In this document: positions 1 to 60,343 of the stretch, one piece after another | Position numbering within the stretch: position 1 is the stretch's first letter | Layout: the number at the start of each line of letters is the position of its first letter | DNA from: a virus | Lineage: Duplodnaviria > Caudoviricetes | IMG/VR virus record: IMGVR_UViG_3300042940_002972 | Location: 1 to 60,343 of that record | DNA length: 60,343 nucleotides | Direction: 5' to 3' (one strand) | Translations under genes and position numbers: made by a program | Notes under the pieces: model-generated | What the model was told of the DNA's origin: nothing | The model's input: the letters and a program-made list of their open reading frames with translations, nothing else | The model's database searches: none

Positions 1-401
1 GTATATTCTGAAGTACCTTTTCCTGGTAATCTATAAACATCATAAAGTCTGGCAGTTTCATCTGCAGTAATTTGTCCCATTTCCCTATTTACTTCCATAG
101 ATTCATCCGCTGGTTCAATCGTAATCTGATTTACCAATAAATTAGGCATAAATCTTTGTATTGCATCTCTAATATCTGACTCAATAGCTTGAAATGTCAA
201 ACCATCCAAAGGCTCAAAAACAAATTCATATATTCTTGTTCCAAATTCAGGTAAATAGTAACGCGACCCCTTCCTTGTCAAAATAAGATGAATTAAATCT
301 GCCCTTATCTGTTGAGACGTATATTCAGTTAATTCAAGAAAGTCTCCTCTAAAAGAATCATTGAATGGGAATTTTATACCATAGGTTGTTCCGTCTGCCA
401 T
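1..401 (-). CDS. Baseplate wedge subunit, gp25/GPW-like (partial, runs off the window start)
   Basis: Not in the ORF track. Manual translation from ATG at 401 gives MADGTTYGIKFPFNDSFRGDFLELTEYTSQQIRADLIHLILTRKGSRYYLPEFGTRIYEFVFEPLD...; the L-T-x-x-G-x-R-x-x-x-P-x-F-G pattern is typical of gp25. TATTTAT motif upstream at 407-413. Confidence 0.85.
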   Translation of the reverse strand, partial: MADGTTYGIKFPFNDSFRGDFLELTEYTSQQIRADLIHLILTRKGSRYYLPEFGTRIYEFVFEPLDGLTFQAIESDIRDAIQRFMPNLLVNQITIEPADESMEVNREMGQITADETARLYDVYRLPGKGTSEY

Positions 402-421
402 ATCCCATAAATATACTTTGA

Positions 422-613
422 TTATTTTTTTACTAAAGTATTACCTTTTTGTCCTTTTGGAAAATACGGACAGTACCTACATCCCGAACCACAACAATAT
501 CCTCTTCTGATATGGTACTCTTCTTTCATAACTTTCATACCATTTTCCACATAAAAATCAGAAGGGAGAAGTTTTAGCTTCTCCCTTTTATTTTCTGAAT
601 GTTTTTTCATCAT
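422..613 (-). CDS. Small Cys-rich protein, DUF5522-like
   Basis: HIRRGYCCGSGCRYCPY motif; start overlaps the RNR stop (ATGA). Confidence 0.65.
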   Translation of the reverse strand: MMKKHSENKREKLKLLPSDFYVENGMKVMKEEYHIRRGYCCGSGCRYCPYFPKGQKGNTLVKK

Positions 614-2472
614 ACAAATTTTACCTCACAAGCCCCACCAGCACATGCCGCCTCACCAGATAAGTCTGTATTATCATCTATTTCTACAATTTTGGATAAA
701 TCAACATCATGTAGTGTTTTCATCAACTCTTCGTATTTTTCTTTTGAACAATCTTCAAATGGTGCTTGAATGTAAGTTCCTCCGTCATATGGTAAAACCG
801 ATAAACCATTATAATATTCTTTATTTTCCCACATCCATTCGCCAACTGCGGGCCATTCATGTTCTCTGATTGATACTGTTGCCGATACATTATGTGCGTT
901 TGAACCACTTCTGTGTCCTGGTTTAATCCATTCTTGTTGAACTCTTTTAACTCTTTCGAGCAGTTGAATTGGTGATTCGTTTCTCAAAATTGACCCTTCT
1001 GGTGCTTTCTGTGGTATACCAATAACAGCTGTGTCGTGAGGTCTAAAGTATTCATCTTCAACTAATTCTGAATGATTGTCTTTCAAATAAGAATAGATTG
1101 ATTCGTTTTTACCGACTCTTACTCTTCGTACATAATAATCATTGTGCCATGCGTGGATACCTGATGACGTACCGAGTGTTAGAGAGGTTGTACCCGCTGG
1201 TTTAACTGTTGTTGTTCTTGCAGCAGGATTGATACCAATGATGTCAGCAACTCTTTTGTTTTCTTCTTTTACAACTTTTGCGGCTGCTTTCATATTCAAA
1301 CCTAAAACCGCACCTGAACCAATACCTGTCATAGAAATACCAACGAGGGCGTCTTTTTCAGTCGTTCTTTGCCAAATAGGTCTCAAATAATGGAAGTCAG
1401 TATATCCTGCTTGGAGTGTTCCAATGAACGAAGCAGCTTTTACTCTGTCCTCGTAATCCTCTTGTGATACAACATTTGATACATTCACCTCCGTTAAATT
1501 ACAGAATTGGAATGGTCTGAGAGCAATTTCACAACATGGATTGGTTCCCCAATCTTTATCATTACTCAAATAAATTCCTGGTTCACCCGCCTTACTAAGT
1601 TCAATTTTTTTCCAAAGGTCCATAAAATACTCTTTTGTAACCTTGTGACGAAGTAATACGGCCGAGTTATTAGCTCTACCTCTTTGAGGATTATGCTCCC
1701 ACCATGAACCGGTTTTACAACCAATCATTTCTTCATCTGTTGCAGAGAACAAAGAAATCAAAGCCGCCCTTCTGATACCACCCGCTAAAACTGCATCAGC
1801 AATATGACATACCATGTCGTGAACTTCAATCGGTCTAAGTCTATCTCCGTCATTTTTTGAATCAAGAATACCATCAAGTTTGATAAGACACTCTTTAAGT
1901 GGTTGAGGTCCAGGTGCTTTTCCACCTGAGGTAACTAATCGAGCCCCCTTTGGTCTGATGTCGCTGAAGTCGAATTGGATGTAAGAACCCCCATAGAAAT
2001 ATGATTTTACTAACACCTTGACCGCATCGGCCCATCCTTCTATTGAGTCAGCCACTAACCATCTTCTTCCCCTATCTTTATTTGGTTTTCTTATTTCAGG
2101 AAGCACATCAACATGATGTTTTTGAACAGAGTACCCCACACCTGTACCTCCGAGTAATAAGAACATAATTTCAGAGAATACTCTCCAATCGTCTACAGGA
2201 GCATACGCACAATTGTAGATTCTGTTTGGTGAAATTTCGATAGGTTTACCTGCGAATTGCATTGACCTCATTGATGGTAGAACCTGTTTTCTGTAAACAT
2301 ACATGTAGTTCTCGCGGATTTCTTTTTCTAATTTGGGATACTTTTTGATATGCATCTCCATGTTTCTTGTTACAAGCTCTTGCCATGTCTCTCTTCTCTT
2401 CAGCTCAGGGATGTACTTAGCATACTTCATGTACACCGTGATGTCTGATAAAATTCTGTTTGAAATGTCCAT
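610..2472 (-). CDS. nrdJ: Class II (adenosylcobalamin-dependent) ribonucleotide reductase, monomeric RTPR-like
   Basis: TNPCCEI active-site motif, FCNLTEVN, TVKPAGT and C-terminal redox pair CAGGAC; 620 aa; no beta-subunit gene nearby. Confidence 0.9.
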   Translation of the reverse strand: MDISNRILSDITVYMKYAKYIPELKRRETWQELVTRNMEMHIKKYPKLEKEIRENYMYVYRKQVLPSMRSMQFAGKPIEISPNRIYNCAYAPVDDWRVFSEIMFLLLGGTGVGYSVQKHHVDVLPEIRKPNKDRGRRWLVADSIEGWADAVKVLVKSYFYGGSYIQFDFSDIRPKGARLVTSGGKAPGPQPLKECLIKLDGILDSKNDGDRLRPIEVHDMVCHIADAVLAGGIRRAALISLFSATDEEMIGCKTGSWWEHNPQRGRANNSAVLLRHKVTKEYFMDLWKKIELSKAGEPGIYLSNDKDWGTNPCCEIALRPFQFCNLTEVNVSNVVSQEDYEDRVKAASFIGTLQAGYTDFHYLRPIWQRTTEKDALVGISMTGIGSGAVLGLNMKAAAKVVKEENKRVADIIGINPAARTTTVKPAGTTSLTLGTSSGIHAWHNDYYVRRVRVGKNESIYSYLKDNHSELVEDEYFRPHDTAVIGIPQKAPEGSILRNESPIQLLERVKRVQQEWIKPGHRSGSNAHNVSATVSIREHEWPAVGEWMWENKEYYNGLSVLPYDGGTYIQAPFEDCSKEKYEELMKTLHDVDLSKIVEIDDNTDLSGEAACAGGACEVKFV

Positions 2473-2534
2473 TTTTAAAATTTTTTTGTAAAATGATTTT
2501 ATTTAAAAAATCGGTGATTTTCTTATTAAATATA

Positions 2535-2555
2535 TGGTCGGCTGTAAACCGACCA
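2535..2555 (-). terminator. Hairpin between helicase and RNR, possible terminator
   Basis: TGGTCGG-N7-CCGACCA inverted repeat in the intergenic gap; the U tract is weak. Confidence 0.5.
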
Positions 2556-2606
2556 CAAATTTAATTAAAAAAAAATAAGTTTTTTTTGAAAAAAGTAGAT
2601 ATTTAA

Positions 2607-3992
2607 TTAGGTACTTTTTTGTTGTTCACGTTGTTTTCTTTTCTCCAATAATTCTTTGACTCTGTCTTTTTTTCTTTCTTCTTGTTGTTCTTCAAATCCT
2701 AAGAATGTGATTGACGATTCAGTATCAATTTCGAGTAATTCATTATTGAATTTACAATTCTCAAAAACAACCCCGTCTTTACCAAGACGAGATTTTGTGA
2801 TGGCAATTGTCGCAAGATTCATCTCTTTCTGCTGTAGGGTTTTAGCGACAGTGATGATTACGTGACCCACTTGTGCTTTTTTGATTGAACCTCCCATTTG
2901 GTCTGTCGTAACAACTTCAGACGAAATTGAACTTCTATTACCTTGGGTAGCTGTCCAACCGACAAGGTTCAATTCGTGACACATGGCTTCGAATGCTCTC
3001 ATAATAGAACCCTCAGCTTTCCATTCGTCTTTTGCACTCTGTTCAGGAAGAACACAATCAATATAATCCAAAAGTATTAAATCTATCTTGTTACCCTCAG
3101 CAATCATTTTCCTAACTTGGTTCTTGATTTGACCCATGGTTACTGTATCTGATGCCAACTTTTTGAGAATCAATTTGTTCTTCATAGTGTCTTGAATCTC
3201 TGATATTTTCTCCATAACTTTCTCTCTATTAGCCGCTAAATTATCAGGTTCGACACCAGTCCATATTGTAAAATGTTTTCTCTGTATTATTTTAGGATTA
3301 TCCTCAAAAAATATTTGAAGAACGTTATATCCATGATTGAATGCTGTGTTTGCTATTTTAGTGAGTATTGTTGTTTTACCAACACCTGTTGGTGCAAGAA
3401 TGACTCCGATTTCACCTTTAGCCAATCCACCTTTCAATAACCTATCAATTCCAGTAATACCCATTGGTATAGGGTGCCTGTAATCATCCTCCAAAACGGT
3501 ATCTAATCCTGAAAATATATCAGAGACATTTTTTTCAATTTCTCCAACTTGTAAAGCCTCCCGAACTAACCCTTCAACTTTATCGTAAGATTCAAAGTCT
3601 CCTTCAGTAATTATTTTTTGGGCTCTATCCATAGCCTTTTTTAATTCCTGTTGTTTACAGAATTTCAAAGCTTTCTCTTGAACGAATTGAGCTCCTTCAA
3701 CGGGTGCGTCTTTGATTTGTTTTAAAGTATCTAATACAATTTTGACAACTAATTCTTGCGTTACTTCAGCCCTAACAATTTGTTCGATTGTTTCAAAATT
3801 GGGAGAAGCCTCATATTTCAGATGATATTCTTTAATCATCTGAATGATAATTTTGAAGTATTTGTTATCAAAATACGATGGCTCAAGAACGTCGACAATT
3901 GAGGATGCAAAATCTTTATCCTCTATTAGTTGGTTGATAAGTTGTATTTGAAACGTGTTACCTAAGTAGTCAAAGTTTTTGTTCATAGCCAA
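2607..3992 (-). CDS. Replicative DnaB/gp41-like helicase
   Basis: Walker A APTGVGKT, LLDYID, TATQGNR, ITKSRLG. Alternative ATG start at 3986. Confidence 0.92.
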   Translation of the reverse strand: MAMNKNFDYLGNTFQIQLINQLIEDKDFASSIVDVLEPSYFDNKYFKIIIQMIKEYHLKYEASPNFETIEQIVRAEVTQELVVKIVLDTLKQIKDAPVEGAQFVQEKALKFCKQQELKKAMDRAQKIITEGDFESYDKVEGLVREALQVGEIEKNVSDIFSGLDTVLEDDYRHPIPMGITGIDRLLKGGLAKGEIGVILAPTGVGKTTILTKIANTAFNHGYNVLQIFFEDNPKIIQRKHFTIWTGVEPDNLAANREKVMEKISEIQDTMKNKLILKKLASDTVTMGQIKNQVRKMIAEGNKIDLILLDYIDCVLPEQSAKDEWKAEGSIMRAFEAMCHELNLVGWTATQGNRSSISSEVVTTDQMGGSIKKAQVGHVIITVAKTLQQKEMNLATIAITKSRLGKDGVVFENCKFNNELLEIDTESSITFLGFEEQQEERKKDRVKELLEKRKQREQQKST

Positions 3993-4019
3993 AGAAAATA
4001 TCCCCTCTTATTTTAAATA

Positions 4020-4481
4020 TCAATCTCTCAAATCAATTCCGCAATATTCGTAAGATAATTCGGAATTTGAAAAAATGTCAGTCAGTTCTTTAAGAACATC
4101 CTTCAAATATGGTCTTACGTCAACCGTGTAACGAACTTTTGGTGGAAACTTTTTTCCATCGAAAATTCTCTGACAAATTGTCTGGTCTCCAACTTTCACC
4201 GATAGATAAAAGTTTTCAGGGCCTTCTGTGAAGGATGTCTCCATAATCTTTGGGTCGTGAATAATCGCCTCCATATTGTCCATCATATAAATTACCGTCT
4301 TCATTTTTAGGTAATACTGTAGTTCTTCGGACAATGATTTGATGAAATAATAAAACTCTGTGGAGTTCTTTGCATCGGGGTTAAACCCTTTAACGTTGAA
4401 GAATCTTTGAACAACAATGTTGTCGTTCAGGGTCAACAAAAATTCCATCTTGATGCTGTCGTGTTCTTTCATGTTTTTCAT
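4020..4481 (-). CDS. Hypothetical protein
   Basis: ORF inside the replication operon; start moved to the ATG at 4481, which overlaps the upstream stop (ATGA). Confidence 0.7.
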   Translation of the reverse strand: MKNMKEHDSIKMEFLLTLNDNIVVQRFFNVKGFNPDAKNSTEFYYFIKSLSEELQYYLKMKTVIYMMDNMEAIIHDPKIMETSFTEGPENFYLSVKVGDQTICQRIFDGKKFPPKVRYTVDVRPYLKDVLKELTDIFSNSELSYEYCGIDLRD

Positions 4482-5476
4482 TTTTTTGTGTTTCGTTTTT
4501 CTTTTCTTGTTAGTTTCATAAATGGTTTTAGGAAGTTTACCCACGCCTCATCGTTTTTTGGTAGGTATTTGAATAGGCCGTCTTCCATCATCAGCCTCAT
4601 TAGATTTTTATAACCTCGGTCAGTTGGGTCCATAATATCGGTATGAATTTGTTCCACAAGTTGTTTACCTTCTTGATTTATGAGGGGATTATGAAGGTCA
4701 ACAATCCTTTGATTCACAACGTAAAACTCTTCTCCAAGTATACCACTTTTAGTCCGTCCAGTCAAAATATTTTCCAAAGATTTAGGTAATTTCTTTTGCT
4801 TTATATTTCGTGCATAACTCAAAATTTCTTCAATACTGCATGGTCTCTCAAGCATAAAAGGGAATAATTTAACAAGAGTCTTTTCCCCTAAACCTTCAAT
4901 ACCATCAATATTGTCCGATTTATCTCCTGTGAAAATTTTGGTGAGAGTAATATTATAATGTGGGATGTCGACCTTATTGATTGTTACCTTATCCCCATTT
5001 TTAAAATACCTCTTCGCCACAGGGGAATAGATGGTCACTCTTTGGCTTATAAGTTGGGTTAGGTCTTTATCCGCAGAAAAGATAATAATGTCCTCATTGG
5101 TCGCAATTTGACAATAGTAAGCAATTAGGTCATCTGCCTCATTATCTTTCATTTCTACCTGTCGTACGAATACCTCCTCCAAATACATCTTTACCCTAGC
5201 TTTTTGTTGAAGGTAGGATTCGTATTTGTATTCGTTCATATCTTGCCGACGATTTCCTTTATATTGTGGATACAACCCTTTTCTCACGGAAGAGTTTGAA
5301 TCACCGTCCCAAAATACTATTACCTTGTCGTGGTTGTGTTCTTCGAGGAATTTCCTGATGGTATTGATAAAATGATAAACTCCCCCTATATGGGAACCAT
5401 CGTTATAAAGTTCTTTGACTCCGTGAAAACCAATTTTGAAAAGGTTGTCACCATCTACTAATAATGTTTTAGACAC
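4478..5476 (-). CDS. 5'-3' exonuclease / T4 RNase H-like flap endonuclease
   Basis: LLVDGDN, EADDLIA, SADKDL and the H3TH motif GDKSDNIDGIEGLGEKT. Confidence 0.92.
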   Translation of the reverse strand: MSKTLLVDGDNLFKIGFHGVKELYNDGSHIGGVYHFINTIRKFLEEHNHDKVIVFWDGDSNSSVRKGLYPQYKGNRRQDMNEYKYESYLQQKARVKMYLEEVFVRQVEMKDNEADDLIAYYCQIATNEDIIIFSADKDLTQLISQRVTIYSPVAKRYFKNGDKVTINKVDIPHYNITLTKIFTGDKSDNIDGIEGLGEKTLVKLFPFMLERPCSIEEILSYARNIKQKKLPKSLENILTGRTKSGILGEEFYVVNQRIVDLHNPLINQEGKQLVEQIHTDIMDPTDRGYKNLMRLMMEDGLFKYLPKNDEAWVNFLKPFMKLTRKEKRNTKK

Positions 5477-5498
5477 ATAATCCTTTTAAGGTGAACAA

Positions 5499-6500
5499 TC
5501 AATCTTCTTTTTCTTCTGTAAGTGTAAAATCACCTTCCGCACCTATAATATCTTTCCAATAGTCCGCATATTCTTTCTTATACGCTTCAATTGAAGCCTT
5601 CTCTTCAGTAGAATCTTTACCCGCCAAAAATCCGTGTGGTGTAACTATGATTCTTCCGTCATCATATCCCAATCCATTGATATGATTTTTCATAACCGAT
5701 ATCTTACTTCTCACCGCAAACTTCACACTACGTTTATCTTTAGTAGCTGTTATCTTCGTTGTTCCAGCACCTTTCTGATTTCCGAAAAGAAAAACAAGTG
5801 AAGAGTTCAACCAAACTGATTCTCCACCCTTGGCTTTAATTTTTGGTTGACCAAATGGATTATCGGGAAGTTCAACCCACGGTTGATTGATTATGATAAG
5901 AGTATTTTCGTATTCGGTATCCGCTTTACGTGAGCCTGAAATTCTTTGGTTGATACCCATTCCTATTTTATCAGATAATACTGAAGCGTTGTGTTGTTTA
6001 CCACCTTTACCTTCGTAAGTCATCTTACAGGGAACAGAACCAACTGAATCCCATATAAAACACAAACTATAATTCAGTTCCCCTTTTTCTTGGGCATCTA
6101 AAAGTTGATTGACATAATCTGTAATTTGTTCAATATAACTGAAATTGTTGTTGAAAAGGAAGAGTCCATCCCAATCCATTTCACCTGTTTCAGTATCTAC
6201 AACTTCTTCACACTGAAATCCCATGAGTTTCGCATGTTCAAAACTCCATTTTTGTTCTGTGATAATAAAAACAGGTAGAATATCTTTTTTCTGAGCATCA
6301 ACAGCTGCCTTGATTGCTGCGGTAGTCTTCCCTGTATCTGAGTGACCCAAGAACATGTTGATATGTCCTATAGCAGGACCAGGTAAACCAACAGCGTCTA
6401 AAAAATCTGCACCAAGGTCCAAAAATCTTTGGGGTTTATATTTTGCTGAAGTCGAAAATTTCTTCTTCAGGTTACTGAATTCGTTTTTCTTTATAGCCAT
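5499..6500 (-). CDS. RecA/UvsX-like recombinase
   Basis: Walker A GHSDTGKT, WDSVGS, IINQ and KGG motifs; lies next to SSB and exonuclease. Confidence 0.88.
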   Translation of the reverse strand: MAIKKNEFSNLKKKFSTSAKYKPQRFLDLGADFLDAVGLPGPAIGHINMFLGHSDTGKTTAAIKAAVDAQKKDILPVFIITEQKWSFEHAKLMGFQCEEVVDTETGEMDWDGLFLFNNNFSYIEQITDYVNQLLDAQEKGELNYSLCFIWDSVGSVPCKMTYEGKGGKQHNASVLSDKIGMGINQRISGSRKADTEYENTLIIINQPWVELPDNPFGQPKIKAKGGESVWLNSSLVFLFGNQKGAGTTKITATKDKRSVKFAVRSKISVMKNHINGLGYDDGRIIVTPHGFLAGKDSTEEKASIEAYKKEYADYWKDIIGAEGDFTLTEEKED

Positions 6501-6502
6501 AA

Positions 6503-6715
6503 TTAAAAGTCTAAGTTGTAATCAATAAAATCTAATAGGTCATCCTCAGGGAAATAAACCTCCCAACCCCCATTTTTGTTGATGTAAAACCCACCACCGT
6601 TACCATCTTCCCATTTTCTCAAATGAAGGACTTTTCCATTATCATCTTCCAATTTGAGTTCGAATGTAACTGCTTCGTAAATTTTTTCAGGATGTTCTTT
6701 TACTTTGTAACCCAT
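6503..6715 (-). CDS. Hypothetical protein
   Basis: 70-aa ORF tightly packed in the operon, with an A-rich leader. Confidence 0.65.
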   Translation of the reverse strand: MGYKVKEHPEKIYEAVTFELKLEDDNGKVLHLRKWEDGNGGGFYINKNGGWEVYFPEDDLLDFIDYNLDF

Positions 6716-6726
6716 ATAAAAAAATT

Positions 6727-6748
6727 AAGGGCGGCCATGACCGCCCTT
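6727..6748 (-). terminator. Intrinsic terminator after SSB
   Basis: AAGGGCGG-N6-CCGCCCTT stem followed by AATTTTTTT on the minus strand. Confidence 0.8.
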
Positions 6749-6757
6749 TGTTATGAA

Positions 6758-7603
6758 TTAAAATGGTAAATCAGTGTCAACTTCAGCGTCTGCTTGAGGG
6801 TCAACAACTTTTGATTGTTTAGAACCACCAATAGAAGTTTCAGAAACCTCATCGTCACCGTAAACATATCCACCCTTTTCGTTATCCCACTTCGGTGTTT
6901 TTCCTTGTGCAATTGCTTCTAAATATTCAACAGGTTTTTTACTATAAACATCTGTCCAAGAAAGCTCGTCATTTACCCACTCTTTAGCTTGGTCTTTATC
7001 TGCATGAACCGGTGTAGGGTCATCGTACATAATTGCACTAACCGTGGTATATTCTTTTCCTTTTGGAGTCTTGGACTTAGCAAGTTCAATAATGAGGTCA
7101 CGACCTTTTTCTGCGTCAGTGATATCTCCTTTGTTTCTCCAAATTGGAATAATTTTATCAAGGATTCCCTCGTTCTTGTAATTGTGTTTGAATCTCCAAA
7201 ACTTTGGTCCATCTTGTTCGTTGTCACGGTCAATAACTTTCACAATATAGAACTTACGGGATTTGTATTGCTTAGCAAGTTCCTTATCGGATTCTTTACC
7301 TGTAGCCATCAACTCTTCGTAAACTTCATTCAAAGGTGAACGTTCGTTGTCATTTTTTCCTGGGTCATAAAACTTTTGCCATTGACCCCCAACTTGGATT
7401 TCGTGATACCAAGCCTCTTTGAATGGTGAGGAACCATCTGTGGTAGGAAGAATTCTTACTCTTCTCTGACCTGATTTCTCTTTATCACCGAGGATTAAAG
7501 CGAAATACTTTTTCATTCTTTCGTCTTGCGACATTTTCGATTGGGCCCCGCCCATTTGATTTTTTTCATACTGTGCCAATACGGCGTCTAATACATTACT
7601 CAT
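6758..7603 (-). CDS. Single-stranded DNA-binding protein, gp32-like
   Basis: RVRILP, FYIVKVIDRD, DITDAEKGRDLII and acidic tail DAEVDTDLPF. ATG at 7603 preferred because the track's TTG start (7630) lies inside the promoter. Confidence 0.85.
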   Translation of the reverse strand: MSNVLDAVLAQYEKNQMGGAQSKMSQDERMKKYFALILGDKEKSGQRRVRILPTTDGSSPFKEAWYHEIQVGGQWQKFYDPGKNDNERSPLNEVYEELMATGKESDKELAKQYKSRKFYIVKVIDRDNEQDGPKFWRFKHNYKNEGILDKIIPIWRNKGDITDAEKGRDLIIELAKSKTPKGKEYTTVSAIMYDDPTPVHADKDQAKEWVNDELSWTDVYSKKPVEYLEAIAQGKTPKWDNEKGGYVYGDDEVSETSIGGSKQSKVVDPQADAEVDTDLPF

Positions 7604-7627
7604 TTTTTTAAAATTTAGATTGTTTAG

Positions 7628-7659
7628 CAAATATAATTGGGATTTCCCTATATGTCAAA
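7628..7659 (-). promoter_or_regulatory. Bacteroidota-type housekeeping sigma promoter (-33 TTTG, -7 TAnnTTTG)
   Basis: Minus strand reads TTTG-ACATATAGGGAAATCCCAAT-TATATTTG (20-nt spacer), ending 24 nt before the SSB ATG. Confidence 0.75.
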
Positions 7660-7662
7660 TTT

Positions 7663-7686
7663 AAAAGGGACCAATCGGTCCCTTTT
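7663..7686. terminator. Intrinsic terminator, possibly bidirectional
   Basis: AAAAGGGACC-AATC-GGTCCCTTTT perfect inverted repeat just after the stop of 7689..8372. Confidence 0.85.
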
Positions 7687-7688
7687 TA

Positions 7689-8372
7689 TTATTTAAATCT
7701 AAAATCTTCTCTGTCCTCTCCACTCGGTTGGAATGAATTTTTTATATCGTTCACATTGATATCACTAACTTGGTCGTCAGTCAAAACATATTCATTTTTT
7801 CCCGTTTTTTCCATTTCTTCTTTTTTGTCATCAAAAAAATCAGAGAGTCTTTGGTTGTAAGGGTATGAATCATAAACTCTCAAATTCAATTTTTCTTCAG
7901 GACTCTTGGACCTATATTTTTCTAATTTACTTTCCAAAGAGTTTAACTTACCCATAATTTGGTCCATCTCACCAAGTCTTTTCTCTAAATTAGATAATTG
8001 TCCAAAAAGGTTTTCAAAGTATTCGTCTTGTTTTTGTTGGATATTTTTTTGAGCGTCAACTAAATCCGTTATCTCTAATTCTTCAGTTCCACCCTCATCA
8101 TCTTTTTTTTCTGTGGATTTACCTTTGTCATCTAGTTTTTCTACGTCTGGGTCAGATTCAACATCCAATGGTTGGGGAGTAGGTATACCCTTAGGTACAT
8201 CCGCCCCTTCTACTTCTGGAGTTGCGGGAGGAAGTCCCGGTGTTGCTCCCAAAGCTGCGGCAGCATCTGCTGCGGGGTCGGGTGGTGGAGGTTCAACGGT
8301 CTGTTCTTTGATATAACTTACGATAGAATTATATCTTTCTATCTCACTAAGAATTTTTTTATCTATACCCAT
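7689..8372 (-). CDS. Hypothetical protein (Pro/acidic linker plus coiled coil)
   Basis: 227-aa ORF with a low-complexity N-half and a heptad-like central segment. Confidence 0.75.
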   Translation of the reverse strand: MGIDKKILSEIERYNSIVSYIKEQTVEPPPPDPAADAAAALGATPGLPPATPEVEGADVPKGIPTPQPLDVESDPDVEKLDDKGKSTEKKDDEGGTEELEITDLVDAQKNIQQKQDEYFENLFGQLSNLEKRLGEMDQIMGKLNSLESKLEKYRSKSPEEKLNLRVYDSYPYNQRLSDFFDDKKEEMEKTGKNEYVLTDDQVSDINVNDIKNSFQPSGEDREDFRFK

Positions 8373-8374
8373 TT

Positions 8375-8599
8375 TTATCCGTTTAAAAGTTGTTTAATTC
8401 CTCTAGCAGTTTCTACCTTCACTCTTCTGTTTGCCAGATGTTGGTGACCTGCTCTTTCTATCAAACCATCTCTTTCTCTAACTACATAACATTCACCTGT
8501 GTCCAAATCACAAACTTCTTTTGAACCGTCTCCATTATCTTGTTCCGAAAACCTAACAGGCTTTCCCAAATAATTGTCGAGCATTGTTTTCAAACTCAT
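8375..8599 (-). CDS. Hypothetical protein
   Basis: Start moved to the ATG at 8599 (MSLKTML...), downstream of the TATTTAT motif at 8614-8620; contains CDLDTGEC. Confidence 0.7.
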   Translation of the reverse strand: MSLKTMLDNYLGKPVRFSEQDNGDGSKEVCDLDTGECYVVRERDGLIERAGHQHLANRRVKVETARGIKQLLNG

Positions 8600-8627
8600 A
8601 GAAATCTTTTTATATAAATATATTAAA

Positions 8628-11600
8628 TTAAATAAAAGTGAATATACCTGGTGCAACTACAGGTATTAGATTTCCTGTTGTTGTTACAGAGATTTGTAAT
8701 TGTTGTGGTGGAGTGCTTACTATTTGAGGGATAGAAAACTTTATTTTGTTTGTTGATATAAATTGTACTGTTCTAAAATCTACTTGTGTTGTTCCAACTG
8801 TAATAGTTCTTATGTATTCTAAGTTGGTTCCTGAAAGACTGATAACTGTTCCTGTGGTACCGGTGAGCGGTGAGAATGCTGATAATACTGTTGGTGGACA
8901 AGCAGGAATGGTTGTTTGTTGTCCTCCTCCACCTTGATTGAATGAAGTTCCAATGTCAGTTCGCAAACCTACTCTTCCCGCACTTGCAATCGCTTGGTCA
9001 ACTATATTCCCATAAATTCCTAAGAATCTGTCTATGTTTGATTCATAATATTCGAGTGTTACTTGTGCCGAAGGGAATGCTGTGCAGTAGTATTCAATTA
9101 TTTTATCTTTGAAAACTCCACCGGTAATTTGTGAAATTCTGGGTGTGATTAAACCTGTCATAAATTTCAGGTAGGTATTCACATCGTTGAATTTTGCTGC
9201 GGGGAGTGATTTTTCACCACTTATTGTTTTGGTTTTGATACATGAATAAACATTAGGTACAAAATCTTGTGTTAAAGATGCCGCTATTGATTTGTCTAAT
9301 GTTATATTACTAAAGTTGAAATCGTATGCAACAAATTCCCCCTTAGGGTCACCAGCTATACTAAATGTTCTCATGTAAGACAAAACGTATACAATAGTCT
9401 GAAGTTCTGCATTAGGTGCCGTGCCTGTGTATGTTTTTAGACTATCTGAGAAATCGGTCGCGGTCAACTTCGTAAGTTGTCCCGTTGTAGATTCAAGTCT
9501 ATCAAATTGTGGCGATAAATTTGCCCTACAAGCATTTTGAGCATCAACAGAAAGATTATTCGAATTTTGGATTAGATTTGTTTCTTTTCCTTGATTTGTA
9601 GTTGTTATAGTTGTGTTTTGGTCTGTCTTCTGTATTACTAAGTTTTCTAGTTGTGTTAAAAGGTTTTGATTTATCTTTTGTAGATAGTTATCCTCCACAG
9701 GGTAGTCATATATACCTTGTCTTACACCTGTAAAATTTGTTGTAAAATCGCCTGGTGTAATTGTATGAGATACATCTGTAATCAAATAGGGACCGTTGAA
9801 CATAGGTACGTGTCTGAGATTGAAATACATCGTTGGTTGAATTAGTGCGTTACCCATTGCACTAACCTCACACTGGTAACTTCTTCTTTTGTAAAAATTG
9901 TAAAGACTTGCGTTTTGAGTACCAACATTCTTAGTATTAGTTTGGTCAGCCATCATTAGAATTGCGGCAATTGATTCAGACGTTGCTTTACCGTTGTCTT
10001 GAGAAACACTGAAAGTTTGAAATACGTTTTGATTTCTTATTCCGATGTCTACGTTGAAACCAACAACTTTGTTAGAAAGACCCCAATCCGTTTTTCCTTG
10101 CTGATTTTCAATTACAGGATTACCAGTAGGGTTTCTCAAATCAAATCCATCGTCCCCAATACCCGTCAACTTTACTGATACACCGAGTTGGTCGGATGGT
10201 TTACCCACGTAAAAACAAACTATTTTGGGACCAGATTTTCTATAGTCAACGTTTGTGAAAGTACCCCACATGTTATCGGCAAAATCCAAAGTGGATTCTG
10301 TATTTGGGCTTTGTATTCCATTTACTTCCTGAACATTATAAAAATTACAATATGCGGGTAATGGCATCACAACAAAATTGTTTTGCATTAGCATTGAACT
10401 CAACAAAGTATAAACACTCATACCTTCGTTCAGGGCATTCTTATTTATCAAATTTTTAACGGAAAAGATATCGAGAACTACCGTCTCCCCAATGTTACGT
10501 GAAGCTCTATCCAAGAATAAAAAATCTTCGAATAGTGTCCTCTGTGAATAATCATATCCCGCAACCCACTTGTCATTCAACGATTTGAAAACGTTATATA
10601 TTTCAACCTTACCTTGTAACCCTGAAAGTCCTGATTGGATTGTCTGTTCTTGAGGCTCTTGAACATCAGGTAGTTTAGCTTGAGTGGATATTATAACTTG
10701 ATTTAACAAATCACCTTGGAAAGTTTCGTTGTTGTTCAAATACGCAGTCAAATTGTCTCTGAAATTTGTAACCAATAAATTAGGATTATTCAATCTTTGG
10801 GTCGCATACATTTTGATGATAGGGGCCAACAATCCAACATTCCTTGATGAGAATTCTATGTTGTTATTGATGAAAAAATCTGTGATGTATGAACCGTTGT
10901 CCGTATAAGTTAAATCAGGTATTGATGAAAATCCAACTTCGGTAAGTAATGATTTCCATGCAGGTCCATTCAAATTTTTGGACTGCTGTAGTGAGATACC
11001 CCCACCGGCCGATGGTAAAGTATTTGTTACGTACGGTTGAAAAGTGATTGGTTCAACCACTGTCGGTGTTTGTAAACCGATGGAAACATAAGACTCCCAA
11101 GTTTTTCTGTTGAACTTGGATGGATTACCATTTCTTATAATCACGTCATATTCCATAATCGATTTTATCTGTGATGAAAAATTATTGAATTGATTTGTGA
11201 TTGCTTCCTTAAATAAGTCTTTTGTATTAGTGGCTAGTGTTGGCGTCAATTTCATTGCCTCTCTCATAAAAGCCTGAAAATTTCTTGATATACCATCAAT
11301 TTGTACCGCACTCTTATTTATTTCACTACGAGCGGGTGCATATTTTACGTTTGTAATTGGTGCACAATAATTCAAAAATTCTTTCTCCATCAAATCCAAG
11401 GCTCGTTTGTCGAATACTCCAAAAATTTCTTCCATGGTTGTATAAGCGTTCGAAGACAAAAGTTGAAAAGGAACTATTGTAGACCCATCAGAGTAAATTA
11501 AATTCATATACGAATCTGTATTTGGTTTAATTACTTGATTAGCATCAAAATAACCATAGTTTGAAGCCGCCCATAAACATCTTACTGAACCGTTGTACAT

Positions 11601-14600
11601 TGCTTTATTATCAACCAAATCCGTTGTTGTTGTGGGATTACTTGTCTGATTTGTTACTAATTCATAATTCGTTTGATTCATATTAGCGCCAAAAGATGGT
11701 AGAATATAATACTCTGTACCGAACTCCACTTCATCAGTAGCCGGTACACAAAGATTTATAGTACTATACGCATCCACCAAAGTATTTGGTAGAAGTGCTG
11801 ACCAAGTACTTACATTTACATCTTTGTTGTTTTGTTCCGCAGAAAATTCTGAATTGGGAAATTGATATAATCTTAGCCCGTCAGATACGGCCGATTGTAT
11901 TTCTGAGTTGGTATAACTTTTGAACAAATCTCTACCGTTATAAAAAAAAGCAAAATCGTTCATAACCTTCGGGTAAAAACCTGTCTGTATCTCCAAAATA
12001 TTCTGATTTTGTTTTTCCAAACTTATTTCGTACTTTCTCGGATTTGTTATTGGAAATTGAAACTCATACGTTGTAGTTTTGGAACTAAAGGTTGGGTCAA
12101 AATTTCCTAAATAATCAAAATTGTTCCATATACCGTCTAAAATATCCTTGTTTGTTTCTACATATGTTTTATATCTGTACCATATTGACCCCATCTTCAA
12201 TATCCAAGCATATGGTACTTTATGAATGGCTCCGAATTTATTGAAACATGATGCCATATAATCCAACTCGTTATTTATTCCTAAGCTTTTATATCTCTCT
12301 CTAAGACTTATGAGAGGTAAAGAATTTATGAATAAGTAAGCGGCTTGTATGTAAGGGTTCCTACTTTTATTTTTTTCTAATCTTACACCATTTTGTATTG
12401 CGTTGATAAAAAAAGGTGTATTCAATATTGATGTGGTCTGTACTTTACCCAAATACTTACTTGTTGGTGTCTGAACAAACCCTTCAGTTGGAATCATCCG
12501 AGAAGTGTTATTTATACTACCATCAAAGAACAAATTCATCGTTTGAGTACTGACATTAGGTTGTGTTGATAAACTTTCACTTATTATGCTCGGGGTTGGT
12601 GTTGTTCTGTATCCAAAATTTGTGACGGGTCTTTTGTTTATGTAGTCATACAAATCTGTAAAATTAGAAATCATATTCCTGTCGGCAAATACCGTTATTA
12701 CATTTTTGGTATCAAAAACATTATTCAGTGTTGCAGTAGCACTTTGGGACATGTTAGTCTGAACCCATCCACTTGATGTAAATGGGTAGGTATCAATAAT
12801 TTTGAATTCATTACTGGCATTTTTAGTCAAATCTACCAATGGTTTCAAATCTGCACTTTGTTGTGGGTCCAGTCCCAACTCTGTGGTTTTCAAAATTGAA
12901 AATGGATTGTCAGTCAGTTCTTTAAGATAGGATGTAACAAAAAATCCACGTTCATAATTATAGTAAGACGGACCCGTTCCATTATTTGAAATTTGTTTAA
13001 GAAAAGTGGGGTAGTTTTGAGAATTCAAATTTGTGTTTTTTAATTTGAATGTTATACCAGGATTATTTACTCCAAGACTTTCTATGATGTTGTTAGTTTC
13101 TACACTTGTATTCAACGTAATGAAGGGTGAGACTTGGTTGGGTAAAGCCCTACTGAAATTAGAATAATTTGCTGTGACATATTCTCTTTCCCATATTTCG
13201 TAAAAATATCTTACCTCTTGCTTATTTGAATAAATAACATTCGAAGTTGGGTACTCTATGGCATTTATTTGTATTGCAAATGTTGTAAGTTGACTTTCAA
13301 TCGGAGTTTGGGTGGAGGGAATATTATCTTTCATTATCAAACCCTTTATGTATTCTTCAACGAATTCAACTTCAGGCCATTTTGAAAAATCTGACGCCTG
13401 AGTAATTTTGACAACCGATGGTGCACCCAAATATTGTAGTTGAAATCTTCCCTTTTTATCGTCGGGACTTTCAACAAAAAATTGTGGCCATGGATAAACA
13501 GGTGTTTGTCCATTCACTATTCCTTGGTTCGCACCAGCCGCTTGTGAAGTAATTTGAACAACAGTTTGTGCTTCTGTGTTTTTTGCTGATGAACCATTTT
13601 TTTGAATTGCTAACGCTCTCACAGGGTCGTACTTCACACTCCAAGCCTTTGTGTGACAATCATCCAGAAGCCTTATAAAACCCTCCGTGTTTGCCATTAT
13701 AACTGCGCACATATTTCTCACTGTAGGGTTAAATCCGATTCCTGTTGATTTGTCCTGAATCAGTAATTTTAATTCTTCAGTTATAGCGGTTTCGTAGGCT
13801 TTGAGTTTTTTTAGAGCATCTTCTTCTATTTGATTTACTGTTTGGGTGAATCCATTCTGTTGGTCAAAATTGAAAAATACAGGGTCGCTTTGTACTGTGG
13901 TGCCATTTATAACGGTACCCTTTTTTGCCAATAGAATGTCCAAATTATTTTGGGTTGTTGTTTTTTGAACGTCATTAGCACTTATGACATTGAAAAAAGA
14001 CGCCGCTGTCGCATCTTTATTTATTTGACTTATATCAATTGTTATTTGTATTTGATTTGGGGTAAGTTTGTCTAATTTTATATTTTCATTGCTATCCTCG
14101 CCTAATGTTGGATTTTTTTTCAATTCACTCAAACTCCTATCAAAAATTGTATTTAAATTTTTTATTGCTGCTGTTTGTGAAACTAAATTTGTTTGAAGTT
14201 CCTTTTTGAAAAAATAAACTCTATTGTTGTTATTGAGAATGATGGCTCTTGGGTCCAAATTAGTTAGAAACCATGAAGTATTCTGTGGGCCAATTAAACT
14301 TTCTACAAAAGCTTTCAAGGTCTTCAAATAGTTTCTTATATTAGTCAATGGTTCTACATTCACTAAGGGGTAAGAATTTACAACATTTTTTTCAAACATT
14401 TCAAGTTTGTTCATCAATTGTAATAAAGTTAACTCAGGAAAATCTTGAGGAATTAAACCTTTGCTTTTGTATTCACTATAAACTTCAACAACCTTCTCAT
14501 ACCCCCTCTCAGTTACAAATTCTGCATAAACTGTATTTTCAGCACGAGTTGCTGTAGTAGTTCCACCCTGTTGGGCTGAGGATGAATTCTGTAAACTTTG

Positions 14601-15422
14601 ATTATTTGTTGCGGGATTAGCCACAACAGGTTCCAAACTTGTTGCGAATCTTTTATTATACATGTGAGGGGTTGCCAAAAGATGTGATATTAAAATTTCA
14701 TTTAATATATTAAACTTGAACCCCTTGAATTCTAAAGTGATTGAATAATTACCTGTTGAAGTATTGAACCTTGCGTCAAACTTTTCCAAGTATAGTTGGT
14801 ATTTTATTGCCTGTCCGTAATACCCTTTTAGCGTCAAATAAAATTGAGGATAAGGTAAAGTAAAAAAAGCGGCATACGGGGAGTTATCTCCAAGTTGGAA
14901 TAAAGCCCTTCCTTGAACATCTTCCAATTGCATTGAAACTGATGGAATAAAACTTGTTCCAAGTTTACAGATAATAGAGGTGATACCCAATAAACCGTTG
15001 TCAGTAACATTTTGTTGGTCCAAAACAGTATCAACAAAGTATGCTTTATTACCACGTGTGACGGTTTTCTCCAATTTGGCATTAGTAAATTGACCACTCA
15101 AAGCATCTTTACCTGTCAATTCATCATAGTAACCTGTACCTAAGTAATTATTTTTGGTTGGTTTTAGAAAATTTATTCTAGCAATAGTCATACTAGTGTT
15201 TACGTTTTCATTTGGTTGTATACCTAAAGCAAGTTTTGTTCTTGGTAATATTTGGGCCTCCAAATTAGCATACATCACCAAATTTTCGTGGTCTACAATT
15301 CTTTCACTTATTCTACCCGTACTATCAATAGTCTTATTTGGGTCAATTAAAATGATATTATCATAATCGAATTCAGGTAAAATATGACCACTTAAATCTC
15401 CTTGTATATTACTACCTGCCAT
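8628..15422 (-). CDS. Very large baseplate hub-like protein (gp27/gpD-like) with C-terminal IPT/TIG-like domain
   Basis: GNALIQPTMYFNL...GPYLITDVSHTITPGDFTTNFTGVR resembles the hub C-terminal signature; FSPLTGTTGTVISLSGTNL is IPT/TIG-like; lies after the LysM wedge gene. Confidence 0.65.
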   Translation of the reverse strand: MAGSNIQGDLSGHILPEFDYDNIILIDPNKTIDSTGRISERIVDHENLVMYANLEAQILPRTKLALGIQPNENVNTSMTIARINFLKPTKNNYLGTGYYDELTGKDALSGQFTNAKLEKTVTRGNKAYFVDTVLDQQNVTDNGLLGITSIICKLGTSFIPSVSMQLEDVQGRALFQLGDNSPYAAFFTLPYPQFYLTLKGYYGQAIKYQLYLEKFDARFNTSTGNYSITLEFKGFKFNILNEILISHLLATPHMYNKRFATSLEPVVANPATNNQSLQNSSSAQQGGTTTATRAENTVYAEFVTERGYEKVVEVYSEYKSKGLIPQDFPELTLLQLMNKLEMFEKNVVNSYPLVNVEPLTNIRNYLKTLKAFVESLIGPQNTSWFLTNLDPRAIILNNNNRVYFFKKELQTNLVSQTAAIKNLNTIFDRSLSELKKNPTLGEDSNENIKLDKLTPNQIQITIDISQINKDATAASFFNVISANDVQKTTTQNNLDILLAKKGTVINGTTVQSDPVFFNFDQQNGFTQTVNQIEEDALKKLKAYETAITEELKLLIQDKSTGIGFNPTVRNMCAVIMANTEGFIRLLDDCHTKAWSVKYDPVRALAIQKNGSSAKNTEAQTVVQITSQAAGANQGIVNGQTPVYPWPQFFVESPDDKKGRFQLQYLGAPSVVKITQASDFSKWPEVEFVEEYIKGLIMKDNIPSTQTPIESQLTTFAIQINAIEYPTSNVIYSNKQEVRYFYEIWEREYVTANYSNFSRALPNQVSPFITLNTSVETNNIIESLGVNNPGITFKLKNTNLNSQNYPTFLKQISNNGTGPSYYNYERGFFVTSYLKELTDNPFSILKTTELGLDPQQSADLKPLVDLTKNASNEFKIIDTYPFTSSGWVQTNMSQSATATLNNVFDTKNVITVFADRNMISNFTDLYDYINKRPVTNFGYRTTPTPSIISESLSTQPNVSTQTMNLFFDGSINNTSRMIPTEGFVQTPTSKYLGKVQTTSILNTPFFINAIQNGVRLEKNKSRNPYIQAAYLFINSLPLISLRERYKSLGINNELDYMASCFNKFGAIHKVPYAWILKMGSIWYRYKTYVETNKDILDGIWNNFDYLGNFDPTFSSKTTTYEFQFPITNPRKYEISLEKQNQNILEIQTGFYPKVMNDFAFFYNGRDLFKSYTNSEIQSAVSDGLRLYQFPNSEFSAEQNNKDVNVSTWSALLPNTLVDAYSTINLCVPATDEVEFGTEYYILPSFGANMNQTNYELVTNQTSNPTTTTDLVDNKAMYNGSVRCLWAASNYGYFDANQVIKPNTDSYMNLIYSDGSTIVPFQLLSSNAYTTMEEIFGVFDKRALDLMEKEFLNYCAPITNVKYAPARSEINKSAVQIDGISRNFQAFMREAMKLTPTLATNTKDLFKEAITNQFNNFSSQIKSIMEYDVIIRNGNPSKFNRKTWESYVSIGLQTPTVVEPITFQPYVTNTLPSAGGGISLQQSKNLNGPAWKSLLTEVGFSSIPDLTYTDNGSYITDFFINNNIEFSSRNVGLLAPIIKMYATQRLNNPNLLVTNFRDNLTAYLNNNETFQGDLLNQVIISTQAKLPDVQEPQEQTIQSGLSGLQGKVEIYNVFKSLNDKWVAGYDYSQRTLFEDFLFLDRASRNIGETVVLDIFSVKNLINKNALNEGMSVYTLLSSMLMQNNFVVMPLPAYCNFYNVQEVNGIQSPNTESTLDFADNMWGTFTNVDYRKSGPKIVCFYVGKPSDQLGVSVKLTGIGDDGFDLRNPTGNPVIENQQGKTDWGLSNKVVGFNVDIGIRNQNVFQTFSVSQDNGKATSESIAAILMMADQTNTKNVGTQNASLYNFYKRRSYQCEVSAMGNALIQPTMYFNLRHVPMFNGPYLITDVSHTITPGDFTTNFTGVRQGIYDYPVEDNYLQKINQNLLTQLENLVIQKTDQNTTITTTNQGKETNLIQNSNNLSVDAQNACRANLSPQFDRLESTTGQLTKLTATDFSDSLKTYTGTAPNAELQTIVYVLSYMRTFSIAGDPKGEFVAYDFNFSNITLDKSIAASLTQDFVPNVYSCIKTKTISGEKSLPAAKFNDVNTYLKFMTGLITPRISQITGGVFKDKIIEYYCTAFPSAQVTLEYYESNIDRFLGIYGNIVDQAIASAGRVGLRTDIGTSFNQGGGGQQTTIPACPPTVLSAFSPLTGTTGTVISLSGTNLEYIRTITVGTTQVDFRTVQFISTNKIKFSIPQIVSTPPQQLQISVTTTGNLIPVVAPGIFTFI

Positions 15423-15735
15423 AATAATAAAAATATTGTTCTACAGCTGTTTTATAATCTTGGAGGGACGGTATCAGAGGGAACGGTATCACCAAGATAG
15501 CACCATCATAGATGTAATTTTCTAGTCCCCCGAAAATTGGATTAGCCTGTAGAATCAACCATCCAAATACAGGGGAACTATAATATTGTTGTGAAATTCT
15601 ATCTAATCTACTTTGACCTACTTTGTAAATGTATGTTTGGTCTGTAGTTTTTGCGGGAATAGTCACATATGGAACTATAGTTTGTTCTCCGTTGAATGTA
15701 AATTCATTATATCTGTTGTAATAAGGGTATGACAT
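15412..15735 (-). CDS. LysM-like baseplate wedge protein (gp53/P2 gpX-like)
   Basis: RLDRISQQYYSSPVFGWLILQANP pattern; ATG at 15735 overlaps the upstream TGA. Confidence 0.75.
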   Translation of the reverse strand: MSYPYYNRYNEFTFNGEQTIVPYVTIPAKTTDQTYIYKVGQSRLDRISQQYYSSPVFGWLILQANPIFGGLENYIYDGAILVIPFPLIPSLQDYKTAVEQYFYYYGR

Positions 15736-18700
15736 CAATTCAATTTAACTTTGGATATAAGAACGTCTCCACCAGGTGTTGTTGGCGTGTTCCATTTATT
15801 ATCTGTATTTTGGTTTGTTTTTGCCCCCAAAGATTTTATTAAAATTTCTTGATTTGGGTCAGGAGCGCTGGATTTTGAATAGTCAAACTCCCTCGGTTTA
15901 CCTAATGGGAATGGTGTAAAATTCAGAAAGTTTTTCATTTGATTTGTTTCCATTTCGTTCAAAAAGGTCTGTGTTAGAGAATCTTCTTCATCAAATGCGG
16001 GTTTTACAATTCCTGTCCAATATGCATCAAATTCTTCAGAATACCTCATAGAAGCGCCCCTTGGGGCTAAAGATTGATTTTCAATCAAATTTCCTATCAT
16101 CGCATTCTTAAAAGTTTGATAAGCATCTCCTTTCAAATCATTTGATAAAACCATGTATTGTCTCCTGAACGGGTTTCCACTGAACAGAGGGTTTTTACTA
16201 AAAGGAAAAAATACATCATTTTTTATTGTACTTATTTCAGTGCTGTTTATTCTAACTAAAATACCGGTATAAGTGTCAGAACCCACAGTAAAATTTACAT
16301 TACTTGTAATTTTTGTGTAGAAATCATTCAAACTTACTTTGATTATATCTATATCTTGGTCAAGCTCTTCGTTAGTTTTTGTAGGAGGGTTAGGATTACC
16401 CGCATTCACAGGTCCAACTCCGGTCGTTCCCGTCACCCAATAAATCACCACGTTTCCATTAGTCTCTTGGAACCCGTCGGTATTGTCCCAAGAGGTTCCT
16501 GAATACGGAACAATATTGGCACGACTTACGTATTGTAGATATGCTTGTTGTGTGTTTACAACATCTTGGACTATAGTAGTTGCGGCATTTATGAAAGTAC
16601 CTTGTTTGGCTCTAACCAAGTCCAAATAATTTCGTTTCATTTGGTCTTTAGCCGCTCTTGAAAAATCTTTATCTGTATTACTTATCCATTCAATCCAAGG
16701 GTCTTGACCGGCATTTATTTGAGCAATCATGTCAGTGAAAACTTTGTTTACATTTTTTTGTAAATTGTCTGCCTTTCCATACAAATATGTAATAGTGTTA
16801 GGGTCTGTATAAAAAGTTCCCTCTTGGTATTTTCTCTCTATACTCCATTGTTGTAACATGGCATTGTTATATTGAGAAAAAATTGATTTACTTTGGTTGA
16901 ATACAGAAGTGAAATAAGTTTGGGTTGTTGATACAAAAGTATCCATAAAATTTTTATAACTTATTCTTCCTGTCTCATCCGTTGCGGTGATAACGTTTGT
17001 CTGTCTATCACCTATGGTAGTACTGTTACTTAGAGCAGCAATATTTTGAACTTGATTGGTTGTTGGTGCGGTAGGTTGAGCAACTGATTGTAAAAATTCT
17101 TTATCAAGTACTTTATAAGAATCGTCGGTGGGGTCTGCCCTGTCATCCCACATCTCTGTATTTGCGTAATAATTGAATGTTAGTGCGTTTTGTAATTTAT
17201 CAACAGCAGTTTTTAAACCTTGTCCCCCAACAAAATTAAAGTTCAGAGTTATATTTGCAATCATAGGTTGAATACCTATCCCTTCAGGATTTATATCCAG
17301 TCCCTCAAAAGCTAAACTCAAACTAGTCGGAATTATTTTTGTATTATAAAAATCCCCCACCCTTAGTATCAAAACAGGTGGTGTTCCAAATGCGGTGTTT
17401 ACAGCATTGTTATATTCTAATTCATAGGTACCACCAGCAGTGGCTTTCACAGTAGGGATTGTATCACCTGGTCTCATACATTGTTGTAAGAATGTCAATC
17501 TAGAATTCAAGCCCTCTGGGGTTGTGGAGTGGAAAGAAGGTTGGAAAAACTTCAATTTGTCTTTCAAATTATCGTATAACATGGGAGAGTCTTGTTTGAT
17601 GGTCTCAAAATAATCACATTCTGATATGAGAGCCCTTACAATTCTTTTGGATATGTTATCCGTTGGTCTAAATTTAGGTTCAACTCTTGTAGGCGGAGAT
17701 GGTGGAATTGAAGTGTTCGTTGGTTGAGTTGGCACTATGTTTGGCGGTTGTTGTGAAGGTTCGGGTGCACTTATTGTTATAGATTTTATTTTTACCCTTC
17801 TACATGCCATTGCTGTTGAATTTGTAATTGATTGACCGGCAAGACTATTATTGTTATCATCGTTGTCCGAACAACTTTGAAACTCTGTATTTGAAATAAA
17901 CTGATTCGAACTAGCATCCCATTGGAAAACTTGAACTTTTTCCGCCCCTTCTCCGAGTGGGTTTTCAGTGAAAGTTATTCTTCCTGATTGTATATAAGAA
18001 TTCAAAAGTTGGTCTGAAGCAAACAAATTCTTCACACTTTCAATTCTTCTTTTCGAAAGTTCCAAATTATAATCTTTAGTGTTAGCCGCAGAAGCACTAC
18101 CTGTCAAATCAATAACAACTTTGGATAGAGGGTTATTCTTCATTACCGTTCTAAGTTCATTGAATAAATTTACTTGAACGTGGTTGTAATTTTGAGTAAC
18201 TACATTATTGATAAAAACTCCTTGTGATGCATAAGTTGTGGTACTTTGATTTATATAATCCGTATAATATTGTGAATAACTTCCAACTACCGGTGATACC
18301 GAAGGTGGTGCTGGTATATCGTTAGGGAAATAAAGTGCAAAGTTTTGGAATTGTTTAAGTGTATCTTGTGGTGTATTCTGTGATGGTTGTGTGATTGGTT
18401 GTGAACTATTTTGTGTGTCCCTCGCGCCTGTAGCCAAAGTGTTTTTAGCCACCTCCACCTGTTCTTTACTAAGATTTTTCGATGATATTGCCTGTTGTAT
18501 ATCTTGTAATTCATTCGGAGGTATTGTATAGTATCTTTTCGCTAATTCATACAAATCATATTTTTTACAACCCGCAAAGAAAGATTCCAAAATACCATCA
18601 ATTCTTTCTTTATTACTTTCGTTATTTAAAACTTTATTTACTATAACATTTAGAACCGAAGGATGGTCTACAACAATTTTCCATTGTAAACTACCACCCC

Positions 18701-20744
18701 TACTTGTGTTAGTATATGTGTAAATTGGTTCTGGTCTACCAAGGAAATCTTGTGTTTTCCAATTTGCTGTCACATTTTCATTGAATGTCAAACCATAAGG
18801 TGGGAACCACATTACTCTACCGCCATTAGGACCCCTTTCACAAATAGGTAATTCATTCACATTTATACCTGGTGTGTTTGATGTTCTCCAAGCTAAATTT
18901 TCTAATGAAAACATATATTTCTTAGCAAAGGCTGAATTATTTGTTCCAATCAAATTTGATGAAGCTTGACCGCCCTCTTGTTTGTTAGGCACTATATTCA
19001 AGTTATAGGTTTTATCAAAAACTGAATATGAAAATCTTCTACCTTCATTTACAACGCCATCTTGTTTTTGTAAATCATTATACTGAAGATATGGTATATC
19101 CTTGGCAAAAACTCTACAGTATTCTGTACCAACCTCGTTTCCTAAAGAACCAACATAACTTAGTACTCTCGAACCTTTAGTTAGTTCTTTATACCCATCA
19201 TTGAAAACTTTACTGACTTGGTCCATAGCATTACCAACATGTTGCAGTCTCCTACCGCCCTGTGGTTGGCTATTTATAATTCTTTGAGTATCATCAAGTA
19301 TTGACCCTTGTCTAAACTCTAAATTTACAGACTCAGTTGAATTGTATGATGAAGGTTTGAAGTCTTGGTCTAACTGTGTTACTTCTCCTCCAATACCAAC
19401 TTTTTTTCCCGCATTCCCCCTGTATTTTGGGGATACCCAAGTGAATCCACCTTCAATTCCACCGCCATTGATATAAGCAGGTCCATTAGCTCCAAGTTTA
19501 ATCTCTCTATTCGGTCCTTCATATAGTTGTGCTAACTCTTGTGGACCATATACAGGGGCTTGAACCTCTTGTCCGAATTCGTTATTCGGTAAATCCCCTG
19601 TAGGTGAAAAAACTCTTGATGGTTCTGAGGTTGGTGAACCTATGTAGTAATTTGAATTGTTTATTGTTGTACCAAATAAAGCCCCACCAACTCTATCAAA
19701 AATATTCCTATCATATCCTGGCTTATATTTGTTATAATTTATACTGCCGAATAATCTTGACCTTTGTCCTCCTCCAGTATTGTCCAAAAATATTTGTGAA
19801 CCTGTCTTCGGGGGTCCTAATAACTGTCCAAAAAAATTACCCACAGTTGTGTTGGACCTTTGAAATGCTAACTGAAGTTGTTGTATTGTGGTTGGAAACC
19901 CTGAATTTATCGATGGGTCGAAATAAGAACCAGGTATTGGCGATGTTGGTATTATACTACCAGCTAATCTGAGGGCGAAATCCGTTGCAGCTAAAATTGG
20001 TCCTGATGGTTGGGTAATTACCCAATTTGGTTCGATGAGAGGAACCCTTGTAGTCAAAAGATTGAATATATCTGTACCACTATCTATATTGAAAAGATTT
20101 ATTCTTCCCAACGTTTGTTGCCTTATTTCTGTGGCAATTCTTTCTTCAAATGACCTTCTGAGTGTAGATGCGCCGAGTCTGGCAATGTATGAATCTTGTG
20201 TCAAAAGACCGTTACTTCCCTGAGGGTCTCTTGTAAGTAGAATTTGTACAGGATTATATGAAGAGGGTACAAAAGTTGATGGGTATGGTTGATTATTATA
20301 TATGTTTCTTGAACCGTTTCTAATCCAATCAGGTTCTGTAATCATTTCACCACTATCAACCGTCCCGTTACCACCGGTACCATAAGCGTTTCTTGGTCTC
20401 CATTCCCTTGCAGCAATTGGTGCTTGGTCTATGATGTGAGCATCTTGTTGTCCTGGTCCATACTCACCTTGGTTTGAACGTGTGTTATTCAATCCACCCA
20501 CATCTCCAACAATTCTATACCCACCTTCAGCCCCAAACTGATTCAGAGGATAAAGTCTGTTGGCTAAAATTGGCGAATCAATTAAAACATCAGGACTGTC
20601 AGTAACCGACAACTGTGATTGTTGATACTCATATGTTATCGGGGGGTCAGGACGATTTGGAGATTTCGGGTAAGGTGCCAAATTTCTCGTCATCAATCGT
20701 GACCTGAACCTTTCGGAACTACTATAATCTAATGGGCTAGGCAC
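15735..20744 (-). CDS. Large baseplate / tail-tube initiator-like protein with an internal OmpA-like domain
   Basis: WKTQDFLGRPEPIYTYTNTSR and PPVLILRVGD...PMIANITLNF (tube-initiator-like halves) flank GSASAANTKDYNLELSKRRIESV...CRRVKI (OmpA-C-like). Confidence 0.6.
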   Translation of the reverse strand: MPSPLDYSSSERFRSRLMTRNLAPYPKSPNRPDPPITYEYQQSQLSVTDSPDVLIDSPILANRLYPLNQFGAEGGYRIVGDVGGLNNTRSNQGEYGPGQQDAHIIDQAPIAAREWRPRNAYGTGGNGTVDSGEMITEPDWIRNGSRNIYNNQPYPSTFVPSSYNPVQILLTRDPQGSNGLLTQDSYIARLGASTLRRSFEERIATEIRQQTLGRINLFNIDSGTDIFNLLTTRVPLIEPNWVITQPSGPILAATDFALRLAGSIIPTSPIPGSYFDPSINSGFPTTIQQLQLAFQRSNTTVGNFFGQLLGPPKTGSQIFLDNTGGGQRSRLFGSINYNKYKPGYDRNIFDRVGGALFGTTINNSNYYIGSPTSEPSRVFSPTGDLPNNEFGQEVQAPVYGPQELAQLYEGPNREIKLGANGPAYINGGGIEGGFTWVSPKYRGNAGKKVGIGGEVTQLDQDFKPSSYNSTESVNLEFRQGSILDDTQRIINSQPQGGRRLQHVGNAMDQVSKVFNDGYKELTKGSRVLSYVGSLGNEVGTEYCRVFAKDIPYLQYNDLQKQDGVVNEGRRFSYSVFDKTYNLNIVPNKQEGGQASSNLIGTNNSAFAKKYMFSLENLAWRTSNTPGINVNELPICERGPNGGRVMWFPPYGLTFNENVTANWKTQDFLGRPEPIYTYTNTSRGGSLQWKIVVDHPSVLNVIVNKVLNNESNKERIDGILESFFAGCKKYDLYELAKRYYTIPPNELQDIQQAISSKNLSKEQVEVAKNTLATGARDTQNSSQPITQPSQNTPQDTLKQFQNFALYFPNDIPAPPSVSPVVGSYSQYYTDYINQSTTTYASQGVFINNVVTQNYNHVQVNLFNELRTVMKNNPLSKVVIDLTGSASAANTKDYNLELSKRRIESVKNLFASDQLLNSYIQSGRITFTENPLGEGAEKVQVFQWDASSNQFISNTEFQSCSDNDDNNNSLAGQSITNSTAMACRRVKIKSITISAPEPSQQPPNIVPTQPTNTSIPPSPPTRVEPKFRPTDNISKRIVRALISECDYFETIKQDSPMLYDNLKDKLKFFQPSFHSTTPEGLNSRLTFLQQCMRPGDTIPTVKATAGGTYELEYNNAVNTAFGTPPVLILRVGDFYNTKIIPTSLSLAFEGLDINPEGIGIQPMIANITLNFNFVGGQGLKTAVDKLQNALTFNYYANTEMWDDRADPTDDSYKVLDKEFLQSVAQPTAPTTNQVQNIAALSNSTTIGDRQTNVITATDETGRISYKNFMDTFVSTTQTYFTSVFNQSKSIFSQYNNAMLQQWSIERKYQEGTFYTDPNTITYLYGKADNLQKNVNKVFTDMIAQINAGQDPWIEWISNTDKDFSRAAKDQMKRNYLDLVRAKQGTFINAATTIVQDVVNTQQAYLQYVSRANIVPYSGTSWDNTDGFQETNGNVVIYWVTGTTGVGPVNAGNPNPPTKTNEELDQDIDIIKVSLNDFYTKITSNVNFTVGSDTYTGILVRINSTEISTIKNDVFFPFSKNPLFSGNPFRRQYMVLSNDLKGDAYQTFKNAMIGNLIENQSLAPRGASMRYSEEFDAYWTGIVKPAFDEEDSLTQTFLNEMETNQMKNFLNFTPFPLGKPREFDYSKSSAPDPNQEILIKSLGAKTNQNTDNKWNTPTTPGGDVLISKVKLN

Positions 20745-20806
20745 TTGATACTTCTATTTAATCAATAAATAGGTAAACATTATTTTTTTTTAAAACTAAA
20801 TTACAA

Positions 20807-22792
20807 TTATGTTGTTACCGAATATTGTCCTTTTTTAGCAATCTTACCTGCTCTGAGTAAAGCACCCTCGGTTACCTCCAAAAGGGCTTGTTTCACAGTT
20901 TCGGGTGATTGTAAAATATATTCAGTGAAAGCAGGATAAGATGGCATACTACTGAAATCTGGTGGAAGTTTTACTGTAAGTTCTGCCGGTATAGGTGTTT
21001 TATCATCAAACGATACTTTCATATTCATTCCTGTTGTAGCCGCCCTTAAACCAGATTCATTTATTGCATTCAATAGTGGTAAAAAGGCCTTTGTTGATGC
21101 CGCATTCACAACAAACTCACCATCTGATAATCTTGTTTCTATAGAATCGCTTGTTGAAGTACCGGGTCCCCTTACTAAACCACCGGTGGCTCTACCTGGG
21201 GGTAATCTTCTTCCACCACCACCAAGTCCTATTTTTCCCAAGATTTCATTTAACATTTCGGTTGCTCCTCTTCCTCTATCCGCATAAACAGTTTGAATAT
21301 CTTTTTTGAAAACATCGTAAATTGCTGGAGCTGAGGCTTTCATATAATCTTTTAATTTTGCTATTTCGTTTTGTTGTTCTCTTTCCCTCTGTGCTTCTGA
21401 AATTTTAGCATCTTGTATATTTTGTAATCTAGTTTTGAACTCTTCCATTTTTTCAAAAAATCCAGATTTTTCGTAACTCTTTCTCAGTGAATCTGCAACA
21501 TCCCTCGTTGCATCCAACGAATTATTCACATTTCTCAAAACTCCTGGCATGTTAAAATATGTTTTAGATAATACCTCTCTTACCGCTTTGAATTCGGCTA
21601 ATAATTTTTCACTTGTTGAAAGTTGAGCTTCTTGTATTTTTTCCAATGTTTTGGGTGCTTCCTCTTGTTGTTTAATCAATCTTTGGAAATCATCTTTATT
21701 TAAATTATACAATTTTTGTTGATATTCATTCCCTTTGTCATCTTTGATTGATACCTCATATTCTCCTCCTTCTCCCATTCTGGCAACGTTTGCAATCATT
21801 TTTTTGTCCTCTTCCGAAACATCAAAGTTTAATCCTGTGGTATTGATTTTTTTTAATTTATCATCCATTTCAGCCGCGGCGAGCGCTGTTCTTCTCATGT
21901 TTTCCGCACTGAGTCCTGTCTCGTCTTCCAAAGCTTTCATTGTGAGAATACCCTGAGGACTGACTCTGAAACTTTTAGTTTTTTCATCAAAATATGTGAA
22001 AGATTTCGCGACATTTATTATACTGTCTTGTAAACCTGATGGGTCGTTTATAGATTGATTCATCAATTGGAATGGGTCTGTGAGATTTCCCACTGAAACT
22101 CCTAATCTTTGAAATGCTGATGCCATCTTTACCGCATCCTCAGGATTTAATACTTTATCTGCAAAGGTAAAGGTTTCTTTCATATCAAACCTTAGTCTCG
22201 AAGCCTGTGCTGCCATTTTGGTCAATCCCATAACTCCTTCGTTGAAATTGTATCTCGAGAGTTGTTCAGTTTGTTTAACCACATCTGCCATTACAACTTT
22301 AGCATTCTGTCCAATCCTTTGAACATAAACTATGGAATCTTCTAAGTTATCTGCAATGTTTTGATATTGTATACCAACAGTCTCAAATTCTCCAACAATA
22401 GTTTGAACGTTTTGTCCTAAAAGTTTACCCACCGTGAATAAATCCTCAACGTCTTTCACGGAAGCAACTACATTTCTTCTTGTACCTGAAGCAATATCAT
22501 TTATCGTTTCTGCGGCATCAGTATAACTACCACCTAAGGAAACTATAGTAGGAGCGGCTGATGAGATTGTTCTCATCATTTCCTGTAATCTTTGTCTTGT
22601 ACCTGTAAATGCTTTGTTTAGGGCTTCTGCGGTAAGAGTTATGTCCTCGAAAGGCTTCAAAGCCGCTATAAGTGGATTTTTTGCCTCCGCAAGCGCTTTG
22701 TTCATTTCTGCGAAAGCTTCGGTAAACCTTTTTATGTTTTCTATGTCATTCTTGGTTGGTGTACCGCCCGTTCCTGTTGTTTGAAAAAACAT
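20807..22792 (-). CDS. Tape measure protein
   Basis: Helical, Ala/Gln/Lys-rich; ATGGLVRGPGTSTSDSIETRLSDGEFVVNA motif common in tape measure proteins; follows the chaperone and tube genes. Confidence 0.7.
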   Translation of the reverse strand: MFFQTTGTGGTPTKNDIENIKRFTEAFAEMNKALAEAKNPLIAALKPFEDITLTAEALNKAFTGTRQRLQEMMRTISSAAPTIVSLGGSYTDAAETINDIASGTRRNVVASVKDVEDLFTVGKLLGQNVQTIVGEFETVGIQYQNIADNLEDSIVYVQRIGQNAKVVMADVVKQTEQLSRYNFNEGVMGLTKMAAQASRLRFDMKETFTFADKVLNPEDAVKMASAFQRLGVSVGNLTDPFQLMNQSINDPSGLQDSIINVAKSFTYFDEKTKSFRVSPQGILTMKALEDETGLSAENMRRTALAAAEMDDKLKKINTTGLNFDVSEEDKKMIANVARMGEGGEYEVSIKDDKGNEYQQKLYNLNKDDFQRLIKQQEEAPKTLEKIQEAQLSTSEKLLAEFKAVREVLSKTYFNMPGVLRNVNNSLDATRDVADSLRKSYEKSGFFEKMEEFKTRLQNIQDAKISEAQREREQQNEIAKLKDYMKASAPAIYDVFKKDIQTVYADRGRGATEMLNEILGKIGLGGGGRRLPPGRATGGLVRGPGTSTSDSIETRLSDGEFVVNAASTKAFLPLLNAINESGLRAATTGMNMKVSFDDKTPIPAELTVKLPPDFSSMPSYPAFTEYILQSPETVKQALLEVTEGALLRAGKIAKKGQYSVTT

Positions 22793-22829
22793 AATTAAAT
22801 ATTATTCAATAAATACAAGACAAAAGTTT

Positions 22830-22985
22830 TTATTCTTTTTTGTGTTCCTCAACCCATTTATCCAATAGATATCTTCTGACAAATATGGGCATGTTCATAA
22901 AGTCATTATAACCAACATGAAAAAGGGTTGATAGATAATAATACTCGTCTATTTGGTTCTTTCTATAATCAGAAGAAAGGGCGAA
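22830..22985 (-). CDS. Downstream tail-chaperone segment (gp51/'T'-like), probably expressed by frameshift from the upstream gene
   Basis: Not in the ORF track. Open +1 frame reads FALSSDYRKNQIDEYYYLSTLFHVGYNDFMNMPIFVRRYLLDKWVEEHKKE*, fills the gap and has no ATG near its 5' end. Confidence 0.7.
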   Translation of the reverse strand, partial: FALSSDYRKNQIDEYYYLSTLFHVGYNDFMNMPIFVRRYLLDKWVEEHKKE

Positions 22986-23715
22986 AAAATTCGACCCCAA
23001 AACTAACGTTGACAGTTAGTTTTTCTCCTGAAGGGGCAATTACTTGTTTGGTTAAATCTAATCTTGGTTCGCTATCTTGCAAGAATTTTCTAATGTACTT
23101 GGAATCCGCTATGGGCATTTGTTCAATAAACTTAGCAATCTCCCCCTTATCAGAGTTACCATCAATCTCTACAATTTGAGATTGTAGAGTAAGAGTGACT
23201 CTCGGTGCAGGTCTGTTAGTCGGGTAACTTTCAAATGTTTTTTGTAGTTGGTTTTGTTCCCCAAAGGTTAGTAGTTTTAATTTTACAGATGCTCCCGAAA
23301 CAGGTAGTTTTGTTGAAAATGTTCCGTCTTCGTTTGGCTCATTTGAACTTTGTTTGATATCCAACTCTGCTAACGATATGTTTGCTTCAAAACTTTTTTT
23401 AGTTGATGGGTCTGTCACATTCATTGTAATGTAGGGTCCAAAAGATGTATTCCTTAAAAAAATGAGGATGGCTTCGATATCCCCTTCCAATAAGTCATCT
23501 ATTTTAATATCAGGTTCATAAATTTTGTGTCTCAAAAGTGCGCCTGTCAAATCGTTTGTATTACCCAAAAGAATATTTTCATCCGATGCAGTAAGATATC
23601 CTACTTTTACTGATTTTTTTTTATTCTTATAAAATTTTCCCCCTGATGGAAATGTTACAACATCATGAGGAAGTGTAAAATTTTGTTGTCCGTATTCTCT
23701 ACTTTGGTCCTGCAT
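22969..23715 (-). CDS. Tail assembly chaperone / gp26-like baseplate hub assembly protein
   Basis: VTFPSGGKFY...LTASDENIL, with a second internal KLPVSG..VKLKLLT repeat; ends FFRPFF; sits between tube and tape measure. Confidence 0.75.
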   Translation of the reverse strand: MQDQSREYGQQNFTLPHDVVTFPSGGKFYKNKKKSVKVGYLTASDENILLGNTNDLTGALLRHKIYEPDIKIDDLLEGDIEAILIFLRNTSFGPYITMNVTDPSTKKSFEANISLAELDIKQSSNEPNEDGTFSTKLPVSGASVKLKLLTFGEQNQLQKTFESYPTNRPAPRVTLTLQSQIVEIDGNSDKGEIAKFIEQMPIADSKYIRKFLQDSEPRLDLTKQVIAPSGEKLTVNVSFGVEFFRPFF

Positions 23716-23722
23716 AAAAAAA

Positions 23723-23757
23723 ATTTAACCGTGAAGTTTATGTCTCCACGGTTAAAT
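23723..23757 (-). terminator. Terminator-like hairpin after the tail tube gene
   Basis: Minus strand ATTTAACCGTG-N13-CACGGTTAAAT followed by a T run immediately before the next ATG. Confidence 0.65.
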
Positions 23758-23787
23758 ATATAAGTTTTATTTTTATTCTAAATACTA

Positions 23788-24276
23788 TTAGTATACCAAC
23801 ACACAACGGTCAGGACGTAAACCACAAGTAATATCTGCCAAAGCGTCATTACTATAGGCCAGTGAACCGAAATTTGCACTTGTTAGGAAAGTTCCGTACA
23901 ATATCCACTTCTCTACAACAACTCCTGTTGGGTCCAACATTTCAAGGTCCACATCTTTTTTGTAACCCGCAGCATAACCCATACGACCTGTCACTGATTC
24001 AGCATGTAAACGAACCCATTCCATCAGAGCCTGTGCCGCTGAAGGACCAATTGGGTCTCTGAATTTAACTTGTATTTCATCCCAATTGAATCTACCAGCA
24101 ACAAATGTTGATGTATTCAAAAATTGAATTTCTGTAGAATTTATTTTGATAGATGGTCTTGAAGCAGATTCAACAAACCATTCGTTGATACCCATGCTTG
24201 AAGGAAACCTCAAAATAAATCGATTCTGCCGTTTCGGTTCGTAGGGTAAGGGCATCTTCATCAGTAAATCAGCCAT
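23788..24276 (-). CDS. Tail tube protein (gp19-like)
   Basis: EPKRQNRF, AGRFNWDEI, YKKDVDLEMLDPTGVVVEKWILYGTF; 162 aa; near the sheath gene. Confidence 0.9.
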   Translation of the reverse strand: MADLLMKMPLPYEPKRQNRFILRFPSSMGINEWFVESASRPSIKINSTEIQFLNTSTFVAGRFNWDEIQVKFRDPIGPSAAQALMEWVRLHAESVTGRMGYAAGYKKDVDLEMLDPTGVVVEKWILYGTFLTSANFGSLAYSNDALADITCGLRPDRCVLVY

Positions 24277-24369
24277 ATAATAAAAGTTTTAATTTCTGTG
24301 TTTATATGTTATAAATATAGTACTAGTGAAAATTTTTTCCTATTTACTTTTTTTTTAAAAAACTCATCT

Positions 24370-25197
24370 TTATTTTACTTCTTTTTTGATTCCTCCAGCA
24401 GTAGAATAAGTCTTTACTAGTTCTGGTTCATCTTCAAAAGCTTTTTTCATCACTTCTATATTCTTTAAATCATCATCTGAAAATCCTATGGTAGGTATAG
24501 ATGGAATGAATTTATTTCCTATATCCATTTTAAGATAACTCCTTTTGTTTAGCAAGGCCGCCATTCCTCTAATATAGTCTACAAATTCTTTCATCGCAAT
24601 AACTTTACCGTGTTCGGGATTTGTGGCTCCAATATCGTCACCAAAAGAAACAGGGTGGTATTTGTTTAGTTCTAAATAAGTTTTAATAAGTTCTTCGTTT
24701 GTCATTTCTTGTTCACCAGCGAAGGTTCTATATTTTTTTAAATTTTTAATAACTTGATTTTTATCTATTCCTTTGAAATCTGAGACTATGTAATTGTAAA
24801 CAGCTTGTTTGAGAGTTCTTGGATTGTGACCCCTAGCTGTAATTATAGCAAAAATAGAACCATTATTCACAGCCTCTACAAAATCTTCCCACGCTGGACC
24901 AGGTTCCGCTTTCATAGCGTCAGTTAAAAATTGTTTGTCTCCGTCTACTCTGAAATCTCTGAAAGCGTTAGGAGCAAAATCAACAATTGTATTACCTCTA
25001 TATTTGAAGGGTCCCTTACCGATTTTACTCCTATACTCTGCAAAATCCTCTGTACTCATACCTACCTCATCACCCTCCTCGTCCAAAAGAAAAATTTCAG
25101 TCGGCATATGTACAATGTTGTCATCCCAATCAAAAGCATAATACTTTAAATCTGGTGTACCCTCTGGATTTATCCCCTCTCGTAATTTAGTTTTCAT
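24370..25197 (-). CDS. HAD-superfamily phosphatase-like protein
   Basis: Motif I FDWDDN, motif II ITARG, motif III Lys (HGK), motif IV FSDDD. Confidence 0.7.
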   Translation of the reverse strand: MKTKLREGINPEGTPDLKYYAFDWDDNIVHMPTEIFLLDEEGDEVGMSTEDFAEYRSKIGKGPFKYRGNTIVDFAPNAFRDFRVDGDKQFLTDAMKAEPGPAWEDFVEAVNNGSIFAIITARGHNPRTLKQAVYNYIVSDFKGIDKNQVIKNLKKYRTFAGEQEMTNEELIKTYLELNKYHPVSFGDDIGATNPEHGKVIAMKEFVDYIRGMAALLNKRSYLKMDIGNKFIPSIPTIGFSDDDLKNIEVMKKAFEDEPELVKTYSTAGGIKKEVK

Positions 25198-25213
25198 TTT
25201 GTAATAAAAAAGT

Positions 25214-25232
25214 GGGGGGTCTAAAACCCCCC
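25214..25232 (-). terminator. Intrinsic terminator after the tail sheath gene
   Basis: Minus strand GGGGGGT-TTTAG-ACCCCCC followed by ACTTTTTT. Confidence 0.8.
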
Positions 25233-25239
25233 GTTTTTA

Positions 25240-28200
25240 TTAGATATTTTCAAACGAAGCACCTGTTGGTGTAATGAAGAATTCGATATCTATGAATTCT
25301 AATGCCTTCGTTGGTTTAAGATATATTTTACCTGTAAGTGTATTTCTATCTAAATCTTCTGGTGATGATGAAACTGTTACACGGAAATCATACAAACCTC
25401 TATCCCTTCTGATTGAATCAAGAATCGGATTGACACTATCCAAGAACTGTTGTCTAACTATTTGGTCATTTTGTTCAAACAACAATCTAACCGCGACAGC
25501 TGAAATCAACTTACGAGCTTGCAACAACAATCTTCTAACATTTAATCTGTTTAGTGCTGTATCTGCCACTTGAAGTGTTTTATTACCCCAAATTACTGTT
25601 CCTACATCAGCGAACGTAGCAATCGGGTTGATTCTTCCTTGGTATAGAGTGTCTCTATCTTGTTGTGTTAGTTTCACTCTCGCTTTGATTGAGTTCACTA
25701 AACCTCTCGTATAACCTGCCGATGCAAACCATGGGAAAGAAATATTATCTGTTAAAGCTAAGTTTCTACAAACTTCGCCGGTTGGTGGAATGTAAATTTG
25801 TGTATTATTTACAGTATCCCTTACTAAAATCCACGGGTAATAAGTTGCTGTGTAGTTAGAGTCAATGCCTGTATTATCAAGATTATCTACAGCTGATTGT
25901 GGGTAAATAACTTGATTTTGGTCAGTTGAATCTGGAAGTAACATGTTGTAGTCAGGTGTTGTAACAATATAAATTGAGTCAGCTCTTTGGAATTGAATCA
26001 TATCTATCGCAGCTTCTACGAGTGTCTGATTATAAACATAATCGATACTTGCTGTTGCAAAAACATTTATATTCGTAGACTCAGGATTTTGAAAAGTTAA
26101 AATACCAAGTAGATAAGCGTAGTAGTCTGTGTTAGCAAAACTCTGACTATCAGCATCTACAGTAATATTTTTGAAAGTACCAAAACCTGTAGCGGTTGGG
26201 TATCTTGCTGTAACACAAGCACCTGCCAAATATCCTGTACCACCTAAAGCGAATCTATCTTCGTTAGTTCTCCTTTCTTCGTAAATGTCCCAACCATCAA
26301 ATCCTCCAGCCATACACAAAGTGAATTTCCTTGCATAGATGAAATAATAAGGATTATCTGGATTTTGGGGGTTTGATGTAAAATCAGCAACACCACATTC
26401 AAAAGCGGTCTGACCACTTGTTGTGTATTCATTTCCAATAGTTACCACTGTAGCTCCTGAATCTAAATGGAAACCTTTTGTCAAACCATTCCAAGGAGCC
26501 GATTCAGTTGCAAAACAAAAATCAATTACAGGATTCTTCTGTCCGAGATATTGTAAGAAAGCGTCTTCTATAGAAAACAAATAAGAAGTAGACATACCTA
26601 AATATGTTCTACGAACTACATCCCCCGGAGAGGTTACGCTATTAGCTCCTCCTGCTGCTGACCCAAATGGAGGGTCAAGAACAACTTCTTGAGGAAAATT
26701 GTATTTTGTCTTGTAAAAAATCATAGGTGCTTGAACACTTGTACTACCATAAATTCTCTGATTAAATCCGTTGAATCCACAAGGTATGGCGTCTATTGGT
26801 GCATTTTCCGCCATCTCAACCATTATGTATTTTGAAATTAGAGCATACTCTCCATCATAGGAACCAATTTTCTTAGCAATAAAATTATTACTAGCCGGGT
26901 CCAAAACACAATTCTGAAATTTTTCAATTACGATAGGATTTGAATCTGTATCAAAGAATTGTCTTACTAACACGTCAAAAGTCATATTATCAAACGAAAG
27001 ATTCGCAATAGAAATCTTTACTTCTGTATTTGCCGCATCACCATCTGAAATTGAGATGAATCTAAATAAGTTGTATACTTTATTACCTCTCAATTCGGAA
27101 ACTAAGTAAGGAGATTTTGGTGATTGGTATCTTTGTAATTTCCATGCTATAGAATCCGAAGCTAGACTTCTTGCTGAATCGAGTGCAATCATATTACAAT
27201 TCAATCCACGAATATAACTTTGGTTGTAAGCATATTCCAACGAACCAGAATAAAGCTCCTCAACGAAAATTGGGGTTTCAAATCTTGGTTTATCAAAATT
27301 ACCAATACCTAAAACTTTCGTAATAAATTGCGGTGAAGTTGCTAGTAATGAGTTTTCGAATGAAAAAGTATTCCCATCTCTTGTAACGCCACTAAGTAGG
27401 AAAGTTGCAAACGGGTCTTGAGTAACACCTGAGTATTGATTTGTGCAAATCATATCCAAATCTGTTGTACCTGTGACCTCATATATCGGGCCATGGTTAG
27501 GACTTGAATTACTATTTGTGTATAATGAAATACCTCTAGACCTCAAAGTTGCTACAACCATGTTATTGAAATCGGGATAAGCAGTACCTGAAAAATTATA
27601 AACGTTACCTGACACTGAACCTGTGAAAGTACCAGAGCCAATATCCTGTAAACTGTCAATATAAAAATCCCAAGAATAACCAGTATATGAATTATTCGCA
27701 CCTGGTTCGAAAGTAGCATAAAACCACGTATCATTATCTGAGGAACTCAAATCGTTAAAAGCCAAATTTAAATTGTTTACTCCAAAAGCATTATTAGTAG
27801 TACTGTAGACTGATGTAATACTGTTATAATCCCCATCAGGAACAGAACCATAAAAAAACGAAGAAGTAGCACTCAAAGAAGTATCCGCTAAAACTTGTTG
27901 TATGTAGTTATCCAAACTTTGTTGATAGGTAGAAGTACTTCCGTTGGACAAAATATATTGAGATGTAAAATCATTCGATACATCTGTAGGGAACGTATTA
28001 CCCCAAACAGTTACACTAGCTGTAGTTGCGGTGAATGTATTTGTAAAAGATGTTGTACCTGTTGAATCAACGGTTGTTGGGTCAACGTTAGCAATAGTTG
28101 TAATGGACCAAGATGGGCCTGCATCATAACCTGACAAACCTAAAACTCTTGTGACAAATAATTGATTAGATTGTTGTAGGTATGATTTAGCTATATAAGC

Positions 28201-28440
28201 TGCTTCATATTTTGGAATTTGAGTATTTACAAATTTTACAGGTTCAGTACCCCCAAAATAAGCTTGAAACTCATCATAGTTTGTTATGAAGATAGGTTCA
28301 AAAGCCGGACCTTTAATTGTCTCTCCTACGAGACCTAATGTTGTTACCCCCACACTCTGTGCCACGAACGATAAGTCGGTTTCAGAAGTGTAGACACCAG
28401 GTGACACATATACTTTTTGATTTACTTGTGCTGTTGCCAT
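25240..28440 (-). CDS. Tail sheath protein (gp18-like)
   Basis: VSPGVYTSETD N-terminus, PWFASAGYTRG, LYQGRINPI, WGNKTL, NVRRLL, FEQND. Confidence 0.95.
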   Translation of the reverse strand: MATAQVNQKVYVSPGVYTSETDLSFVAQSVGVTTLGLVGETIKGPAFEPIFITNYDEFQAYFGGTEPVKFVNTQIPKYEAAYIAKSYLQQSNQLFVTRVLGLSGYDAGPSWSITTIANVDPTTVDSTGTTSFTNTFTATTASVTVWGNTFPTDVSNDFTSQYILSNGSTSTYQQSLDNYIQQVLADTSLSATSSFFYGSVPDGDYNSITSVYSTTNNAFGVNNLNLAFNDLSSSDNDTWFYATFEPGANNSYTGYSWDFYIDSLQDIGSGTFTGSVSGNVYNFSGTAYPDFNNMVVATLRSRGISLYTNSNSSPNHGPIYEVTGTTDLDMICTNQYSGVTQDPFATFLLSGVTRDGNTFSFENSLLATSPQFITKVLGIGNFDKPRFETPIFVEELYSGSLEYAYNQSYIRGLNCNMIALDSARSLASDSIAWKLQRYQSPKSPYLVSELRGNKVYNLFRFISISDGDAANTEVKISIANLSFDNMTFDVLVRQFFDTDSNPIVIEKFQNCVLDPASNNFIAKKIGSYDGEYALISKYIMVEMAENAPIDAIPCGFNGFNQRIYGSTSVQAPMIFYKTKYNFPQEVVLDPPFGSAAGGANSVTSPGDVVRRTYLGMSTSYLFSIEDAFLQYLGQKNPVIDFCFATESAPWNGLTKGFHLDSGATVVTIGNEYTTSGQTAFECGVADFTSNPQNPDNPYYFIYARKFTLCMAGGFDGWDIYEERRTNEDRFALGGTGYLAGACVTARYPTATGFGTFKNITVDADSQSFANTDYYAYLLGILTFQNPESTNINVFATASIDYVYNQTLVEAAIDMIQFQRADSIYIVTTPDYNMLLPDSTDQNQVIYPQSAVDNLDNTGIDSNYTATYYPWILVRDTVNNTQIYIPPTGEVCRNLALTDNISFPWFASAGYTRGLVNSIKARVKLTQQDRDTLYQGRINPIATFADVGTVIWGNKTLQVADTALNRLNVRRLLLQARKLISAVAVRLLFEQNDQIVRQQFLDSVNPILDSIRRDRGLYDFRVTVSSSPEDLDRNTLTGKIYLKPTKALEFIDIEFFITPTGASFENI

Positions 28441-28530
28441 TATTAAATTATTCTATTGCAGATTTATTTTACTGATAAATATTCTAATAATTATGAAAAA
28501 ACTTTGATTTATAATATCTATTTGATAGTA

Positions 28531-28559
28531 GGCAGAATAAATTCTACCTTTTTTCTACC
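28531..28559. promoter_or_regulatory. Candidate operator of three 7-bp boxes at 11-bp spacing
   Basis: GGCAGAA at 28531 (inverted, one mismatch), TTCTACC at 28542 and TTCTACC at 28553, directly before the RHH ATG. Confidence 0.45.
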
Positions 28560-28721
28560 ATGAAAAAGAAGAAAGAAATAAAGAATATTAAAATAGACCC
28601 CGCAGTTCACGATTTACTTAAAACATATTGTGAAAAAAGGGGGATAAAAATTTATAAGTTTTTGGAAAACTTGATATTAGAAAAGTGTAAAGAAAAGAAA
28701 GATATATATGGAGAAAATTAA
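28560..28721 (+). CDS. Small ribbon-helix-helix (CopG/Arc-like) DNA-binding protein
   Basis: Below the ORF-track cutoff. MKKKKEIKNIKIDPAVHDLLKTYCEKRGIKIYKFLENLILEKCKEKKDIYGEN (53 aa): alternating beta strand, helix, Gly turn, helix. Confidence 0.7.
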   Translation: MKKKKEIKNIKIDPAVHDLLKTYCEKRGIKIYKFLENLILEKCKEKKDIYGEN

Positions 28722-29758
28722 AATAAATTATTCTCCAAACTTATCATAGCTTCTTTTGTATTATCAATTTTTACAACAGTGACCTGTAATGTGTCTTGAT
28801 TAGTTACCTGTATAAGAGGGACATTTGTTCCGTAAAAATTACCATTTATATAGACTTCGTAAGAACTAACATTTTCTAAATTAATAATTTTCATATCTGC
28901 AGTAAAATATATTTTGTCTGTCAGAGAAGTGTTACCTATAACAAACAAAAGCTCCGAGGGAAAAGACTGTGGTGACTTCGGCCAAACTTCTCTTCTTCTT
29001 CCAAAGTTTGTACTATCTATTTCAAAAACCTGTGCCATTCTTTGGATGGCCGGTTTAACTTCAAATTCTTCTTCATCTATCAAATATCCCATCATTATAA
29101 ATTCATATGATTGGATATAAAATTTTCTTGAATCAATATTTAGTTGTGATTCATCAGAAATATTCTGCATTATTATTGGAACATATTGACCTTTGATAAA
29201 AGTATATGCTTGTCTAGAAGCAAAAGTTTGAAGAACACCTTTATTGAGTTGGTTTAACTCCCTCATTCTGTTACAAATTATTTTTACAGAATATGTGACA
29301 TCAACGGGGACAGGTTGTGGAATCGTATATATATCCATACCTTGCATGTTTCCATCCCATGTAGGTACCGAAGCATAATAAAATTGTTTTCTGTTTGGTA
29401 TGTTCCATCTAAGTGCTGGATTTGTACCGTATTTTACTTCGGGTGTTCTAACGACAGTAATAAAAGGTGGCTCAGGATTATTGTCCAAATCTACAAACTT
29501 CCATGTTTCAACGTATTGAGACCAATTCTGTGTGGTCAATATAATATCTAATACAGGTATAGTTTTTCCTGCGGTAACTACTTTGAGTTCATTTTTAACA
29601 AAATCCAACATACCCCTATCTAAGTCAGCATGTAAAACAGACTTAGGTAAATAAGTTCCATCCTTGTTTATATATTCCAAAAGTTCTTCCCTTCTTGAAT
29701 ATAAAGTTTTTTTGGGAACTAACGGCAGTGTTGGTTTTACTTGTTTGGGTAGCGGCAT
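28718..29758 (-). CDS. Tail completion / sheath terminator-like protein (gp15-like)
   Basis: PVPVDVTYSVKI...ELNQL resembles gp15-family proteins; upstream of the sheath gene. Confidence 0.55.
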   Translation of the reverse strand: MPLPKQVKPTLPLVPKKTLYSRREELLEYINKDGTYLPKSVLHADLDRGMLDFVKNELKVVTAGKTIPVLDIILTTQNWSQYVETWKFVDLDNNPEPPFITVVRTPEVKYGTNPALRWNIPNRKQFYYASVPTWDGNMQGMDIYTIPQPVPVDVTYSVKIICNRMRELNQLNKGVLQTFASRQAYTFIKGQYVPIIMQNISDESQLNIDSRKFYIQSYEFIMMGYLIDEEEFEVKPAIQRMAQVFEIDSTNFGRRREVWPKSPQSFPSELLFVIGNTSLTDKIYFTADMKIINLENVSSYEVYINGNFYGTNVPLIQVTNQDTLQVTVVKIDNTKEAMISLENNLF

Positions 29759-29759
29759 A

Positions 29760-30170
29760 TTACTGAGTTATGTAAATTTTATTTCTCATGTTCACCATTT
29801 CAACTTCCTCAGCAAAATATATTGGCTTGTTTGTACCTTTTAAAACAAACGTATCATTCACATATGGATTGTAAGTTACAATTAAATCACTATATGGTTC
29901 TTCAATTCTATCACATGGAAATTCACAAAAATCTAAAAGAGTTCCTATAACAAAAGCATGAACATTTTTTCTTTTTTCATCTCTGACTCTTTCTTTACCG
30001 CCAGGTCTAACTCGGAACTCAACGTCTTTAAGTTTCACATAATCAGCATGCATAATAACTTTTCCCAAATATGAAATCGAAAATGTTTCTCTGTTTAAGT
30101 TATAGTAAACCATAACTCGTTGTCCCATAAATAATGAGTCAAACTGTGACTCTGTAATTATCAATTTCAT
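29760..30170 (-). CDS. Conserved phage hypothetical protein
   Basis: VYYNL...RVRDEKRKNVHAFVIG pattern recalled from other phage proteins; MKLIITESQ leader. Confidence 0.7.
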   Translation of the reverse strand: MKLIITESQFDSLFMGQRVMVYYNLNRETFSISYLGKVIMHADYVKLKDVEFRVRPGGKERVRDEKRKNVHAFVIGTLLDFCEFPCDRIEEPYSDLIVTYNPYVNDTFVLKGTNKPIYFAEEVEMVNMRNKIYITQ

Positions 30171-30682
30171 TATATTCCTCTAAATTCATTTTCACTAACC
30201 CAAGTCGCCTCTATAGTTCTATAGAAGGGCTTATAGCCAGCGTACGTATGTTTATTATCAGATTTTACTCTTCCATCGTTTATGACCGTATAATATCTTA
30301 CTCGGTCCTCTGTTTCATAATAACCAAAATAATCTCCCATATTTACCTCAACCTGTAAATCATCTAACGTTTTTTGATAAATGGAGAATTTCATACTTCC
30401 CGGCTCTTGTTGTTTGACTCTTGAAGTTCCTAATAATTTATTTGTTGGAGCTAATATTTGTACCAACCCTTTCAATTCTACAGGAGCCATAAACTGAATA
30501 CCATCCTCCAAAACCTCCCCATAGACATCATCAGTTTTAGTTTTATATCTATCAATTCTGTATAACACAACAGTAAAATTCATATCACCAATCAACCACT
30601 CTTCACCCATGTCAATATCTAAAGCAAAATCCTCCCCACCGAAAAATTTACCTAACCTTGTTATAGGAACCAACTTTTGCAT
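30170..30682 (-). CDS. Putative head closure / neck protein (gp14-like)
   Basis: Size, DDVYGE motif and beta-rich pattern; position among neck and tail genes; TATTTAT upstream. Confidence 0.55.
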   Translation of the reverse strand: MQKLVPITRLGKFFGGEDFALDIDMGEEWLIGDMNFTVVLYRIDRYKTKTDDVYGEVLEDGIQFMAPVELKGLVQILAPTNKLLGTSRVKQQEPGSMKFSIYQKTLDDLQVEVNMGDYFGYYETEDRVRYYTVINDGRVKSDNKHTYAGYKPFYRTIEATWVSENEFRGI

Positions 30683-30738
30683 ATATTGATAAATAGTTTG
30701 AGTTTTATTATATTACAAGTAAAAAATTTTCAGAACCA

Positions 30739-31104
30739 ATGGAAATACGTCCACCAAGTAAAATATATCTCAAAGACAGCCCGTTACACGGATTAGGTGT
30801 TTTTTGTTCGGAAGAGATTCAGTATGATGAAATTATAGATACCTGTCCCTTTCTACTATTTCCTCATAGAAGACAAGAAAAATTACCCTTTTTTCAAAAT
30901 TATGCTTTTTGTTGGCCTAAATCAGAAAATTGGATAAACCATGTTTTAGTTTTAGGATACGGTTCATATTACAATCACAATGAGGTTCCAAACGTAAGTT
31001 GGGATTCTGACACAGATAGAAATGTTTTTGTTTTTAAATCTTTGAGAAAAATTAAAGTTGGTGAAGAACTTTTTATAGATTATGGAAATGGTGTTAAATT
31101 TTAA
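30739..31104 (+). CDS. SET-domain lysine methyltransferase
   Basis: SPLHGLGVF, YYNHNEVPN and IKVGEELFIDYG SET signatures. Confidence 0.9.
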   Translation: MEIRPPSKIYLKDSPLHGLGVFCSEEIQYDEIIDTCPFLLFPHRRQEKLPFFQNYAFCWPKSENWINHVLVLGYGSYYNHNEVPNVSWDSDTDRNVFVFKSLRKIKVGEELFIDYGNGVKF

Positions 31105-31115
31105 TTGAATTTATA

Positions 31116-32864
31116 TTGTCGAACACTTTAGAATCAAAAGCAATTTCATTATTAGAAACCTACGATGGGGCTAATAATTATATCTTAGAACTCAAAAGGA
31201 AATCTGAGATAAATAAAAAGTTTTACCCAACAAGAAGTCAGGCCGAGTACATTATAAATAACTTTGACAAACAACCCAAAGTTGCCAAAAAATGGGTTAT
31301 ACTTGATGCTTATTTCGCACAAAAATTTGCGGATGATAGGTTACTTCATCAAATTCCGGAAAAAATTTGGGTGGAAAAATTATTAGCAGAAAAAGAAAAA
31401 GCTTATCACATATGGGGTAGATTTTTTGAGACAGACCAATTGAATGAATTTTGGATTCCTAAAGCAGCAATGATTAAAGACAACACGGTTAAAGATGTTG
31501 TTTTAGATTTCGAAAAATATTCTAATAGACCGCCTTTATCTCATCAGAAAGAAGCAATTCAAAAATTAGTTGAGAACAAAAAATATATTTTAGCTGACGA
31601 TATGGGTTTGGGTAAAACCACCTCAACCATAATTGCATCTTTGGAATGCGGGGCAAAAAAAGTATTGATAATATGTCCAGCAACTCTAAAAATAAATTGG
31701 AAACGTGAAATAGAAAATTATTCAAAAAAATCTATCTATATCGCAGAAGGTAAAAACTTTGACCCTAATTACGATTTTGTAATAATAAACTACGACATAA
31801 TAAAAAATTTCCATGACACTAAAAGAAAAGATGAATCGCAAATTATTAGCGCCAATTTTGATTTGGTTATTGTTGATGAAGCACACTATATCAAGAATGC
31901 TCAAGCACAAAGAACCAAACTAATAAATGATATTGTTAAAAAAGTTGATAGAATTTGGTTGTTGACAGGAACACCTATGACCTCGAGACCCATAGATTAT
32001 TATAATCTTTTGAGTTTGGTTGATTCACCTGTTGCAAAAAATTGGATGGCTTACGTAATAAGATATTGTAGTGGATATCAATTTAGGGTCGGCCCAAGAA
32101 AGGTTTGGAATGTCATGGGTGCTTCAAATTTGGAGGAGCTTAGAGACAGAACCTCAAACCTAACATTGAGGCGATTGAAGGAAGACGTACTTGATTTACC
32201 TGACAAAATCATTACTCCAATTTATCTGAGATTAAAATCCAAGGAATATGAAGAAGTAATGGGTGAATATTATAATTGGTACGAGAAAAATCCTGAAGAA
32301 TCTAAATCACTTACAGTTCAATTTACTAAGCTCACCAAAGTCAGACAAATAATTGCAGACGAAAAAATAACACAAACAATAGAGCTAGCGGAAAACATAA
32401 TTGAACAAGATAAAAAGGTTATAATTTTTTGTAATTTTACAAACTCTTTAAATAAAATTTTAGAACATTTCGGAAAAACTGCTGTCAAACTTGATGGTTC
32501 TATGTCCAAAACTGAGAGACAATTTTCAGTAGACCAATTCCAAGAAAATGAAAAAATAAAAGTTTTTGTGGGAAATATAAAAGCCGCGGGAGTTGGAATT
32601 ACCCTTACCTCAGCTGAGGCTGTAATAATGAATGATTTATCTTTTTTACCTTCGGACCATTCACAGGCTGAGGATAGAGCATATAGATATGGTCAAAAAA
32701 GTAATGTGTTAGTTTACTATCCCATCTTTGAAAACACTATCGAAGGAATTATATATGATATATTGAATAAAAAAAAACAAGTTATCTCTACCGTATTGGG
32801 TGATAATAACAACTCCGCAGACTATGTTGAAGAAATTCTCCAAAGAATCAACGAAATGAGATAA
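31116..32864 (+). CDS. SNF2-family helicase/translocase (SMARCAL1/HARP-like)
   Basis: LADDMGLGKT, DEAH, LTGTP, GVGITLT, QAEDRAYRYGQ; TTG start. Confidence 0.92.
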   Translation: MSNTLESKAISLLETYDGANNYILELKRKSEINKKFYPTRSQAEYIINNFDKQPKVAKKWVILDAYFAQKFADDRLLHQIPEKIWVEKLLAEKEKAYHIWGRFFETDQLNEFWIPKAAMIKDNTVKDVVLDFEKYSNRPPLSHQKEAIQKLVENKKYILADDMGLGKTTSTIIASLECGAKKVLIICPATLKINWKREIENYSKKSIYIAEGKNFDPNYDFVIINYDIIKNFHDTKRKDESQIISANFDLVIVDEAHYIKNAQAQRTKLINDIVKKVDRIWLLTGTPMTSRPIDYYNLLSLVDSPVAKNWMAYVIRYCSGYQFRVGPRKVWNVMGASNLEELRDRTSNLTLRRLKEDVLDLPDKIITPIYLRLKSKEYEEVMGEYYNWYEKNPEESKSLTVQFTKLTKVRQIIADEKITQTIELAENIIEQDKKVIIFCNFTNSLNKILEHFGKTAVKLDGSMSKTERQFSVDQFQENEKIKVFVGNIKAAGVGITLTSAEAVIMNDLSFLPSDHSQAEDRAYRYGQKSNVLVYYPIFENTIEGIIYDILNKKKQVISTVLGDNNNSADYVEEILQRINEMR

Positions 32865-32889
32865 TCTCATTATTTATAGAAAAAACTCT

Positions 32890-34383
32890 ATGAATGTAAA
32901 GAACGAAAACAAATCCGAATCACAAAGAGAAATATTGATTGAGGAAATGAAAAAAATCGGAATTGAAAAATTACCATACTCCTACTCAGCTCTGAAACCC
33001 TTTATTGATGCCGAAACTATGGATTTCCATTATAATAAACATTATAAGGGATATGTAGACAAATTAAATCAGGCTTTATCGAAAAAGAAAATGGGGGATT
33101 GGGATTTAGAAAAAATTATAAAAAATATTAGTAGATACGACAAAACAGTCAGAAACAACGCAGGTGGGGCATTTAACCACGCACTTTTTTGGAACATGTT
33201 GACACCCACACCCGTTAGATTAAAGGGCGAACTACAAAAGAAAATTTTTTCTGAATTTAAAACATTTACAAATTTTAAGAAAAAATTTGAACTTATTGCC
33301 AAAGAAAGATTTGGTTCAGGATGGGTTTGGTTGGTTCTAACAAAGAACAATAAACTCAAGATAATGTCAACCCCTAATCAGGACAACCCTCTAATGAACA
33401 TTATTGAAGGTGGTGGTTTTCCTTTATTAGGTCTTGACCTTTGGGAACACGCATATTATTTGAAATATAAAAATAAACGCGATGAATACATTTCTAATTT
33501 TTGGAAAGTAGTGAATTGGGATTTTGTTAGTAAATTGTTTGAATTGAAAACACAAACAAAGTTATTAGAAAATAAAATATCCAAACAAATAATGACAGAA
33601 GGTAAATCTTATATTGTGGATTGTTCAACAGAGGACGAAAAATTTTTTCAAAATTTGATGAAAGACAATGAAATAAGTAAATTATATGGAATGGGAATCT
33701 ATGCCGCCCTTAAACAAGTAGATTGGTTAGAATTTAAACCTAAAGACCCTGAAAAAAATATAATGCAAGGATTTTACAAAAATGGAGAAAGGCACAACAT
33801 CAGTTATTTAGCAGGTAACTACAGAGCTTTTTGTCTAATTACCAAAAGTGTAAACAGATTACTCAAAGATAATAATCGTGATATATTACATTTTCAAAAC
33901 AGAACACCAAAAGAACAAGTGCTCGCAGTAAAAAAACTCACATCAATTTTAAAAAAATACTCCAGTAAAATATTTGTTGAGGATTCCCCTTTCTTTCAAA
34001 AGATTATGTCAAACTTGAGTAATAGTAAGACAAAAGGGGACAAGGTAGAAAATCAAACGAAAAAAAGATTGGAGAATGAATTCGGATTAGAAAATGTAGA
34101 TATTCAAAGTGAGTTTGGTTCCGAAAGTGATAATCAAGGGACAGACGGTCAAATTTTCAAAAATGAAAAAATAAATACTTTTCAAATCAAGCCATTAACA
34201 AATTACAAAATAGTTGATGATTTAGTTTACGTAGAAACCACCGGTAAAATTTTACCTTATGAACAAGATTGGATGATTTTCACCAATAAATTCGAAACAA
34301 TAATTTTAGAAAATAATGCCACAACGTTTGGTAGTAACGCTTACATATTCCCTGTCAGTAGTTTGATTTATACCTTAGTATGA
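32890..34383 (+). CDS. Fe/Mn superoxide dismutase fused to a ~280-aa C-terminal region
   Basis: LPYSYSALKP, HYNKH, GGAFNHALFW, FGSGWVWL, NQD, DLWEHAYY; all four metal ligands are present. Confidence 0.9.
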   Translation: MNVKNENKSESQREILIEEMKKIGIEKLPYSYSALKPFIDAETMDFHYNKHYKGYVDKLNQALSKKKMGDWDLEKIIKNISRYDKTVRNNAGGAFNHALFWNMLTPTPVRLKGELQKKIFSEFKTFTNFKKKFELIAKERFGSGWVWLVLTKNNKLKIMSTPNQDNPLMNIIEGGGFPLLGLDLWEHAYYLKYKNKRDEYISNFWKVVNWDFVSKLFELKTQTKLLENKISKQIMTEGKSYIVDCSTEDEKFFQNLMKDNEISKLYGMGIYAALKQVDWLEFKPKDPEKNIMQGFYKNGERHNISYLAGNYRAFCLITKSVNRLLKDNNRDILHFQNRTPKEQVLAVKKLTSILKKYSSKIFVEDSPFFQKIMSNLSNSKTKGDKVENQTKKRLENEFGLENVDIQSEFGSESDNQGTDGQIFKNEKINTFQIKPLTNYKIVDDLVYVETTGKILPYEQDWMIFTNKFETIILENNATTFGSNAYIFPVSSLIYTLV

Positions 34384-34405
34384 TATTTATAAAATAAACT
34401 TGTCT

Positions 34406-35533
34406 ATGGCAGTAATCCCTGAACCAGAAAGAAGTAGAATATATACAAGAATTAAACATCAATTAGGAGCACCTTTAAGAAGTGTTGAATTGACGGATGA
34501 AATGTTGGATTCTTTGATGGAACTATCTATTGGAGATTATGAAGAATATGTTTTACAATGGCTAATTGATAGTCAATGGGTAAACTTAGTCAATTTAAAC
34601 ATGAATGAAAAATCTGTGGCAAGAGCATTGGTAACAAGAACCATGGATTTTGAACAACAATTCGCGTACTCATATTCAAAAATTGTTGGTTTACAAACAA
34701 TGGGGCCTTGGGTTTTAAAGAAAGACTATTTCGTTTTAGAAAGAAACAAACAAAATTATGAAATTCCTGCAGGTAGAGAGGTAAATGAATTATTATGGTT
34801 TTCCAATCAACCGTGGACCGCTTTTGGATTAGGTGGTATTGGTGGATTTGGTTTTGGGGGTATCGGTTTAGGTGCTAACGAAGCTGGTTACGCTCAATTA
34901 GGTTATCAAGGTTCTTATTTTATGATGAGTGGTTTTGATTACTTGATTAGGATGCAAGAAGCAAATATTCTAAACAGAATATTGGGCGGTTCTCTGACAT
35001 ATAGAATTACAGGATTACCGGACGGTAAGAAAAATATATTTTTATACAACACTCCTGGAGGTCGTTTTAATTGGAGTAATTACAGTTTATATGAGGGTAA
35101 GGCCGTATGGTATTGGTACTACGACGTAGGTCCTGATGATAGAGCCGATTGTCTCAAAGCAAACCCTGACATAATTAAACTACCTACTGACGTACCAATT
35201 TCTGAATTGAGTTGGGAAGAGTTGAATGTTCCGGGTCAACAATGGGTGAGAAGATGGTTCACAGCTTATGCAAAAGAGACTTTATCAAGGGTCAGAGGAA
35301 AGTATAGTGGAAATCTAAAGACACCTGATTCTGAGTTGATTATGGATTATCAAATACTTCAAACAGAAGCTAAAGATGAAAAATCTAAACTATTGGAAGA
35401 GTTGATTGGTGCTGAAGGATGGCTCACAAGACTAAGACCTGAAAAAGTTATGGAAAGAGAAGCTCAAATAGCAGAAAATTTGAATAAACAAATGAAATTC
35501 AGGGCAATGCCTCGACAAATATACGTAATATAA
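34406..35533 (+). CDS. Neck / head-tail adaptor protein (gp13-like)
   Basis: QLGAPLRSVELTDEML N-terminal signature; RVRGKYSG near the C-terminus; ATG at 34406; TATTTAT at 34384. Confidence 0.75.
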   Translation: MAVIPEPERSRIYTRIKHQLGAPLRSVELTDEMLDSLMELSIGDYEEYVLQWLIDSQWVNLVNLNMNEKSVARALVTRTMDFEQQFAYSYSKIVGLQTMGPWVLKKDYFVLERNKQNYEIPAGREVNELLWFSNQPWTAFGLGGIGGFGFGGIGLGANEAGYAQLGYQGSYFMMSGFDYLIRMQEANILNRILGGSLTYRITGLPDGKKNIFLYNTPGGRFNWSNYSLYEGKAVWYWYYDVGPDDRADCLKANPDIIKLPTDVPISELSWEELNVPGQQWVRRWFTAYAKETLSRVRGKYSGNLKTPDSELIMDYQILQTEAKDEKSKLLEELIGAEGWLTRLRPEKVMEREAQIAENLNKQMKFRAMPRQIYVI

Positions 35534-35868
35534 TGGCAATCGTAAAAAATATACCATCAAAGAGAATTATAAACGGGTTTGCAATAGAAACTTCAGATAG
35601 TTCTGTTGTGACTGAAAAAGATTATAAAGTAACTGGAGAAGCGGTAATTGTCGTAAGAGGAGTGCCTAATGCAACTCTAACTTTGGACTCTATGACATCA
35701 GACCACGTTGTTGTTAAATCTATGACAAACTTGAAAGTAAAACCCGACATCAATAAGATTGATGAAGAATATGATGAAGTTGATTTGGACAAATTTGCCT
35801 GTGTAGAATTTAAATTTATAAGGGACACCTGGTATATACTTTCTTCAGACGGACTCAAGAACTCCTAA
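35533..35868 (+). CDS. Hypothetical protein (beta-rich, possibly structural)
   Basis: 111-aa ORF coupled to the neck gene (TAATG overlap). Confidence 0.7.
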   Translation: MAIVKNIPSKRIINGFAIETSDSSVVTEKDYKVTGEAVIVVRGVPNATLTLDSMTSDHVVVKSMTNLKVKPDINKIDEEYDEVDLDKFACVEFKFIRDTWYILSSDGLKNS

Positions 35869-38643
35869 TTGGTCTTTCCAATTTTCTTCCGCTAATTCGT
35901 AAATATATTCTGGACTTAGACCCCTTCTATCCCAATAATTTATTTCTTGTTCAGTAATATCCAGAACATCTTCTTTTAATTTGTCTTGGTCGCCTTCTTC
36001 GAATGGCATACCATTTATCAGTTCGCATTGAGCGGTTGTGAATATACCTCTCTGTTCTGGGTCAGTCACTAGCAAATTATCACGTACTTCTTGTTGGAAG
36101 ACTACTAACAAAGGTTCGATTCTTTTGTTAAAAGTAACAATTGCTCTTGGAACGTTGTACTCACCTGTCAGGTTTGGATTATTGTCCAAAATATCACCCT
36201 TCAACATATAACAGTTAACAATCACACCATCTTCTATGGGTTTTAAATTTGGATTTTGTACACGATTGTATTCATTCAAATCTTTGATTTGTTTTGCAGT
36301 CATTTTTTGTACATCTCCTTGAGATGCCTTTTTTCCGTTGTTTACATACATTATAACGTCACCAAGATTCACGTTTAAACCTTCTTGTATTGCTAACTCC
36401 ATGTGGGCCATTCTTGACATACTATTACCAGCTTTGGTCTTTTGTGTCAATCTTTTTCTATACTCATCTAAGGTCAACTTCACTTTTGCTCTCTGAGCGA
36501 TTTGAGACAATGGAATTTTTTGGTCGAAAATTATTTGAAGATATTCATAATAATATTCAATGAAATCTTTACCCTTACCTTCTAACAAAAGTTTGATTCC
36601 TTTGTCCAAGAAAGTTTCAATATAAAGAGGGAGTTTTTTTGATTTGATGGAATTACCCGTAAGTTTTATTTTACCCTTGGCATCCATCACAGCATAGTTC
36701 TTCCTTGCCAAATTGATACACGAAGGCCAAACACCATCGGTATCTAAAGCCATTTCACCCCTCATGAAAATATCATTATACTCCGCAACGTCTGCTTCGG
36801 GTCCTGTATATTCTTTACCAACTTTTACCTTCCAATTTAAACCTCGACCTATGTACCTATGTTTATCTACATCATCAGGACTAGAGAAGTTCACACCATC
36901 AGTATCCATAACTAATGGAGTATAACCCCGAGACATAAAAAATTTAATCATCTGCCTTAGATACTGACGACCTGTACAAGTAATCTGTTCACCCATGTAC
37001 ATATCACCCCAAGCAAAAACCTGAGGTGCAGATAAAGCTCCGAACATTGAATTGATGAAGATTTTAATTGGTAATTGTTTATTCGAATAGGATGATGATT
37101 TTTGTGGGTCAGTCTTCTCAAATTCTTCGGCAAGTTGTTTATAACGGATACGGGTGTCTCGAAAATATTTTAACATTCCTTTCATTGCACCTGTGACATC
37201 ACAATCGGGAAAAACATCGTGTACAAGCTGAATAGAAGGGTATAGAGAGGAGAAGTCTAACTTCAATACATTCTTACTATATCCTACCTTAAGTAGTCGG
37301 GAAAGACCTCCTACGAAGTCTGTTTTAGATTGTTTTTCTGGAATGGCTAACTTGTGTTTATATGACCAAGCCAACATCAACATTTTCCAAAGAGTAGCGG
37401 TACCCATAGTGGCAACTCTCTCATAAGTTGTGGGAATCATTGACGCCAGTAGGAATGAAGCTTGGTTGAATTCTTTATCAACCGCCAAAGTTTCCTCAAG
37501 GTCATCATCGAGGTATCTTTCAACAAGGTTATCTCCGGTTGTTTTTATATAAATGTCAGGTCTTTTGGAACAAGCATTATCTATTTCAGTATCTAAGCCT
37601 GATTTTTTATACTTTCCATTTTGTGTATTCAACCAATATTCTTCTTTTTTCTCATACATTTTTCCAATATCAGTGTGTTCAATATAAACACGGTCCGCAG
37701 ACTCTTTACCGATAAATTTAGTAATGTATTTAAGACCTGCGGCCTTGATATTAGAATTGATTGCTTGAGCTCTCCTAACAGCATGAATAATGTCAATTAC
37801 GTTATAACCCCATATTGATGTTTGTAAATAATCCTCAACTTCGTTGGCTAGTTTGAGAATGGATTCTTTTCTTGTGTAAGAATGTTGGGGGTGTAAGGAT
37901 TTTATTGACTTTCTCAAATCAATTCCCAAAATCTGACTTCTTTGAAATATCCAATCCCAATCGAAGTTCGCGGAATTATAACCACCGATGATACTTGGTT
38001 TAATTTCATCTATGACTTTGAAGAATTCTAAGATAGCGTTTTTTTCATCTTTTTCTTCTAAACATTCTATAACTCGGTGATATCCTTTATTGGTTTTGAT
38101 ACCAATCATAAAAATTCTACCTTGTTTTGGGTCCAACGCATTTGTTTCCAAGTCAAAAACTAACCTTGTTACGTCATCGTAATCGAGGAACCCTTTGAAT
38201 AATCTTTTCTCTTTGGAAATTAGATATTGTTCTACGGGAGGTAAAACTAAAATTTTATCTTTTGTTTTTTCACCCCACGGGTCACAACCACCATCACGGA
38301 AAAATTGAATCAACTCTCTATATCCTTTCAAGGATTTGACCATGAATGTCAGACCATTTTGTAATCGTTCGTTATCCTTGGTTTCTAACTTTTCAATAAC
38401 AATTCCATATTTTGACATAGCTTCTTTCTGTGCTATTTTGGAATCGTTGTAAAACTTTAGTCCACGTAAATCACCGACCCAAGCAAAGGGAATAAATGTG
38501 TCCTTTCTAATTTCTTTACCTTTATTAGGTATCTCTTTAATTTTGAAAATAGAGTTTGAAACATAATCAAACTCAATGGCGACGATAAATTCTTCGGGGT
38601 CATTTCCTTGTAGGAATGATTCAATCTCTTGATTACTAATCAT
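35845..38643 (-). CDS. polB: Family B DNA polymerase
   Basis: Exo I FDLET, Exo II GYNSANFD, polymerase motifs DFSSLYPS, KIFINSMFG, DTDG. ATG at 38643 preferred over the track's GTG at 38673. Confidence 0.95.
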   Translation of the reverse strand: MISNQEIESFLQGNDPEEFIVAIEFDYVSNSIFKIKEIPNKGKEIRKDTFIPFAWVGDLRGLKFYNDSKIAQKEAMSKYGIVIEKLETKDNERLQNGLTFMVKSLKGYRELIQFFRDGGCDPWGEKTKDKILVLPPVEQYLISKEKRLFKGFLDYDDVTRLVFDLETNALDPKQGRIFMIGIKTNKGYHRVIECLEEKDEKNAILEFFKVIDEIKPSIIGGYNSANFDWDWIFQRSQILGIDLRKSIKSLHPQHSYTRKESILKLANEVEDYLQTSIWGYNVIDIIHAVRRAQAINSNIKAAGLKYITKFIGKESADRVYIEHTDIGKMYEKKEEYWLNTQNGKYKKSGLDTEIDNACSKRPDIYIKTTGDNLVERYLDDDLEETLAVDKEFNQASFLLASMIPTTYERVATMGTATLWKMLMLAWSYKHKLAIPEKQSKTDFVGGLSRLLKVGYSKNVLKLDFSSLYPSIQLVHDVFPDCDVTGAMKGMLKYFRDTRIRYKQLAEEFEKTDPQKSSSYSNKQLPIKIFINSMFGALSAPQVFAWGDMYMGEQITCTGRQYLRQMIKFFMSRGYTPLVMDTDGVNFSSPDDVDKHRYIGRGLNWKVKVGKEYTGPEADVAEYNDIFMRGEMALDTDGVWPSCINLARKNYAVMDAKGKIKLTGNSIKSKKLPLYIETFLDKGIKLLLEGKGKDFIEYYYEYLQIIFDQKIPLSQIAQRAKVKLTLDEYRKRLTQKTKAGNSMSRMAHMELAIQEGLNVNLGDVIMYVNNGKKASQGDVQKMTAKQIKDLNEYNRVQNPNLKPIEDGVIVNCYMLKGDILDNNPNLTGEYNVPRAIVTFNKRIEPLLVVFQQEVRDNLLVTDPEQRGIFTTAQCELINGMPFEEGDQDKLKEDVLDITEQEINYWDRRGLSPEYIYELAEENWKDQLGVLESV

Positions 38644-38739
38644 ATAACTTACGAGTGGTTTATTGGCTTTCACAATATTGTGAAGTTTACCTTACTCATT
38701 CAGCCATAAATATAGGAAAAAAAAGAACACAATCAAACT

Positions 38740-40026
38740 TTAACATGGACCTTCATATTCAATTACAAGACCTGAATTATCAACACGGTAATACCCCGTC
38801 AAAGAATCTGTACTATTAGTATACCAAAGGTTTCCACCATCAAATGGAGTAGTTAAACTACTATCTGTATAAAAAATAGTAACACCTACTATCACATCGA
38901 ACCAACCGAGCTCTGATGAATATATTGTTTGAGTAAGTGTTTTTGGGTCACATAAAGGTAATACGGAATCACCTGAGGAAATATTATATGGTGCGGATGC
39001 CGGAGTATTAGATGGTGTAATTGTAGGTGTTGGCGTAGGTGTGTTAGTTTGGGTTGGTGTAATGGTTGGAGTTGGTGTCACGGATGGATATGAAGAAAAA
39101 GAACAAGAGACTAAGGAGGACGCACCCACAAATTGAGTATTATGAACAAATGAACCACCAAAAGGAGAATTCATTTCAAATTTATAAATTCCCAAAAGGG
39201 TAAAAAGGTATGTTTTTCCTTCAAACTGTGCAATCCCTAATGGATTATTAAACGAACTATTTGAAACTGATTGAATTTGACTTCTAAATTCAAAATTACC
39301 TGTATTGTAATCGTACTGGTCTATTCCTATATAATAGACTCCAGAAATCTCTTGGAACCAACCATTTAGAAATTTACCATCACTTGTTATCATAAAAGTC
39401 CAATTTGAATTCTGTGGAAGTGTAAATTTTATAGTCCCACTCATCTGGGTTTGGGGTGGTGCCGGGATTGATAATTCCCATACATTCCAATCATAATCCA
39501 CGAAAACTAATTTGTTTGGGCCGGCAACACTTAAACCCCAAGAATTATTTAAAATTGGAACATTTGAAGGAAAATCCAACAACCTGTAATTCGGAGAAAT
39601 TGTATATGGTGGCTGTCCAGAAATATTCCATTCCCTAATAGTATATCTAAAACCAAATGGCGCGGGATATAATAACCATAAATTATCATTTGTATGAGCG
39701 ACTTGCCATGGATTTAAACCACCACCACTATTTGGGACTTGAAAGTTTACACTTATATCCAACAATGGATTATAATAGTAAGTCTGTCCAAAATTATTCA
39801 ATGTAATTAAAACACAATCAGGTAATGTTGAAAAAATTGTTTCGATAAAAATAGAATTTTCAAAAAAATTAGAGTAAGAAAGTGTTTCATCTAAAACCCA
39901 AAAAGATTTTGATTGGTTTGGGTTCAAAGGTACTTGATATTCCCACTCAGAGGTAAAACATTTTTGATAATTGAACGTAATTATATTGTCACCTGTATTC
40001 GATATTTTAATTTTTTTACAACTCAT
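38740..40026 (-). CDS. Modular Thr/Pro-linker protein, putative virion surface protein (paralog 1)
   Basis: Shared N-terminal module (NTG..FNYQKC..EWEYQV), a beta-rich domain homologous to one in 46351..50511, TPTPT linker, small C-terminal domain. Confidence 0.7.
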   Translation of the reverse strand: MSCKKIKISNTGDNIITFNYQKCFTSEWEYQVPLNPNQSKSFWVLDETLSYSNFFENSIFIETIFSTLPDCVLITLNNFGQTYYYNPLLDISVNFQVPNSGGGLNPWQVAHTNDNLWLLYPAPFGFRYTIREWNISGQPPYTISPNYRLLDFPSNVPILNNSWGLSVAGPNKLVFVDYDWNVWELSIPAPPQTQMSGTIKFTLPQNSNWTFMITSDGKFLNGWFQEISGVYYIGIDQYDYNTGNFEFRSQIQSVSNSSFNNPLGIAQFEGKTYLFTLLGIYKFEMNSPFGGSFVHNTQFVGASSLVSCSFSSYPSVTPTPTITPTQTNTPTPTPTITPSNTPASAPYNISSGDSVLPLCDPKTLTQTIYSSELGWFDVIVGVTIFYTDSSLTTPFDGGNLWYTNSTDSLTGYYRVDNSGLVIEYEGPC

Positions 40027-40039
40027 ATCGAAAATGTAT

Positions 40040-40417
40040 TTAACAACATCCTGTCTCGGAAATGAAACTATCTTGTACGTTTATATATAATTCCTCTCTG
40101 ATTGGTAATATTAAATTTCCCTCATCATTCTTGATAAGAAATTGACCTTGAAATCTACCTACTGTATTTGTATCTCGTGAAGTGAATCTAAAATAAACAT
40201 AGTATTCTGGTGTAGCACCCAAAGGGAGAGTAATGGAAGTTATGTAACAAGGAGCAGAGACAACTTTGGGTATACCAGTCTCGACGTTTATCATGGTAAA
40301 ATAAATTGTTGAGATTGGTAAAGCCTCCATTAGCTCCAAATATCCTGCTCTGCCATCTTTTACAACTTGCATTTTGAGAAGTGGTAAAGTGGCATTTTTT
40401 TTGATGAAAAATTCCAT
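40040..40417 (-). CDS. BppU-N-like virion adaptor protein
   Basis: FFIKKNATLP.L...YFRFTSRDTNTVGRFQGQF...LILP pattern; TATTTAT upstream. Confidence 0.55.
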   Translation of the reverse strand: MEFFIKKNATLPLLKMQVVKDGRAGYLELMEALPISTIYFTMINVETGIPKVVSAPCYITSITLPLGATPEYYVYFRFTSRDTNTVGRFQGQFLIKNDEGNLILPIREELYINVQDSFISETGCC

Positions 40418-40433
40418 AACAATAAATATACTG

Positions 40434-42107
40434 TTATGACTCTTTACGTAACTTTCTATCGTAGTGGTCGAACCTATTATGTTCGGTTGGTGTCATAAGA
40501 AGCAAGCCGGGTTTGAGTTTACCTGTAACAGTCTGTTGATACATATAACTCATCCATGTTTGTTCAAATGGGTGTGCCCAAGTTGTTTCCAAAAACATTT
40601 TTTTATTACCCGGTCTTGAAACTATTTGGGGCCAATTACAATAGTATATTTCACCTGTCGCATATGGTATACCCTTATGTGAATCAATTTTGGTGAATTT
40701 TGTTTTGGGTGCATTTGGGTCTAATCCCATATTTGGAAGACGAGGTTTTTCAGGCCAAAATTTTAATCTCACATCTTGAGGTACATTATACCAAGACCAT
40801 TGAGTACTATTATCACCGAAAAATTCTGAAAAATTTAATTTTAAAAAATCGAAATTTTCTTTTTTAACAATTTCTAAAGATTTAGAATATAGATTATCTG
40901 TGAACCTATTGAAACCATTTTTACAAACTTCTTGATTTGGATAGAAAAACATATCATCTTCAAAAAAAAGATAGTAATCTAATTCGGTTTCTTTATCAAA
41001 GTGTTCTGCAATCCATTGTCTCCCACCACAAATTCCTAAGTTGTCCTTTTTTATTTCTTCAAAATCATACTCGTCACATAATTGACTATAAGTTGAATCT
41101 GTTGTCCTATCAGTCGAATTATTCAAAAGAAATTTTTTTGTTTTCAATAAAAAATCTTTATCATAAGAATTCATTGATTGTATTAGGGTTTCAAATTGTT
41201 CCGGACTATTGAATGAAATGACATACAAACCTACCTTGTTTGTATCTAAGGATTCTTGAGAAACAAAACCACTTTCAGATTTTACTTGTAATTCATTATT
41301 TTTTAAATCCTCAAAAAATTTACCTATGAGACCATTACCTTCTATTTCAAAATAATTTATCAAATCTGAGTGTTTGTAACACATAATACTGAAAATAGAT
41401 TCTTCTGTTCCCATCAAACCCATGTCCAAGGTAGATTTCAATAAACCATAATAAATAGAATTTATTTCACCTATTGTATATTTTGGACCTCCGAAAAAAC
41501 CACCTCTTGCAACTTTGTCCACTTTATCACCTGCAATCTCATTTAGTTTTGAATATTCAAAACCGTGAATTTCATTATCCGCCTCATATGGAAAACAAAT
41601 AAAAGAAAATTTCGAAATATATTTAGAAAGATTATTTAGGACTTTGTCGTGTGTAAAATATCCTGGGTGTACTGTGTTTGTTATACCTCCATCAATCCAA
41701 AACATATACTCAGAGTTAAATTGGTCCATAATTTTCGCGTCATGAAGTAGAAAAACTTTTGACATAACCAAAGGGTTATAGTTTTCCAATTTTGATTGAG
41801 TTGAATCTCTGAGCCAACCTGCAAGATTTTTCCAATTTTCATTGTTTCTTATCAATTGGATTTTTTCAAAAAACTCATTTTCTCTAAACCAAGATAGCGG
41901 TCTTCTGATAAATTGTGTATTTTCTTTAGTTCTTTTTTTGAAAACGAACTCTTCAAGACTTTCGTCTCCAAAAATAATCAAGTTTTCAGAAACATTCAGA
42001 AGGGAATCAAATTTTTCTAAATAGTGTTCATAAGGTCTTTTCCAACCTTCATTTAATTCAGACCTGCCTATATCCCAAATACCTGTTACTAAAGTAATAT
42101 TATTCAT
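40434..42107 (-). CDS. Two-domain glycosyltransferase (WlaTC/HtrL-like plus GT-A domain)
   Basis: ITLVTGIWDIGR, FWIDGG, GGFFGG, GTEES in the N-domain; NLGICGGR and FFEDDM in the C-domain. Confidence 0.75.
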   Translation of the reverse strand: MNNITLVTGIWDIGRSELNEGWKRPYEHYLEKFDSLLNVSENLIIFGDESLEEFVFKKRTKENTQFIRRPLSWFRENEFFEKIQLIRNNENWKNLAGWLRDSTQSKLENYNPLVMSKVFLLHDAKIMDQFNSEYMFWIDGGITNTVHPGYFTHDKVLNNLSKYISKFSFICFPYEADNEIHGFEYSKLNEIAGDKVDKVARGGFFGGPKYTIGEINSIYYGLLKSTLDMGLMGTEESIFSIMCYKHSDLINYFEIEGNGLIGKFFEDLKNNELQVKSESGFVSQESLDTNKVGLYVISFNSPEQFETLIQSMNSYDKDFLLKTKKFLLNNSTDRTTDSTYSQLCDEYDFEEIKKDNLGICGGRQWIAEHFDKETELDYYLFFEDDMFFYPNQEVCKNGFNRFTDNLYSKSLEIVKKENFDFLKLNFSEFFGDNSTQWSWYNVPQDVRLKFWPEKPRLPNMGLDPNAPKTKFTKIDSHKGIPYATGEIYYCNWPQIVSRPGNKKMFLETTWAHPFEQTWMSYMYQQTVTGKLKPGLLLMTPTEHNRFDHYDRKLRKES

Positions 42108-42987
42108 ATATTCTATTAAACTCTTCTAAAATTTTATAAAAACTTTTGTTTTTCAAAAATAATTCTTCACTCGTACCTTGAGGTGCATTATCCCTACACC
42201 ACCAAATATCAAAGTGTTTCCTCACAAATAAATCGTTGTGATTGTAAAACATCAATGTCATTATTTGTTCTTCATGTGGCAAAAATTTACAAGAATCGTC
42301 TGACAAAATTTTTACAACATAATCTTCAAAAATACTAACCATGTTATCCCACTTATCTTTATGTCCTCCAAACAACCCACCAATAATGTGAATTTGTCTT
42401 ATGTAGTTTGTGTACCATTTTTGGTCAACAGTACCTGACCAGTAATTTCTTTCATTCTCTTTCCCCAGAATTAAAAATTTATCACTTGAGTCTATAATTA
42501 AATTATCTGAGAATGAATTATTGAACAGGGTACTTTCATAAAATCTTCTCATACCATGTGGAAAATTCAAATATTTCAAAGGTATGAGACCGCAATGTGA
42601 AAGTCCTGCATCAATCCAGTAGTAATAATCATACGACCTATCTTCGTTCCACCACCAAGAAAACTTTGAATATTGAATTTCAATACACCTATCACCCCTT
42701 TTAATTTCTTCAACGTTTTTTCTAAGATTTATTAAATCTTTGAACTTACAATTGTTCAAATCAAAAACCTGAAACTTTAACTTTTCTTCTGATATTTTGT
42801 TTTCCTCGTAGAAAAAATTTTTCAATGATTCCAATTCTCTTTCAGATGTATAACATAAAAAATCTGAGTTTGTCATTTTCAAAAGAGATAGAAGACTATA
42901 CCTATAATGAGTTCCTCGGGCAGGTCTACCGCCTAATTCAGTACCATTCAAATCACTATAGATTGCTGTTATAAATTTAATTTTCAT
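42100..42987 (-). CDS. WlaTC/HtrL-like glycosyltransferase
   Basis: FITAIY, YWIDAGL, GGLFGG, EEQIM; similar to the N-domain of the neighbouring gene. Confidence 0.7.
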   Translation of the reverse strand: MKIKFITAIYSDLNGTELGGRPARGTHYRYSLLSLLKMTNSDFLCYTSERELESLKNFFYEENKISEEKLKFQVFDLNNCKFKDLINLRKNVEEIKRGDRCIEIQYSKFSWWWNEDRSYDYYYWIDAGLSHCGLIPLKYLNFPHGMRRFYESTLFNNSFSDNLIIDSSDKFLILGKENERNYWSGTVDQKWYTNYIRQIHIIGGLFGGHKDKWDNMVSIFEDYVVKILSDDSCKFLPHEEQIMTLMFYNHNDLFVRKHFDIWWCRDNAPQGTSEELFLKNKSFYKILEEFNRIYE

Positions 42988-43720
42988 TATAGTGAAAATG
43001 TTTTTTTTCTTCTTTGAATTTATTATTTATTTCTTGATTCATGAATTTATGGTGTATTTTCACAGGGGAATATAGATTCCAATTATATGTTTGAGTATAA
43101 AAATTATTATACATCCCATGTGAAACATCCGAATATGAATTTTTTTGTGGTGCTATTGGTAAAATTGGAGTATATGATTGAAATTTGGGATACACATTTT
43201 TGACTAAGTGTTCGTCTATTGGAAGAACATAATCACCACTATGGAAAGCATAATCTTTTATTGACCTCACGGCATCTAAAACTTTTAAATCATAAATCAA
43301 AATATTCGTTGCAAATATTTCTGTCAATCTATCATTTGGTTTTGGAGGGAGATTAGTTATATCCAACAGCAAATTATATTTCGAGCTAATATTCACGGGT
43401 CTATTGAGTGTCGGTGCTAAATTCATAACACCGAATTCAATGTCCGATATTTGTGACTCAATGTCCTGAAGTAATGATTTACAATATGGCATGAATTGAC
43501 AATCATCCTCAATAATCATAACCTTTTCATACCCTCTCTTCTCAGATATTCTCAAAATTTCTAAATGAGATAATGTACATCCCATGTAACTATTTCTGTT
43601 TATTGCATTAAATAACTCGAAATCCCAACCGACATATTCTAACTCAGACTTTATATCTAATAATCTATCAGGCCTTGATTCCAAGTTTATTACAAACTTA
43701 GGTAACTCTTGAAACTTCAT
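42977..43720 (-). CDS. Glycosyltransferase family 25
   Basis: FVINLESRPDR, GCTLSH, IIEDDC, PIDEHL. Confidence 0.85.
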   Translation of the reverse strand: MKFQELPKFVINLESRPDRLLDIKSELEYVGWDFELFNAINRNSYMGCTLSHLEILRISEKRGYEKVMIIEDDCQFMPYCKSLLQDIESQISDIEFGVMNLAPTLNRPVNISSKYNLLLDITNLPPKPNDRLTEIFATNILIYDLKVLDAVRSIKDYAFHSGDYVLPIDEHLVKNVYPKFQSYTPILPIAPQKNSYSDVSHGMYNNFYTQTYNWNLYSPVKIHHKFMNQEINNKFKEEKKHFHYNEN

Positions 43721-44985
43721 TAGCTTACATGATTATGAGATAATTGTCCTGTTAGTCTGTCACACCAACCTTTTGATTCTGAATGTGGCCAAACAACCCA
43801 ATATTTAGGTAATACATCAGTTTGGAACTCTCTCCAAATTTTACAATATTTGTCAGGGTCATTCATAAGTCTAGAAATTTCAGACTTGTCGGCATCTTTT
43901 CTATACAAAGTTTCGTCATTAGGTCCATGAAACGCAACCACCCAAAAATCATAGTCCTTTTCAGGAACTGAAGAATAACCAACATCAATACAATGTTTAT
44001 AGACAGTACAAAAGGATTTTTTCCAATCTTCTTCCGATTCAATATTAGGACTTGGAGGATAGTTTTTATCTAAACACCATCTGTCTACAGCTCTTTTTTC
44101 AAATAAAAGACCTGAATATTTTTCATACTCTCTTAGTGTTCTTATGGGTCCAAAACCATATGGACCATCGTGCCCCTCTTGTTTTTCACCATCCATACCA
44201 AATAACTTTCTATTGGTAAGATGTGAATGTCTATTTTTATCTCCCCATGTTTTATCATCATCCCATTGTTTAGTCCTACCTTTACGAGTATACTCGTGAT
44301 AGATTACAGGAATATGTGGGTGAAATAAATCATAACCCCAAGTATAAGCTCTGGCGGCAATTGATATTTCTTCACCGTGAAAATAATATTCAGGATTGTG
44401 TTGTACCTCTTTTGCGAAAGAACCTAATGTAAAACAAAAATGTGCAGAATAAAATCTTGCAGGAACTGGCTTTTTCATTTCTCTCCAACCGGGAATTGTT
44501 TCAGGTAGAAAGAATACTGCACCCTCAGGAATAAATCTATCAAACGCCATTCTCCAAGCATCTTGAGCTCTTCCTTGTGGGTCATTATCAGGGTCAAAGG
44601 AGGGTACATAACCCGTAAGTAGAGGTTTTTTATACCCATCCTTTTGTAGACCCTTTATCATTTTGATTAGGATATCATCCCAATCTTTTACAAACCTCAT
44701 GTGAGAATCAATCTGCAATGTGTATTTTTCATTTTTATACAATTGTTGTACTAAATGTCTTGCCCAACAAACCCCTTTAGCTTCTTGATATGGAATGTCT
44801 AAAATTCTAAACCTCTCATCATTTCTCCATTCGTCTAAATTATCGAAACCATCAGTTTCTGAATATTGTCTAGCAATTCCTAAAACTAAATTTTCAGGTT
44901 TTTTTGCATTGGATAACATATCTTTTATTGTATGAACAAGTTGTGGGTCTCTGTAAGATGCAATTTGTATAAAAATTTTACTCAT
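43720..44985 (-). CDS. GT60-like polypeptide alpha-N-acetylglucosaminyltransferase (Skp1 Gnt1/TcOGNT-like)
   Basis: IFIQIASYRDP, GVCWAR, LQIDSHMRF (DxH), FHGEE, RAYTWGYDLFHP, YHEY. Confidence 0.82.
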   Translation of the reverse strand: MSKIFIQIASYRDPQLVHTIKDMLSNAKKPENLVLGIARQYSETDGFDNLDEWRNDERFRILDIPYQEAKGVCWARHLVQQLYKNEKYTLQIDSHMRFVKDWDDILIKMIKGLQKDGYKKPLLTGYVPSFDPDNDPQGRAQDAWRMAFDRFIPEGAVFFLPETIPGWREMKKPVPARFYSAHFCFTLGSFAKEVQHNPEYYFHGEEISIAARAYTWGYDLFHPHIPVIYHEYTRKGRTKQWDDDKTWGDKNRHSHLTNRKLFGMDGEKQEGHDGPYGFGPIRTLREYEKYSGLLFEKRAVDRWCLDKNYPPSPNIESEEDWKKSFCTVYKHCIDVGYSSVPEKDYDFWVVAFHGPNDETLYRKDADKSEISRLMNDPDKYCKIWREFQTDVLPKYWVVWPHSESKGWCDRLTGQLSHNHVS

Positions 44986-45011
44986 AAATTATATTTGGTA
45001 TAAAAATAAAA

Positions 45012-45035
45012 AACCTCCCGTGAAAGTGGAGGGTT
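45012..45035 (-). terminator. Intrinsic terminator between 45061..46293 and the glycosyltransferase operon
   Basis: Minus strand AACCCTCCAC-TTTC-ACGGGAGGTT followed by a T run. Confidence 0.65.
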
Positions 45036-45060
45036 GATATTTTATTTAAATAAATTTTTT

Positions 45061-46293
45061 CTACGTACAACTATATGGTCCCGAATCTTGATTTATCAAT
45101 CCTCCAGTCACAACATACTCAGTCCCGTCTGTACAGATAGAATAAGATGATGCGTCAGGAATGAAATGAGAATAAGGATTACCATCACAACCAATCCATT
45201 CTATTGAACCTCCACCAACACCGGCACTTAAAGTATATCCACTACAACTTGGAAGTCCTGATGTTAGAGAAGGTGTGGGTGTTGAAGTTGGTGTTTCAGT
45301 GTTAGTTGGAGTTACACTTGGTGTTACGGTATTAGTCGGTGTGACGGTTGGAGTTTCTGTATTAGTCGGAGTCACACTTGGTGTTGCTGGTATTGTTGAT
45401 GTTGGTGTAGGTGTCACTGTATTTGTAGCGGTTATTGAAGGTGTTGGTGTGTTAGTACTAGTAGGACTTGGCGTAAGCGTGGTTGTTGGAGTGACAGTTG
45501 GTGTAGGGGTATTGGTAGGGGTTTTTGTCGGTGTGATTGTAGTTGTCGGGGTTGGTGATGGCGTAGGTGGTGGCGCCGCACTCAATGCACATAAACTAAT
45601 TCTAACACCTTGATATTGAATGCTTGGTCCCTGAGAAAATGTTATTTGGGTAAAAGGTGTGGTTGTTTCAACAATAAATCTGGCTAACCCATCAGTATTG
45701 ACAGCAGTTATTACTCCATTACCAATCTGCATAGGACAACCCGCACATTGAGCAATATTTGGAGTTCCCGCGTTCGTTGTTATATATAATCTGTCTCCGT
45801 TTGAAGCATCACCATTCCACACACCTGAATTAAACATCAGAGAGTTTAGTGGTTGACTAAAAATAAAAACTATTGTTGAACCCGAAGCAAAAGAACTCAC
45901 GCCACCAGGTCCAGGCCCAATTGTGATTGGAACTCCCTGACATGGGTAGTTGTTTGGACCGTATGTGAAAGTATTTGTTGCACAGTTTGCATTTTGTGAA
46001 AGACCTGTTATTGATATACCGTTACTAACAACAACCTGACCGTTACAGGGTGTATTTATGGTATTACAGGTTGTGCAATTTTCCGCCCCTCTAAAAAAGT
46101 TTTCTGTTTGTATATCTACATTCTGTAAAAAAAATGATGGAATCGCAAAAGTGTCCGAGATAGCCCAGACTCTTTTGGTTTCATTAGGTAAAACTTTCAC
46201 CTGATATTCCCACTCTGCGGTAACACATTTCTGATAATTAAAAGTGACAAGAGTATCTCCTGTATTTTTCAGGGTGTATTTAAAACAATTCAT
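45061..46293 (-). CDS. Modular mucin-like Thr/Pro-rich protein (paralog 2)
   Basis: Shared N-terminal module, Cys-containing beta domain, ~105-aa TP/TN-rich tract, small Cys C-terminal domain. Confidence 0.75.
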
Positions 46294-46350
46294 TTTTTTT
46301 ATTTATATAATCCGAAATTTTAATTTTTGTCATAGTTCCAAATGAATATT

Positions 46351-49300
46351 TTAAACGTTCAGAACTGCACTTATGTAAACAGTCTGCCCTGTGTTCCAAC
46401 TAGTTGATGCTGATTGAATCAAAACAGCGTTACCTGTGTTCCCTGTAATTGGCGGAACACTGATTCCTGTACCGAACACAAATCCATCGCCCGCAACACC
46501 TGGAGGTGTTCCTGTATTAGCTGACCAATATTTGAATGCGTTTGTATCACCAGAGTAAATCGCGGTACTTCCTGTTTGAGTCATTGTAATTGTAATACTT
46601 TGACCTGTAAATTGTGAGAAATAATTTGTTCTATCAATTCCATCAGTGTCAATTGAGTTCCAATATATTCCTCTACCACTTGTTGTCAATTCATTTGGAT
46701 TTGTACTTCCTGAAGTGATTGAAGGAGCACTATTCATAATTGTATTACCCGTTGTTGGAAAATTGTATGGTAATACAATTAAATTAAATGAATATCCTGT
46801 TACTGGTTCAGGTGTAACACTTGGTGTTGGCGTTAATGTTGGAGTAACTGATGGTGTTCCAGTATTAGTTACACTTGGTGTTGGCGTACTTGTAGTTGTT
46901 GGTGTAGGTGTTACTAAAGTTGCCTCACATGCTGCACAGTTAACATAGAAAAGAAGTGGTGTTGCACCGTCTGTTGGAGTTGCCACGGTCTTCTCAACAA
47001 TTCTATAACATCCACTTGGTGTTCCTCCTGTGAATGTGAAATTGAATACGTCACCAGATGCTAATGTCGATGGTCCTAAATCAGCAACTAATACGTTCAA
47101 AGTGGTACATCCCGAAATTGTGTATGTAGTAACCGAACTTAAGTCAGTTGTAGTTGGTGTTGGTGTGTTCGTTGGTGTTTCACTAGGTGTTTCACTTGGG
47201 GTTTCAGTTATTGTTGTAGTTGGTGTTTGAGTTAAAGTTGGTGTAGGGGTAGGTGTTGGTGATAATGTTCCTATAACACAAATATCAACAGCCCCTTCAT
47301 TAGGAGTGAAAAGAGGGAAGAATACATGTAATGGTTGTGTTACAGCGTTGGTTGATGTGTAAATTAAAGTTGAATTATAATAATACTTTACACTTATTCC
47401 ATCATAATCCACTTTCCACACATCAGATGATGAAACAACAGTACCGACATTTAAAACGGCAACTTGACCACCGTTTTCATATATTTCAATTTGGTCACTA
47501 TTATACAGGTAAATACCATATGACGTATCCTCATATGTGCTGCCAGGGGTAGCGGTTGGGTTGTAAGAGAATCCACCCATTAAAATATTACCATTCGCAG
47601 AAGTTTGGAAGGTTACGGAAACAGGACCAGTAAATGTCTCTAAAGAATATGCCGATGAATCCCATCCTGATGTTCCATCATTTATCGCACTATTACTTGT
47701 TGTTGTAGCATTGTTACCTATGAAAGTAAATGTTTCACAGTTTAAAATTGGTGATGGAGTTGGAGTTTGTGTTGATGTGTTTGTTGGTGTAGGTGTAGAG
47801 GTTGATGTTTCGGTATTTGTTGGTGTAGGAGTAGATGTTAAAGTTTCAGTTGGTGTGTTAGTTGCTGTTTCAGTAGGTGTATTAGTTGGAGTTTCACTTG
47901 GTGTATTAGTTGGGGTTGGAGTTATATTAGAAATCTCACAATCATTACATCCACCATATCCAAATGATGCGGTAAACGCGTCGTCTATCGGAGCATTTAT
48001 CTTACCAATGACTGAATAACATCCACTTGGTGTTGCTCCTGTGAATGTGTAATAGTTTACATCTCCAGGAACTATTAATCCTGGTCCTAAATCGACAACT
48101 AAAACATTTAGATTAGTACATCCTGAAATTGTATATGTAGTTATAGTACTTAAATCTGTAGCCGTAGGAGTTGGTGTTGGTGTAGGTGTTTCAGCGGCTT
48201 GGGTTTCCGTTGCTGTAGGAGTTGGTGTATTTGTGGGAGTTTCACTGCTTGTTGCTGTAGGTGTTGGTGTTGGTGTTTCAGTCGGTGTAGGAGTGGAAGT
48301 CTCAGGTAGTGGAGTACATGAACCATCCTCCGCCAAGATAGTCAGAGCCGTTTCACAATTGAATGTTATACCATTGAAATCATAATTTGAAGGACCTGTA
48401 CCTGTTATATTTGAACAATAAACGTTACCAAAACTGTCTGTTAGTGTTATTTTTTGTGCGGCAACAGAGTTGAATACAGAAACTCTAACGTCTACGGTAC
48501 CAACAGTAGTCGAACACAAGAATGTTCCATTACCTGGTGTGTTAGGTAACGGTTGACCCGAAACATAAGTAGCCGAACTTCCATTTATTGTGACGCCCTC
48601 TATGCTAACGTCAAGAGATGAGTTTGTTAGAATATTAATTTCACAACATGTTTTTGTAGAGGTTGGTGTGAATGTCGGTGTACAAGTTGGTGTCTCAGTT
48701 AAAGTTGGTGTGCAAGTTTTTGTCACAGTAGGAGTTGGTGTAGGTGTCTCAGCAACCTGAGTTTCTGTATTAGTTGGAGTAGGTGTAGGTGTCTCAGTTA
48801 AAGTTGGTGTGCAAGTTTTTGTCACAGTAGGAGTTGGTGTAGGTGTCTCAGCTGCTTGAGTTTCTGTAGCGGTTGGAGTAGGAGTAGGTGTTTCAGCTGC
48901 TTGAGTTTCTGTAGCGGTTGGTGTAGGAGTAGGTGTTTCAGCTGCTTGAGTTTCTGTAGCGGTTGGAGTAGGAGTAGGTGTCTCAGCAACCTGAGTTTCT
49001 GTATTAGTTGGAGTAGGAGTAGGTGTTTCAGCTGCTTGAGTTTCTGTAGCGGTTGGAGTAGGAGTAGGTGTTTCAGCTGCTTGAGTTTCTGTAGCGGTTG
49101 GAGTAGGAGTAGGTGTTTCAGCTGCTTGAGTTTCTGTAGCGGTTGGAGTAGGAGTAGGTGTTTCAGACTCTGTTGGAGTACAAGAAGGTGTTACACCAGG
49201 TGTAGCCGTATTTGTTACTGTAGGAGTAGGTGTAGGTGTTATATCACAAATACATGACCCACTATACACAATATTAGAAACGTGTTGTCCTGTTATAGAT

Positions 49301-50511
49301 TCATTTTGAATACAAACACCTGTCAACGTATAACCTGTTCCTATAGTATAAGGTCCTGAATAATCACAGTTTCCACAACAATCGATATACTCAATTACAG
49401 AATTATTACAGTCAATATCGAATGAAGCATATGAATAACATAGTTGTGAAGTAGGTGTTGGAGTTGGAGTTACAGGCACTGTTGAAGTTGCGGTGGGTGT
49501 AACTCCCGTAAAAGTTGTTGGCGTAACAGTTGGTGTTGTTGTCGGTGTTGGAGTAGGTGTGGGAGTCTCTGAACCAATCATAAATGCGGTATTACATTTT
49601 ATAGTCGATGATGCTCCCTGCGCACCTAAATTCGATATCCTCACACCACCATACGGTGATGTCTTATCCATTTTATAAACATAAACACCATAAATGTATA
49701 TTTCGTTGTTGAATATTGCAATACCTCCCGTACCAGTAAGGTTATCTATCGCAACAGTTTTACTTTCAAATTCAAAATTACCTGTATTATAATCGAATTG
49801 ATATAATACAATATATGGAACTCCTCCTATTTCTTTATCTGAAGCAACCAATAATTTACTATTTACGGTGACCAAAAAATCACCACCCACAAAATAACCC
49901 GGGGGTAGTTGATATTTCAACGTTCCTGTCATGAGTGTAGACGGTGCTGTTGGTATTGTAAGCTCCCAAACGTTCCTTTCAAAATCAATGAATACCAAAT
50001 CACCATTCGGTGCTTGACAAAGACCAGGGCTAGCAGGAGCAGTGATAACAATATTATTCGGAAAAGTCAAATCCCTGTAAGTTGAAGAGACTTGGTAAGG
50101 TGGGTCACCTAACAGACTCCATTCTCTAATAACATAAGTAAAAGGTGCAGGGTTATATAATTTCCAAAGTTTTTCTTGTGAATGTGCAACATCTAACGAT
50201 TGTGTAATATCATTTGGTATAACCATTTGAGGACCCCTAATATTTGTTGAGGGATTGTAATAGAAAGTTCCCACACCAAAAATATTGACTAAGGTAACAC
50301 ACTCTGGTATAGTCTCTAAAACCTCCTCAACTGATGTTGTGTTGGAAAAAAAATTTGGGATATTCAAAGTATCTTTTATTGCCCAAATTGTTTTATTTTG
50401 ATTTGGAGCAAGTTTGACCTGTGATTCGAATTCGGAATTATCACATCTTTGATAACTGAAAGTGACTACGGTAGTACCACTATTTTTTATACTATATTTA
50501 ACACAATTCAT
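46351..50511 (-). CDS. Large modular mucin-like Thr/Pro-rich protein (paralog 3)
   Basis: Shared N-terminal module; small Cys-containing domains separated by six Thr/Pro tracts; one internal domain (TYTISGC...TPSGCY) is duplicated. Confidence 0.78.
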   Translation of the reverse strand: MNCVKYSIKNSGTTVVTFSYQRCDNSEFESQVKLAPNQNKTIWAIKDTLNIPNFFSNTTSVEEVLETIPECVTLVNIFGVGTFYYNPSTNIRGPQMVIPNDITQSLDVAHSQEKLWKLYNPAPFTYVIREWSLLGDPPYQVSSTYRDLTFPNNIVITAPASPGLCQAPNGDLVFIDFERNVWELTIPTAPSTLMTGTLKYQLPPGYFVGGDFLVTVNSKLLVASDKEIGGVPYIVLYQFDYNTGNFEFESKTVAIDNLTGTGGIAIFNNEIYIYGVYVYKMDKTSPYGGVRISNLGAQGASSTIKCNTAFMIGSETPTPTPTPTTTPTVTPTTFTGVTPTATSTVPVTPTPTPTSQLCYSYASFDIDCNNSVIEYIDCCGNCDYSGPYTIGTGYTLTGVCIQNESITGQHVSNIVYSGSCICDITPTPTPTVTNTATPGVTPSCTPTESETPTPTPTATETQAAETPTPTPTATETQAAETPTPTPTATETQAAETPTPTPTNTETQVAETPTPTPTATETQAAETPTPTPTATETQAAETPTPTPTATETQAAETPTPTPTVTKTCTPTLTETPTPTPTNTETQVAETPTPTPTVTKTCTPTLTETPTCTPTFTPTSTKTCCEINILTNSSLDVSIEGVTINGSSATYVSGQPLPNTPGNGTFLCSTTVGTVDVRVSVFNSVAAQKITLTDSFGNVYCSNITGTGPSNYDFNGITFNCETALTILAEDGSCTPLPETSTPTPTETPTPTPTATSSETPTNTPTPTATETQAAETPTPTPTPTATDLSTITTYTISGCTNLNVLVVDLGPGLIVPGDVNYYTFTGATPSGCYSVIGKINAPIDDAFTASFGYGGCNDCEISNITPTPTNTPSETPTNTPTETATNTPTETLTSTPTPTNTETSTSTPTPTNTSTQTPTPSPILNCETFTFIGNNATTTSNSAINDGTSGWDSSAYSLETFTGPVSVTFQTSANGNILMGGFSYNPTATPGSTYEDTSYGIYLYNSDQIEIYENGGQVAVLNVGTVVSSSDVWKVDYDGISVKYYYNSTLIYTSTNAVTQPLHVFFPLFTPNEGAVDICVIGTLSPTPTPTPTLTQTPTTTITETPSETPSETPTNTPTPTTTDLSSVTTYTISGCTTLNVLVADLGPSTLASGDVFNFTFTGGTPSGCYRIVEKTVATPTDGATPLLFYVNCAACEATLVTPTPTTTSTPTPSVTNTGTPSVTPTLTPTPSVTPEPVTGYSFNLIVLPYNFPTTGNTIMNSAPSITSGSTNPNELTTSGRGIYWNSIDTDGIDRTNYFSQFTGQSITITMTQTGSTAIYSGDTNAFKYWSANTGTPPGVAGDGFVFGTGISVPPITGNTGNAVLIQSASTSWNTGQTVYISAVLNV
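48850..49164 (-). repeat. 45-bp coding tandem repeat, 7 copies (ETPTPTPTATETQAA)
   Basis: Near-identical units GTTTCAGCTGCTTGAGTTTCTGTAGCGGTTGGAGTAGGAGTAGGT; copy 4 is a NTETQVA variant; related units continue to about 48690. Confidence 0.95.
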
Positions 50512-50520
50512 TTTTTTTAT

Positions 50521-50799
50521 TTAAGGGGCTGACGATGGTGTTGGTGTTGGTGTTGGTGTTGGTGTAGGAGTGGGTTCGGGTGTATTACTTGGTGTTGGTG
50601 TTGGAGGGAATGTTGTTTCGGAAATAATAATATTGAAACCCGCAGCATAAGAAAATGTACTTGTCACACACCAAATATTTTTTGTTTCGTTGGGATTCAA
50701 CTGAACTTGATATTCCCATTCTGAATTACTGCATTCTTGATAGTTGAAAGAAACAACTGTACTACCGGTGTTAGTTAGAGATAGTTTACTACAGGCCAT
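50521..50799 (-). CDS. Minimal paralog 4: shared N-terminal module plus PT tail
   Basis: MACSKLSLTNTGSTVVSFNYQECSNSEWEYQVQLNPNETKNIW followed only by a (PT)n tail. Confidence 0.8.
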   Translation of the reverse strand: MACSKLSLTNTGSTVVSFNYQECSNSEWEYQVQLNPNETKNIWCVTSTFSYAAGFNIIISETTFPPTPTPSNTPEPTPTPTPTPTPTPSSAP

Positions 50800-50843
50800 A
50801 TTTTTTTATTTATAAATACTTTATTTCCAAAATAAATTTGGAA

Positions 50844-53057
50844 TTATGGACATAATCCTATGTTTACAATCAAACCAGTACCAGGGTCTATTTGAATAAA
50901 TTTACCACCATCAGTTATAATACTTTCTGAACCTATTGGGGGTATGCTACAAAGTAAGTTACCATAAACAAAATCCCCTGGTTGTAATTCTGTCCATGGT
51001 ACAAATGAATATATTTGTACATTAGCGGGTCCATATCCCGCCATCGAACAAGCATTATTCCAAACAGAATCTGTCCATAAATTATCTGAATAAACTACTT
51101 GTGGTGTAATTGATGGAGTAGGTGTATTTGTAGGAGTTACAGGTGGAGTAGGTGTATTTGTAGGAGTTACAGGTGGTGTAGGCGTTTGAGACGGCGGTGG
51201 AACTATACAATTCGGACAATTTGGGTCTAATAAATTATATCTATTTTTCAAAACCCTGAAATTGTGTGCAACCTGCGCAGCATTCAATGGTTCAGTATAC
51301 ATTCTAAAGGCACTTATATTACCTATAAAACTACCAGCAAATAATTCCTCTAGTCTAATGTTTGTTGTAAGTCCCGAATAAATTGTATTATTCAAATCTT
51401 CAGTGGTCAAACATTCAGGGTCTTGTTGATAAACGATATCATCAATTGTTGGCGGACACCCACCCGAGAAAGTTAAATTGTCATGTAACCCTTGAGTTCC
51501 TCCCCCAATAGAAATATTATAACCAACACCAATTTGTTTCTCTCTTGGTGTATTTAAAAGTCTCGGAATTATTTCTTCAAAATCCAAAATGACCATAAAC
51601 AATCTACCATTTATATAAATTTCCAAGTCACCGATTCTGAAATTTTTCTCTTCCATCCAAGAATCTTTGAATTTTACAATTTCAGTTGTTGCTGGGTCAT
51701 AAACTTCTCTATGTGTAAGAGGTGGTTCTATCAAACTCAAGCTATTGTTGGCAGTTGTTGCGGTGTATTGTTCCGAAACCAATAATCCCAATCCTCCCAA
51801 ATCCAACAAATCACATCCCTCAAAATATTCTCGTCTTCTAAAAACAACGTCAACTTGAACCCAATTTTCCTGAAGTATATAATTTGTATTGTCGCAATCA
51901 TGAAAAATACCCCTTGTCGAACACCATTCGTTTACCGAGGTTCCCGTAACATAAGTTTGTGCCGAGGTACAGACGCCCGTAAATTCGCAAGCACCTGTGA
52001 TTGTATAAGTTTTCACACATATTCTTGGATTACCGCTATCTCCAGATAGTCTGACTGATAGAGCATTAGAAATTCCATCATATAACGGGTCCAATTCAGG
52101 TACAGATGCTTCTGCTGTCGGTTGACCACAACCACACAAACAGGTATAAGATGTTACACCCGATGGTTGATAAACAGGAATACACGAATGCTCGGCAGTA
52201 ATACCAGTGTTCAAACACTCACAAGTATGCATACATGTCAATCCTGAAGTAACCCTTGTGTAACCTGTATCTTGTTTTGGTGAGCCGTCTGCATAGTGAT
52301 AAAATTTGTTTTCGGCTCTTGCCCCCATATAAAAAAATGTACCCTTGTTTTCAGGATATCTTTTATTCAATCCAACGTAGGTGTCCCCCCACCATCTATG
52401 TTTTAACATAAATTCGGCAGTCCATCCTAAACTAACCCTTTCAGGAAATACCTGATAATCATAACCGGGTATTTTATAAAACCCTTGAAAAAATCCACCG
52501 AATAAATCTGCAACATAACCTACAGATGCGTTTTCATAGGCATATTCCAACTGATATGTATATGAGTCATCGTTCCATAATCTATTCTGAGTTGTTGTAA
52601 AACCCGTTATTGGATGTAGTTTCATCCTTCTATCATACTTGTACCTACTGAACTTATCAGAAATATTTGTGTATAACCCAGTTGTAATTTCAATCGTTTC
52701 TCCTGACATTTTCTCTACTAACCCATTATCAATTCCCGTAAGACCAACATCACAAAGAGTAGATGCTGAAGGACATAAATTCGGGTCAATATCAGATGGA
52801 TTCCAATAATTTTGTGAAACAATTGTATCACTACTAAAATGACAATCATTATTTTGACATATTGTTGTACCTGTTGAATCAAAATCAAATTTGAAAGGCA
52901 TTCTATTACCATCATCCTCCCCTATCAGTAATGGAGAAAAAACCACTTCTTGGTCGTAATCTTTTTCATCGCTAGCAAGACATAAATCTGTAACCTCATT
53001 AAAGGGGATTAGTCTCCATTTTTGGAAATTGTATTGATTAATATTCTGATAAGACAT
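50844..53057 (-). CDS. Putative virion protein with LamG/ConA-like elements, PT linker and C-terminal domain
   Basis: LEIYING and FIGNISAFRMYTEPLNAAQVAHNF are LamG-like; TPTPPVTPTN repeats; TATTTAT upstream. Confidence 0.6.
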   Translation of the reverse strand: MSYQNINQYNFQKWRLIPFNEVTDLCLASDEKDYDQEVVFSPLLIGEDDGNRMPFKFDFDSTGTTICQNNDCHFSSDTIVSQNYWNPSDIDPNLCPSASTLCDVGLTGIDNGLVEKMSGETIEITTGLYTNISDKFSRYKYDRRMKLHPITGFTTTQNRLWNDDSYTYQLEYAYENASVGYVADLFGGFFQGFYKIPGYDYQVFPERVSLGWTAEFMLKHRWWGDTYVGLNKRYPENKGTFFYMGARAENKFYHYADGSPKQDTGYTRVTSGLTCMHTCECLNTGITAEHSCIPVYQPSGVTSYTCLCGCGQPTAEASVPELDPLYDGISNALSVRLSGDSGNPRICVKTYTITGACEFTGVCTSAQTYVTGTSVNEWCSTRGIFHDCDNTNYILQENWVQVDVVFRRREYFEGCDLLDLGGLGLLVSEQYTATTANNSLSLIEPPLTHREVYDPATTEIVKFKDSWMEEKNFRIGDLEIYINGRLFMVILDFEEIIPRLLNTPREKQIGVGYNISIGGGTQGLHDNLTFSGGCPPTIDDIVYQQDPECLTTEDLNNTIYSGLTTNIRLEELFAGSFIGNISAFRMYTEPLNAAQVAHNFRVLKNRYNLLDPNCPNCIVPPPSQTPTPPVTPTNTPTPPVTPTNTPTPSITPQVVYSDNLWTDSVWNNACSMAGYGPANVQIYSFVPWTELQPGDFVYGNLLCSIPPIGSESIITDGGKFIQIDPGTGLIVNIGLCP
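51115..51174 (-). repeat. 30-bp coding tandem repeat, 2 exact copies
   Basis: GGAGTAGGTGTATTTGTAGGAGTTACAGGT twice, encoding the [10 protein letters not shown] linker unit. Confidence 0.9.
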
Positions 53058-53066
53058 AAACTAATG

Positions 53067-53093
53067 ATAAATACATTACCAACGAGTATTTAT
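53067..53093. promoter_or_regulatory. Back-to-back TATTTAT promoter-like motifs for divergent genes
   Basis: ATAAATA at 53067-53073 (minus-strand motif) and TATTTAT at 53087-53093 (plus strand) in a 53-bp divergent gap. Confidence 0.65.
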
Positions 53094-53110
53094 AGAATAA
53101 AACTCAAAAG

Positions 53111-53911
53111 ATGATTACAGAAGGTTTGGAATATTATTCATCCCCTTATTATTTTTTCTTGAAAAACAAGGGAAAAGATTATTCATTATATATTGCGGTA
53201 GAAAATACTATTTCCGAAGCAAAAAATAATGATGTTATGGTCAAGGTACCTAAAGACAAAGTTGAAGCCGTAAAAAGATACATAAATAAAGTGACCAAAA
53301 AAAAATCTCCAAAAAAAACCTCTGATGTAAAAAAAGAAATTGAAGAATTGGTAGATTCTGATGGTGTGATGTCTCTTTCCAAAATTCCAATATTGGACCC
53401 AGCATTACATCCAAAAAAGACTATGGACCAAACTGTTGCCGCCTCAAGAATCACAAACGACCCAATTGCTCGTGGTTATAGAACTTATTATGGGGAATCT
53501 GTTGAAGTAGACGAAGTAGATTTATCTAAAGCTTTTGGATATGAAGAAACTTCAGGCAAAACACCAGAAGATACAATTAAAATTTTGAAGGACATGGGTG
53601 TTGATAACGCAAAAGAGAGAGCAAATGAATTCGGTAAAACAGTCAAAATAAATAAAGGTAAAAAACCTGGTAGTAAAATGAGAATCAGGTTAGTCGAAAA
53701 ACAGAGAATCGAGGAATTGAGAAAACAAAAGGTTTTCAAAATGTTGGAAGACATTTTGATGAAATCAAAAGATTCTGTTAGTTCTGATGTAAACAAAAAA
53801 GAAATTACCGTTTCAAAAATTTTGAAAAAAAATCTTAAATCTTTAAAAAGACAAGCGGAGAGAGAAGGAATATCAATTTCCTCTTTAGTAAAACTTTTAA
53901 AAAGTGAATAA
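53111..53911 (+). CDS. Hypothetical protein (Lys-rich)
   Basis: 266-aa ORF, first gene of the plus-strand operon. Confidence 0.75.
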   Translation: MITEGLEYYSSPYYFFLKNKGKDYSLYIAVENTISEAKNNDVMVKVPKDKVEAVKRYINKVTKKKSPKKTSDVKKEIEELVDSDGVMSLSKIPILDPALHPKKTMDQTVAASRITNDPIARGYRTYYGESVEVDEVDLSKAFGYEETSGKTPEDTIKILKDMGVDNAKERANEFGKTVKINKGKKPGSKMRIRLVEKQRIEELRKQKVFKMLEDILMKSKDSVSSDVNKKEITVSKILKKNLKSLKRQAEREGISISSLVKLLKSE

Positions 53912-54371
53912 AAATTTATACGATAAAGAAATTGAATTTCCAGAACACCTGAGGAAACATTTGAAAATTTGTTTCTACAAGGTGAAGGATTTTAATGAAA
54001 ATGACGAAGGATATAAAAGAAACAAAGAACTTCAGAATAAAAATTATATCACTTACAAACAACTCAAAAGAATCAAAAATTTTTTTGACAATTTCAAGGG
54101 TTCAGACAAAGAACCTTCATTTGTATTGAACGGTGGTTTCCCTATGAAAAATTGGGTAAATTATGAGTTGGATTTTATGAGAAGAAATCCCGAAGCGGTG
54201 AAGAAAAACAAAATGGAAACGGGAATGCAGAATCAATTTATAAAACCTCATGAAAAAAAGGATTTCACAAATGTTAGACCTTCTCAAAAACACTTGTCCA
54301 CAAGAGAAAAATATGATGTGGCCGTGACGGAAAGTCTAAAAAAAATAAACGATTTAATTTCGAAAATTTAA
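53904..54371 (+). CDS. Hypothetical protein
   Basis: 155-aa ORF with GTG start overlapping the upstream gene. Confidence 0.7.
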   Translation: MNKNLYDKEIEFPEHLRKHLKICFYKVKDFNENDEGYKRNKELQNKNYITYKQLKRIKNFFDNFKGSDKEPSFVLNGGFPMKNWVNYELDFMRRNPEAVKKNKMETGMQNQFIKPHEKKDFTNVRPSQKHLSTREKYDVAVTESLKKINDLISKI

Positions 54372-54375
54372 TTTT

Positions 54376-54675
54376 ATGGCAACTGACCTTCCTATTGATT
54401 TATCTCAAGATGTTCCTAATCAGCTAACAGCAATCGCTGAGTTAGAAAGAGCAAAACTTATTCCTAAAAATGATTACAACGGTGTTGGTAATCCGTATTC
54501 CGCGACTAATCAAGACGCCTTAGCAGACGGTGACAGATTGGGTAGGGGAACAGGTATATTTTTAGATGTTTATAACCCTGCTGCGGGAACTATAGATGAT
54601 ATAGCTGAACGTAGAAACGGAATAAAAACAAACAGATACAATTCAAGTAATCAATATCCGAACTTTCAGATATGA
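54376..54675 (+). CDS. Hypothetical protein
   Basis: 99-aa ORF tightly packed in the operon. Confidence 0.7.
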   Translation: MATDLPIDLSQDVPNQLTAIAELERAKLIPKNDYNGVGNPYSATNQDALADGDRLGRGTGIFLDVYNPAAGTIDDIAERRNGIKTNRYNSSNQYPNFQI

Positions 54676-55055
54676 AACTTAGTAAGATTTTTAAATCTTT
54701 AATATTGGAAATAGCTTCAATGGAAGAAATTGGTAATGCTATTGACGATAAAAAGGTTATTTCTATCTATTATGATGGAGATGTACCTGGAGGACCAGGA
54801 CTAAGGTCAGTTGAACCCGTTTGTTTATTTGTACACAAAGACAGTGGTAACTTAAACTTATGTGCTTGGGAAAGAGAAGGGGCATCTCATAAAGTGGCGG
54901 TGGGAGATGGAGTTTTGCCGGGTTGGAGATTATTTAGATTGGACAAAATTTTATCTTGGAACCCTACAGGAGAAACCTTTGATGAAATGAGGCCAGGTTT
55001 CAATCCGAATGGAGACAAAAGAGCCTCAGATATAAAATTTATTGCAAATTTTTAA
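54672..55055 (+). CDS. Stand-alone WYL-domain protein
   Basis: ISIYY...RSVEPVCL...LCAW...WRLFRLDKI matches the WYL fold pattern; no HTH. Confidence 0.75.
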   Translation: MKLSKIFKSLILEIASMEEIGNAIDDKKVISIYYDGDVPGGPGLRSVEPVCLFVHKDSGNLNLCAWEREGASHKVAVGDGVLPGWRLFRLDKILSWNPTGETFDEMRPGFNPNGDKRASDIKFIANF

Positions 55056-55057
55056 TT

Positions 55058-55648
55058 ATGGACCAATTGATGCAGAAACTTATGAAATCCAAAGCTATAA
55101 TGGATGCTACTAATAATATGAAAAGAGGGAATCATTCTGATAATTTACCTATGAACATGGTTCAAAATTTTGATGTTCCTGCAGCAAAATACAATATACC
55201 CGAGGAATTTTTACATGAAAATCAAACACCTCAAAATGTGGTTGCTCGGGAAAATACAAAGCCCGTAGGTGTTCCAACCGTGGAAGCAATCAAAAATTCA
55301 AAACTACCCGACGAAATAAAAAGATTGATGATTGAACACCCAATAGCCCAACCACAACAATCTCAAATGACTATCTCTGATGAATTAGTTGAGAAAGCTT
55401 CAAGATTGATGAGAAAACAAGATAGTAACTATATTACTGAAAGTGCAAAAGAAAAGGTTTCTAAGCCACAATCACCCTCAATAGACTACGGTATGGTTCA
55501 AGAAATGATTGAAGAAGCGGTAAATAAGGCTTTGAGAAAAAACAATTTATTGATTGAATCGACAGAGAAAACTAACGAACAATTTACTTTTAAGGTTGGT
55601 AAACACGTTTTTGAAGGTAAAGTTACAAAAGTTAAAAAAATAGTTTAA
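55058..55648 (+). CDS. Hypothetical protein
   Basis: 196-aa ORF in the operon. Confidence 0.75.
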   Translation: MDQLMQKLMKSKAIMDATNNMKRGNHSDNLPMNMVQNFDVPAAKYNIPEEFLHENQTPQNVVARENTKPVGVPTVEAIKNSKLPDEIKRLMIEHPIAQPQQSQMTISDELVEKASRLMRKQDSNYITESAKEKVSKPQSPSIDYGMVQEMIEEAVNKALRKNNLLIESTEKTNEQFTFKVGKHVFEGKVTKVKKIV

Positions 55649-55702
55649 CAACTTTTCTTATTAGACTTAAAGTATTATATTTCTCGAATATACTAAAACT
55701 TT

Positions 55703-56914
55703 ATGTCAAAAATCAATGTTCTTGTTATTCCTTCCGACCGTACAGGGGTTGGTAAATTTAGGTCTGTTGACCCTCACATTTTTTTACAAAATCTTTATCC
55801 TGATGATTTTCATGTAGATATAATCTACGATGTACCTATTGAGGACATTGAATTTTTCAAAAAATATCAAATTGTTGCATTTCACAGAAGTTTGAATCCT
55901 GATTTTGAGAAATCAAATGACATGTTAAAAAAATTACAGTCTACTGATGTTATCACAATTGATGATATCGATGATTATTGGATGCCAGGCAAAGAACATC
56001 CAATACACGACATAATCAGATTTAATAAGATAAACGAAAAAATTGTTGCAAATCTTAGAGAAGCAAAATACGTAACAACAACAACTTCCCTATTTGCAGA
56101 TGAAATTAAAAAAATAAACAAGAACGTAATTGTTTTTCCAAATGCAATAAATCCCGATGAATCTCAATTCAAAGAAAAAACTTCAGAATCAGACAGACTG
56201 AGAATTGGTTGGCTTGGAGGCTCATCACATTTACACGATATTCAATTATTGGATGGTTCGTTTAGTAAACTAACCTCTATATCCAAAAACCTACAATTTG
56301 TACTTTGTGGATTTGACACAAGAGGTACTATCACAGAAATCAACCCTCAAAATGGTGAACACAAGAAAAGAAATATTTTACCACATGAAACGGTTTGGGC
56401 TAATTATGAAAAAATCTTCACGCAGAATTATTCAATAGTTTCAGAAACATATAAAAAATACTTATTAGACTTCACCCAAGTAGAATATACAAGTGAGACT
56501 AGTGAATCATATGTTCGTGTTTGGACAAAACCTGTTCAGTCTTACGCAAAAAATTACTCAAAGTTTGACGTATCCTTGGCCCCTATTAAAAATACTATGT
56601 TTAATAGGATGAAATCTCAATTAAAGGTAATCGAGGCGGGTTTTTATAAAAAAGCAATAATTGCCTCTAATTTAGGACCTTACACAATAGATTTGGTACA
56701 TTCACTTCAAAATGGTAATTTTGTGGATGGTAATGCACTTCTCGTAGATGAAAACAGAAATCACTCAGATTGGGCTAAGTATATTGAAAAACTTCAAAAA
56801 AATCCCAATTGGGTAAAAGACTTAGGTGAAAGACTTTATGAGACTGTAAAAGATAAATACGACTTGAGAGTTGTTACCAAACAAAGAGCTGAATTTTATA
56901 AATCACTTGTATGA
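55703..56914 (+). CDS. GT-B fold glycosyltransferase (GT4-like)
   Basis: DIDDYW, RIGWLGGSSHLHD, DVSLAP, FNRMKSQLKVIEAG, IIASN. Confidence 0.82.
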   Translation: MSKINVLVIPSDRTGVGKFRSVDPHIFLQNLYPDDFHVDIIYDVPIEDIEFFKKYQIVAFHRSLNPDFEKSNDMLKKLQSTDVITIDDIDDYWMPGKEHPIHDIIRFNKINEKIVANLREAKYVTTTTSLFADEIKKINKNVIVFPNAINPDESQFKEKTSESDRLRIGWLGGSSHLHDIQLLDGSFSKLTSISKNLQFVLCGFDTRGTITEINPQNGEHKKRNILPHETVWANYEKIFTQNYSIVSETYKKYLLDFTQVEYTSETSESYVRVWTKPVQSYAKNYSKFDVSLAPIKNTMFNRMKSQLKVIEAGFYKKAIIASNLGPYTIDLVHSLQNGNFVDGNALLVDENRNHSDWAKYIEKLQKNPNWVKDLGERLYETVKDKYDLRVVTKQRAEFYKSLV

Positions 56915-57612
56915 TAAACACCCCTATTGACAAATTACTATTTTTAGACATCGAAACCGTTGGTGTTGAAAAAGATTGGGAATCCCTTCAGAAAAATAAC
57001 GAACCTCTCTCTTTTCAGTTTGAAAACTACTTTGATTGGTTTCAAAAAAGGTTTCCTGAGGATGCAAACAAACCCATATCTGAAATGTTTATCAATAGGG
57101 CTGCTCTTGTGCCTGAATTTAATAGAATTGTTTGTGTAAGTGTTGCATTTATAAACAAAAAAGGTGAAGTAAAAATTGAATCACATAATGATGTTGACGA
57201 AAAAAAATTATTACTAGAAGTTCAAAAAATTTTATATAAAGTAGGAGAGCTCGGTTTTCATTTATGTGGACACAATGTCAAAGGGTTTGACATTCCTGTA
57301 TTAGCTAAAAGGATGATAATAAATGGAATTTTACCTCCGAAAATTCTACCAGGTCACGACACTAAGCCATGGGAAATTAAAGCTCTTGACACCAAAGAAG
57401 TTTGGCAATACGGAGGGTATGGCTCAATTGCATCATTAGAATTGATGTGTGTTTGTTTAGGAGTACCCTCACCTAAAACTATGGAGGTTACAGGTAATAA
57501 AGTTCATGAAGCCTTTTGGATAAAGAAAGATTACGACGGTATAAAAAATTATTGTGAAGCGGATGTTTTATCTTTGATAAACGTTATAAAAAAATTAAAT
57601 CAATTAAAATGA
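56911..57612 (+). CDS. Stand-alone DEDD 3'-5' exonuclease (PolB exonuclease-related)
   Basis: FLDIET, GHNVKGFDIP, YCEADV. Confidence 0.85.
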   Translation: MINTPIDKLLFLDIETVGVEKDWESLQKNNEPLSFQFENYFDWFQKRFPEDANKPISEMFINRAALVPEFNRIVCVSVAFINKKGEVKIESHNDVDEKKLLLEVQKILYKVGELGFHLCGHNVKGFDIPVLAKRMIINGILPPKILPGHDTKPWEIKALDTKEVWQYGGYGSIASLELMCVCLGVPSPKTMEVTGNKVHEAFWIKKDYDGIKNYCEADVLSLINVIKKLNQLK

Positions 57613-58214
57613 GTGAGGATAACAAAGAATTTTCTGAACTTTTGCAGTTATTAGAAAAACTAACATCAGAAGCAAACTCTAAATCGATGGACGCTCAATC
57701 CGAAGACGAGTTAGATTCTCTAGTCTCGATGTCATTTGATGACCTGAGTCAAGAATTTATAAAAGAATCAAAAACAAAACTTTTAAAGGTTAAAAAGATA
57801 AACTCTGACGCAATTTTACCATCATACAATTACCCTTCAGATTCTGGTTTTGACTTATACTCCACAGAGGAAATAGTAATTCCTGCCTTAGGAAGAGCTT
57901 TAATTCCCACAGGTTTAAGTTTCCAATTTTCTGAGGGATATGAAATCCAAATCAGAACAAAAAGTGGATTGGCTATCAATCAAGGAATCATGGTTCTGAA
58001 TTCACCAGGTACCGTAGACCAAGGATATTCGGGGGAAATAAAAGTTCCTATTTTTAACACCAATCCTTCATCTTTCACAATTAAAAAAAATATGAAAGTT
58101 GCCCAAGCCGTACTTTGTCCTGTGGTAAATGGTCTTTTCGTAAAAATTGAGGAAGTTGACACTTTTGAAGAAACTGACCGTGGTGATAACGGATTCGGAA
58201 GTACTGGTATTTAA
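57609..58214 (+). CDS. dut: Trimeric dUTPase with acidic N-terminal extension
   Basis: SGFDL, RTKSGLA, GTVDQGYSGEI, VAQAV, RGDNGFGSTG. Confidence 0.95.
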   Translation: MSEDNKEFSELLQLLEKLTSEANSKSMDAQSEDELDSLVSMSFDDLSQEFIKESKTKLLKVKKINSDAILPSYNYPSDSGFDLYSTEEIVIPALGRALIPTGLSFQFSEGYEIQIRTKSGLAINQGIMVLNSPGTVDQGYSGEIKVPIFNTNPSSFTIKKNMKVAQAVLCPVVNGLFVKIEEVDTFEETDRGDNGFGSTGI

Positions 58215-58224
58215 AACTTTTTGT

Positions 58225-58395
58225 ATGGGAAAATACTATGAAAACTTAGACACTCTTATCGGACTAATAAAAAAATTAGAAAAAAAGAATGTACTTGCAG
58301 AATTTATTATAGATTGTATATCATTAGCAAAAAAAGAACCCAGTAAGACCATACATGAAATAATTAAAGAATCTAAGAAAAAAAGATTAGAATAA
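58225..58395 (+). CDS. Small hypothetical protein
   Basis: Start moved to the ATG at 58225 (MGKYYENL...); fills the gap and is coupled to the next gene. Confidence 0.55.
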   Translation: MGKYYENLDTLIGLIKKLEKKNVLAEFIIDCISLAKKEPSKTIHEIIKESKKKRLE

Positions 58396-60026
58396 TGATT
58401 ACAATAGGATATTCAACTAGAGAATCTAATCCAAAGCTCAAAGAATATTTTATCAAAAGCTCTGGTTTTAAAAAAAATCTCGTTATAGAGAAAGTAAACA
58501 ATGGAGAAAAATCTCTCTCAGAAATCTACAATGAAATTTTGAGAGAGGCAACTACGGATATTGTAGTTCTTTGTCATGACGATATAACATTTGATACTTC
58601 TGCATGGTATCCTAAATTAATCAATCATTTTAACAATTCAGACTTCGGTATTCTTGGTGTTGCGGGCACAACTCATATGCCTGAAAGTGGACAGTGGTGG
58701 CAAAACAGAAGAAAAATGTATGGAATAGTAAACCATCAACAAGGAACAAAAAAATGGGAATCTAAGTACTCAGAACCATTTGGTAACGATATAAAACCTG
58801 TTGTTGTTGTAGATGGACTATTCATAGCAATTCACAAAAAAAGAATAAGAAAAAACTTTAATGAAGATTTCAAAGGGTTTCATTTTTACGATATTCCATT
58901 TTGTTTTGAAAATTATTTAGAAGGAGTTAAAGTTGGGGTAATCACTAACATTAGAATCACTCATCAATCTATCGGTATGACAAATGAGAAATGGGAATCT
59001 AATCGGCAATTATTCATACAAAAATATTCTTCAAATCTTCCTCAAAAAATTTTGTTTGATAGAGAGAAAGATAAAATAAATGTTCTTCTAAGTTGTTTAA
59101 ATTTTAGAACTTTCACTGGTTCTGAGTTGTATGTTTATGAATTGGCCAGAGGTCTTAAAAAATTGAATTGTGAAGTGACTGTAATGTCACAAATCGGTGG
59201 ACCACTTACGGATTTAGCAAGGAAGAATGGAATCAAATGTTTATCGTTTGAACAAGCCCCTGGTTTCAAATTAGGAGATGGTAAATGGGGGTTCGACGAC
59301 GGGAATGGATATAAAGTTTCTCAAGTGAACATGATGTATAGGGTTTCGGAAGTAAACTTTGATATAATTCACATCCAACACAAACCTGTTGCTGAAAGAA
59401 TTTTAAATTTTTATCCCGAAATTGATAAAATTTGTTCAATCCATTCGGAAATAATCGAATTAGAAAATCCGATGATACATCCATCAATAAAAAAATATAT
59501 TGCAATAAGACCCGAGATAAAAGATTATCTTATTACAAAATTTCAAATTTCAGAAAATGATATTGAAATAATTTATAATCCAATCGATGAGTCAAAATTC
59601 ACAAAATCTGAGTTAGATGAATCAGGTTATGTTCTATTTGTTGGAACTTTGGATTATCTCAGAAGAGAAACTTTAATGGACCTAATTGAATACACACAAA
59701 AAATAGGTAAAGAATTGTGGATTGTTGGAGAAAACAAAGGTAACTTTTTAGACGCATTACAAAGAGAATCAAATGTTAAATATTTTCCAGCAACTTGGAA
59801 TATTGAAAAGTATTTGAAAGGTTGTTCAGAAACAGCAGGGATACAACTTGGAAGAACAACTATTGAAGGTTGGTTGTCGGGTAAACCAGGTTGGATTTAT
59901 AAGGTAGATTCCTTGGGTGTGATAACTTCAAAAGAAAAATTTGACCCACCTTCTGATATCGAAAAATATTTTACTACAAACGTGGCTAAACAAATCAAAG
60001 AAGAATATATAAAAATTATTTCATGA
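58395..60026 (+). CDS. Two-domain glycosyltransferase (GT2-like N-domain, GT-B C-domain)
   Basis: VLCHDDI, VVDGLF, FHFYD in the N-domain; TGSELYVYELA and IYNPID in the C-domain. Confidence 0.8.
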   Translation: MITIGYSTRESNPKLKEYFIKSSGFKKNLVIEKVNNGEKSLSEIYNEILREATTDIVVLCHDDITFDTSAWYPKLINHFNNSDFGILGVAGTTHMPESGQWWQNRRKMYGIVNHQQGTKKWESKYSEPFGNDIKPVVVVDGLFIAIHKKRIRKNFNEDFKGFHFYDIPFCFENYLEGVKVGVITNIRITHQSIGMTNEKWESNRQLFIQKYSSNLPQKILFDREKDKINVLLSCLNFRTFTGSELYVYELARGLKKLNCEVTVMSQIGGPLTDLARKNGIKCLSFEQAPGFKLGDGKWGFDDGNGYKVSQVNMMYRVSEVNFDIIHIQHKPVAERILNFYPEIDKICSIHSEIIELENPMIHPSIKKYIAIRPEIKDYLITKFQISENDIEIIYNPIDESKFTKSELDESGYVLFVGTLDYLRRETLMDLIEYTQKIGKELWIVGENKGNFLDALQRESNVKYFPATWNIEKYLKGCSETAGIQLGRTTIEGWLSGKPGWIYKVDSLGVITSKEKFDPPSDIEKYFTTNVAKQIKEEYIKIIS

Positions 60027-60343
60027 TTATACTGACAACCACATACAATTGTCAAACTTTTATCGAAAGATGTTTGTTCAGTATTATGGGACAAACACAC
60101 AAAAATTTTACATGTTATATAACAGATGATTTATCAACTGATTTTACCCGAGAAGTAATAAAGAAGACAATCTATAATGACAAAAGATTTATTTTAGTTG
60201 AAAACAATACAAAAAAGTTTCAACCTGGAAATTACGACCAAATTATAAGAGGATTAAACATACCTGATGATGAAATTTGTATAGAAGTTGACGGTGACGA
60301 TTGGCTACCAAACTCAAATGTTTTTGATTCAATAAATGAAACT
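60023..60343 (+). CDS. Glycosyltransferase family 2 (partial, runs off the window end)
   Basis: Not in the ORF track. MIILTTTYNCQTFIERCLFSIMGQ...ITDDLSTD...EVDGDDWL. Confidence 0.85.
   Translation, partial: MIILTTTYNCQTFIERCLFSIMGQTHKNFTCYITDDLSTDFTREVIKKTIYNDKRFILVENNTKKFQPGNYDQIIRGLNIPDDEICIEVDGDDWLPNSNVFDSINET

Follow-up and report, generated by a model that had tools for sequence, protein, structure and literature searches.

A GT60-led glycosyltransferase operon among Thr/Pro-rich protein genes suggests a phage-encoded cytoplasmic O-glycosylation system

Results and discussion

GT60 genes and genes for proteins with Thr/Pro (TP) tracts occur together in several phage lineages, and the recurrence of this pairing in unrelated phages suggests that some phage proteins are probably glycosylated by enzymes of the phage itself. 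The window, by which we mean the whole 60,343-bp stretch analyzed here, is a piece of a jumbo phage genome, uncultured and about 320 kb long. We lean, with slightly better than even confidence, toward reading its glycosyltransferase (GT) operon and the surrounding TP genes as a cytoplasmic O-glycosylation system that acts on TP linkers. Glycosylation of phage virions is already known; the novelty proposed here is cytoplasmic O-glycosylation of TP linkers. The original prediction for this locus is, as a whole, partly supported.

A four-gene operon led by a GT60 enzyme

The ORF listing of the window contains ten genes at positions 38740-53057, all co-oriented on the minus strand. As originally predicted, four of these form an operon of overlapping GT genes (GT60, GT25, HtrL-like, and HtrL plus GT-A), which overlap their neighbors by 1, 11 and 8 nt. 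The operon abuts a PolB gene. The proposed order of an initiator followed by extenders is retained across relatives as a constant GT60 gene followed by variable genes.

The lead enzyme (43720..44985, minus strand; 421 aa) matched PF11397 (“GlcNAc”; E=4.6e-68, 230.7 bits against a cut-off of 21) and phrog_24687 (E=6.2e-163), and consists of a GT-A catalytic domain (residues ~1-300) and a beta-rich C-terminal domain (~325-414). A Foldseek search with its AlphaFold (AF2) model (pLDDT 94.7) placed GalNAc-T2, T4, T1, T10 and T12 on top, with E-values down to 2.6e-11, and in VIA-align ranks 1-29 were all ppGalNAc-Ts (Z 18.9-22.0), compared with Z of at most 17.0 for generic GT-A enzymes. The HMM search and structure prediction that had been suggested as a check on the GT60-like call thus both agree with a GT60/ppGalNAc-transferase kinship, and support a GT60 lead enzyme with a predicted fold closest to the GT27 polypeptide GalNAc-transferases. 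Across 37 sequences with 35-87% identity, residues D93, H95, E206 and H230 are invariant; the pattern includes a D-x-H motif and a downstream His. The gene is the best conserved of the block, being present in 80/80 loci with a median identity of 85%. GT60 enzymes of known activity act on protein hydroxyls, namely hydroxyproline of Skp1 and a T. cruzi polypeptide, according to excerpts of PMC6939170. We propose that the phage enzyme is an initiator that moves HexNAc onto hydroxyls of the TP tracts.

The GT25-family enzyme (42977..43720, minus strand; 247 aa) matched part of the PF01755 profile (E=3.4e-11, 43.8 bits against a cut-off of 24), and gave weak PDB sequence matches to procollagen galactosyltransferase 1 (E 0.09-0.14). 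Its gene is divergent in relatives (median identity 54%) and missing from 10 of the 80 loci; we propose a role as extender. The next protein (42100..42987, minus strand; 295 aa) had no match in Pfam, PHROG or NCBIfam, and was recognized as HtrL-like by profile-profile alignment to the HtrL domain of the 557-aa protein encoded behind it (hhalign E=5.4e-5, probability 67%), with which it aligns end to end (columns 5-255 against 4-251) and has WIDxG and GGxFGG motifs in common. It is a candidate extender. The 557-aa protein itself (40434..42107, minus strand) matched PF09612 (HtrL_YibB) over residues 3-255 (E=5.9e-21), as did all 23 of its orthologues, and scored 79.4 bits with TIGR02192, far under the cut-off of 264.9. 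Its C-terminal half (~285-530) can be weakly assigned as a GT-A domain: it carries an invariant E383-D384-D385, matched phrog_842 (E=4.1e-4), and among the 23 orthologues matched PF00535 in two and TAGT in one (E=0.012). In a poor model (pLDDT 58), residues 282-537 gave VIA-align Z-scores of 8.4-10.8 to GT-A-fold enzymes, and residues 1-253 gave one row to the blood-group transferase GTB (Z 9.6). The gene occurs at all 80 clade loci and at 15 of the 18 distant ones. The five catalytic domains originally predicted for the operon are therefore plausible, but HtrL is a family without demonstrated activity, and both it and GT25 have been described from lipooligosaccharide loci (PMC4172580).

A conserved 125-aa protein (40040..40417, minus strand) is always encoded after the GT genes; it was found in 75/80 loci with a median identity of 78% and had no family match in any profile library searched. 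In some relatives, the genes behind GT60 are replaced by those for FkbM and CmcI methyltransferases, a GT10 fucosyltransferase, a GT4 and a PLOD-type GT.

Five TP proteins as candidate substrates

We defined a strict TP tract as a 20-residue window with at least 75% T+P. Applied to the whole 60,343-bp contig, this criterion retrieved tracts of 29, 47, 158, 32 and 34 residues in five ORFs of the block and in no other ORF, in line with the five TP genes predicted around the operon. The linkers of these proteins total 700 residues, including 277 Thr, 51 Ser and 168 Pro. Many proteins use TP linkers as bare, unglycosylated spacers; dense Thr with flanking Pro is also the type of acceptor favored by the structurally closest enzymes of GT60. 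We also observed an N-terminal domain of ~55 residues (N-domain) common to four of the five proteins with 49-58% identity, which was absent from the original prediction.

TPa (38740..40026, minus strand; 428 aa) has its N-domain followed by a beta-propeller-like region, which a 37-residue TP linker joins to a C-terminal domain of 82 residues. An Atlas structure search with its residues 67-309 returned propellers of the SGL/tachylectin/DUF4394 type as a lead only (TM 0.53-0.63). Unlike in the window, most relatives have no N-domain gene between the 125-aa gene and PolB. In TPb (45061..46293, minus strand; 410 aa) the N-domain is followed by a Cys-rich domain, from which a TP linker of 113 residues leads to the 61-residue C-terminal domain. 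TPc (46351..50511, minus strand; 1386 aa) has a beads-on-a-string layout, in which an N-domain and propeller-like region homologous to TPa 1-309 are followed by seven further small domains, mostly Cys-containing (33 Cys in the protein) and spaced by 479 linker residues in total. Its residues 789-859 and 1126-1196 are 55% identical, and a tandem repeat of 45 bp in 7.5 copies (48830..49166; Tandem Repeats Finder, 93% matches, score 597) encodes a 15-residue TP/TETQAA unit. TPd (50521..50799, minus strand; 92 aa) has the N-domain and a 34-residue TP tail and nothing else, making it a candidate minimal substrate; its orthologues in relatives are likewise small (97-124 aa), and relatives also encode forms of 68-71 aa that are reduced to the N-domain. 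TPe (50844..53057, minus strand; 737 aa), found in 46/80 loci with a median identity of 73%, has no N-domain; its conserved body of 617 residues is connected by a TP linker of 37 residues to a C-terminal domain of 83. Its nearest Atlas clusters are viral and include Laminin_G_3 families at 0.94-0.95 (a lead only); the body probably includes a ConA/LamG-like part.

In a hydrophobicity scan, which is a crude test, all ten block proteins lacked transmembrane-like and signal-like stretches (the highest Kyte-Doolittle mean over 19 residues was 1.55), and this bears out the predicted absence of signal peptides from the TP proteins. By this measure, the enzymes and candidate substrates all appear to be soluble, and the lack of such segments is consistent with sugars being transferred directly in the cytoplasm rather than by a lipid-linked route.

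Pairing of GT60 and TP tracts across lineages

For counting adjacency, loci were dereplicated at 95% GT60 identity and only informative representatives were considered. In the window clade, every representative (20/20) has a TP-tract ORF no more than 3 kb from GT60, and all 51 TP-tract ORFs near GT60 are on its strand; conserved synteny inside one clade is, however, not independent evidence. In the L106-like lineage, whose GT60 is ~38% identical to that of the window, such an ORF was found in 31 of 41 informative representatives and lacking in 10, and 41 of 42 nearby TP-tract ORFs are on the GT60 strand. Here, the density of TP ORFs per 100 kb is 38.9 at distances of up to 1 kb from GT60, versus 2.7-5.8 at 1-8 kb, and the TP proteins have no BLAST similarity to those of the window. 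In L106 itself, a lone GT60 gene directly follows a gene whose 402-aa product contains three pure (TP)n linkers.

Loci of the XacN1-like lineage have no TP-tract ORF within 3 kb of GT60 (0/12 dereplicated loci). No TP-tract ORF was found within 10 kb at 9 of 18 loci; these nine include L102, whose GT60 is 72% identical to that of the window. XacN1, a cultured phage for which virion glycoproteins are reported in excerpts of PMC5852040, encodes a GT60 (ORF334, 46% identical to that of the window) as well as HtrL genes; its GT cluster is homologous to that of the window.

At the genome level, each of 8/8 complete GT60-bearing genomes has 5-29 TPTPTP-coding tracts, compared with 0-1 for a reversed-pattern control. 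Seven PF11397-negative large phages (2.45 Mb in total) have 0, 0, 0, 1, 0, 0 and 0. This contrast draws on roughly three lineages with GT60, and the seven control phages were picked by ourselves. Within complete genomes, TP-tract genes are dispersed, over at least five regions in the relative G001 and about eight in XacN1. A second TP cluster of G001 adjoins a GT9 gene and a gene for a protein with FkbM, GT4 and GT9 domains, and two TP genes of G001 have no recognizable GT neighbor within the stretch examined. Given this dispersal, the local nesting of GT60 among TP genes is in part clade-specific synteny. The predicted nesting therefore holds for the window clade, but not for complete relatives or XacN1-like loci. 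The predicted co-occurrence was found as adjacency in two of three GT60 lineages, the XacN1-like one being the exception, and at the genome level in all eight complete genomes. A GT cluster in relatives that lack TP genes had been named as counting against the idea, and these results mostly do not show such a pattern.

Proposed pathway and alternative explanations

In the pathway we favor, protein O-glycosylation would be soluble and sequential. The GT60 enzyme, as a cytoplasmic relative of mucin-initiating polypeptide HexNAc-transferases, would add the first sugar directly to hydroxyls in the TP linkers, on Thr or possibly on hydroxylated Pro. The GT25, HtrL-like and HtrL plus GT-A enzymes would lengthen it, and in relatives the swapped-in fucosyl-, methyl- and other transferases would take over extension. 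The substrates would be multidomain proteins in which lectin-like and Cys-rich modules are lined up as beads on a string; most likely they would serve as virion surface fibres or adhesins, and glycosylation would make their linkers stiff, extended and protease-resistant. The analysis itself shows the gene content, the initiator's family and fold, the solubility of all components and the repeated pairing of GT60 with TP tracts in several lineages. We infer the acceptor, the donor sugar and the order of enzyme action, as well as the location in the virion, the latter because Pfam and PHROGs returned no structural annotation for the TP proteins.

It is unlikely, in our view, that the transferases instead make or remodel a non-protein glycan during infection (host lipooligosaccharide, LPS core, capsule or another envelope glycan), with the TP tracts being flexible linkers encoded nearby by chance. 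GT25 (PF01755, “LPS biosynthesis protein”) and HtrL_YibB do occur in lipooligosaccharide loci (PMC4172580), GT9 “heptosyltransferase”-type genes lie beside other TP clusters, and XacN1-like loci lack TP adjacency (0/12); moreover, transferases of the lipooligosaccharide core are also soluble or peripheral, so that missing transmembrane segments do not exclude such a role. However, the lead and best-conserved enzyme is a GT60, whose characterized members and closest folds all act on polypeptides, and in the lineage in which the GT60 gene can stand without GT25 or HtrL, TP ORFs are enriched about ten-fold within 1 kb of it. The genome-level link of GT60 to TP tracts and the virion glycoproteins reported in excerpts of PMC5852040 for XacN1 also argue for a protein target.

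We regard it as quite improbable that the target is not the TP linkers but some other virion protein, for example a capsid or tail-tube subunit. Precedents are the extensively glycosylated virions of mycobacteriophages (an excerpt of PMC12582341, citing Freeman 2023) and, among chloroviruses, Vp54 of PBCV-1 (cited in an excerpt of PMC5852040), and the XacN1-like loci without adjacent TP genes would fit. Such targets would leave unexplained both the sharp enrichment of unrelated TP-linker genes beside GT60 in two lineages and the presence/absence pattern of GT60 and TP tracts across genomes. The preference of the structurally closest enzymes for Thr with flanking Pro likewise points to the linkers. 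Glycosylation of modified DNA bases to evade restriction, as in T-even phages, is very improbable, even though the PolB gene next to the operon could reflect such a role and the 557-aa protein has, in its C-terminal domain, weak similarity to beta-glucosyl-HMC alpha-glucosyltransferase (phrog_842), with the single TAGT match among its orthologues. Tet_JBP was found in 0/5 genomes in a search without a positive control, and each genome has a single ThyA-family gene with the score of a true thymidylate synthase (E 1e-79 to 1e-96), which is not decisive. The GT60 fold is that of a polypeptide transferase, and the fucosyl- and sugar O-methyltransferases in the cassettes imply complex oligosaccharides, unlike known DNA sugars.

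Besides the operon described in the original prediction, the window contains two further GT genes, both on the plus strand. One (55703..56914), on the far side of the TP block from the operon, encodes a GT-B/GT4-like protein (phrog_7162 “glycosyltransferase”, E=1.9e-42; PF13692, E=6.4e-4, below its cut-off). The other (58395..60026) encodes a 543-aa two-domain protein with a GT2-type and a GT4 N-terminal domain (PF13712, E=2.9e-29; PF13439, E=5.6e-12; PF00535, E=3.3e-6). Both possibly belong to the same glycan pathway.

The 421-residue protein is a GT60 glycosyltransferase

All ten open reading frames (ORFs) of the block (38740-53057) were recovered with the coordinates and on the minus strand originally predicted, and the four glycosyltransferase (GT) genes overlap one another by 1, 11 and 8 nt. 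The assignment of the 421-aa product of 43720-44985 (minus strand) to family GT60 was borne out by profile search: PF11397 matches with E=4.6e-68 and 230.7 bits against a cut-off of 21, covering profile positions 94-350 together with an N-terminal stretch, and a PF11397 search of the window's own record gave 190.8 and 39.5 bits. The protein also aligns end to end with phrog_24687 (E=6.2e-163). In an alignment of 37 sequences of 35-87% identity, D93, H95, E206 and H230 are invariant and S94 is nearly so; by analogy, we take the D-x-H motif and the downstream His to be metal binding.

The AlphaFold model of the enzyme (pLDDT 94.7, pTM 0.89) has a GT-A fold, and its best Foldseek matches in the PDB are polypeptide GalNAc-transferases (ppGalNAc-Ts; E down to 2.6e-11). 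Structural alignment agreed with the proposed relationship to these enzymes: VIA-align ranks 1-29 are all ppGalNAc-Ts, with Z 18.9-22.0, 262-310 aligned residues and an rmsd of 3.4-3.9 (one row at 6.9), against Z of at most 17.0 for generic GT-A enzymes. By sequence, neither phmmer nor the 37-sequence profile at E up to 1 matched any chain in the PDB, and Pfam returns PF11397 only. Because a sequence-level match to ppGalNAc-T chains is lacking, we do not count the protein as a GT27 member; it is a GT60 that resembles GT27 in mechanism.

C-terminal of the catalytic domain lies a beta-rich domain (residues 325-414), for which Pfam gives no lectin family at E up to 0.1. The maximum 19-residue hydropathy is 0.76 and a crude test finds no N-terminal hydrophobic segment, which points to a soluble enzyme of the Gnt1 type. 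A complex prediction with the 92-aa protein encoded at 50521-50799 (minus strand) gave a score of 0.01 and a mark of 0.32, and speaks neither for nor against binding. Characterised GT60 enzymes transfer GlcNAc onto Skp1 hydroxyproline or onto T. cruzi polypeptides (as described in sections of PMC6939170). The family comprises 4,598 representative clusters, many within giant multi-GT proteins, and it has already been annotated in uncultured tailed phages, Megaviridae and Pandoravirus. The lineage is abundant: IMG/VR contains 507 relatives of this GT60, and homologous protein clusters number 6,819; an IMG/VR scan with the distant representative P0245 returned no viral relative.

Thr/Pro tracts connect small domains in five neighboring proteins

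Strict Thr/Pro (TP) tracts occur in exactly the five ORFs flagged in the original prediction and nowhere else in the contig. Summed over these TP proteins (428, 410, 1386, 92 and 737 aa), the linkers contain 277 Thr, 51 Ser and 168 Pro in a total of 700 residues, and the gene for the 1386-aa protein has an internal 45-bp unit present 7.5 times. That the TP proteins lack signal peptides was also upheld, as no protein of the block shows a TM-like or signal-like segment by hydropathy, a crude test. Missed at first was an N-terminal domain of ~55 residues (N-domain), which opens four of the five TP proteins at 49-58% identity. Two TP proteins share ~310 residues that an Atlas structure search links to six-bladed lectin/SGL-type propellers, as a lead only; the 1386-aa protein is a chain of small, mostly Cys-containing domains with TP linkers between them; and the 737-aa protein, which has no N-domain, is conserved in relatives and may be ConA/LamG-like, likewise a lead only.

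The N-domain family counts 78 complete members (68-1143 residues) at the 80 related loci, and 73 of these match from residue 1 onwards. In several relatives it stands alone as an ORF of 68-71 aa (L019:8248-8457, L049:8574-8783, L084:1736-1945, L025:3827-4036 and others) that ends just past a conserved F-P-P, with a TP-rich ORF ~30 nt further on in the same or a different frame; this arrangement may reflect a split gene or recoding, or the short ORF may encode a genuine small protein. Within the window's TP genes, the plus-strand ORFs 45275-45613, 46646-46948, 47711-48019 and 48856-49257 (100-133 aa) are almost certainly not genes; they are Gly/Val- or Cys/Ser/Arg-rich mirror frames of TP codons.

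GT60 genes and TP tracts co-occur in part of the viral lineages

We compared three sets of viral loci, each dereplicated at 95% GT60 identity. The window clade comprised 80 loci and 28 representatives, of which 20 were informative, having at least 3 kb on both sides. A TP-tract ORF lies within 3 kb of the GT60 gene in 20/20, and all 51 such ORFs are on the GT60 strand; without dereplication, TP ORFs are present at 77 of the 80 loci, and the other three have less than 1 kb of upstream sequence. For the L106-like set, named after a distant locus and with a GT60 ~38% identical to the window's, 41 of 49 representatives were informative. A TP ORF was found within 3 kb in 31 of these, on the same strand for 41 of 42 such ORFs, and the density of TP ORFs per 100 kb is 38.9 within 1 kb of GT60 against 2.7-5.8 further out. 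The usual partner here is a ~535-aa family with Cys-rich domains and pure (TP)n linkers, which BLAST does not relate to the TP proteins of the window. At L106 itself, the gene of a 402-aa (TP)n protein is followed by a lone GT60 gene and, shortly after, by replication genes; PHROGs gave no match for the neighbors of this GT60.

The third set surrounds the cultured phage XacN1, and no TP ORF lies within 3 kb of GT60 in any of its 12 representatives. Of the 18 loci retrieved with the XacN1 GT60, taken without dereplication, 9 have no TP ORF within 10 kb, among them L102, with a GT60 that shares 72% identity with that of the window; the pair of GT60 and HtrL/GT-A genes is retained in 15 of the 18. 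At the level of whole genomes, each of eight complete genomes with a GT60 contains 5-29 TPTPTP-coding tracts, against 0, 0, 0, 1, 0, 0 and 0 in seven large phages free of PF11397 (Atu_ph07, SCTP-2, RaK2, P-SSM2, HTVC008M, phiKZ and Bacillus phage G), a contrast between lineages that are not phylogenetically independent and with controls of our own choosing.

The co-occurrence originally proposed is seen in the window clade, in most of the L106-like set and at the genome level, whereas the XacN1-like loci have no TP ORF within 3 kb of GT60. The outcome named beforehand as speaking against the proposal, a GT cluster that is common in relatives without TP genes, did not occur. The description of the GT genes as nested among TP genes applies to this window's block and does not carry over to complete genomes, where TP tracts are distributed over several regions (at least five in the complete relative G001 and ~8 in XacN1). 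A second TP cluster of G001 (949, 456 and 1433 aa; L085:2339-16718, about 305-320 kb of the genome), with SprB repeats in one protein, adjoins a GT9 gene, the gene for a 1229-aa FkbM+GT4+GT9 protein and another FkbM methyltransferase gene, and so forms a second TP/GT co-location; two other TP genes of G001 have no GT neighbor in the stretches examined.

The SprB repeats (PF13573) of G001 are located at L085:2339-5188 (E=4.5e-8) and L086:7342-9000 (E=1.5e-25). The SprB repeat is that of a Bacteroidota gliding-motility adhesin, and its presence hints that the host, or the source of the gene, may belong to the Bacteroidota. These repeats also gave rise to a reading of the TP proteins as T9SS substrates or secreted proteins, which we ruled out because the TP proteins have no signal-like N-terminus. 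In XacN1, many of the TPTPTP-coding tracts fall in ORF232-237 (L115; positions 124048-133104), a tandem array of six hypothetical genes of similar size that recalls the window's N-domain paralogues; ORF325, ORF350 and ORF384 carry TP tracts as well.

The other transferases vary between loci

The 247-aa protein scores 43.8 bits with GT25 (PF01755), above the cut-off of 24; its best stretch covers residues 46-96 only, so that the assignment depends on the conserved core. Residues 3-255 of the 557-aa protein (40434-42107, minus strand) match HtrL_YibB (PF09612) with 75.7 bits against a cut-off of 24.1 and over 253 of 267 profile positions, and this domain is present in all 23 orthologues. The protein scores 79.4 bits with TIGR02192, for which the NCBIfam trusted cut-off is 264.9; judged by its sequence, it is a distant HtrL_YibB member and not an orthologue of E. 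coli YibB. Its C-terminal half is weakly GT-A, with a phrog_842 match (E=4.1e-4), PF00535 in 2 of the 23 orthologues and an invariant E-D-D. This half aligns with GT-A-fold enzymes at Z 8.4-10.8, and the protein's fold matches include Mimivirus R699; we regard such matches as weak support only, because the AF2 model is poor (pLDDT 58). Single-sequence and profile searches of the PDB with the 557-aa protein returned nothing. The 295-aa protein has no match in the libraries searched, including Pfam, and aligns with the HtrL domain end to end using hhalign (E=5.4e-5, probability 67%) and at equivalent positions using BLASTP (E=5e-4).

Across related loci, GT60 has the highest median identity of the block (85%), exceeding that of PolB (80%), with GT25 at 54%; the GT25 and/or HtrL-like gene is absent from 10 of 80 loci. 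Among the variant cassettes examined were FkbM and CmcI-type sugar O-methyltransferases, a GT10 fucosyltransferase, GT4 and a PLOD-type GT domain. In Xoo-sp13 and XacN1, the gene for a 765-aa carbamoyltransferase sits between the GT60 and HtrL genes (L003:13399-15696 and L004:13415-15712), a position that suggests carbamoylated sugars in this lineage. A fixed initiator with exchangeable tailoring enzymes would look like the pattern expected of a direct, stepwise pathway with strain-specific products. Within the window we found none of the families of a lipid-linked (PglB/PglL-type) route, i.e., oligosaccharyltransferase, flippase or phosphoglycosyltransferase, and the search of the block turned up no membrane component.

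Possible products of the pathway

We lean slightly towards O-glycosylation of the TP linkers by a phage-encoded GT60 pathway, the support for a protein acceptor coming from gene context. If this is right, the enzymes would reach TP tracts of the whole proteome in trans, so that tight linkage is a trait of two lineages and not a requirement. The main alternative is that the GT genes make an envelope glycan, since GT25 and HtrL are families from LOS loci (as covered in parts of PMC4172580) and the XacN1-like lineage has no GT60/TP adjacency. It is also possible that other virion proteins are glycosylated, which would be compatible with TP targets too. Glycosylation of DNA has faint support from the phrog_842 match of the 557-aa C-terminal half and from the matches of its orthologues; however, the genes of such a pathway were not found, with Tet_JBP in 0 of 5 genomes in a search that had no positive control and is not decisive, and the ThyA-family genes look canonical, which is not decisive either.

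Returning to the TP linkers, a wider "phage mucin" reading, in which a widespread modular system combines GT60-seeded glycans on TP linkers with swappable extenders and is the counterpart of the eukaryotic initiators, seems to us rather unlikely. Under it, a conserved cytoplasmic GT60 polypeptide HexNAc-transferase would seed glycans on the Thr/Pro linkers of hypervariable surface proteins, and swappable extenders (GT25 and HtrL in the window; fucosyl-, methyl- and PLOD-type enzymes elsewhere) would build these into a strain-specific glycan coat. Diversification would then involve protein modules and glycans jointly, in the service of adhesion, host range or protection, with the ~55-residue N-domain as a putative shared anchor or targeting module. 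The eukaryotic GT60/GT27 initiators would have a counterpart in these enzymes of prokaryotic viruses, which may even have been their reservoir or source.

Such a route may also use hydroxyproline from P4H-type 2OG-Fe(II) oxygenases of complete relatives. This family (PF13640), which is broad, has three genes in each of the complete genomes G001 and G002, far from the locus (in G001 at 28772-29065, 152970-153233 and 162023-162214), and none in the window locus, XacN1 or Xoo-sp13; the oxygenases could make hydroxyproline acceptors.

Relation to known glycosylation systems

The Skp1 pathway of Dictyostelium and Toxoplasma (PhyA, the GT60 enzyme Gnt1, PgtA and further GTs) starts with the same initiator family, PF11397/GT60 (in the portions of PMC6939170 devoted to it), and likewise has soluble cytoplasmic enzymes that add sugars one by one onto protein, an initiator being followed by multi-domain extender GTs. 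Skp1, however, carries one glycan on one Hyp, whereas the window offers hundreds of candidate Thr/Pro sites in low-complexity linkers, and the Skp1 extenders belong to families other than GT25 and HtrL. As for mucin-type glycosylation by GT27 enzymes and T. cruzi GT60, the closest solved folds are the GT27 catalytic domains, and the window resembles these systems in the D-x-H motif, in dense Thr/Pro candidate acceptors and in an extra beta-rich domain behind the catalytic one. Unlike the mucin-type enzymes, the window's GT60 has no detected ricin-type lectin domain, membrane anchor or secretory pathway, and it is encoded by a bacteriophage.

Another parallel is phage virion glycosylation, in which phage-encoded GTs are proposed or shown to modify virion proteins of the same phage within the cytoplasm of the bacterium. 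In mycobacteriophages, the glycans reportedly sit on capsid and tail-tube subunits and are made by enzymes of other GT families. Virion glycosylation in these phages is cited (Freeman 2023) in a passage of PMC12582341. For XacN1, whose ORF334 is a GT60 46% identical to the window's with homologues of both HtrL genes behind it, virion glycoproteins are reported in the text, and the passages on glycosylation list two GTs and name no substrate or motif (PMC5852040). Cellulases resemble the TP proteins in having Pro/Thr linkers between small globular modules and in linker glycosylation (sections of PMC3490864 and PMC8209791); bacterial and fungal cellulases are, however, secreted and glycosylated by the host outside the cytoplasm, whereas the TP proteins have no signal peptides and the transferases are phage-encoded. 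Giant viruses (chlorovirus PBCV-1, Mimivirus fibrils) also encode clusters of soluble GTs with methyl- and fucosyltransferases that decorate virion surface proteins, but in eukaryotic hosts and on other acceptor proteins. Their glycan linkages differ from those predicted here.

Phage self-glycosylation is known, as is the annotation of GT60-type genes in phages. To our knowledge, bacteriophage protein glycosylation has been recognised only recently, with very few systems known. A search of largely open-access literature found neither the recurrent pairing of GT60 with TP linkers and swappable extenders nor any phage glycosylation system described for GT60 or for TP linkers. Since the locus combines a mucin-class initiator with an acceptor motif that is simple and repeated and with a candidate substrate of 92 residues, the idea is testable in E. 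coli in few steps, and phages unrelated to one another show the same pairing. If the idea is true, glycan-coated fibres would be borne by many environmental phages, with effects on adsorption, protease resistance, aggregation and recognition; soluble enzymes of the bacterial cytoplasm would become available for making mucin-like glycopeptides; and the system would bear on the origin of the eukaryotic initiators, cytoplasmic GT60 and Golgi GT27.

Genomic context of the window

The window is the entire IMG/VR virus record (60,343 bp), for which CheckV gives 19% completeness, and complete relatives span 317-326 kb, with terminal repeats in one. On these grounds, the window is one part of the genome of an uncultured jumbo tailed phage. 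It also encodes ribonucleotide reductase, a DnaB-type helicase, an exonuclease, a UvsX-like recombinase, SSB, a family-B DNA polymerase, dUTPase and two further glycosyltransferases, along with baseplate hub and tail sheath proteins, and it has two giant ORFs that match no family. The best match of the polymerase is ~23% identical and comes from Salinibacter phages, so it has no close cultured relative, and the block in its full length had no megablast match among 50,697 phage records. The GC content is 31-41%, and a tRNA search found none. Promoter predictions (68, shuffle mean 64.5) and terminator predictions (10 against 8.7) resemble shuffles and give no operon boundaries.

The two giant ORFs (8628-15422 and 15735-20744, minus strand; 2264 and 1669 aa) adjoin the tail genes and have almost no family signal, apart from a weak tail-protein PHROG and a weak OmpA match; the 1669-aa ORF has a single short, loose TP tract. 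The second GT set lies beyond the TP block (55703-60343, plus strand), with a GT-B/GT4-like gene (55703-56914) and one for a GT2-type protein with a GT4 N-domain (58395-60026), interleaved with genes for a 3'-5' exonuclease and a dUTPase; the last ORF runs off the contig. Finally, the 497-aa product of 32890-34383 (plus strand) contains a complete Fe/Mn superoxide dismutase (SOD; PF00081 and PF02777, E down to 5.5e-39) in residues ~1-215, followed by ~280 residues without family, and is a phage-encoded SOD fusion.
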